Part shown: in pieces, positions 1 through 64,000 of the stretch
Layout of the letters: every line of letters begins with the position of its first letter
Position numbering within the stretch: position 1 is the first letter of the stretch
From: Trichoplax adhaerens
Taxonomy: Eukaryota; Animalia; Placozoa
NCBI RefSeq assembly: GCF_000150275.1
Contig: NW_002060944.1
Span: 4,406,123-4,470,122 of the forward strand
DNA length: 64,000 nucleotides
Reading direction: 5' to 3'
The notes under the pieces: model-generated
What the model was told of the DNA's origin: nothing
The model's input: only the letters and a program-made list of their open reading frames with translations
Databases searched by the model: none
Program-made: the position numbers and the translations under genes

Positions 1-29
1 TTACAACGTTTTACGGATACTATGCTTAC

Positions 30-3000
30 TTTTTTCCTGTCCATTGAGGCTCACTACCTAGTTGATAGTCTCCTTGAAGGAGCAGATAAGCGGAAAATAG
101 CATGATGGAAGGGATAGCAATGTTCTAGGGAATCAAGATACATTATTTTGAATATGTGTAAGATATAAAACGGAAAGTTAAAATAATTTGCTTCATTTAA
201 TTATGTTTCATTATACGCGTAGGCGTAAAATGTTTGGATTTAAATTATTAGGAAAAGCTCGAGATATATCACAGTTATGTCATTTCTATTCGTCATTGAA
301 AGAAAAAATCTTCAGCTCAAAATTGTATGATACTGATAATTATAATTAATAGAAGCGTACATCATTAAAGTATCGCAATAATTGGTTAAATATTTTTGAT
401 GTTATTCGTACTCGATAATGGCTAGGTCGTAGAGCTGACTGTCGTACATTAAACTAATTTCACGTTTATTCATCGATATTTACAATAAACGGTACGTGAA
501 TCTAGACGAGTAGCTAAGCTAGTGATCGAAGATGATTCGATTATTGTAGCTAAAGTGAGGGTATATCATTACACAAATAAGAAGAGATAGAAATTTAATA
601 AGTTACGATAATCTCGAAATGATTAATCTAATAAGAGTTAAATTAGTCTAGCATAAATCTGAAGCAAAGTAGAATACTTTCGGACATCACAAGTAATTTC
701 ATTTAGAGGAAGAAAATATAAAATTTATTTAATACTGTCCAATGAGAAATTTACTTACCCGACCAGGACATTGATGGGTCTTTTCACACTGATCCTTAGA
801 GAAAGGCCCAGCTTCCCAGTACAAATAATTTTTAAGATCCTGTTTAAAAGTAAATTGACAAAATCTTCAAATTTCATGATTGATATGGAAGAATACTGTA
901 CCTATAATCCTTAACTACAGCTAAAAAGGTAGTCTATATAATTAAGTGAGATATAAATCTTACCGGATTATTAAAAAATCGCAGTGCTTGAAAGGTAAGC
1001 GGATCATCGAATACTCTAGTATCTCGGTGTGCCCAAAAGAGATTAGCTACCATTAATTTGCCTTTTGGAATCTTGTAAGTTCCGGTATTAGATTTAATCA
1101 TTAAATCTTCACTAAAAGATAGGCAAAAGAATTAGACTAAAAGTAGAGAATGTGCGGTACAGTAACTTGCTAAATAACGATATTTTCATCATAAGTATAA
1201 TAATTATAACTATGTATTTGGTGTGGATCAAGACATGTCCACTAATATTTTCCTGTATGTTATAGTTTGGACTGTATGTGCCTCTATACTACTGAAGCTG
1301 ATTAAATTTTTTGACTACTTTAGGCAATCGAATATTAAAAAGCAATTTAAAACTTGCTAAAAAATGAAATAGTCAATTAGGTATCCCCTTCAAAAGGGAA
1401 ATACTTACACTGCTCGTCCAAAAATTAAATTCACGGGTGAAGACATTCTAAGATTCTGTAATTTGATAGAATATCATACTGTTAGTTTAAGAAGAGAATA
1501 GTTTAATTTTGTAACCATCATTATCTTGCTACTATTTGCTGTATCCAGTTTACTACAATAGTATATGAACTATATGGGTTAAGGATGCCAATTCTGGAAT
1601 AGTATTTAGTTATGATTTATTTTTGTTTGCCACAAACTCAACAATGGATAATCTAAAACTAAATAGTTAAATTTTTCAATATTAATTCATGACGTATTTT
1701 TCTTTCCCGTTTTACTCAATTCTAACTCCAATTCTCATTTCAAACAATTAAAAGATCATGTAGAGGGATAATTGTACTTTCATCTTAACTTAATATCATA
1801 GATAAATATATTATTGTTTGATGTGAACGGAGAGCTGAATATGGTATTTTAATGAAATTGTATCCGTCTATGCGTACTTTGTCTTAGCAAAATATTTTCG
1901 TTGATAATTAAGAGGAGAAGATCAAGTAATCATTTTAATTTTTCTTTTACTCACTTCCAAAACAAATGAATGGAGCTTTCTCATTTGACACAAAGCTTGA
2001 CCAGTTAGGCCTCCATATTTATCTATAGCACTTTTAATATCTTCGATTAATTCGCTTTTGATATTTTCGTCTAATATTGATATCCTTGCAGCACATGTCC
2101 GAAAGGCAGCACTGCATCCTCCATAGTAATTGAAGCTAATTCATTACCAAGATGCAAATTGAAAGTTATAGAATTAGTAGAGGTATAAAAAATACATCAA
2201 AGAGCCCTAATTTAGCTTTCCTAAGACAGAAATAAATTATGTAACGACGTCTACATCAAGAATTTATTTATCGTGAGGAATTGGATGGATTATGCCTGCT
2301 GTAATAGGATCGTGAATTACTGACCGCAGTATTGTACTTCTATTATGCAGAAACTCATTTCCAGAAAAAATATGTACTATGATTATTTTAAATCTAACTA
2401 TATTGATTCTACTTTCCTATGATGACTTACAGAATGGAAAAGAGAATATTGTTTAATGCTTCCTCTTCAGAAACTGATCGTTTGTCAGCTAGTTTGATCA
2501 TGCTCTGATAGTGGGGAGATTCTTTAATTCCATTGGTGAGAATTGCATATCCAACGATAGCCTTGGAGAAAAATTTAGTTTTGACCCCTAAAGCTGATCT
2601 AGAGAGGTAATAAAAAGTAGAATAAATCGTTAATCAAGAAGATTCTGTGATAGCTACTGTAATTTATTTGATCTACACCGAGTTTAGAATAATTTCGAGA
2701 CAATTGGATATACTACATAACGTATCTATTGAATTGTTACTGTACCACCATAATCGCATTAGATTTAATCTAATGAATAAGATCTAGTGACAAGAAAAAA
2801 TTCTAAATAGAATGACTCTTAAGTGATTAGGATAGACTTAATTAAATAGAAATTTACTATAATCTGTAGTAAAATATTCCGAGTATCAAAGTCTATTCTA
2901 GAACGCTTGGAAAAACTATCGTAAAATATTAGTATCATATGTTCGATCTCTCACTATTATCATATCTAATTTAACCTCAAGTATAAGACGTATAGGAATC

Positions 3001-5975
3001 CTAAAAATTACTTAATTATGATTACATTCAAGTGATTGGGATAGACATAGTAAAGATAAAATGAATAACTAAACACGACTATAATTATACAAGTATACAC
3101 AACAATTCTAAGGCAAATTGAACGACTATGCTTAACTGAAGAGATTTAAATTTATGTCCTTATTAGGCTTAATTTCATGATTGATACAAGACTGAAAGAT
3201 CGTTAAAATCATCTTAATTTGTAATTCTTTCCCTTCAACCCTTTCACGTCCGATTTCGCTACTATGCGTAATCGAAGAGATTCAATTTTTGTCCTTATTA
3301 GGCTTAATTTCATGGATAGTACAAGGCTGAAAGATTATTAAAATCATCTGAATTTGAAATTCTATCCCTCCAACTCTTTCATATCCCATTTTTCTCTATT
3401 GTATAATCATTAATTTCGATCGATTTACGTTATAGTTACGAGTTATATCATGAACGTTTATTTTTTGTACTGCTAAAGAATTAAGCACAACTCAATTTTC
3501 TCAATAAGCTTATTTTAATACGGTTAAGCATTTTTACTTTATTAAAAGTACCTTTTCTTCTTCAGAATGCCCATAAGCCAATTATGAGAAGCTTCGGAAC
3601 TTATCTCTCCTCCAAGGATTGCCCGATGTACAATATCGCTGCATAACCTTAAAATATCCATTTCCCATTCTTTGGCAATACCCGCACCTAGACAAGATTA
3701 AAAATACGATAAATATTACAAGACCAATTTCGAAAGAGGAAGAGAATATTCCTTATGATTCTAGTAGTATTTATACTTCAAATAGGATTTAACGAAATGT
3801 GATGTCCTCAAGTCAAGGTACTATTTAAAGTCACAAGTCTGCAAGTATCCGCGTACTTGTCCGCAAGTAAGAGTACGCTGAAAATCAGTCTCTGCAACAG
3901 AAACTTACCCGTATAACTCTTTTCCCATAAGCTGAAATGTTTTTCAACTGCTTCATTGGTCACTTTAATTAAGTAATCAACCGATGTAGCACGAAAAACA
4001 TCCATTAGAAACTTTCGATAGCGTTCATGTACTTCTCCATTACAAAATATAGATGGTCTTATTTGACCAGTTAGATTTTTGTTGAATTTTAATCGACCAA
4101 AGCCATCATCTTTAGTCACCTGTTATGAAAAGAAATTAGTAAAATCGACGAAATGAAATCTTAATAGAGTCAATGTTATTGCTATCATCATCTTGCTAAA
4201 ATAGATGGAAATAATAATCTTCCAAGAGTACCCTGCATATATAGATACCTAGGTTATCAAATCATTCTTATCTAAATCGCCAATGACAAGTTGTAGTATT
4301 GATATAGTATTTCATTTTACCTTACTATAATCGAAAACTGCAGTTGCACTTTGGCTATCGCACAAGGCGAAAGCTTCTACTCCCAAATTAATTCTAAAGA
4401 TGGTATGGCCAGTCTTCTCTTGAATGGTTTTAAAATATAGATTTCCTTCCTATGGACAATTATCAAGACATTTTTGATGAAATTCACTCCATTATTACGT
4501 TGAAAAGTTATTTCACAAAAACTCTCTCTTCATAGCGGCCCTTCGCTCGTTATGAAGAGATCATAAGAGGTAAATAAGGACGAATTGTAAAATGAATTGT
4601 TCAAAACTTATATAAAGACCCATGCTTTTATTATTATTTTCGATCGTAATTATTTCAATTGAAAGCATAACAGGGGTTAGATCAATCAGGGTTTGAATAG
4701 AAATAAGTGCATCAAACTCTTGTATAAGTATTTTTTTAGCTTTTATCAGTTAAAATGATTTAAACACAAAGATAATCTTGCCTAACTGAAATACCTATCT
4801 AGTAGCGTTTTAAGTCACTTCAGATAATACTGTCGTGATACATTTTTTTGTTGTAGTTATAACCTGAAATTGCGTTAATTATTAACGATTACTTTGACTA
4901 CTTTTTCCTTTACAATTTTGAGAATAAATCTTCACTTATCTCTGTCAATTTAGCGCTAATAGATGGCAGATTGTATATTAAGTGTTTATTCAAATTAAAA
5001 ATAATCATCTATAGCAGACTGTGCCATAAAATCGATGGAGGAATTCAGTGTCAAGTATCATACATAGTATTTATCTCATTTCTATCTTAATTAAAAGTGT
5101 CATCGATCCAAGCCATGATAAACACATCTATAAGGCATCTTAGTTATAGGATTAACCAAAGAATGTTTAGCTAAAGCAAACAAATCAATAAATAAGAGTG
5201 ACATCATCAAGCAAACTTACTTTGATGTCTATTCTATTCTAATAGATCCAGTAGGAGCTCGAGTAAAACTAAATTCTTATTTTATTTCACACGTGTATTA
5301 CTATCATAAAAGTAGCGAATATTGACTCATTACACAAATTTTTAATTTCTACCCTAGGCTTCTGCGCTAAAATAGTGAACATAATCTGGAAACATTTCAG
5401 CGTAGTTTATGATGAAGTGACGTACGAAGCGCTTCCTTGGATTTTAAGGCATCTTTAACTTTGCATTCTAGTAGAAAAATTGATCTGCTTAAAATGTGCT
5501 ACTATAACTGATTTTAACTTAATTTGCAACCGGTTGCCATGTAACTAATGATAATGTATAGCTCCCGCAGTTCAAATGCCTTTTGATGGTTACGATACTT
5601 CTCCAAGCAACAGTTGGTTGGACGAAAAGAATGATAGTTTTGATATTTTAGCGGATAATATCGCTAATTCTTACGTGATAATAATAAGAACTAGATCCCG
5701 TAAATTCGGATTCAATAAATAACGTGGATATAATTTTAATTTAAAATTCCTTTTCTATTCGACATACCGATATCATGATAGATAAAATTGGACAATACTA
5801 TAATATTAACAAACTCCACCCTAAAACACTTTATAACATGGCGAATTGATAGTTATGGTAGTAATGATCGCTTATTTGCTACCTTTAATAGCTTCATAAC
5901 ACTGGGTATAGTCCAACCCAATGAATTAGCCACTTTCTTAGGGTTGTCATCGCTATTAACAGGTTCTACCTTCAT
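30..5975 (-). CDS. CYP74-clan cytochrome P450 (allene oxide synthase/HPL/EAS-like), paralog A; 3' partial, last exon lies left of the window
   Basis: Exons with GT-AG boundaries and compatible phases: 5883-5975, 4321-4449, 3909-4119, 3552-3687, 2431-2598, 1955-2135, 1409-1455, 964-1111, 759-839, 30-124. Motifs: YFKTIQEKTGHTIFRIN, VFDYSKVTKDDGFG, I-helix LFNYYGG, ExxR (E-NLR), HRDTRVFDDP, and heme loop WEAGPFSKDQCEKTHQCPGR with the CYP74-type insertion. Confidence 0.92.
3138..3391. repeat. Diverged tandem duplication (~136 bp period, 2 copies) in intron 4 of CYP paralog A
   Basis: gaagagatt...tgtccttattaggcttaatttcatg...ctgaaagat...ttaaaatcatct begins at 3138 and again at 3274. Confidence 0.85.
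5533..5545. promoter_or_regulatory. RFX X-box-like site in intron 1 of CYP paralog A
   Basis: GTTGCCATGTAAC: a perfect GTTGCCATG half-site with a second half one base short. Confidence 0.35.
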
Positions 5976-6240
5976 GGTTCTACGCGATGAAATGAATAGT
6001 TGGCGATGCTGATGTTTGATTCACTTGAACTTCAATTTAGTCCTTGAAAGATAAATTCAAGGTGTTATCGAGTTAATATACGGCCTTGGTTACCTTTGAT
6101 GAAAGCCAGGATACAAGTATCGCTTCAGTATTCGACTGATGACTATTTTTAACTCAATTACAATATATACATATACATGCGTTGATACGGTATTAGAAGC
6201 AGTAAGAAAGTGTGAGAAAAGCAAAAGGTGAATAGGTCAT

Positions 6241-6250
6241 ATTGGCCAAT
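6241..6250. promoter_or_regulatory. Palindromic double CCAAT (NF-Y-like) box upstream of CYP paralog A
   Basis: ATTGGCCAAT, about 35 bp from the X-box at 6286. Confidence 0.35.
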
Positions 6251-6285
6251 CGACAGAATAACATCGTAACTATCACTTGATCTTA

Positions 6286-6299
6286 GTTGCTATGGTAAC
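6286..6299. promoter_or_regulatory. RFX X-box upstream of CYP paralog A
   Basis: GTTGCTATGGTAAC matches the GTNRCYATRGYAAC consensus; about 310 bp upstream of the ATG at 5975. Confidence 0.6.
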
Positions 6300-9200
6300 C
6301 TAGTCGACGACAATGAGCTATTTTTTTTAATCATAGGCTGATTCGACCAAACTAAACAACCGGTAAATTCTTTCGTCATGAATTCATTATTATTCATGTC
6401 CATTCTATCATACGATTCTGAAGAAATTCGAATAATTTGTTGCCTATAATTATTATTAATCTACTACTCAATCTGGTATTATTTAGCCGTATCATAATAA
6501 CATATTGTCGATAAGGATCCTACATAGGCCCATGATATGCGTATAGGCTATATAGTGCTATAAATAATTCAGATCATGGATAAAGGGTGCACCAAATATA
6601 AACATCGTGATTTAAAAATTATTATAATTTAAATACAAAGGTAATTGCGATATACTATTGTAATGTAACTTAGTATTGTGATGTAGACTGTTAGCCATGT
6701 TTAGTATAATGTACGGTAGATATTTATCCTAAGAGATATTTGGTAGCCAAAACTATAGACTGTAGTGGTATAGACTCTATGCTAGAGTATAGATGACTAT
6801 ATACAGTAAGGTGTTGAGTTACTAATAAGGTTATAGGTAAAAATAGAACTGTAAATCATATATTAGGATATGGTTAATTCATTGTACTTTGGCTGGTGTG
6901 AATAATGTCTACGTAAGTACTGTAGTCGTATCCATATCGGATTAATGATGGTCTGCAGTAGAATAGTGTTACTAAGAAAAATTTTACTATGTGTAAAATA
7001 AGGTAAAAGGTTGTCATGCAGATTGTAGCTGCGAGTACTACGAAAAGTATAAAAGCATGCAACTTTAGATTATTCTGTTAGTTCGTTCTAGAAATCTTTA
7101 GTAGTAGTATTCGGTTAGAGTAGAGCTGTGTGTAGTTAATCTTTGTCAAAGATTCAATAAAGCCCTTATTTTTCTAAAATTTGGAATTTCGTGATCGGTA
7201 TACAGTATATCACATCTATACTACCGGAATATGATTTAAAATTGCTACTGCATTACGTATCTCGTATTTATAATTAAAGATATTTTACAATGTTTTGAAA
7301 TTATGATGATTTCTATTAGAATAGATAGGATCGCGCAGAACATTGTAGGTGTTACGATTAGCATAGTTTTATAGTTATTATAACAGTAAAAGACTATTAC
7401 TCGATCATTAGAGTATAGAATAGGATGTTTAACGTTTAGGTATGAAAGTATATGACAAATACTAAGCATCGATATACTCATATATGCAGTACAGAATTAG
7501 ATATCAGAAATACGTTGTAATTTTAAATTTCATCTATTTCTTAGTATTAGTTTTATGTAACCATACATATACAGAGAAGTATTCCACTTTTTTATATTGC
7601 TATAAAGTTATAGATGAAAAAATTATAGCATCTGTTAAATTAGAATTAGACAAGTAGAGTAGATAAAGTTCCAGGATAAAATTGTAGTTCATTGTTAATT
7701 AAAATGTCAAGTTTTGAACGTAAAATTATAGTAAAATTCGAGATTGAATAAGTTAGTAATATGATACTAGAGTAAAACTATAGCCAAATATTGACGTAAC
7801 TGTTGTAACAAGTTTTATTAATGTTGAATTATAGCTTTCGATTGGTACCCGATATAGGAAAGCTGATTCTAAAACTACCAGATGTTTATGAGTATATTTA
7901 ATGATTGTCGTTAATATGAAGTATTTATTAATAACCCATCTATAAAGAATTCATATCGTTAGATATACGGTAATATGTTTTGAAAAAATATATAGTATCA
8001 AAGGCGACATTAAATAATTCGTAGCGGTTTAGATCCATAGCAACAGCCTTACTAGTATAAGTTCTAACTTTAATCAATATAAACGAGAAAAAAACAGTTG
8101 TTATGGTTTATCTGGACATTTACATGTTAATCAAATGATTATGGCTTCTGTAGTCTATGCATTTGTTTATCAATAGTAGATCAGTAAAGAATTCGCTGCA
8201 GGATACAGTTATGTATGATCGAAAGTTATAGTAATACGTCATAACTGCGTCAATTAATATTTTAATTATAATGATTATGATAGCACGTGATAATAGAAAC
8301 GAAGTTATTTATGCCTTTGGTCTGAAGATACATAAGTCAATTTAGTAAATCGCGTATTCAAGAATGAATAGCTTAGGTAGTAAGTTTATATGTTATGCAT
8401 ATAGGCTATACTTTCGATCATTGGCATGTATTGTCATCATAGATGGAACAAATAGTACCCTAGCCTAATTGTTTATCTTTGGTTAGAGTAAAATAGATAG
8501 GCATCAATTCTTTATGGACATTGTAATTGACTACATAATTCTATCTTAGATAGTACTTCTTATACAGTATTTGACCTGATATAAAGCTTAAGAAGTAATA
8601 CAGCACTAAATTTATTGCTGTATATGTTCTTTATTATTTGTGGTGTTGCAGAAATATTATATGAAGCTGAATAGATTTATCTAGTTTATTTACCCTAATA
8701 TTTTATTAATACTTCGTTCTTTACATAAGAGATTGAAATTTTTTAACATATTTAGCTTTGCTGTCCTTTCATAAAAATATCAAAGGTAACACATTTCTTA
8801 CCAACCTGTTAATAATTGTAATACGCATACAATTAATTTGTATTATCATATACTATACACGCATATCAATATAATGAGAATATACTGCAGACCTTAATGC
8901 GTCAAGTGTACTAGTGTATCACAACGTAACTGATTTACTTATCTTTCAAATGATTACTTAGTGATACATATGACAGTAAGAAATCTGATAATAAGATTTA
9001 TTTATCTTATATTTTGTAATAACGGACTACTTTACATGTCCGTAACCTAACCAATCAGGTTATAAATGCATGTAATAATTGAAATTATAGTTATCTATAC
9101 GCATGATAAGAAATTTATAAAAATTTGAGCTCTATGAAATCTTAATATAATATTACCTATCATTATGCCAACTAATGATAAACCAAGATAAATATTGCTA

Positions 9201-10577
9201 TAATTTTAAATAGCTAAATTCCATGTAAAACCGGAAATATGCCTTAGTTTTCACTCAGAATAAGGTTTAATCCTGTCTAGGTGCCTATACTGTATATGAT
9301 GTAACACACATCTTTTATTTTGAATTTACTCTTGGTCACCGTTTAATTTCAAAGCGGTATTAGACCGGACTGATATTGAATTTTTATCATTTTCATAAAT
9401 TTTTTTGTGCAAAAATTTATAATTTCATGCAACATAGTGCAATCAATTTATACTGTGAGATGACTTAGATCCAATTATAATTGACATAGCTACTAATCAA
9501 ATATAAGTCAATTATGAAGATCAGTAACCAGTTTTACTTCATAATAATATTAAATCGTCTCTAATTAAAAGCTAAAATAGTATTTATCAATTTTACATTA
9601 TCTGTTTGCAGATGGTGTACAAATATCACAAGTGCAAAAATGGTTTCTAACCTTAGATAATGCTATTCAACACATTAAAATATGAAATATCATCTATCTC
9701 GTTATGATGCATATAAAATGAAGTTAAACCACCAATACTCTTTTGTTATTAAATTATCTGCTCTTACTAGATATTATTTCTGAGCAAGAAATTCATTCTA
9801 GACCGTAGAATCATGTTTAAAGAGTTACATATCATAAAAATAATTTAATATCCGCCTTAAACGCAAATCAAATATATCCTATCTATCGGAATCTCGATTT
9901 TTTACTTAAGGAGTAGTTATTCATGAATAAAAATCTATTTGAACTTGTAAAATTATTAATAGATAGTCTGAAGAAAAGCTTATTTATAAAGTATTGTGAT
10001 TAATACTTAGTGAGCTACTGCATCAAAAGCAGTATCTGGGCCTAATAAATTAAAAGAATCCAAGACATGTGTTGGTAGATTAACGGAAAACTAGAAATTG
10101 AAAAGCAAGATAGTGTATTAGAATCTGGAGTAGCCTAGGCTAATCAATCTTTAATTTGCTATTAGAGTAGACAATACTTTTAAATTTTTAGTTAGTGAGT
10201 GGAATAGATTCGAATTTTTCAATTTATTGTTATAAAATATAATCAAGATTAGCTCTACGTATAGATTAATTTTTTTCTCACCGATTATGAGGGTGAATAA
10301 TATTTAAACTTATAGTTATCGAATAAAGTTGATTAGATCGTATTATCTATTTACATCTTAGTCATCTATAGCTGCTTAGTAAATACTGGAATTATCATCT
10401 TAAACAATACTATAACGAAGTCTATGAGACTGAATTACTTTTTATGCATGTCATTACATTAGACTAGACAATGTGGTATATTGCTTGTCACGTGCCTTTA
10501 TAAGTGAACATACCATAGTGATGCATAACGAAATATTTACAAGGCCTTCTATGCAAGAAAAATCTAATTTAATCAGC

Positions 10578-13500
10578 TTATACCTTAGCTGGTTGAAAGG
10601 AGAACTGTTTCAGACTGATAGGTTCGTCAGGACAGCCACTTCGACTAGATCTAGAAACATCCAAAGCAGGGATTAATAATAGCGGTAATCGTTTAAATAA
10701 TAAAGGATAAAACCGATAATATTCATATTAGCTTGATACTGGTAATGCTTTATTTTTAGATCTTTTAAGAAATAGTCCAGTATTCATGAACTGATATTAA
10801 TGATAATTAGATTAACCATGAATTACTTGAGATACTCATCGATAATAGAAAATATTAATATTGTACTGCACATTTAGATGCTGATGGAAGTCATCTTAGT
10901 ATTTAAGCAAATAAATACTATAGTAGAAAGATGGGGAATAAATATCATGGATAATCCGTAGATTAATCCAGAATTAATATAATGTTAAAAAAGGTGAATT
11001 AATTGTGAACTATTTCCCTTTTTTATCTAAAATATATATAATAAGAGAGTTTTAGGGTGATATTTAGAAGATATTAAGAGTTTTTTTAGGTATTATTGAT
11101 ATACTTTTTGCCTGTCCAAATTGGCTCTTTATTCAATGTATACTGGCAGTGTAGTAGTAGATATAGACAGAAAACTTCGATCAAAGGGATGGCAATTCCC
11201 TAACGAATATTAGATACAGAATTTAGTAAAAGATGAAAGTAATATTTTCATCTTTAATACTAGTACGTTTTTATATAGCACAGATAGTACAACTCATAGC
11301 TATATTTTGACTTACCTTGCCAGGACACTGATGACTATCTTCAGTAGCGTTAACAGTATAAGGTCCTGCTTCCCACACAATGTTTTGTTTCAATGCCTAG
11401 TTGCGTATTATATTTATCAATTTTAAATGGTTATGAAAGCATTATAACTGTAAGCTAAAGATATTTCGAAATGTAATGAATTAGGGTAAATAAATCGAAA
11501 TCTGATAAAATTACCGGTTCTTCTATAAATCGGAACGGTCTAAATTCTTCAGGATTTTTAAATATGGTCGGATCACGATGTGCTGAATAAATACTACCAG
11601 CTAATAATTGTCCTTTAACCACTTTAAATTTGCCTGATGATGAATAGATAACCAAATCTCGCCTAGTTACACAATAAACGTTGAATAGATATTTCAATTT
11701 TAATGCCAAAATTAATTTCTAATTTATCATGCTATCAAGTTATCTAGATGTAAAAAAATGTCTATCCTGTTTTTTACAATATATTATTATGGCTAAAACT
11801 AAATTGGAATTTGCACCTATCTAGTTTCTTGATCGGTATTATTCAAATTGTAAGTCTAGTCACTATTTCGCGATAGCTATCACTATCGCTTTCTCAAGTA
11901 CTTTCTTCTTATACAAGTACTTACTCAAAGTTTATTAAAACGAAAAAACTTACTTTGTACGGCCAAATATCATAGAAATAGGAGGTGAAGTACGTAATAC
12001 CTATAAATAAGAAATAGATTTAATGTCCATTACTCCATAAGATATTTAATATTTAGAATAAGATCGCCTGATAATATCAAGAATTAGTTTTTGATATTCA
12101 TAATTGCATATGCAGTACGTGTATGTGTAATTTTTGCTATTACCTAGTAGTCAGTACCTTATAATCTTTATAAATCAGACTAAATTTGTGATTATTAAAG
12201 TATTGTATCTTAATACTGGGACACTTAAGAAATTTTTAGCTGCTAATTGAATGATATCTTGGTGAAGATTTATGATAATTCCAAATCTGGAACTATTAAA
12301 TAGGTGCATTAATTCTTCTAGGGTATCAAGATTTTAGAAAATTGCTACTATAAACTAGATGATGCGCTAAATATGAGTTTCGATTACTCTATTACATAGG
12401 TCAAGATACAAGGCATAATTTTGTCTGGTATTGCCAGAAATGGACTGAAGCCCGAAGAAATTGTGGCTACGCTCTACGAGAGAAATCATTAATTAAATTA
12501 CTAAAAGTCCATCTTAATTTCGCTAGGCAATAAAATATCAAGGGAGTTGCTTCTTTAAGCTAGGTGACTAGGTGTTTTTCTATGTAAATAAAAATATGTA
12601 CATTGTATACCAAAACATCGTTTTACCAAAATTCTTTATAGAAATGGATTAATTATCGCAGAAAATTTGTACCTATAGTGCAAGTTTAACTCTATTCTCC
12701 ATGAAATTAATTATAATATTACGATATGAATCAAGATAGGGCTACGCCTATCAAAGAAATATTTAATTAATCTTGTATCTCCTTGAAGATGATATCTTTA
12801 TCGAAATTATATCGGGAATCTCGAGGGCATTTTATAGAATTAATTATTAATTTATAATGTAAATCAGATTATTTATAGTAATGCGTTGCTGAGACAAGTC
12901 ATAAAGTCAAAACTTTCGTTAACATATTTCACTGTTATACTTGAAAGATTTGAAATTTTTTTAGAATATATGACATGAAAAGTTTAATTGATATCTGAAA
13001 ATTGTGGTAAAGTTTACATATGATTATTGATCTAGGGATATCGTAATATGAAGTATTCTACTGCTTTACCTCCAGAACAAATGATTCTAAAGTTCGCATT
13101 TGATACAGAGAATTCGCCGATAAACCATTATGATTTTCCAGTCGGAGCTTAATTTCGGCAATTAACCGTTCTCTTTCAGCTTCTTTTAGTAATGCTATGC
13201 GCGCTGCACATGTTCTTATAACGCAATTGCAACCTCCATAGGCATTGAAACTGCAAAGTAAATAATATTATTTAGTAAGATATTACTGGTTAGATCCTGT
13301 TCATATTCTAACACTAGATGTAACTATATCAAATAACAGCCATTCGATATAGACAATTAAATAAAATTTTGTGAGCCATAACTTTACTTACACCATGGCA
13401 AATAAAAGATTGTGTTTGGCGTCTTCAACATCTAATGAATGTTCTCCAGCAATTTGGACTATTTTCTTTAAAGTGGGTGCTCTCTCAATATGTTTCATCA

Positions 13501-16500
13501 TCTCTTGATATCCAATATAAGCATTAACGTAACTTTTTGTTTTCATCAATCCAAGTCGTCTAATAATGTTAAAAGTCACGGATATAATAATAGCGCACCG
13601 ATTTATGTAATATTAAAAAACTATGTATCAAATTTGTGATTTCTATCGGGTATTTTTTTCTTATTTCTGATTCTTTTATTATTGATAAATTGTCACTCTA
13701 TGCGTATAGTATGAAAGTGATATAGAATTATTTAAATGCTAAACTTACTTACGTAAATAGTATTGCAGTAATACTGTATAATTATACCAGTTACTCATCA
13801 TCATTAATACTAACATGTGATCATATATCGTTAGTGGTACTCGAAATTATCATTTTAATTATTTATTATGATTTCAACATTAACGTTTTTAAACCTGTCG
13901 TAGTCTTATTGCTAAGCTTATAAAGGTTTTGTGCAATTCGTGCAAATTTGGTAGGATAGGCTATCTACATTATAGACCGGTTTAATCTAAATGATGTCTT
14001 ATTGTAGCCTACATAATTTACCTCGATCTTTCAAATATACCGGAGATCCAATTTTGTAGAGCAGCCACATTCCCCTTCGATCCAAGGAATAAAGTAGTAA
14101 TTATATCACTACAAACTTCTTGTATTTCACTTTCAAAATCTCCTGCTACACTATTCTCTATGTTAAGATCAAACAAAGTTAAGCTGCGTTAGATTAACGG
14201 AAGATTTAAGCTAGATTTTACGACATTAGTCCTTTCTACAGATTAGTTTCCTAGAAAATATTTATGAGAGCTATGCTGTATATTACAAAATTAAATATTA
14301 GTTAGCCGTAACTAATAAATATTAGATAAGACTAAGAATAAAGTATAGTATTATTTCTCTAGTTGAAAGCGAGGTCTAAAAATGAATTGCTGGTTATAGC
14401 TATATTAGATGGATTTATATTGTTTCTTAACGACACAAATCAAAGTTAACGGATTACCTCGATGCGAATATGAGTATTTATTGCTCCAAGCTTCGAAGTG
14501 TCGACGTATAATTTTATCTGCAATCTTGATCATGTAGTTAGCTGGAATATGGCGAAGAATTTGCATTATAAATCGTTTTCGACGAATATGTGATTGATCG
14601 TTGGAGAATATTGATGGTCTAATATTAGCCATTAAATCGAAATTGAGTCGCACTTTACCAAAACCATCTTCTTTTGAAATCTAAAACAATTTAGAGGTAG
14701 AAATTAATTCTCAGAGCTACGTATATTTGCAGATCGCTGTAATAGATCTTACTAAAATTGAATGGAGTATACCTCATTTCTGAAAAATGAACATAATGTA
14801 GCATGTAATGCTACCCTACTAGGCTACTGCTATATAAAGCATTGCTTAGAGCTTTAAAATTGACCTTACTAAAACTAAATGGACAATACCTCCTTTCCTG
14901 AAAAAGTGAACGTAAGATAGCATAGAATGCTACCATACTAGCCTACTACTGTATGAAGTATTGCTTACGCTGTCAAATGAAGCAAAGTCATGATTATTAG
15001 ATCAATTACCATGCTAATGACATTCCCTGTACGATATTTACTATCGGACTATTACATTTATTAAGAATTAAAATGATACTGGCAATAGCGTAAATAAAGA
15101 TTAAAATGCTACTCTACTTTAGCTAGTGTTCCTGAATCCAATTAGATCTGCGCCTACAGTATATCCTTAGAAATGTTATGTTTATGTGCTGCATTCTACA
15201 GTTGAATTTAATAAAGCTGATTAGTAGTAAAATATAAAGATATTAAACGGTGTTCTATAATCGACCTTAACTATAACCGATAAACTACACATCTTCTATG
15301 AGGAATTAGGGCGATATATAACGTTTGTTTATGTTTATGATTACATTATTATTCTAGTTTATTTTATTTTGCATTACTAGAATCATATATGTTATAATCG
15401 TTACCTCTATTGTATTTAGATTCTCTACTCTACTACTATACTATATGAAATCGATAATATTAAAGAAAATTAACGTATCTTTCTTAAATTGCAACATATT
15501 TCTATATAATAGAGACATTTCTTATTTTAACTTACGCTATCGTGATCAAATAAGGTTTGTATGGCTATGTTATCTAATAGAGCCACAACTTTAGCGCCGG
15601 CGTAGACTCGGAAAACAGTGGAATTATATTTTTCTTCATATTGTTTAAAAAATGTATTTCCATTCTAAAGAAAAAAATTCAACGGTGTTAATAATTTGAA
15701 GTTGGCGAATCTTGAATATTATTAACTAACGAGCGAACGTAAAGATTAGACTACTAATATTGTGCTTAAAATTGGATATTAGGATTTGGTTTTATAGAGT
15801 AAGATAAATATCTATAATTCTTGAGAATAAGATTCTTCTAATTCACATTTATCGTGCAATTTCAACATGATGTGTGTAGAAAGAGCATATGACATGGGTT
15901 GCATAGCCGATGATTTAGCTTATATCTAGGTTGTAAGTGTAAGTATATGCCTACTCTCATTATACAATATTAAAATGTTTCCATTCTCGAAGTTAAAATC
16001 CTACGTCTCATAAATTATTGACTTTAAAATTCAGCGAGAGCTAGACAATCAAGGCCTCTATATTACATTACAGTATAATATTTAAAAACAAATAAGAATT
16101 AATGACAAGCTTTATTTGAATTGGGTTTGGGCTTATTCATTACGTAAAAAATTCATAAAAGGTAACATAATTTGGACCGTTTGAGATGGCCTAGGCTCTA
16201 GTGTGAAATTCTTTCACAGGATATCGCTAACTAGAAAGTTTTTGGTACTTCATATAAGAATTAAACTCGTGCTTGTAGTTTTGACTTTCTATCAGTAAGT
16301 CTATCCATTAAATTTTTAAGGTTTTAATTTTAAAATTCCTCTAGTATACTTTCTTGACCATAAAATAAATATAATATAAATATTTTATTTACTGCAAAGC
16401 TCAAGTTATTCAGAGCCTAAAGAATAAAGCCTGAGTCTATGATTTTTTAACCTTTCTATTCTCGAATTCGCTGTTAAATTTATAGCCCTAATTCTAAAAT

Positions 16501-18094
16501 TACCCTAGAGCATAAATATAATTCTACAAGAAGGATCTAAGCTATTATGTGATATGTTATTAAAAGAATTAAATATTCTAATCTGTATCTAAGGTTAATT
16601 TTATAATCGTGTTTTGGTGTTGTTTAGACACAGCGCTTGTTCCATTTCCTGTGTTACATTGGGAATCAGAATGGCTAAAGCTTGATCATAAACATTGCGT
16701 AGCCTTTACTGAAGCATTTAACCAATAATGTCTATTAATAGATGGATGTAATAACATCAATTACCGGTACTGTCGTTATAAAAACGGTGGGCAGTTTAAA
16801 TTATGTTTTGAATTCTATTACAAATAGTAATAAAATCGAAATTAGTCCTTAGTAGAGTAATTAAAATTTAATTTTTCTTACGGCGACTTCAAAAATTGAT
16901 CTAATCTTTCAATTAACAAGATTTAGTCATTAATTAAATATATCACAGGAACCATAATGCAGCCTTCATATAGATATAGTCTTTATTAAAACTAGACGAA
17001 ATATTTAATTAAAAACATCCGACACTTTGCTTTTCAAGTGTTAGTTTTAGCCTCTTTTTTGTTATGACGATAATATTGAGATCCTAGAATACTCACGAAA
17101 TTGAAGCATCATGCCGAATGGCATATTATACATTAATACAATTAATTTCCTAAACTTCCATTATTCAATACTTTCTAGAACAATCTATTCACAATGATTC
17201 TATATTCGAGATATTGAGTCGATTAATCGATTTGAAGGCGATCAAATTTTGATCTAATTTTTTGAATCTAATAGTTGATGCTTTCTAACGACGACATCTA
17301 GATTACTTAATGAAGTCGAAATATCAAGTTGAGCATTATTTAATAAAATTATTCATATACGTAAATGTTCAAGTTACTACCAAATCATTTCAAGTATTTA
17401 TCTCAACATAAGCTGCCTCGGGCGAATTGCCAATAGCTTAATCGTCTAGATTCTAGAACATGCATAATTTTCGTGTCCTCCGGTAATATGATTGTTTAAA
17501 AGCAATCGCATATAAATGGGACGTTATCACTATGTAATCATTTTGCCCTTTTCGAGGTAGAATTGCGATTTTATGCTTTCTTTTAGCTATTTTACCTATG
17601 ACCCATTTATCTTTTGACAATAACTTAAAGCCTTTAATCCGCTTATACCGTAGGACTATGTTAGTATAGTGATGATAGGAATATGGTACAATGTGATAAG
17701 ATTTAATGTAATGACCAATACACTAGTTCTGTTATCCGCCTGAGGGTAAAAGATGACTGTGTCGATTGCCGATATTCATTTTAACTGTATGAGTAAAGAT
17801 TCAACTTTTAGAATTCCATTGGAAAATATTTAGTAATGACTGGAAAAATCTCGAGTATCCTTAATATTAATCAGATTAGGGATTCTGTATCATATATTTA
17901 TTTAAAAATCGAATGAAAGTTATAAGTTATTAATTATTATTGATATTTATATCATAAATTCATTTACGGTTACTGCGCGTAGGAGGACTTACTTTGATCA
18001 TTTTGATAGCATTAAAAGTAACCGAACCAAATTTACCAGGCACTTCTCGTGGCTCATCTTCTGGTGTGATAGATGTTCTATTCTTTCGAAACAT
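10578..18094 (-). CDS. CYP74-clan cytochrome P450, paralog B, complete (11 exons, 460 aa)
   Basis: Exons 17993-18094, 15536-15664, 14458-14680, 14022-14157, 13392-13559, 13070-13250, 11954-12000, 11515-11662, 11316-11396, 11105-11199, 10578-10650 give 1383 nt in frame. Motifs: PREVPGKFG, EKYNSTVFRV, VVALLD, I-helix FNAYGG, EVLRTSPP, HRDPTIFKNPEEFRPFRF, heme loop WEAGPYTVNATEDSHQCPGK. Confidence 0.94.
14748..14971. repeat. Diverged tandem duplication (~118 bp period, 2 copies) in intron 2 of CYP paralog B
   Basis: cttactaaaa..aatgga..atacctc..ctgaaaaa..tgaac..tagcat..aatgctacc..tactag..attgctta at 14748 and 14866. Confidence 0.8.
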
Positions 18095-18575
18095 GGATAG
18101 AGATTCTCTACGATTGTATAAATTTTATTGAGTAATCAAGTGCTCTTAAGTTTTGTTGATTTCAATGGTGAACGGCCGATTTTTATCTTGGAATCATGAA
18201 ATTGATGATGGTAAATCAAAAGTATGTTCGATTTTAACAGCAGTAGAAGGAAATACTTTTAAGTGTCTATCGATTAGATTGACACTCGAAAAAGAGTAAT
18301 AAATCAATAGATGATCAGTGTTATCAAGTAGAATATTTTGGTCGTAGGAAATGGATTACTTCCAAATAATTCCAAGTGTAAGGGAATAGGAGCAAAATAG
18401 TAGTTAAGCCAGGATATTTTCAAGTACAGTAATTGCGGTACTAAAAATAAGTAACCTACACGTTTACAGTTATTAAGGCGACGTGGAGTTACTTGACCTA
18501 TTTCACTCTTGACGTTATGATGTCAATTAATACATTGCGCTGTAATAGATTTCATTCCTCACGCTCGAAGTAATT

Positions 18576-18589
18576 GTTGTTATGGCAAC
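18576..18589. promoter_or_regulatory. RFX X-box upstream of CYP paralog B
   Basis: GTTGTTATGGCAAC with a perfect ATGGCAAC half; about 480 bp upstream of the ATG at 18094. A CRE-like imperfect palindrome TTGACGTTATGATGTCAA lies at 18509-18526. Confidence 0.6.
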
Positions 18590-19404
18590 TCTAGTTTACA
18601 TTCTCAAGGTTTAACAATCAATATTTGTACAATTACAATCACAATATAGTAAATATTTTCAACTTTTGCTCAATAGTATGTAATCGTTCCATATATATAT
18701 CCACACATAATTATATCTAATAATTTACGATAATTTTTTAACTAGCTGTTATACTTGCATACCAATATCTCGGTTAATATAGTACTTATTGAATTATTGA
18801 AATCCTACAAAATTCTATACATCTTTCAGTCTATTCATTCAGGTTTCAATTTAATAGTTGGTGTTGTCAAATTTTTATAATAATATCTATTGACTCTAGT
18901 TAAAGCGATAGACTGATATTTTCGCCACCATTCTTCATCAATAAAAAATAATCCAGATTTATGTTCATTGTTCTCAACGGCATTGATTTAATTGTCTTTA
19001 TTGTAAACAGTAAATACTACATCTATTTTATATTCTAATCGATGTTTGAAATATACAATGCGTAACGTGCTATTAATATAAGGACAATGTTATCCGTAAT
19101 AATATCTTACTCATGTACATCTTGTACGAGAAATAGCATTATTTTTAAATACCTGACAACAAATTTTAATATCGTTGATAACAAGTTTAATATACTAAAA
19201 ATCCGATTGATGGTAATGGTAGTAGCAAATTTACATGATCACTTCACAATGTAGAAGAGAAAATTTTTTAAATACGCCACGTAACTAGCCGATTTTATGA
19301 TCGCGTGATAACATTCATGAATTATGCATAAACTCCTTAAATAGTCGTAAGAATCTAATATTATAAAAAATAGCCTAGACGGGTAGAATAGATGCACGAC
19401 AACG

Positions 19405-22400
19405 CTAACTTTGTCTAGCGTGAGATCGAACTTCAAGTTGCTTTTCTTCCGGAATACTACCGAATACCTATAGAAATTAAAATCATACGGACTTAATTTT
19501 AATATTTGTACAATTCAAATGTCACAAATATATAAAATTGAAGATAAAATATCACCGGTACGATAATTTAAATATATACGTTGCTCTTGTCGCTCAATAA
19601 ATAAATCGTAACTTTAATTCAAACACATTAATGAGTAATAATCGTACCTCGCTTGGAACCATCCTTTCTTCCAAGGTGACTTCTGTAATTTGCGGATATG
19701 AAAAGTTAATATTTAAATATTAGGCATGCGTATATGGTACACAGAACATAGATGTCCTTATCAAGGTCATACCGGGTGCAGGCACTTTTTCTACATCATT
19801 ATCATTATCATCATCGTCATCGTCTATATCAATTTCTTCCGGGTTAGATGCCATAACTGCCTCTTTTGATTCTTCCTGAGTTGTATCGCCCCTATAAAAT
19901 AAAGTAATATTGAAAGAGTGAGTTAGACGATCTTTTTATTAACAAAACATGGTTGTTACAGTACACATAAGCATTGATCATTGTGAATTATTTTAATAAA
20001 ATTTTACCTGATAAATAAAATATCCCGTTTACCAACTTTAGGTTGATCTTGTTTAGCTTCTTCAATGATTGCTTTCGCACGTTCTTCAAGTTTTTTCATA
20101 TCGTCACTACCTGGATCAGCTATTTTTTGTTATACATAGAAAGCAATATTTAATTACCTCAACACTTGTATAATGTGTCAAAAATTTAAATTACATACCT
20201 CCACTAGACTCTGATCCCGGAAGCATTTGGGCTGTCATGTAGTTTATCTAGGACAATGAATAGTATAAATTTACCTGTGCGGTTTCTACTAAAATTTCTA
20301 TTACTACAGATTTTTAAGAGCTTCCAATTTCTTTCTAATCTAGTAATTCAAGCAAAACATACCTTAGTGTTAAATTTAGCCTGTATGCTACGTTTAATGC
20401 GTAGCATTTCACGGAAGGTATCTTCATTGCCATGACGTACTTCAAAGTCATGCCAAGTTTTCCAGAATGATGCCTCTTTCTGCATCATACACAAGATAGA
20501 AATTTCATTTTACCTTAACGCTTTACGCTAATAAAGAACAGTTCAAAAGTACATATACAAAATTACCCTCGGATCACAAAGCTGCGAACAATAGCCATAA
20601 ATTGCTCTAGCCCGATCGATTTCGCCTAACTTCGACTCTAGATCCGCAAAACGCATACACATTTCTCTAGTACTATCATCCGGCAGAGATTCAATTGCAC
20701 GTTCATATATCTGGCGCGTATATGGCAATCCAAATACATCAGCTGCGCGGCTAATGTAGATATTAAACATCTACAAAGAATAAAAAGAAAAACACTTAGA
20801 AATACGTACATCACAACCGTAACGACCTTTCCAAGATGATGGTCTACCGCTAGTACTAACCTCAAATTTTTCATTTGGTAAAACAGCACTTGCAGCTCGT
20901 TCATAAACAGCCATAGCATGGCGGGCTAGCCCATATTCTTCCTCTAACTTTGCGTATAGCAAGTATAACGCTGGAATTGTCGTTAATATCAATTAGGTTA
21001 CGCCAAATTTTATACATACATTAGATAAGTAAATTTTTAGCGAATGTCAAATATAAGATATACTTTTAGCAAATTTCGATGGACAATTATCAAGAGCGTT
21101 CTCAAATAAATCTCTTGATCGTTCTAATTTTTTGCCGCCCTATCATAAAAATTAGATATAAAATTGACATACTTAATACATAATTGGTTTGATATTAGTT
21201 AAACATAGCAAAGTTCATAATTCCTTACATAGCGAGCTATAAACTTTTTTAAGTACGTCAACCAAATGTCATATACGTGAGGCCAGTTAAATAACGCAAT
21301 ACCCCGTTCATAAGCCTGTTCATTATAGTGATTTCATAGTGAATGGTCAGTTAAAGATTTAAAATTTGATTACAGTACAATAGACATACCTTGAAAGCTT
21401 CTTCAAAATAATGATTTTCTTCCAAGAACATTGCAAAGTTTATAATAGTTTGAGGATTGGCTATCCTTAGATCAATGATCCTGTTGTAAACAGCTTTCGT
21501 AGACTATCGTATTGATAGATATATCAGGATATTACGTTTACAGGAAGCATCATACATACAAGATACAACAATATTAGACGCATACATCAAACGTTCCGAG
21601 GCTTTCTTCCAAGTCTGCATAAAACATCCATAACTTTAACGATTTATAAACACGACTTTGTACAGCTTCTTTCTAAAGTGTTTCATATATAAAAGGTATA
21701 TTAGTACATTCAAATCAAGGGTCATAATCAAATAAAGGCAATTTTTAAAGTCAAGCTAGTACCTCATCGAAGTACTCTGCACGCCGTGAAGGTACGGCAG
21801 TTGCCTTACGTAATACATCGAGTGCTTTATCATAATTTCTAAAAGTAATTGACATATTGAAGTTATTTTTATATACATGATCTAAAGTTTAAAAAAATAA
21901 AATCAAAAGTTTGCGTAACTCCTAAAACTTACTTATGCCTTAATTCCATTTCAGCAAATTCGCACCACACGGCAGCTAAGTCATCAACATATTTGAAGGG
22001 AACTTTTGTTGCTTTTTGAAAAATAATACGTGCCTTTTGGTCCAAATCGAGAGTAGTAAGAATTAATTTCGCATAATGATTTAAACTCTACGAATATCAA
22101 TTAACCATACTCAATCAAATTATAATGATAAATATTTCAAGAAATACCTCAGGTAATTGATCATTATCTTCGTAAAACCGAGCAAAAGCTACCCATAAAG
22201 TATGTGGCTTACCAGATGCCTCAGTAGGACTAACCGTTTGCACAGCAGCTGTAAATGTCTTTATTACCTGTCGATTGTAGCATCAAAATGTAAGGAGTAT
22301 AGTTATTAATACGTAAAATTTTGATCTATTTACACAATTACATCTTGAGGGCTTCCTTCGAACAACTGAACTCTCTTGTGCCATTCATGAACATTATGAG

Positions 22401-24747
22401 GATTTTGCCGTAATAAAACGCTATAACGTGAAAAAAATATTCATAAATTAAAACGATGTAAAACTCCGCAGGCAGCATATTTTGTAGTCACGATGGACCT
22501 GTTGAGAAGTATAGGTCTCCTGTCGATAAGCTCTTCATATCTCATCAGTCTTAATTCGATATCAATATCGTCTGAAGTATCAATATGAAATAATATTTAG
22601 TTAAAATTTACATAGCAATTACAAAGGATAAAAGTAAATTTACCGTCAGTAGAGGGTCCTAATTCAGCCGTGGCTTCCATTTTTGCATTGAGCATACCTT
22701 CCTCAAATTGTGCGTATGCATCAAATACCTGAGATGTGATATGGACAGATCGGTATTAGAATGTTATTAAAGAGCAAAGGTTATGGAGGATCAGATAAAA
22801 TTAGTTGACACCTGTCCAAAGTCCCTAACTGTATTAACAGTTTGGATCGCTTCTTCATAAACATCTCGAGCTTTTTCAAAATGTCCACTTCTAATGTAGA
22901 AATCGGCCAGGGAATTCCATAATTGACCGACCATATCGGAAAATCTTTTCAATCCACCGCGAATAATAGCATCTACTTTAATGGATTTTATCTAGTAAGA
23001 GAAAGATAAATTATCCAATACTTAATTTTCAGTTTTAGACAATTTTTATGGTTGTATCATTTGGAATATCATTCATTCAGATTACCTGATCTGGATTTTT
23101 AGAAATTAGTGTGCATAATTCTTGCCACATCTAACATAATTATAGTACAGTAGTTGGAAGGTATCACGTCAATAATGTTGTGTAGTAAAAGCTTAAACTA
23201 AGTATAAAATGTAAATTTATTCATTAGTTTATCAACCTGATGCTTGGATTTGCCTTCTTTTGATACAAAACTCTCCTATGGAAGAGAAAATATTAATTGC
23301 ATATCCGGTTATTTCTAACTCTTTTACTCTTGTTGAATTTTATCTGACTGTATCGACTTACACTATTTACTAATTCAGCAAGTTTACCAGCAGCTTCATC
23401 AATTCTATCAATCGATAGTAAATATTCTATAAATTCTTCCGAATTTTCCGGACACAGCTGATAGCAATTATTAATTATTAGCATGTTTGAATGTGAGATA
23501 ACGATTTTATCGGATCACGAATAAATAGATAATAAAATCAGTGTATACTAACTTTGATATAGCGTCGATACACTCGAACAGAAGTTTCTGGGATACCACT
23601 GGATCGAACGAATTTTAGGTACAATGGCCATATCCGATGATGTTGGGTTATTGGTAAAGCTTGCAAAGCTCGATCAAAGGTGCGACGTGCTCTGGATACA
23701 AATTTTTGATCTACTAAGAATTGGGAGTAATCGATCCATAGACGAGGCATCTGTATTACAACGTATGGAAAGAAGTACTCAATTGATTTATTCATTTCAT
23801 TACTAAATACAGTAAAGAGTACATTTGTCTACTTTGATCGTTGCATAATAAAGCGGTGATACAAACAAATTAGGCAAATAGGAATTTATTGTAGCCGATT
23901 GAACCGATACATACCTTGTGCATGAATACGAGAGCTCGTTCATAAGTATTGTTAACATCTTGATATGCAGGATCATTGATGCATCTAAGCCAATACAAGT
24001 TATAATAGAGCATGATATATATATATAAGTAAAAATTTAAAAAGTTGGATCCTTCTAACATGGAAGGTATAGATTAATGCATGTTGGCGGATAAATTAAT
24101 CCGATCTATGCAAGAATAATTAAGGTGAATGAATTATCATTTAAGATACATACTTTCCTCGAATTTGTTTCCTTCTTAATTTTAGATAATTATACCACAA
24201 TTTATAGCTAAAGAGACGCGTAGAGGAGAAAAAAGAATGTTTTTTTTTTTAATAAGATTGTCATTTAGTAGCAAGTATGAGAAATACACACTGGCAAGAA
24301 ATGAATAAACTATTCCATCGTCATGTAGACCAAGATCATCATGGAGGTAGAGTATGAAGCTGGATGGACAAGAAGAAAAACAAGAACAAGAGTATTGCAT
24401 TCTGATGTGGTACTAACCTGCCAGGGAGTTCTTTTAATGCCCGTTCGTGTATTAAATTGATGACTTGTTTAGGTGAGTTGGCTTTATGTTCAATATAACG
24501 CATCCAAAATTTCACCGAATAAGGATTGCGTAAAATTTCCTCTTCGAAAGCAATATCCGATTCTTCCTGCAAAACGAACAATACAGAAAGAGCTATTTAG
24601 CCAACATGGCAAGCAAAAGCTTTTTTCCCCTTGTCGTTTCTACCATCTCACTACAGTTATTCTTCACTCTCTCATCCTCTGAATAATAAATCATACACTT
24701 ACCAGGACCATATCCTGGACTTTAGAAGACGGTACAACCACTGGCAT
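19405..24747 (-). CDS. XAB2: Pre-mRNA splicing factor SYF1 / XPA-binding protein 2 (HAT/TPR repeats)
   Basis: Multi-exon. First exon 24703-24747 (MPVVVPSSKVQDMVL), then EESDIAFEEEILRNPYSVKFWMRY, RTFDRALQALPITQHHRIWPLY, LLYAKLEEEYGLARHAM, FADLESKLGEIDRARAIY, NPEEIDID, ending VPSE-VFGS...RQS* (stop 19405-19407). Confidence 0.97.
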
Positions 24748-24949
24748 TATGAATCAATTTTGCAATTTCATGTATCGATTTTCTTTCAAGATGCCAATGC
24801 CAATGCCAATGGAGGAAAAGCGAGCAGATGAGAGTTTGAAGCCAGTTGATTAGCGCATTTTCCCCCTCTGCTTCAGTACTGTCCAGCGTGCAGTCGTCCT
24901 GTCTACAGCCCATTCAGGGGTGTTTTAGTGTACTGAATACTGTACTGTC

Positions 24950-25385
24950 CTGTACCACATCATACTGTACTGTAGCACATCACACCGCACTGACGGACAG
25001 ACAGGATGCTAAGGCAGAGCATGCGTGTTATCGGCACACTGATTATTTACTGTACTGTATAATACAGTACTTTGCACTTCAGTATACTGTAATACTGTAC
25101 TGTACATACATACTGTACTGTACAGTACTCTACCACATCGTACCGTACTGACGGATGGACAGTATGCTAAGGTAGAGCATGCGTGCTATCGGCACTGATT
25201 ATTTACTGTACTGTACAGTGTACAGTATAATACAGTACTTTGCACTTCAGTATAATAGATATACTGTATTCTACCACATCGTACCATACTGACGGACGGA
25301 CAACGTGCTAAGGTAGAGCATGCGTGCTATCGTCACACTAATTATTTACTGTATAATACAGTACTTTGCACTTTAGTATAATACA
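24950..25385. repeat. Three copies of a ~140-160 bp unit with variable (TACTG/CAGTA)n spacers
   Basis: Core cacatc..actgacgga..gctaagg(c/t)agagcatgcgtg..ttatttactgta..tacagtactttgcactt; the gctaagg anchors lie at 25008, 25166 and 25307. Confidence 0.9.
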
Positions 25386-25508
25386 TGGTAAGTTGCACCT
25401 TCAATGGATATTCTACAGCTATCCTTCTGTACACGGTACACCCAGTGTGCAGTACAGTGGGTGCTCAATGTTCCTGCTCATGCCGCTCATGCCAGCTCAT
25501 GCAGGCTT

Positions 25509-25945
25509 AGCCTAAGAAATTCGCAAAAGAAAACCCAATTGGACCTCGGCAATTTTCAGTTTTATCCAATTAATCATTAAAAGCCACTTCTTCTACATAC
25601 AGTACAGCAATAGAAGGAATCGTGGTAGAGATTTCTTAATGTAAAAGCATTTGCTTATCGTGGAGAAGGGATTGGACCACGTTCAACAACAACAACAAAT
25701 AGGAAGATTTCTGCTCCAATTCGGGCTCACGGAGCCTAAGAAATTCGCAAAAGAAAACCCAATTGGACCTCGGCAATTTTCAGTTTTATCCAATTAATCA
25801 TTAAAAGCCACTTCTTCTACATACAGCACAGTAATAGAAGGAATCGTAATAGAGATTTCTTAATGTAAAAACATTTTCTTATCGTGGAGAAGGGATTGGA
25901 CCACGTTCAACCACAATAAATAGGAAGATATCTCCTCCTATTCAG
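25509..25945. repeat. Near-identical direct duplication (224 bp period) just upstream of PIGK
   Basis: agcctaagaaattcgcaaaagaaaacccaattggacctcggc... starts at 25509 and at 25733. Confidence 0.95.
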
Positions 25946-25964
25946 GCTATTCATTAATTAATCC

Positions 25965-28960
25965 ATGACAACTGCTACCAAGCCAATGAATGAAATGGCT
26001 GCTAAATGCAGCTATCGCTTATTCAAGTTGTATTTTATCATCGCTTTAGTCTTAATAACGTCCTCCTATGCTATAGAAAGTCAAGAACAATTCTTTAAAA
26101 GAGGACATACTAATAATTGGGCTGTTTTGGTAAGACGTAAATTGAATGGATAGTGCTCAGCTTTCAGCTGTCTTGCTACAAATCAAACTTTCAGCTTAAA
26201 CGTAAATTCACATTCTAACCAGTACTTACATATTTTCAAGGTGTGTACTTCGCGCTATTGGTTTAACTATCGTCATATTGCAAATACATTATCCATCTAT
26301 CGCAGTGTTAAACGTTTGGGTATTCCAGATAGGTATGTAACACAGTACATACAAGGAACAATTCCAGTCTAGCAAAGCTATTGCAATCGACAGTTCTTTA
26401 ATGTTTTCTTACTCTAGCTGACTACTCAGTCATCAACTTATTGTTTATGCAACGTAAATTAACTTCTGAATTATAATATCAGGTATAGCTAATTTAAATC
26501 GATTAGATGATAGAAATCTTGTCTTACTACAACCTTGATTTGCCTGTGCACTGGTGTAAACTCGTACATACTATCGTATAATTACGTCTACGGAAGGACA
26601 TCTTTCAACATATTCTAGTGTGTTTCCCTACTGTACCCTAATAAATACTTTGTGCGCTTATTTTGTATCGACTAATTGCATTTAAACTTTTTTCTATTAA
26701 ATTATTCTCATATATTAGCCAAATTATCCTCATGCTCGCTGATGATGTTGCTTGTGATCCTAGAAACTCCAAGTCAGGTGCAAATTATGTAGAGCTTGTA
26801 ATAGGATTTTTACTTGGCTAAATTGGACTTGAGCACGATATTATACTTTCTATAAATGTTATTAAATGTTGCACTTGTACAAGTAGATATGTAAGAAATG
26901 AAACATTAATGACTTAGATCATATCTCAAAAAAATTATTGGATGTAATAGACATATTTAAAAGTGCAAGATACTTGAAAATTGATATTTACTATTACCAA
27001 TGTTAAGTAATGTACCATTTCCAATTTTAGTATGAATTTCATGCTATACGAGTATTAGACGCATATACTAGACGCAAAATTGAACATTTGTTAAAGAATT
27101 TATACGTTAGGAAAATAATCGTAACAAAGGTATATTTGCATTATCGGGGTAGGTACTGTATATAATAATGCCAATCAACAGATTAACGTTTATGGGGACG
27201 ACATTGAGGTTGATTATAGAGGCTATGAGGTAAGCCTATCAAATATTTTTTACTCACCAAGATCTGCGTTAATATAGCAAGTCGAAGCTGAGTATACAAT
27301 CCTTCATCCTGTACGTTAGGTCACCGTGGAGAACTTAGTTCGAGTTTTAACCGGTAAATGGCTTTACTACACTTTTAACAACACCGATAATAAAATTTTT
27401 AAATTAGCTGCATGTATTCTTAGCCGCAAATGAATTACCTTATTAATGTACTTATCTATGTTCTTAACGTTATCCTTAAAGGTCGACTGCCTGATAGTGT
27501 ACCTAGATCGAAGAGGCTACTAACAGATGAACGTAGTAATGTATTAGTTTATATGACTGGTCATGGAGGCAATGGATTCTTAAAATTTCAAGATGCCGAA
27601 GAAATCAGTGATGTTGAATTAGCGAACGCATTCGAACAGATGTGGCAAAAACGACGGTAGATAAGATGTGGTGATAGATGAGTTTTTACCCTGTTTAACT
27701 TTTTTTGATTAGTTCAAAAATTTCTACATGCATCCTCAATATAGCTATCATGAAATCTTTTTTGCTATCGATACTTGTCAAGCTGCATCTATGCTTGAAA
27801 AATTTTATTCACCTAACATCTTGGGTGTTGCCAGTAGTCACGTTGGAGAAGACTCTCACTCGGTAATGCCTTTTTACTATCGCTCAATTCATTATATTAT
27901 CCACGGCATTTTATACTATAGTTACAGCATATTAATGAGTATCAACTGTAAACTTTTCAACGTGCGTACTTGTTACTGTTTTGTTTTAATCTAAGCTTGA
28001 TATAACTCATACGAATGAAAAAATTTGATGTAACAAATTTAATTGATCATTTATTATATAGCATCATCATGATCCTGAAATTGGCGTTGCCGTAATTGAT
28101 AGTTGGACATATTATACGCTGTCGTATCTTGAAAGAGTTAAACCAACCAGCAAAGACAAAATGCATTATTTAGTACGTATCACAAGCTCATTTATAGATG
28201 CTACCGGGAGTTTGAGACATAGCTGAAAATTGTTTAGCTAATAATTTACGTTTTCTTTAAAAGCTGCAGTCCTTTGATAGATCTCTGGTAATGTCAACCA
28301 CCAAGATACGAACTGATCTATATAAAAGAGATCTCACTAAGGTTAAATTAATTTAAATAAGCAAAAGTTAATGCCACGATTATTTCGAAAACGGTCATTA
28401 TATAAACCATTTTATACTCTTGGTGTCAATTTGCAGGTTCCCATTACAGATTTCTTTGGAAGTGTTAGAAACATTGAAATTGTAAATGTTTCTGTTAGTG
28501 TCGATGGGAGTAAAGAACTTAGGTAATGAGAATGACGTTGGATAGATACTGTTACTATCTGAACAATGATATTCTTTTTGTTTACTTTTCAGTCAGGACA
28601 TCTTATTAACATCCCAGAACGATCATTACGAAGCAAGGCGACAATATTCTACTCAATTTCCGCTCATCGAAGTAAGTTACTTTTAATCATAGCGCAAGAA
28701 AAGAGATCAAGTTTTAAATTCGAATACTCAAATTACTAATACGCTATACTATGCGAGTATTACGCTCAAATTAGATGTGGATATACAAAGACTCTTAGAT
28801 GGCTGAGTATACCTACCCTATCTTGATTATGATGTTTTAATTTATTCTATAGGCACTATCTTATAATCCATATGAAACAAAGCAAATAGCTTCAGCTATC
28901 TATGTTCTCTTGACTTTATCTATTTTACTGGTGATCAGTATATTGACTACATTTTTATAA
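25965..28960 (+). CDS. PIGK: GPI-anchor transamidase catalytic subunit (GPI8, peptidase C13)
   Basis: Signal peptide, [29 protein letters not shown], catalytic TGHGG and [17 protein letters not shown], and a C-terminal TM helix ending ...ISILTTFL* at 28960; 12 exons. The start could be a slightly downstream ATG. Confidence 0.96.
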
Positions 28961-29751
28961 CTAATTGAAGATAACATAGATTCGAGTAAAATGTGAGTAC
29001 TGCATGCGAAACGAGTGAAAAAGCCTGTTACAAAATATCTCATGTTTATCAGATTTGATATCGAATCTTATGCTTAGGATTATATTCCTCCTAATTGAAA
29101 AAATTGATACACCTACTTTGACTATCGTGCTATATATCTTTTCAAAGCTTTATTCTTTGTTCGATTTTATATTTGATATTCAACTTGATGCTATTATTAT
29201 AAAGATACAAATTGTTATTTCTAATGTATTTGGTACTTATTTTCATCCAAAGAAGCTAAAATTGGCAGTCTATTTACTACTTAAGAAATTTGAACTACTT
29301 CTCATTGATCTAAATTTTTATTTTATCGCAGTGCGATTATAATCTTATACATGTATTGATTATTGTTGAACATGCTACATTTTAAATATGCATGATCATG
29401 GTATTTCGTTAAATATCGTATGTATAAATTGATCCGCGTGATATAAGCCTGTAATAAAGCGTTCATAGCATATGACTGTCCGATGTTAAAAATCATTAAG
29501 ATATTACTACAATAGTTGTAGTATATGCCTAATTGTCCTAACCGTTAGTGAATAATAACTACAGTAGGAAACTTTTGATAGTACATTGTATCTACCACAT
29601 ATTCCATAATTCTCGCAAGTTTCACTGTGTGTACCATGAGTGAGATTTGAATTATTCAATTACCAAATAGTCTATTTATGAAATGTAAACAGTTTATTTC
29701 TTGTTTTAACACTAGTAAAATAGAATTAGTGAATATATATAAGCAATCATT

Positions 29752-32700
29752 CTAATAACTGTATTGGGGGTTATTATTTTCGGTAGCAGAATGGAGCAAC
29801 TGTGTTGAATCGTTAAGGGTAAATTGTTGGTCATTGTACTGATCTGATGGAAGGATATTGTAAACAGCTGCATTTGTTGTCATATTGGGCATAACTTGCG
29901 TATTATGACAATGATTTCTAGAATTAACGTTATTATTCTGTTGGGATCGAAAGCTATTCCATTGTGAATTAATTTCCATTAGTTTTTGATTGTCTTGTTC
30001 GTATTGAGATGTATCCACTAATTGGCTAGGGTCAGCGATAGCTTGTGGATGTTGACTACATGATGAAAAACTTTCTGTTTTGGTTATGGGTGGTGACGAG
30101 TAAAGGTTTTGCTGGTAAAATGATTGTGAATAGTTTACTGATTTTGTAGTCTTGTCCACCATTTGTTCTGATCTTTCTTGCGGTTTACAAGATTTTCTAG
30201 GTTGGCCATGTTTTCTCCACCACTGTTTTAATCCGTGTTGTGGAGGCTCCCGACTACCTCCAGTTTTCTTCATCTGTTCGTTTACACGACTAATTGTACT
30301 ATGGCTACATCCTAAAGAATAATAATACAGAGATCATAAGTGATGAAGACTCGAAAATTTTACGCTACCGTGTTGATTTTTTGACTTGTTATTGACGCTT
30401 GATGACTAGGCCAATACAAATTACTAAACTACAGGCATTGGCATTTACCTGTTATCCATGATATAAATCGATAGCAATTTGTTCTACTTCCTCCAGCTGG
30501 CGTTAACATTTCAGCTAAGACGCGTCTTGCTTCTTCTTGTCCAGACGTTGCTCGTTCTCGCCATTCTTCTAGTAATTTAGCATGAGTTTTAGCAATCTAC
30601 AACAGAATTAAGATCATGTCCCTTATAAGATCTTTCAGTTCAGTCGATCTCTTATTTTTCATAAAATCAGGCTCGTTACTGTTATGTACTATAGGTATTA
30701 TTATCATACTTTACGAGAAAAATCCATTAATTTCTTGTACCTTAATGCAGTTGTCAATGCAACAATTTTCATTAGCTAAATCTTGAATGGGCTTTAATTT
30801 TCCTAAAGCAGCTTTTCCTTTCCTTCGTGTTATTCTTGAACGTTGCTGATAAAAACATCGATAAAAAGTAATTATCGTCATGTTCAAAATACAATATTCT
30901 TTATAATAAATGATATATTAATTGCTTTGGCTTACGTTAGGATCTGTTTTTAATTTCTTATGTAAGAAATTGTTGGAATAAATTAAGATTTTCTGTGTTG
31001 CTCGTTCGCATAGGTTGTATTCTTCCCGTAAAATTTTACGTTGGGTTAACACAAATTCTTCAAATGCTTTAGATTTTCGATGTCCATTTCCAAGACCGAC
31101 TTTACTAAATTTTCAAGAAGACGTACACAAATTATCCCGAGTCAGACATGCAATAGATGTTTGTACCTATTTTATACATGTCATGTTATTATGTTATGAA
31201 AAAGCAAATTAGTGTTGTCGTCTTACATCTTTGATTTGGTGGAATTAATATTGATCCCGTTACTGTTTGGGAAACCATAGCACTTTTGTTGGCGTAAAAT
31301 TTTAGCTTGTTTAATTAAATGAAGTAATTGGCGTACACGAGTTTCTGATTCATTTTGACTTTGATCGGTAATATATTTTTGGAGACAGCCACATCCATGC
31401 TTTTTAAAGTTGGGGCAACTTAATCTTTCCGCTATAATATAAAATTTTACTTAGGATTACTGTGAATGTCTGCTAAATTTAAGTCTATTTTATGAGAAAT
31501 GATTTTAAATTTTATCTAAGACCTTATGCTTCTTATAAGATACTTGTAATTTTAAAGATTCTGTAATATTGTCTATCGTTGGATTAAGAGTTGAAACATT
31601 GAAATGATGACACTAAATTACTAAACGTACCATCTTGATCACCAAACTTCTCAATTAAGCGCGAAGTAAATTGTTTAGCTTCTTTTAGATATTCTAATTT
31701 CATTTCTAATGATGGTGGCGATGGATTCGGTTTTGCTTTTTTACTCCGACTAAACGCCAAACCTGTAATATCACATCATTCGATGCAGTAATCATTAGTA
31801 TCTTATTACATTAAATCAAATGAGAAATTCACTTCTACCTAAACTATAATTTATAGTAATATAAGATGTACATTTTGATGTAATTCATTAAGAATAAATT
31901 TTTAATGTTTATTACAAATGCTTATCTAAATAGGAGGATAAAGTAGAAGCTTACCACAGGCGTTGCATAATGTTAATATTTTATTGGTTTGCGGGTCCAA
32001 CTTCCGCCTGGGACATGCCATGTGCTTGGATTTTTTCTTTCGATTACCGCGTCGATTTGGGTCAACAACGTAGGGCGAACCGCACTTATCACAGCGGAAA
32101 GATTGGCCAAGCGCTGACATCTCAATAGGACTATGCTGATCCATGTTAACTAGCAAACTAGTTGATTGAATCAATTCGTTATCATTATTATGATCATTAT
32201 CATTATCGTTATCATCATCCTCGTCATCATCATCATCGTCATCTTCATCGTCTTCATTTCCTCCACTATTATCGTCCATATCATCTTCATCGTCGTCTTC
32301 GCCATCATCATCGTTACCATAATTACGGTTATTATAGCATGAATAAGACAAAGTATCAGCTTGATATGATTCTGCTGATTTAGTATAATAATATTGATGG
32401 AGGCCCATGTTCTGATTAGATGTAGAGACTTCGATATCATTAGAGGGAAGCGGTGTCTACATAATCCAAGATACGATATGATTTACAGTATGATCGTTGA
32501 TATGATAGCAAATGTAATAGTTAAATCTATCTTTGCGATAGTAGAGATGCAACTTTGGAGAAGAGACTAATGGCAGTGTTAAAATTGAATTCATTTATAT
32601 AATATTACGCATTTATCAAATATAAATATATCAGTATGTTGATTGTAGTTACTGTCGCTATATACTGTACTATTATAAGCCTGAATGGCGAACTACGGAA

Positions 32701-33358
32701 CTGTCCAGGCGAAAAGAGGTATATAATCAATTTTTTATCTTCAATAGTTGTTGAATTTGCTGCAATATTTTAATTTTTATTCATTCATGTTAGCTTACGA
32801 TATAATCGTTTTGATTAAGTACTTCTTCCTGTCTTTCTGGTAGCGTGATATTTGATTGATTAGGAATTATTTCTAATCCCTGACAATTACCATATGGATA
32901 TAATTGATTATACTGCTGTTGCCCTGGATTATTATCGTACATGATTACATTGCTATTTACAGTTATTGGCCTTGGAAAAGTGTAGCTATAAGCATCTTTC
33001 AGATTCTTTTGCCCGCTAATTTAAAAAATACAAATATTAAGTTTGATTCATGACAATATCTTCTTCTTTTGAAAAATGTAACCATCGAAGTTTTATTTAC
33101 GCACAAACTTTACTGAAATATGTAATGTGAAATAGATATTATAAAGACTCATGGTAACATCTTACTGCTTTAAAAAACTAACTATTATACTTATAGGATA
33201 GATTCATATCTTTAAAGTATACTGCAATATTTATTCTACTGTAAAGTAATTATATAATATAGCGATATATCAAATTTGTCCTACCTAGATGTTACTTCAG
33301 CGTCGGCTGGAAAATATGGATTTGATTTAGCATAGAAGCAGTTATTTTGATGAGCCAT
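29752..33358 (-). CDS. Uncharacterised 703-aa protein: acidic tract, atypical GATA-like Zn finger, two Cys-rich/HTH-like modules, Q/N/S-rich tail; putative transcription regulator
   Basis: Nine phase-compatible exons: 33285-33358, 32799-33015, 31955-32456, 31631-31762, 31227-31431, 30936-31104, 30741-30845, 30449-30596, 29752-30311 (2112 nt). Contains FRCDKC...TLCNACGLAF, SCPNFKKHGCGCLQKY, LCERATQKILIYSNNFL, NCCIDNCIK, and NCYRFISWITGCSHSTISRV...PPQHGLKQWW. The first exon and start codon are less certain than the rest. Confidence 0.85.
32176..32313 (-). repeat. Coding GAY/GAR/AAY trinucleotide-rich tract encoding poly-Asp/Glu/Asn
   Basis: DDDGEDDDEDDMDDNSGGNEDDEDDDDDDDEDDDNDNDNDHNNDNE in exon 3 of the uncharacterised gene. 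Confidence 0.9.
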
Positions 33359-36300
33359 AGCCAGATTTGGAAGTTATCGTATTTTAAACAATCTTTGATC
33401 GAAGTTGATTGCTTACTTCTGTCGATAATAATAATTTGAATGCTTATTAAAATGAGGCTTTATCTGCTTAATTAACTTAACTTCACTTAATGGCATTATT
33501 GACATTTTTTTATTATCTTATAATATCTAAGGCACATCTGTGCATAAAATGTTAATCCGAATAGATTTATTATTCACTTCCGAGCTAATTCGATAACAGA
33601 TTTAAGCTGATTATCCCCAAATTTTCTTATAGTTTTTAATTTAATTTTATCCTTTACTAACTTTCTAATTAGCTTAAGATAAGAAAGATCACCAATGTAC
33701 AATAATAATGTTCATTTTATATTAATTATAGACAAAGAGCGTTTAGTATCTATTTTATGTATGTTAGTCTCCACTAAAAATGGCAAAATCGAACCTCTTA
33801 CCAATAAATTATTATAGTAATCTGAAGTACTGAAATGAGATTAGGAATAACTAAATGCCATTTATCTTTTCTGATTGATAATATTACGATAGGAATGATT
33901 ATTAAGACGCTCTTCATTTCTTTTTTTAACTCGGGAAGTATTAATATAATTATATATGGCGGATTTATACCGGTAATTTGGTTAATTTAAAAAGTTAATG
34001 AATTTCTGCTCGTAAAACTAAAATTTAGATTTAAAACTGACCCAAGTCGATGATGTTGATAGAAAAGGAAATGAAATTACTTTATTAGTACTGATTATAT
34101 ACATCTTGTCTGATCATATTTTTAAGATAAATTTTCTAGTATGGTCGAGGCTACGGAGCTGCAATAACTTGTGATTGATAGAAAGATAGATATACGAAAA
34201 TATTGATTTTTGACTTTAGATTTGAATTTCTATCTAGCAATAATTCACCGTATTTTCATAGCGCTGATGATTATACTGATTAAATGCGACATTTTAAATG
34301 ATACTATTAAGAATTTATTGCTACTGAAACTATTTTAGTTTATAAGTGGAAGCAACTTAAGTTCCTATTCTTAGTAGAACAGCAGCTTATGCGCGCAATA
34401 ATTATTTGAAAATTGTATCTTGTAATACGCAGATATGATCTATTAATACCTATTTACTTCAAAACAGATATAAGGAATGCTGTATTTACCAGAAATCTTG
34501 GATCCAATAGAACTTACTTAGTATAGTTACACTGATTAATAAGTAAGTATCCCTGTTTCTTTATAAATACAGTGTTTACAGTATGCTATAGATACATGTA
34601 TGATTGCAATAATAGCTTTTTGGGGCCTTTCCGTATGAATTAAATGCAGATTAAATCTTCACCATTATAATTAATGATTATAATAATAGACTTATATAAT
34701 GATAACTAAGGTAGAAAATTGTTTAACTAATTATTTAACTACTAAATTTTAGATATTAAAATGTTAATAAAGAAAGACAATATATTCAAATATTTATATC
34801 TTAATTTATAATAGATTAGCACTCAATTAATACATTATTTCCTGTCCATGATACGGAACGATGATTGTAAATAGTCATATATATAACCTAGTATTGATTA
34901 TTTATTCAATACCGGTAGTAAAAATTGATGGGTCTCTAGGTCAATTTAATGTACTATATTAAATCTTCACTCTCAGATATTATAATTATAATTAATTGAT
35001 TCATTAATGATGCAAAGGTATTCAATTATTTTATTATCCATAGTTTGTAAATTTTGAAACTACAGTAATAATGACAATATGTCATGGATTATTGCATGTT
35101 TCGTAATTAGGAATGAATTTTATACTTTGTAAATATGTTATTTACTCGAATGTGACTACTGATTGTTTTTATCTTGACTTAGATCAGATTTTGCCCTTAA
35201 TGTCATTTTCCTAGCAAAATAATATTTATGATTATGCTCAGATGAAGTAAATTTAGTTTCATATTTCTAGAGGTAAAGCAAAACTAAAGACTGGACCTAA
35301 TGTCATTTCATATCTATCAAAGATAGTATCATTAATATAAAATTATTAGATGTTTATATGTTGAGTAAAAGCAGGCCTTTTTGGTAAATAAATATGTCAT
35401 CTTTTTTCGGAAAAAATATTGTTTATTATTGCGGTTTGAATAATTAGATAACGTTAATTTGTTTGCGAAAATAGTTATAAAATTAAGTAACTTGAATTTA
35501 GGAAACTAATAGGCGGTATAATTACTGTAAAAGGAAAGATAACTAATCAAAGGCTAAACTTTATTACTTCAAAGTTCATCTAGTAACTGTACTTGTTCTA
35601 TTATGATCATCAATCAGGGTATTAGAAATAGCTGTCGAGGAAAACTACGGTTCGATTCTAATGGATACCTAAATAACTATCCCAAGATCGGTAGTCGAGT
35701 AGTAATATACCTGCAGCCTTTGAATTTCGAGGAAAAAGGTGTGGAATGTGGGATTCTAAGATGGGACCTGAATGATTTTGGAAAATAGAAGAAAAATTAA
35801 ATTATAGGTTAAGCTACTACTCCATATTGAATGAAGCTACTCTTAATACTAAATATCAGCCAACTATTATCGGATTTCTACACGTAGCAGTTTTTATGGA
35901 ATTAATAATCTCTTATCAAAGGTTGCTTAATAGTTATGGCTCATTAGATATTGGGAAACTATTTACGTTAACCTAGCGATATTTCTTAACTCTGTTATAA
36001 ATCTAAGGATTGCGTATATTGTAGTCACAAACACGTAGAGATATTGTCTGCTAAATTATGATCATATCAACAAAATTTTACTATTAGGGATTTGTCTTGA
36101 TGCCATGCTTAGACATCATTCTCCATGTTTTTATTTACTAAGTTAAGACGACATTAAATAAACTCTTAGGAAGTAATGAGACTAATCTAAGAATGAAAAA
36201 ATATAGCAGACCTTCGATTTTGCAATCTTAAATATGATCGCAATTTAGCGCTTTTTTAACTGCAATAAAATTATAGCAAGGCATAAATAACTGTATGCAG

Positions 36301-39300
36301 ATTTGCTTTGGACATTAGGTATCCTTTATCTCTTAGCTAGAGGATGCTAATGAAATTTTACTAGTAATATTCATTTAATATTCTTAAATTTTAATAGCAG
36401 GTCTTTTATATTATTGCTAGCTATTGGTATTTTTAAGTTAGACATCAAATTCTATGAGATACATGGTTACATTCTCCATCGAAAACCTTAGTAAGTAAAT
36501 AGTTTGCTTTACCTTTTCACTAGATTAAAAAGACCACAGTTTCTGAAAATTGATGATCCTAGACAAAAATTGAGATATCAAATTAGTCAAAGAATTAGAA
36601 AAAAGGCCTAAAAATTTCATACTCAATGACGAATATAATGCAAATACCAGCAAAACCCCAAGACTATTTAAAAATACTGATAAAGAAATAAGAAAAGAGA
36701 TCCGTTACCATTTACCTTAGAGTTATGTAATAATATCACGTATCACTTTACTTGCAAATTGGAAAGTGAGTGAGTAAGTAAGAGATAGAAGCAAGGTAAG
36801 CTAGGAATATTTTACCGAATAAAATGAGAATTGAATCATTTAAATAGCTTTTGGTGATGCTACCAGTTACGGTATCTTCTCTACTCATTATTTAAGCCGT
36901 CATGAAAGGGTGATGTGATGTCAGTAATAAATAAATAACGTATAATTAACTCAATCATCAACAACTAGTGCTGTCAACGAGGAATAATTGAAGACAATCA
37001 CAGATTGATATAAAGATACTAGATTAGCAAGATAAAATAAATATCTATAGTGTAAGATGGTAATCGATTTTTTATTATCATCATGTTGATTGATAATATG
37101 TCTGTTGTCAATCTTAGAGACAGGTGGGTAAAATAAAGCCAATCACAAGGGAATGATAAATGAAAATTAACTGTAGATAAGTTGCGATAATTCAATTATT
37201 TTCCAATTTGACAAGATAAAAAATCAATAATAGTATTGTTGTTCAACCTTGATAGCGGAAAAGGTAAGATTTGTATTGATCTTTTATGATAGAATAAGAC
37301 CATCATCGATGAAATTACTAATATTTTATACTTTTATCCTATGACTACGGGCCATATTTGGATATGATCCGGCCTATATTCAGTATTACATCCGAACATC
37401 TTTATTTGTTTTATGTCTATTTGATCTTTGTACAGCAAATATTGAAACTAAATATCAAGATGATATTTATTCATATTTATCCTCTTGATGGTAGAATGCT
37501 ATCCGTTACATGTACATTTAGTTCGCTATTTATTTTACTGCATTTTCGGTTTGTTCATTTATATATTTAGAACATACATTCAGTTATTTTAATTCGCACT
37601 TATACGGCTTAGTTGTCGGAATGTCATCAATTACGATCATATATTGTTCGGATATACTGATATAAATTGTTTTTCCACGAGTACGATAGTTATCCAAAAA
37701 TACTAATCTTTCTTACGTGTCATATGCACAGCTTATCTGATAATACCGGTCAAATCAGTCTTCTATTTTATTTTACCCTTTCATATGTAGAGAAAATCAA
37801 AGTTTATACTTTTCATCTTAATGCTTTTCTGACGAACAATTGAACTGCTATAGTATCCACATGCATATACATAGATAGAATATAAGAGACCAAAAAAATA
37901 TTTAATCCTAACAAAGCTATAATTATTCCTTCGAATCACACTCCTGACTAATTATTGATATTGGCAATAATTTTCAATCACTACTAGTATCAAATTGTAG
38001 CTGAAATAGGTATAGAATTAATGATTATATTATATTTTTCCTCTTTTTTTATGCCTTGAAGTAGGTATTGAATAGCGGGTAAAAGAATACAACCCTAGCT
38101 AAAAAGGAATGAAAATAAATAGGATAAGAATTGAAACTTGACTAGTTGGTTTCATTCCTCTTTTGTAGTCAAAAATTGATTGCAGTAGCTCTATTTCGAA
38201 TGAAATTACGAAGATAGTCGAGTTATTACAAAAGAGATTAATATTTTACGAATCCAGTAGGATTCGAAAATAGGAAAATCTTGCCAGATACCGTTCGATA
38301 TACTTTTACATTAATGATTTCTTTTCGATACATACTAGCATTCATTTGGATAAACTGATAGCAATGGCATTGATTGACTAAAGATTGGATACGGAGCTAC
38401 AGAATTTCAGTTGATGATCCTTTGAGCAACGTTACTAAAAATTCCTGTCGTTGTCTAAAGTATATTTGCGATTGAAGAAACATGGCTCTTGCTTAGGAAT
38501 ATTGTGCAAATAAGAAAAGTCTGCAGAACATGAAGTGAGCTAAATCTAATTTTTATAAGAATCGTTTTATCTAATATTTCTTTGATTAGATTGCCTAGTT
38601 AATATTAAATATGAGTAAGCTTATCGATTTAAATTTAATCTCTCCTTCTATAACTAAATTCTATTAGTATTTGGACCAAGATATTTGATGTATCCAATAA
38701 TTTTACGTCTTAATATCTTATTCTTTCAGATTGTCTAGATATACAAAAGTGGAAGGGAGATAAATTTTCATGATACGTTAATTATTTCTAGATTTTATTT
38801 TCTATGGTATAATATCGCATATGATTATAGTCCATTTAGATTTAATTACGTAACAGATAAAGATAGAATGACTGCATTGAAAATTTGGGAGAAAATTTAT
38901 CGAAAGAAGATCAGGAGAAATGAGACTTTGATGTATTGACATGCATCTAATTTTAATTTATCGTAATATTTGCTTAAATGGTATTATAAATCCTTCATCT
39001 AACATCTAAAATAAATTATCGGAAGGCATGTAATAATATGAATGCTAAGAAATCATTATTAATCATTATTGAAATTTAGTATTTATAGGACAGTTATTAA
39101 ATGTATTGAAGGTATTGTAAATTTTAAGGTTAAAAGCTGAGTACTAGTTGTGATTTATCACCGAATAATTTCTTTATCATTTAAATTTTGCATATTTGTT
39201 CACGAATTACCGCGAAATGATTTATTAGTTGTCATTGCCATCGGATCAGCAAAATCGTGAACGAAAATACTTATAAATGAGGGCTGACCAAGAGTTGATT

Positions 39301-42300
39301 TATTGCTGTCATTATAATTATGAATTCCGCTCATGATTATTGTTTGGAAAATTAAGATCAAGGTGATCGCCAGGGACTTCTCTTAGAAGTGCCTGGTGAT
39401 GAGTGTGGTAACAATTTACTGATCAATATTGTTATCAAGTACAAAAATTACTGTTCAGAACCTCTTCAGAAAGAAAACTAAACAGTTTCTAAATGCCCTT
39501 ATTTAAAATATCGTAATTTAGCACTAGAAATACTAGAGATATGATTTACCTACAGCAAAATCAGTAAAAATATAATTTTAATTCACGTCCTGTACATAGT
39601 TCAACTAATTACTCTCTTGCATGAAAATTTATAGTAAACAATACAATAATCTAATCCTCTGAATTTGGGAGCGACCCTAGCTTAAGTTAACTTAATTGAA
39701 GCTGCACCTTGACTGAATTTATAATTTGCAATTATAAACTTACTAAAGATTTATACCTTGGCTTCTACAATTGTCATAGATATCAAACACAATTTAATTC
39801 AATATACAACTATATATTTACTGAAGAAAAGCAATTTCTTACTATCATTGAGCATTATTCATTAGCTACTAACAAGTGGAAAATGATAGATATCAAACAA
39901 TTCCAATACATTGAATGAACTTAAATTATTTATTTTCTATATTCACTGAAAGCAAGCATGCCAATACTGCTAGTGAAAAGGTCAAGCATAATGACTGAGC
40001 GTAACTGACTATAATTATCTGTCAATAGTTTGCTTTGTGTGGGAGAAAAAAATTAGCTGACTGTATACTCTAGCGTACCTAAGGCCTAATCATGTACACT
40101 GTGAGATCTAAGATCCATAATCAAAACCATAATAGGATATTTAGTCTCTATTTTCTACCTTTTAGCTGTGCAATATAACTATTATCTACTATTTCTTATG
40201 AATACTTAATCTATCATAACGCCTGCAAACGATTTCTAGTACCGTGCTTATGATAAATGTGCATGTTTCATTATTATCAATAATATTACTTTCAATTCCG
40301 TAATATGATTAGTATGTCAGATATAACGCAAATGAACAATTCCGATCAATAATAAATTAAATTTAGGTTTGGACAATCATAAATTCATCGGATGTCACTA
40401 CAAGTATATCCAGATCCTATGCTGGATAAGTTAACACCCAATCTATAAAGTACTTTCTAAGTTACTGATGACTTCTATCTAAATGCGACATGTCAATTAA
40501 AGTTGATCTAATGAGGCAATTGTACTATCTATTAAGCTAATAGATTTTATCTTACGAATATTTATAACAGTTTTAATTTGCTGATGGCTTATAACTAAAT
40601 AACGAGCTAACTCACGTATCTGCTAAGCTAACGGACAGGTATTAAAAGGAATTAAGACAATTCTAAGACGTTTTGCAAAATCTAACAACATTTTTAACAT
40701 TACTGCTAGCTTACAAGTGAATAAATGGAGTGTACATAATTGAACTGATAAGACGAGACTATGGAGTGCTGAACAGTTATTTTTACCCAGCAAATATCAA
40801 AGGCGATTTAGGCAATTCTGTGATATTTTTTAAAATTTTCGAAGGAATAAATACGGTAATACGGCCATGTTAAGGTGCTTAGCTTCAGAAGAAGTATTAT
40901 ACAATAAACTCATCATGAATTGAATATTCACGTGATAAAAAATTATCGTTATGATCATGTCTAGACTAGTCTGATTGATTTTGATATTTTTGATGGACTT
41001 GTTATAGCTATTCGATTCATTTGCAATTAAGGATAAATTGGGGATGACAGGTGAGAATATAATCCACGTCTGTCTCATCTGTAGCAGGTACAAATGATTC
41101 TTAATATTGGAAACACTTTCTAGTGGTCATTACTTTGAAGAGTTAATCATTTATAGTAGGTGTAGTGGTTAGAGTGGATTGATTAGGGCAATTTTATAGA
41201 GATATCCATATGATGGATGAGAAATATGAAGCCTTCAAGGATTTATTTATACGTATATTTAATGAGTTAGCATTATGAGGGATTGAACCGAAAACTATGA
41301 GTTGGTAGGGATAATTTATCAGTCCAATAATCAATCATGATTCGATTATTAACTTATAAGAATGATTGAAATAACATTATCTTATTGAAAGTAGCAACGG
41401 ATCGTAGTACTATACTAATCTAAATAATAATATTTAATATTAGGATGCTCAACTAGACTAGTAGTAGTAATGATTTATGGCAATCTCACCAGGATAAAAT
41501 TAAATAACTCCTAGATTATTCAATTGCTAATGTATAATGTATACTAACAATTTTAATTTCTAAGAATAGCTTACTGCTAGTAAAATTTGATAGTAGTATT
41601 TACATGATATAGTCATGAATAAATCGGTTATATTTGGCTAAAGATAAATTGATTGGGTATAGTCTTAGATAAAATATTATTATTAGGTAACGATTGCCTA
41701 CCTATATAGATACACAGCTCAAACATCCATTTTTCTTTCATGTGATATTCTCCAACAAAGTATTATAATGGAATGAACCTTCACAATTATCTGATAATGT
41801 TTAACTAAAGACAACAACAAAAGAACTTTAATCCATCGAGATATCAATAATAGATTAATTATGCTGTAAATAGACGATTTGAATAGAACAAAATTGCTTA
41901 AACGTATCAAGAAATTACTTTTCAATATTTAGATGATTTGTACTCTGATAGATAAATTATATTATTTGCATTGTAAGCCATTGTTGGGTCGCTCTAAAAT
42001 GTCAAAATAAGTCTTATATCACTGTGCATAAATGTTAAGATCGCATAATTGATATGAATATAAAGGTATGTTAATGAAATCTATTGAATGTCTTGATAGT
42101 CATTGAAATATATTCGATAATGCAGAAATATTCATTTCTTGTCAGTTTAAACTAATTTTTTAACATTTCAGACCTGGGTTGATCAAATCAGGAAGAAGTA
42201 TTGCAATAAATGTTCACTGGTAGATGATTAGATGGCATTAAGTTTGGCTATTAATTTATAAGGAAATTTGCATTTACAGTTATCGTATCCTAACTTTGAA

Positions 42301-42489
42301 CTAAATTATTAAAATAAGGAAATAAATTATTACGCGATAAGTTTTACAAAGGGAAACTGGAAACTGCACTTATCGAGTAGCGAATTTTACTTTTCTATGA
42401 GTATCAATAATTATAATTATAGCTATTAAAAAATTTTGCGGTGTAGATGGTCAGTATGCTAAAAGTGCAATAGTTAACAATAAACAACT

Positions 42490-42700
42490 CAAACAATACA
42501 TGACTAATAAGAAGCATGTAACATTTTTGATATATAACATCTTTAAAAGCGTAACGGTTTATAAGTAAACAAATCGAAACGATACATGATCAATAAGAAG
42601 CATATTTGATATACAGTATAACATCTTTAAAAATATACTGGTTGACAAGTAAATAAATCCAAGCGATAATTAACTAATAAGAGACATATAATATTTTTGT
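42490..42700. repeat. Diverged tandem repeat (~85 bp, about 2.5 copies)
   Basis: atacatga..aataagaagcat..tttgatata..tataacatctttaaaa..aagtaaa.aaatc is repeated. Confidence 0.75.
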
Positions 42701-45700
42701 CATCGCTTCTGCTATGCAAGATATTAAGGAGAACGATGGCGATGCTATCATTTCGGCGCAGGCCTTTTGAGTTTTAATAAATGAATACGTTAATTTAATA
42801 TTTAATTTCTAAATGCAGCTATGTGGAAATTAATCATCAAAGGAATACTAACACTGGAATTTACAGATTAGTCTAACGCAAATATACTGGGATATAAGCG
42901 ATAACTAGTTTATTTTATTGAAAAATACGGCAACGTTATATACTATCCTACATAAAAATGCATCTCTTTGATAAGATTGGATTTTAATGTTAACTCTTTA
43001 TATGTTTTATCAAGGTCTTTAGTAAATTGCATAATATAGTATCGTAATTAACTAAGATGCCATTATACACATACTATTGGTCCCTTCGCTGTTCAATTTA
43101 AATCATCATCGAAACTCTTAACAATACGTAATTTCACATACGGAAATGACGTCTACAAATGAATAAGTTATTCGTTTTCTAATAGCACTGCAAGAATTTG
43201 ATCTTGACATTAATGGTGACTTGGTCGTAATTCTTGAAAATCGACATGATCTGGTTGCGTATAATTCTCATTGCCATATATTATTTCATAAGAAGAAATT
43301 CATCGTCATGTAGGTACCAAATTCGAATTTACAATAAAGATTACTGTTAGATTACTTCAAATTCTATTTACTGTATTGCAAGTGATGACTACATGAATTA
43401 TATGAGAATAAAGAAGATCAGTTTTCATACTATAGAACAAAGGCGACAAAAAAAAAATATTTAGGAATGGATAGAGCACCGGTATTAAACCTATCTACAT
43501 TTTTCATTCTTTAATTAATTTTGCATGAACTTATTTTTGCTTGATTAGTATAGTAAATAATAAATAACTTCTTCTTCCATGGTAGATAATGAAATGGGAA
43601 TTCCTACCTTAGTTGATTATAATTGGAATTAATGTCAATTTGACTGATGATCTTTGTTCATGATAGTCAGACTATACTTAAAATAATGCCTACTTTTCCA
43701 TTTGAATGACACCAAGTCTTAGATTGTGACAACTATCAAATTTGGGCGAAGCAAGAAATAGATTGGATGAATAGTAATTAATTATTATTGAAAGACGGTA
43801 TTAGTAAAGCCTTATCTATTCATAGTACTACAGAAACGATTTTATTAATTCGACAAATCGAGCGAAATACTGCCAAGATAATGATGTAACTTTATTTTGG
43901 TAAACTAGTGTAATGATAGGTATGTTACAACAAGATCGATTTTATCATAATCTTGAGCTTAATCGATCAAATGCATGCTATTAGAACTAACTGAGATGAC
44001 TGAACGCTTTCATCAAAACAAATCCCAAATTGCTTGTGATTAGGTAGCTGTAGGTATACAAAAGAATGTTAAGTTAAGTTATAACCGCTGATATTATCCA
44101 TTTAGACATTATAGAAGCATATCTGATTTATTATTAATATACTTTATGTTGTAGATGATCCTAGGTCCTTGTACATCAAAAGACATCGGTAGTACTTCTA
44201 CGGATACCTTCCGAGATAGTGATATGCATCTACTTTTTTGGTTCACAGCAACATGAACTGCGTATTTTAGTATGGAATCCCCAAGTGGAGTAAATAATTT
44301 ATACCTTGTTAAGGATAGGGAATCCGGTAGGTTATACTTTTCGCTTCAGAACTACTAAGGCAGAGTCTATTAGTAGTTTGAAAGGTGTTGATATATTGCA
44401 ACTCGGAATCAAGCGTAATTTAGTAGACCGCTGGTATGAATTTATATAATGGTGATGGATTCTACTAACATGGATGCGTTAGCTTCCATGCAGGAGGTTC
44501 TGCACTGGAAGAAATCATTATTATTATGTAAAAGCCATTGACGGCACAACAGTTAAAGGTGCATGTCCTGCTTTGCTATTAAAATTGGAGTATTTCTATT
44601 TAAATTAAAAGTTCTTGAACACACATTACTTTGTTGTGAAATACTTATCATAAAGAATTGTTATATAATTATAATTTTTACAAGGCGAATTGATTTATAA
44701 TATGTACCGAGCGCAGCGCTTTGATATTCTCGCTTTTTGTAAGCGATTTAATGGTAGATACTAGGAGTGGTACTGCTTTTTATTTCATTTTTTTCTACAT
44801 ACATAGTAACGCACATTTTTCTACCCTGTACCCAAATGTTCACTTAGATTTTAAGATATAAATAAAATTACAATTTAATAGGCATTATAACATAGTTTAA
44901 AATAGGAAGATAAACTTCTTAAGGGCAGAAGGTTATTAGCCTTTTGAATTGTACGGCATATAGCAATAAGACAACATCTCCAGTTACAGATTAGCTGTAT
45001 TTCTTCCGTCATAAGGCTCAATTAGTGATAATTCTAGAAATAAATGATGGGAATGGGTAGCATAGATACCAATTGTAAGAATAAGTGCCGATGTTATTCA
45101 GCTATCAGCTGTTGTCATCAATTGATTCTAAGTTAGTTCGTAATATAAGAGATTAGGATATACTCGTATTCTCAGCTATTTCTGTATTGCTTATTAAGAA
45201 TTTTAGTCTTCTTGGTAATATTGAAGTACTAAATGTCGGTCAGTTTTTGTATATCGTGAATGTGATTCATCATGTCAATTATATCTTGCATCTATTAATG
45301 GTAACTAATGATCAGTTTCTATACGGTAGTACAATTCTCTTTGGATACGATCACAAATTAATACAAAATTCTCATTGAGGGCATGCAAGTAAGATTATTG
45401 ATCCTACCGTTATATGTCGTCACTGTTTTAGTATTATTGTGAACTACGATATCTAACTTGTAACTAGTTTAAATAATTAAATACTGATACTATTTGTAAT
45501 AGACAGTAAAATTACATGAAGAATAAAGCAATCACTGCTCTCCTGAGTATAGAAGAAAAGTGGATACCAACAGTAACAGAGTAATTGGTAAGTTAATTGC
45601 TACTTTAAAAAAATATAGATATTAAAAATTAAAGTCAATTACGTCGTCAATAAAGTTAAGGCCGGACTGTCGAAAAATAATGATGATCAGTAATATTGAT

Positions 45701-47416
45701 CTGATGTGATGACAGATATTGCCATCTTACTTTTTTGACAACAGTCGACAGCTGGCCAAAATTGACAAAAAGGTATAGTGTGATTTCCTATGGTGTCATG
45801 ACAGTATCTATAAATTAAGATAAGCTGAAGATAATGGAATTGGTAAGATAGGTAGATAGTTATCGCCATTAATTTCTATCGCTACCTATTCATACTGTCA
45901 TAACATCAGTTTAATGGAAGAACGTTATTGATAGATCGCTATTGTAAAAACAGTTCGATAGAAATTATGAAGAATTTGTGAAAGGAAAATTTTGGATAAT
46001 ACGTATATAGTTTTGATGATATGATAATTTATTGCATTTGATTTTTTAATAATCTATTAACGGGGTCAGTCCTCCATTTTATTGAAAATTTTTCATTTTA
46101 TTATGCGACAGGTGGCGCTGTTACCATTCATTTCGGCAACTATTGATAATATCGTTTTGGTGACATAAGATCGAAGTACAATCTGGAAAGGTATTAAAAT
46201 GAACTACAGTTATAATGCCCCATATTACGGTTGATCGGAAGATAAAGCAGCTTAATTGATTACCTAATTAGATAAATGGCACTTCTATATCATTCACTAC
46301 CTCATCAATCATCGCTTCACTTTGTTAGAATAGAACTGACGTTATGAAAAAATACATATTTTTATATTTTATGAAATTAAATGATATTCAGCTATTCTAT
46401 CCGAAGTGATAGTTCGCTAATGGTTTTTTAATAACGTTATCAAGCGTACATGATAGAGTTGATAATGAAATTAATTGCTATGCTTTATACTGTACATTAA
46501 GGTTAATAATTATATTTGACTGTATCTTCGAATAGACAATCACTGTATGAATATGCTTAACTTACTTATTTAAAGGTTAAGAAATAAGTTTATAAAACGG
46601 TTTTTAAACTAAACTATTGTTACCTATATCATACTACTTAATTGTAAATCCAGTATTCAAGTGCATTGTATTACAATTATATTTATTAGGGTGCGTAATA
46701 AAAGGTTGAGAAAGGCCAATATTTTGTATCATGATTTAGAAGTGATATTTGATCGTAGGTCATTATTTCATCTAAAAATAAGTTTTAATGAAGCAACGTT
46801 GCGATCAATTTATCGTTCGAATAACTGGCAATAATTTGAAATAGTAATTAGACTTGTATTTTGCATTTTCGGTGTTTTATTAGAGAAATTATAATTATAG
46901 CAGCACCCTGAAATTATTGCTACAATTACACTATTCTGTGTCATTAGTGGTACGACTAAAAAGTGCCAATATAAAACTGTAATTATGAAATGGATATCTT
47001 CATGAGCAAATATCATTATAGAAATAATAATCTGCTTTTCATAGGCAGTTACATCATCGCAACAATAGTAATGTAATTAACTCTTGCATTCATTTTATTG
47101 CTTACAGTATTTGTTATACGGAATCAGATAGTTATGTGTCCCATTAGTTTTACAAAATTAACTTTAGTAATTTATACTCATATATAGCTACATCGATCAA
47201 TAAAAATATATTATAGCATGTAATTTAGTATAATTTTTCTGTTAGGGTGCTGCATTGAAATTTAAAGTACGGTTAGAGCAACGTCCTCGTATCATAGATC
47301 AGCATATACAGTATTGGTAGCATGCTATAATATACTGTAACTACTCTAAAACTATGTAATATTTTATTACTTACCAAATGGCTATTATCAAAAAGAGTGA
47401 AGAATTAAGCATCATG

Positions 47417-47553
47417 AATTATAATTTTCGAACCTTGAATGATGAAATTAAATCAAAATCTTTATATCATGAATTTCGTCATATCATACGTAAATTATAA
47501 TTCTCGAACCTTGACTAATAAAGGTGAATCAAAATCTTTACACCATAAGTTTT
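47417..47553. repeat. Diverged tandem duplication (76 bp period)
   Basis: aattataatt(t/c)tcgaaccttga...aatcaaaatcttta at 47417 and 47493. Confidence 0.75.
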
Positions 47554-50500
47554 GACACGTTTTGATTAAGTTTTAACTTAATTTGTTTTATTAAGATGTA
47601 ATTGGTATCATTATCGATAATTATAATTATTATGCTGTATGCATTATATGTGATGACTGATAATATTTTTGGCTATAAGATTTGATTCTGTCAGTGAATT
47701 TTTACGTACTTTGAGTTTATGTTCGTTACATGGAGATATTCAGTCTTCTACAGTTTATTATTCAGCCTTCATCTACTTGTAATTACATTGCCTTAATATT
47801 ATAATTTTTGACTTGGATACAAACATCGAATTATTAGTTAGGAATATAGATAACTATGGAATCGAAGTTTTACCAACCAAATCATCATCTTAAAACATTA
47901 TAAGAGAAGACTATTGGTTAATTCTAACAACTGCGTTAGTGGTAGTCTTTTATCCATTTTATAAACAACCATATAGATATACATTGCAATGTGGAATTTA
48001 TTGAGAATAGGAATGTTATAATATTTTCTTATCAAATTCTATCCTTTAAGTCGACTTTTTTCAATTTCTTGTTGGACTAGGATAATAACTTACGTCGTAG
48101 CTAGGCAAGACTCAGTAGTGATTTATTGTTCCAGTGCAAATAGCTTTCTATTGTAGTTTATTAATTTTGAGTAGCAATTTGATTACTAAGTATATGTAAA
48201 CTTTAACTAGAGTTATCATTTAAATATCAAAAAGATGCCTTAAAAGATTTTAGCTTTGTTTATTCCGTTCTAAATTTCATATATTTTCTAGCTCACCAAT
48301 ACTCCTGTAAGTTTTAGTTCTACCATAATTATGACATTATAAATGCTAGGGGGTGTTACATTGGAGCAAAAATACTGTTTAAAGTATCCAACTCTACAGT
48401 AATGATATCCTAGATTACAAATTTTTATTGCTTTGTGGTAGCTATTCTTATTACCAAACTGTAATTATTAAAGGTAAATACAGCGGTAGCTATGATGTTA
48501 TATATAGGGCAAGAATCGCTTTTACAAGAGATTGAAATTGCATGTTAGTATCTTTATATATCATCACTTAACTATTTCATTATACGAGTATTAAATATAT
48601 TGTGGGAATATGCAATCTGCAATCATGTAATATATGTTTCAAGCTTTGAAATATCTAGTTAAAAAAAATATAATAAATTTTTCGAAAACTTTACTATTCG
48701 TATGATGCATAGAATTAGCAAGTTGTAATTGAGTAGAATTAATTGGACATTAAAACAACCTATTATTATATTAAGCCCACATAAATGTAATAATAGTATT
48801 TTTTTCAACCTGAAATATTAAAATTTTCTGATTTGAGGCTGAATATAACTTGAAGCACTCTGTAGATATACATGTTTGTACGATAATATAGTAATTTGAT
48901 ATCTTATATAATATCATATGCTTAAAGTAATTTATCAAAATAAAATTGCGGTAAGTTTAGCAAGTATTCAACATTTTGTCAATGGCCGTAAATCAATGTT
49001 ATAATCGTCATATAAAGTATTGAAAATTGTTATCAATTTAGACCAATTACTAAATACCACTACCGATATACAGCATATCAACCATAAATATCCCAAAAGT
49101 TTTATATAGCTTTTGACGTGACAGATTTTAGTCTTTGTAATTACTTTGTATTTCGCTTGATTAGGTACTAATCGAAAGATGAGATGGAAAATATTTAAAA
49201 TATATATACCAAACGTAAGTTGAGTCTGCTATTATAGCCAGTAAAAGTGATGAGATGGCAACGCTAAACGAATATTTAAACGTGTATAAAATTATTTTGA
49301 AGTGCCTTCTTTGAGTTCTAAATAAACTCCTATAAGCTGTTAATGGGCTTACCAATTATTTACTTATGCAAAAAATGATTATTGCGGAATCATTAATTCT
49401 AACGAAATTCTGTGCATGATATCCTTGTTACAAATTTCCTTTGTAACAAGAAGCCGGGTCTTAAACACCATCTTCACTAGTACTCGTGTTCCTAACTAAG
49501 TTAGGGACCTATCGTAGTTGAACTAACTCTCAGCTACACAAATAAGCTACTAATGAGTAATAGGTTTAAATACTTTACTTTATTTTCGTTAATCTTAGTC
49601 GTAAAATGTACTAAAGAAAAACGTAAGAATATTCTTAGCAATAATAGTCAAAAGATCCTGCAAGTGACTAACTGGAACTGAGCAGCTAAGCTAGTGCTCG
49701 GCTTTTTATAGTCTCGACCAACGCCGATGGTGCACTTGTGAATATTCTTGATATAGCGACTTACACTGTACAGTATACATATCCTAGTAAAGCAGTTAGA
49801 GCCTCAAGGCTCTGCAAAGTAATTGCACCTTACACTTAAGGTGTTATTAATTAACGTTTACTGACTAATTCACATCGAGTTTAGATCGTTTATAAATTTT
49901 ATGATTCATTTTGGAAATGACTTAGAAGATTACATCATTGATTTTATAATGAAGTTTTCCTCTGTCATACACATATCTATTAAATAAGCAAAGCATAGGC
50001 TCTTCCTGATACTTTTTTAAACGAAGTAGTAGTATCTATCAATAACAATTTAATAATTGACCTCTCAACATTAACTAAATTCGATTTCTGCTATTTTAGA
50101 ATCATTCTCTTCCTACTACGATAAATGTTTACAGTTCATTTGAACTATATCTATATGAAACTTATAGTTTTATCATTAACTATAGTAATGCATTATAAAT
50201 ATCAGCCCATAATATGATGTTAGTGATTAATTATCAAGAGAAGTTAGTTATTAATTTCATTTAGCATTGTGCACCGGTAGACAACAGAATTATTCTCTAA
50301 ATAGAAGGATAACAATCCATAATTAGAAATGGATGAAGGTGTGAAATTTCAGGGTCTACTTCCATAGATACTGCAAAAGGGAGGAGTAGTGAAGAGGCTT
50401 TGACAAGGGTAAAAATTTTTGATAATATTGCATATACAGTCGATAATATCATTCTTTCATTGTTGAATTAATAAGTTGGTCTTTGTCAAAAGTTAGATAT

Positions 50501-53500
50501 AAAATGCTTCCTAGGCTATCTCAGTTTAGATAGGGACTTACCTTAATCTGCTATGTGACGATTATCGCAAGTATTGGCTTTTGCTTGGCTTAAATACAAT
50601 ATCTAATTCATCCAGATTTATGTTGTTGAGTAATTCGATTTGGACATGTTTGGTAGTTCGTTTAATCATAAAATTGTTTTACCTGCAATGAAAGGTAAGA
50701 TATCTGATAGTGGCTTGCCTTTTGTGCCGTTACTTTATATGCAGGTTTGAGATATTTTTATTTCAGAGTTATGATAAATTTTTTTATTTTAATCGATGAC
50801 GCATTTATTGCTATTATCTGAGTCAAAAGGGACGATGATCTATCAATATTATTCAATAATAACGTGCTTAAATTACAGTAATGTTGTTCAATATAGAATT
50901 GAGTCTTCCATTTATAACACTTTGGACAAATGGTATATAACTTTTTTTTGTTTTATACTATAAATTAAATATGAGTATCTTTGAAGGTAAAATTTACGAT
51001 TCTATAGTATGAAGACATGCAATAGAAAGTTTTCATTTTATCATTACTTTAAAGTAAATAAAATTTTTATCCGTGTTGAGAAATCCGTAATAATTTACAA
51101 AGAAAATTGTCATCAATTGACTATCTTTCCAATAACTGTTTATCAGTTTTCTAGTTCGTAAATTAGCAAGTGAAGAGACTCTATTATTTATTATCGCCGC
51201 TATATTAAGCCGCTAATAGAAAGAATTAAAAGTTGACGACCTCAAAGTATGTAAGCAGGAGGAGTTTCTACATCAAGATCTACTATTGATCTCTAGTCAA
51301 GTCCTATTCTTGCAGCGATGTAACACCATTTTTAGAAATGTTTTATCATATTGAATACACCGATTATTGAAGTATTTTACTGGTGATAGCTATTAGTGTT
51401 CTGCATCAAAGACTACTTTAGAAATGTTTGTTGATTGATGATACAATCTTAATTTTAATTCTGATAAGTGTTAATTATTTTAGTTGAAGGAGCAGGAGAT
51501 ATTCAACACATACATACACCGATACAAATACTTTTCTACTTTTCTTCTATGACAGTGTTTACTGAACCTGATAGTTGATCAGATGTTTATTACTGGTTCT
51601 TTGTTCCGATAAGAATTCGGAATTATAGGTTTTAGCTTAGAATATTGCACATTATTTCAATTTACATTATCGCCAATATAATTGCTAACTATTATAACTG
51701 CGGGTTTCTATCATAAAATGTATGATCATTTACAGCATGCTCTAAGTTGATCTTTTACAGTATTACTAGACCTAATATTTGAGCTACAGAGCTGGAAACA
51801 CTACTACATCGATACTTTTAATGTTCAATACAACATCGAGTTTAAAATGGACTACAGTTAACCTTAATATTGAGCACTAGAGTTTTTAATGTCTACCGAA
51901 TACTATATCTAAGATGGACAACATCAGCGTATTATTTTATGCTAAAGTAAACTGCTGCGATAGCAAAAATGAGATTTTATCCAAGTTCACGCTAATGTCT
52001 GGAAATAAATGAAGTAGAGTCGAGCCGAAGTATCATAATTATATATTTCGGTAGTGGATTAAAAAGTGAAATGATCGATCTACGACTACAGTATAGCCGA
52101 TGAAGGAGAATTTGACATATTGTGCAGTATATCGTTTTAGTTTTGTCCATTTGAAATACTAGTATTTCTAAAGTTGACGTAGTCTAGAGTTCTGCTTTGC
52201 AAGCTTGCTTTCATCCCTGATTAAAATAGGATGTAAAGCCCTGAGTCGATTTCATTAAAAGTAGAGTGTAGTCCACCGTGATGTTTGCTTACAACTCTCC
52301 CCCATGGCTTATCTGATCACGGTTATGGTTGTTAATTTAGAGTATTTTGGATATTTTCGAGCTCGGATACGTGATAATTTAACGTTTATAATAGTTACAT
52401 ATGGATAAAATTCTGCTTTTACAAGATCGAACATTATTCCTATCGTACATCCTTTAATTTGGCGTGTATTAAAATTATGATATAATTGATGATCTTCATT
52501 TGAGCTGGCTACACTTTAAGCGAGCTCGTATTTGAGATATTTTGAATGAGTTGGCGCGTTGTGATTCGTGCCTAACTGTCCACCTTATCGTTTACTTTTC
52601 TCCTTTTTGGGATAATTAATTAAATCAAATCTATCTACATCTGCGAAGATGTGTTTTATAAAGGGATGTGTATGTTTGTGTACTTGTTAGAGTACTGCAA
52701 AGCAGCTTGAATTCTAATATCTAGAGGAGTATATTCATTTTAAGTGCTAGACTGTACGACTAGTGGATATGTAGTAACCTCATCGACCATGTTACTGTAA
52801 CTAGCCTTACTTTACAGACGAATTTGTAAGACTGCCCTGCACTTATACACCAGTGGATTATACCACTACATTTCGATTTTCTGTACCTAGTGCTCTATTC
52901 TATATATTAAATTCGGTCAATGTAGTCGTATTTAGGAGATGTTCTTGACCATCGTCTCAAGTATAAAGTGCTAAAATGATGTTATTTAAATTACTATCGG
53001 AAAAAGATGCTACTAATGATACGGCTTCACCTTTAAAATCGACGTGACTGTTGTTAAAAATGGACATTCTTTCTCAATCCTAACTATCAATGAATGAAAT
53101 TGACGATATTGCTCCTGTATTCCCCCATTTTTGTGGCTCATGCAATATTTTTAGTCAGTCAAATTATACACATTGGCTTCAAAATGGAAGGAATTTTGTA
53201 TGAATACAGTCAATCTGTATCTTGGACATTGTCGCGAATATCTTGAATCCATATTATTGTATTTTATAATAGCCACTATTACAAATGAAATTTGTATCAT
53301 TTGAGTGCACTTTGTTGAACTGGAATAACTATATCAATATTGTGCAACATTTCAACATTGATTGGGGCATACTGTGGCTAACTTTAGGGATTGATCAGAA
53401 TAACTATGCAGCACCCTTCCGTGCCTACCGTAGTATCCAGCTTCTCTCTGTCTAGACTGTAACGCTGTTGTAAGAGAAGATTCCTTCAACAATTTTGCAT

Positions 53501-53625
53501 GGAGGTACGCCTATCTTGACGGGTAGGGTACTAACAGGCGAATGAAAAGTCCATTTTAGTTTCTAGAAAGTGATTTCCTAATGTATGGTGGTACCATACA
53601 TTATAACTTCCTAAGCGGCAAAGTA

Positions 53626-53782
53626 AAAGTGTCAAGAATGTGTATCTAAATCTACATTCTGAAAGTGTCAAGAATGTGTATCTAAAATCTACATTCTGAA
53701 AGTGTCAAGAATGTGTATCTAAATCTACATTCTGAAAGTGTCAAGAATGTGTATCTAAATCTACATTCTGAACGTGTCAAGA
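53626..53782. repeat. 36-bp minisatellite, 4.3 copies
   Basis: Unit aaagtgtcaagaatgtgtatctaaatctacattctg at 53626, 53662 (one extra A), 53699 and 53735, plus a partial copy at 53771. Each unit has an internal AGAATGT/ACATTCT inverted repeat. Confidence 0.95.
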
Positions 53783-53869
53783 TTGCAGTGTTGAGTCTAT
53801 TGAGTTGTGACTTGGCAAGGCAAGATAGAGGTTCAAAACCATTCCAAGATCTGCAGATCGGAAAAGCAA

Positions 53870-54710
53870 GTACGGTACTGTAGAGTATACAGTACTGTAT
53901 ACAGTAGGGTTAGGGTTAAGGTTACTGTGTACAGTACTGTATACTGTACAGTATAGCAGTTGCCATTCGTTTGCACAGTACAAACTACACAGTCCTTTTT
54001 TTGATACTGTAGAGCTACAGTACAGAGCTCGTTTTAGACACTTTTCAACTGGGAAATGTCACTAAAACCATACTGTAGACTACACCTAAACTAAAACCAT
54101 ACTGTTGACTACGCCTAGACTTTACCATACAGTACAGTAGACTACTGTACACCTTTGTTTTACAGTGTACAGTGTACAGTGCACTGTACTGTACAGTGGG
54201 TCAAACATTGTAAAACCCTGCGTGTCCCATCGGGCCGCCGTACACTACTATACAGTACAGTACAGTAGAATAAGCCATACTGCAGCTGTCTGTCTCTGCC
54301 ATGGACCACAGTACTGCAATGCGAGTACTGTAAGCTTTTGCTTTACGAGTTTACGTTGTACTGTACGTTTTGAGTCATCCAATACAGTCGAATGTCCGTT
54401 GTCCAGCAAACTTTTTCATTTTTGGCTATTAGCGTTGGACTTTGAAAGTTGCTCTTCTTTTCTTTCACAAGGACAGTGTATGGACTGTAGGGTACAATAC
54501 TATTCACTGTCCAGTACAGTACACAATACTGTATGAGGTCAGCAGGAGATTGCTGACTTACTGTACAGACAGACGTACAGTACAGTACAGTACAGTACAG
54601 TACTGTACAATACCGTACAGTGTATGTACTGTACACTGTACAGTACAGTACTGTAGTATAATGAGGGACTTCACTAAAGTTTCCTTTTTAGTACTGTAGT
54701 TCCTGTACTG
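53870..54710. repeat. (TACAG/CTGTA)-pentamer-rich low-complexity block upstream of DDX39, including a ~29-bp triplicated unit at 54061-54145
   Basis: Dense tacag/tactg runs, e.g. gtacagtacagtacagtacagtacagtactgtac near 54576-54608; actaaaaccatactgt(a/t)gactac repeated. Confidence 0.85.
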
Positions 54711-55130
54711 TGTTCTACACAAACAACATCCAGTTCAAAACTATCACAACGCTCACTGTTGTATACAAATTCCTAATCGTACTAAGTAGAAAATGAGTAC
54801 CTCAGCTATGGCACTACAACGCGTTCACGTGACCTCTGACTGAAAAGAAAAAAGACTTGACCAGTCCATAGCGACACCGCGCTCATTTAGGGACTTTTTC
54901 ACTAAAGTCTACATACATCGTCGTTGCGGCAGACTTGGAACAAGACATTTTCAATTTTAGGTATCTGGCGTTTATCGTCTACATCCTTTCAATTTTGTTG
55001 GTAGTTTTAGTCAGGATAAGCATGCTGGCTGTTAGCAAAAGATTTAGTCATATAATGGCAAGAACTAAAGTAATATTTTTCCACTATCGCAGTACCCGAT
55101 TGAAGAAGATCTGTTATCAATTCATCCATT

Positions 55131-59219
<4,089 letters not shown>

Positions 59220-60053
59220 TGACCGAGTACTTGTCCTATTTGTATTTTTATCGGAGTCCAGTATGATAGGACTGTTTATTACAATAGTAATTTCCTGTAA
59301 TTTACTTTACAGTGTAGCAGTCTTCATAATTTAATTTGTGATTTAGCACACTGTTTACTGTACTGGTAGTATCGAATTATCATCCCTACGTATACTGTAT
59401 TGTAGTATAATAAAAAGATCTTAATTAATTAATTATCAGCGTATATAGTTCTTCATTTAGGAAAGGAAATAAATTATTGCTGATACATGGAATTCGCTTA
59501 ACAGTTAGTCATAGTCTATGATGCACTATCAATTCCTGCAACTAGATATCGTTTTCTTGTATATTAGCGACAATACAAGATAATTTGAGTTGTTTATATA
59601 TAGTCCGCGTAACACATTACAAATATGTGGTACTATACTTCAGTTTTTATATAAGTACCCAAAATAAAGCCATTTGAACACTTGAAAATAGTGATTGGCA
59701 ATGGTATGAATTATGTTGAGTTCGTGGTGGTAATAATCATGCATGCAGATTGCTTCATAGGAAGAGTTAGTGCTGTATCCCATCAATATTCGTATGCAAT
59801 AGCACTTGTTTCACTCAAGACACGTTTACAAATTTATGTCTCATACAAATGCGATATTCACGTAGTATCAATGTCAGGATAATAACGGCTTTTAAAATAA
59901 TGCGATGACTTATCAATTTTATTATAATATTAATATTACACTTCCACTTGGGATACAGTAATACTTTCTCGATTCATTGGAAATATAAGATCATTAAGTA
60001 GATTAAAACGGAAACTAGTAGTAATCCCTGATTAAATGAGACATAAACGCATG

Positions 60054-64000
<3,947 letters not shown>

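What the first reader, a model, noticed from the sequence alone, without database searches (positions are those of the whole stretch)
6241..18589. Both CYP74 promoters carry RFX X-boxes: a possible ciliated-cell oxylipin programme
Seen: GTTGCTATGGTAAC (6286-6299) and GTTGTTATGGCAAC (18576-18589) lie about 310 and 480 bp upstream of the two ATGs, while the rest of the promoters are unalignable by eye. A third near-match, GTTGCCATGTAAC, is in intron 1 of A (5533). A CCAAT palindrome flanks the A site and a CRE-like palindrome flanks the B site. I saw no other full X-box in the window. Established: RFX factors drive ciliary gene programmes via X-boxes, often alongside NF-Y/CREB sites. Inference: the motif survived the duplication, so these enzymes may be expressed in ciliated epithelial cells. 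I know of no description linking CYP74 oxylipin chemistry to ciliated cells.
Basis: partly seen in the sequence, partly recalled or inferred. Interest (0 to 1): 0.8.

Follow-up and report, generated by a model that had tools for sequence, protein, structure and literature searches.

The report
RFX X-boxes before two CYP74 genes
Two neighbouring plant-type oxylipin P450 genes of the placozoan Trichoplax each have a strong RFX-type "X-box" a few hundred bases upstream, a motif that elsewhere in this genome sits mostly beside cilium genes, so the enzymes may be switched on with the cilia programme; this is not yet shown by expression or by deep conservation.

Summary
GTTGCTATGGTAAC (6286-6299) and GTTGTTATGGCAAC (18576-18589) lie 311 and 482 bp upstream of the start codons of two minus-strand CYP74-clan P450 genes, A and B, in Trichoplax adhaerens. 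On a rough RFX matrix they score 20.2 and 18.3 bits. The next best site in 104 kb scores 12.4. Both are unique DNA, with no repeat, RNA gene or visible divergent gene.

The genome has at least four RFX DNA-binding-domain loci. It has 31 strict X-boxes against about 10 control matches. Of the 30 other strict sites, at least seven flank axoneme or microtubule genes: CFAP54, CFAP90, SAXO1/2, a dynein heavy chain, a DRC1-like gene, a TEX49-like gene and an apicortin-like gene. A chance pair in two paralogous promoters is unlikely, about 5e-4 genome-wide.

- Paralogues C and D have no X-box.
- A, B and D are equidistant (about 42% identity), so "survived the duplication" is not shown.
- The only reachable orthologue (Trichoplax sp. 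H2) is 99.6% identical in the promoter, so it says nothing.
- No expression data could be tied to these genes.
- Most placozoan cells are ciliated, so "ciliated-cell expression" discriminates little.

Verdict: plausible new RFX targets, moderately interesting and untested. Earlier notes of this scan report X-boxes beside cilium-type genes elsewhere in this genome.

The parts
6286..6299 (.). X-box A, GTTGCTATGGTAAC. It is a near-palindrome 311-324 bp upstream of the gene A start codon.
   Evidence: It scores 20.2 bits. It is one of 31 strict GTTRCYATGGYAAC sites in 105.6 Mb. The surrounding DNA is unique in the genome.
18576..18589 (.). X-box B, GTTGTTATGGCAAC. It has one perfect half-site (GTTGCC) and one weaker half (GTTGTT), and lies 482-495 bp upstream of the gene B start codon.
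   Evidence: It scores 18.3 bits. The surrounding DNA is unique in the genome.
5533..5545 (+). 13-mer GTTGCCATGTAAC in intron 1 of gene A. It has a perfect left half-site, and the right half is one base short. It is a weak candidate only.
   Evidence: GTTGCCAT occurs 4 times in the window against 1.1 expected.
6241..6250 (.). ATTGGCCAAT, a double CCAAT palindrome. It lies 35 bp gene-ward of X-box A, about 270 bp upstream of the start codon.
   Evidence: single copy in the window; 10 of 100 shuffles have one. CCAAT is not enriched near other X-boxes.
18510..18525 (.). TGACGTTATGATGTCA, a CRE half-site (TGACG) within TGAC-N8-GTCA. It lies 50 bp gene-ward of X-box B.
   Evidence: Read directly. 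Its significance was not tested.
6103..6113 (-). TATCCTGGCTT, preceded directly by TACTTG. This 11-mer is shared with promoter B and lies 173 bp gene-ward of X-box A, at -138 from the start codon.
18406..18416 (-). TATCCTGGCTT, preceded by TACTTG and then AAAA. This is the same 11-mer, 160 bp gene-ward of X-box B, at -322 from the start codon.
   Evidence: 40 copies genome-wide against 14 control; a collinear match of 11 or more in 32 of 1000 shuffles.
1..5975 (-). CYP74-clan gene A (XP_002109963.1 / B3RP49, 485 aa). Exon 1 is at 5874-5975, and the last two exons lie before the window start.
   Evidence: Its only PDB relatives at E <= 1e-10 are CYP74A2 and Arabidopsis allene oxide synthase. 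The heme loop reads WEAGP...HQCPGR.
10500..18094 (-). CYP74-clan gene B. Exon 1 starts at 18094, homologous exons were mapped from 15661 down to 11104, and the 3' end is approximate.
   Evidence: The heme loop reads WEAGP...HQCPGK. The H2 annotation calls a 486-aa P450 here.

Best explanation
The two 14-mers are genuine RFX binding sites. They place CYP74-clan genes A and B under an RFX factor, most likely the one that drives motile-cilium genes.

The proposed mechanism is inferred, not shown. An RFX dimer binds each near-palindrome about 150-200 bp upstream of the probable transcription start and raises transcription in cells where the ciliogenic RFX is active. The two oxylipin-forming P450s would then be made together with axonemal proteins in ciliated epithelial or gland cells.

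Shown here: the sites exist, they are exceptionally strong, they sit in the right place and orientation-neutral position, RFX genes exist, and strict X-boxes in this genome flank cilium genes.

Inferred: binding, direction of regulation and cell type.
For: Site strength:
- The sites score 20.2 and 18.3 bits, against 12.4 for the next best in 104 kb.
- Chance expectation is about 2e-4 per 600-bp promoter. Two such sites in promoters of paralogues in one window works out at about 5e-4 genome-wide (my arithmetic).

The motif marks cilium genes in this genome:
- The strict motif has 31 unique sites against about 10 control matches.
- Genes within 2.5 kb of other strict sites, transcribed away from them, include CFAP54, a TEX49-like microtubule inner protein, SAXO1/2, dynein heavy chain DHC_N1 and a p25alpha+DCX protein, NYD-SP28/DRC1-like and CFAP90.
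- Weaker matches are DNAH5-like and SAXO5-like.
- The distances from those X-boxes to the candidate start codons are 237-612 bp. The 311 and 482 bp seen here fall in that range.
- Upstream regions of IFT57, IFT46, BBS5 and three B9 genes hold 9 sites of 11 bits or more in 26 kb, against about 1.3 expected.

Other support:
- There are at least four RFX DNA-binding-domain loci.
- No repeat, RNA family or convincing divergent ORF explains the sites.
- The H2 annotation has no gene between A and B.
- The link between RFX and ciliary genes predates animals (bioRxiv 10.1101/2022.11.11.515474; PMC2873420).
Against: - There is no binding, accessibility or expression evidence.
- Two of the four paralogues (C and D) lack the motif.
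- The transcription starts are unknown. In other species RFX sites cluster much closer to the start.
- The six core ciliogenesis genes tested here have only weak X-box-like sites, at most 14.4 bits. Motif strength therefore does not simply track "ciliary".
- Some strict sites flank non-cilium genes, namely Jagunal and a Delta-type ligand. About a third of strict sites are expected by chance.
- All RFX family members bind similar sites, so the ciliogenic factor is not singled out.
- My matrix is an approximation from memory of published logos.
- The neighbour survey had no formal control set, and 18 of the 30 loci remain unidentified.
Confidence: 0.55

Rival explanations
1. The sites are real RFX-family sites, but they serve a non-ciliary RFX function. 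This could be repression or activation by another of the four or more RFX paralogues, such as the RFX4/6-like or an RFX1-type dual regulator. Expression would then not follow the cilia programme.
For: - There are at least four RFX DNA-binding-domain loci.
- PMC10580291 Table S3 lists a "like_RFX4/RFX6" gene in an unassigned (grey) module.
- Strict sites also flank Jagunal and a Delta-type ligand gene.
- RFX has non-ciliary roles in fungi.
- From general knowledge, vertebrate RFX1, 5, 6 and 7 have non-ciliary targets.
Against: Most identifiable neighbours of strict sites here are axonemal genes.
Confidence: 0.22
2. The sites are chance matches. Two AT-rich near-palindromes happen to fall upstream of two paralogues and have no function.
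For: - The loose palindromic pattern GTTNYYATRRNAAC is not enriched genome-wide: 313 sites against 365 control.
- About 30-40 chance sites of 18.3 bits or more are expected in the genome.
- About a third of strict sites are expected by chance.
- C and D lack the motif.
Against: - The joint placement in two paralogous promoters has an expectation of about 5e-4 genome-wide.
- 0 of 100 shuffles reach the observed count in the window.
- These are the two top-scoring sites in 104 kb by 6 bits or more.
- A second shared collinear element exists.
Confidence: 0.12
3. The X-boxes belong to other, unannotated transcripts. These could be a small cilium gene or a non-coding RNA transcribed divergently on the + strand. 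The CYP74 genes would be bystanders.
For: - X-boxes elsewhere sit in bidirectional promoters, for example Jagunal and a dynein-like gene at L018.
- Short ciliary proteins are easily missed by annotation.
- The intergenic spaces are large: 4.4 kb upstream of A and about 1.6 kb upstream of B.
Against: - No convincing open frame lies on either strand in 6000-10400 or 18100-20350.
- The H2 annotation calls nothing between B and A.
- There is no Rfam hit.
- The same accident would have to happen twice.
Confidence: 0.08

Closest known systems
DAF-19/RFX X-box promoters of nematode and other animal ciliary genes
   Same: - It is a 14-bp imperfect palindrome matching GTHNYYATRRNAAC on both strands.
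- It lies a few hundred bases upstream of the start codon.
- The same motif class flanks axonemal genes in this genome.
   Different: - The target is a soluble oxylipin-forming P450, not a structural or transport component of cilia.
- The distance to the transcription start is unknown.
- No RFX dependence has been shown.
Vertebrate MHC class II S-X-Y promoter module (RFX5 complex on the X box, NF-Y on a CCAAT Y box, CREB on X2)
   Same: Promoter A has an X-box followed gene-ward by a CCAAT palindrome. Promoter B has an X-box followed by a CRE half-site.
   Different: - The two promoters do not share the same companion motif.
- CCAAT is not enriched near X-boxes in this genome.
- From general knowledge, the RFX5/RFXAP/RFXANK/CIITA system is vertebrate-specific.

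This is resemblance only.
Metazoan CYP74-clan enzymes (CYP440 of lancelets, CYP443 of Nematostella; PMC8124189, PMC10813956)
   Same: - Genes A and B are P450s whose only close solved relatives are CYP74A allene oxide synthases.
- They carry the extended heme loop with Cys.
   Different: - The product chemistry of the placozoan enzymes is unknown.
- I found no description of their transcriptional control or cell type.

Membership tests
RFX X-box promoter element | 14-bp imperfect palindrome of two GTTRCY-type half-sites, matching GTHNYYATRRNAAC | tested here: met
   Both sites match on both strands. Site A also matches the strict GTTRCYATGGYAAC pattern, and site B has one mismatch.
RFX X-box promoter element | Proximal position upstream of the regulated gene | tested here: inconclusive
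   The sites are 311 and 482 bp from the start codons. This is within the 237-612 bp range seen for X-boxes beside cilium genes here. The transcription starts are unknown.
RFX X-box promoter element | An RFX factor is encoded by the organism | tested here: met
   PF02257 matches above cut-off at four or more loci.
RFX X-box promoter element | More frequent than chance and associated with ciliary genes in the same genome | tested here: met
   There are 31 strict sites against about 10 control. At least seven of the 30 other strict sites flank axoneme or microtubule genes. No formal control set was scanned.
RFX X-box promoter element | Conservation of the site in orthologous promoters of diverged species | tested here: inconclusive
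   The H2 promoter is 99.6% identical overall. No Hoilungia or H23 locus was reachable.
RFX X-box promoter element | Physical binding by RFX and RFX-dependent expression | not testable with these tools
   This needs EMSA, ChIP or ATAC footprinting, and knock-down.
CYP74-clan cytochrome P450 | P450 fold with CYP74 enzymes as nearest characterised relatives | tested here: met
   PF00067 matches exons of A and B. For gene A, 3DAM, 2RCH and 2RCM (CYP74A) are the only PDB hits at E <= 1e-10.
CYP74-clan cytochrome P450 | Heme-thiolate cysteine in an extended heme-binding loop | tested here: met
   The loops read WEAGPFSKDQCEKTHQCPGR (A) and WEAGPYTVNATEDSHQCPGK (B). The comparison with the plant loop pattern is from memory.
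CYP74-clan cytochrome P450 | Rearrangement of fatty-acid hydroperoxides without O2 or reductase | not testable with these tools
   This needs a recombinant enzyme assay.
MHC class II-type X-Y module | Fixed X-box plus CCAAT (Y) pairing shared by the co-regulated promoters | tested here: not met
   CCAAT accompanies only site A. Near 30 other X-boxes, CCAAT is no commoner than in control windows.

The most novel reading that the evidence does not exclude
Placozoan CYP74-clan oxylipin enzymes are true members of the RFX cilia regulon. Ciliated epithelial cells would then make hydroperoxide-derived oxylipins in step with building motile cilia. That would be an undescribed link between plant-type oxylipin chemistry and ciliated-cell function (signalling, defence or ciliary beat control) in an early-branching animal.
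Probability: 0.3. Interest if true: 0.7.

Novelty: new member of a known kind. Interest (0 to 1): 0.45.

Why it matters
The roles of animal CYP74-clan enzymes are unknown. Knowing which cells make them and under which programme would give the first functional handle on them.

If the link holds, it adds a metabolic, signal-producing arm to the RFX regulon in an animal without nerves or muscles, whose behaviour runs on cilia. It also gives a directly testable prediction in existing placozoan single-cell and ATAC atlases.

If it fails, it is a useful warning that even very strong X-box matches in promoters are not proof of ciliary regulation.

Tried and rejected
Deeper conservation:
- A word search with the full-length gene A model found only itself and its H1 twin.
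- The exon 1 piece of B found nothing.
- The only fragment from another lineage is a 1.4-kb ENA contig with an internal exon, 73% identical to B. It does not reach the promoter.
- P0002 from the representative search proved unrelated.

Expression:
- No paper in the library names these proteins or links Trichoplax with CYP74.
- Table S3 of PMC10580291 lists modules by TriadG ids that I could not map to A or B. It is also truncated in storage.
- The 2018 placozoan atlas paper is not held, and neither is the PNAS 2010 RFX paper.

Alternative origins of the sites, rejected:
- A repeat or transposon origin.
- An RNA gene.
- A hidden divergent gene.
- A CCAAT companion rule.
- A+B sisterhood.

Other dead ends:
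- A Tektin family search found nothing in six-frame mode.
- I could not check for a lipoxygenase gene with an X-box.

Exons were searched by reference, and full-length comparisons used database proteins P0003, P0004 and P0007. The paralogue distances are sums of exon-by-exon BLAST hits. Nothing here looked human.
Full report
**What is there**

The window is C1413:4406123-4470122 of a 105.6-Mb, 1414-contig genome. Its proteins are recorded as Trichoplax adhaerens. The region is about 30% G+C.

Four CYP74-clan P450 genes lie in tandem on the minus strand. No further copy exists elsewhere in the genome.

| Gene | Start codon (window coordinate) | Public model |
|---|---|---|
| D | -12426 | XP_002109961.1 |
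| C | about -4618 | none in hand |
| A | 5975 | XP_002109963.1 = P0007; H2 twin P0003 |
| B | 18094 | none in hand |

- Residues 1-34 of the gene A model map to 5975-5874.
- Exon 1 of B aligns with that of A.
- The only solved relatives of A at E <= 1e-10 are CYP74A2 and Arabidopsis allene oxide synthase.
- Both A and B keep the heme cysteine in an extended loop.

The premise "two CYP74 promoters" is therefore sound, with the qualifier that there are four such genes.

**The motifs**

GTTGCTATGGTAAC is at 6286-6299 and GTTGTTATGGCAAC is at 18576-18589. They start 311 and 482 bp upstream of the two start codons.

- Both match GTHNYYATRRNAAC on both strands, and they are the only sites in the window that do.
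- On an approximate palindromic RFX matrix (built from memory of published logos, so useful for ranking only) they score 20.2 and 18.3 bits. The best other site in 104 kb scores 12.4.
- Under a composition-matched background, sites of 18.3 bits or more are expected 0.02-0.03 times per 64 kb and about 2e-4 times per 600 bp.
- About 0.3-0.6 windows in the genome should hold two such sites by chance. Requiring both to fall within 600 bp upstream of members of one four-gene family brings this to about 5e-4 (my arithmetic).

The DNA around both sites is single-copy. It holds no repeat and no Rfam family. No convincing open frame lies in either intergenic space, and the Trichoplax sp. H2 annotation has no gene between B and A.

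The intron 13-mer at 5533 is one base short of an X-box. The CCAAT palindrome at 6241 is real. The "CRE-like palindrome" at 18510 is only a half-site.

**Does an X-box mean anything in this genome?**

- RFX DNA-binding domains are found at four or more loci.
- The strict pattern GTTRCYATGGYAAC has 31 unique sites against about 10 for the reversed control.
- The loose palindromic pattern is not enriched, at 313 sites against 365. Only the G/C-bearing strong forms stand out.

I fetched 5 kb around the other 30 strict sites. I searched open frames transcribed away from each site, exon by exon. Of 50 pieces searched against Pfam, seven of them also against PDB, 13 were identifiable.

| Locus | Match |
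|---|---|
| L033 | CFAP54 |
| L016 | TEX49-like doublet inner protein |
| L009 | SAXO1/2 |
| L014 | dynein heavy chain N-terminal region |
| L029 | p25alpha+DCX (apicortin-like) |
| L025 | NYD-SP28/DRC1-like |
| L021 | CFAP90 |
| L018 | DNAH5-like (weak) |
| L028 | SAXO5-like (weak) |
| L018 | Jagunal (not cilium-related) |
| L011 | Delta-type ligand (not cilium-related) |
| L015 | TPR (ambiguous) |
| L034 | EF-hand (ambiguous) |

Distances from those X-boxes to candidate start codons are 237-612 bp, so 311 and 482 bp are ordinary.

I also tested the reverse direction. Upstream regions of IFT57, IFT46, BBS5 and three B9-domain genes contain no strong X-box; the best scores 14.4 bits. They do hold nine sites of 11 bits or more in 26 kb, where about 1.3 are expected. 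The 104-kb CYP74 neighbourhood has six where about five are expected.

The RFX-cilia link therefore holds in this placozoan. This agrees with its origin before animals (bioRxiv 10.1101/2022.11.11.515474; PMC2873420). The CYP74 sites belong to the strongest class, the one that marks motile-axoneme genes. No formal control set of loci was scanned, and 18 of the 30 loci remain unidentified.

**What the evidence does not show**

*Retention since the duplication.* Exon-by-exon identities are A-B 41.6%, A-D 43.0%, B-D 41.8%, and 38% for each of the three pairs that include C. This is a star-like pattern with no A+B pairing. C and D have no site above 8.4 bits within 2 kb upstream. Common descent of the motif needs two losses, and independent origin needs two gains. 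The data cannot choose.

The promoters are otherwise unalignable except for one same-strand 11-mer, TATCCTGGCTT.
- It lies 173 bp (A) and 160 bp (B) gene-ward of the X-box and is preceded by TACTTG in both.
- It has 40 copies genome-wide against 14 control.
- It is absent near other X-boxes.
- A collinear match of this length arises in 32 of 1000 shuffles. That is suggestive only.

*Cross-species conservation.* The only orthologous promoter I could reach is from Trichoplax sp. H2. It differs at 3 of 725 positions, which is too close to say anything. Searches for Hoilungia-grade sequence gave only a 1.4-kb contig with an internal exon.

*Expression.* I found no record for these genes. PMC10580291 states that both epithelia are ciliated and defines a cross-cell-type cilia module. 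"Expressed in ciliated cells" is therefore nearly a default. Module membership is the informative test.

**Mechanism and odds**

Most likely (0.55), both sites are bound by the ciliogenic RFX and couple A and B to the motile-cilium programme. TATA-like stretches suggest transcription starts about 170 bp (A) and about 340 bp (B) upstream of the start codons. That would place the X-boxes about 150 bp upstream of the start and the shared 11-mer just downstream of it. This is my reading, and it is inference only.

| Rival | Probability |
|---|---|
| RFX-family sites with a non-ciliary role | 0.22 |
| Chance | 0.12 |
| Sites serving an unannotated divergent transcript | 0.08 |

**Comparison with known systems and novelty**

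The element passes the sequence, position, factor-presence and genomic-association tests for an X-box. Conservation is inconclusive, and binding is untestable here.

It does not fit an MHC class II-type X-Y module. The two promoters have different companion motifs, and CCAAT is not enriched near X-boxes here.

CYP74-clan enzymes in animals are known (PMC8124189, PMC10813956). I found nothing on their regulation or cell type.

The finding is therefore a candidate new member of a known kind of regulon. It is moderately interesting (0.45) and cheaply testable in existing placozoan atlases.

Exons were searched by reference, and full-length work used database proteins. Earlier notes of this scan on other DNA of this genome report X-boxes beside cilium-type genes (s1-762660, s1-741780). 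My neighbour survey agrees with them, and I did it independently.

Noticed in passing
window 6103-6113 and 18406-18416 (minus strand): The 11-mer TATCCTGGCTT, preceded by TACTTG, is shared by promoters A and B. It lies collinear with the X-boxes, 173 and 160 bp gene-ward of them. It has 40 copies genome-wide against 14 control, and a collinear match this long arises in 32 of 1000 shuffles. It may be a second conserved promoter or 5'UTR element.
   Followed up: partly
L029 (G000:C1412:8199849-8204862), X-box at 2501-2514: A perfect palindromic X-box (GTTACCATGGCAAC) lies upstream of a gene encoding p25alpha plus doublecortin domains. This is an apicortin-like architecture, otherwise known mainly from apicomplexans. 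It suggests the gene belongs to the cilia regulon.
   Followed up: partly
L018 (G000:C1410:3491977-3496990): A strict X-box sits in a roughly 1-kb bidirectional promoter. On one side is a single-exon Jagunal homologue, with its start codon 432 bp away. On the other is an exon with weak similarity to the N-terminus of axonemal dynein heavy chain 5, 612 bp away.
   Followed up: partly
L011 (G000:C1403:1211964-1216977): A strict X-box lies about 470 bp upstream of an exon encoding a DSL (Delta/Serrate ligand) domain. This is either a non-ciliary candidate RFX target or a chance site.
   Followed up: no
L038-L043 (upstream of three B9-domain genes, IFT57, BBS5 and IFT46): Core ciliogenesis genes lack strong X-boxes here; the best is GTCGTCATAGTAAC at 14.4 bits, about 1 kb upstream of IFT57. 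Weak X-box-like sites are nevertheless 6-8 times enriched. Strong palindromic X-boxes appear reserved for motile-axoneme genes.
   Followed up: partly
genome-wide listing: The exact 14-mer GTTGCTATAGTAAC (or its complement) recurs at five or more of the first 50 listed sites of the loose pattern. I did not examine whether these share flanks, as a small repeat family would.
   Followed up: no
window about 19750-24600 (minus strand): The gene upstream of B is a HAT-repeat SYF1/XAB2-like splicing factor with an acidic C-terminal tail. It ends about 1.15 kb from X-box B, so B's promoter region is tail-to-head and not shared.
   Followed up: no
L035 (ENA ERZ23499115, 1.4-kb scaffold): A metagenome contig carries an exon 73% identical in protein to the gene B exon at 14456-14680. 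It is presumably from another placozoan lineage, so diverged placozoan DNA exists in public metagenome assemblies, but only as short contigs.
   Followed up: partly
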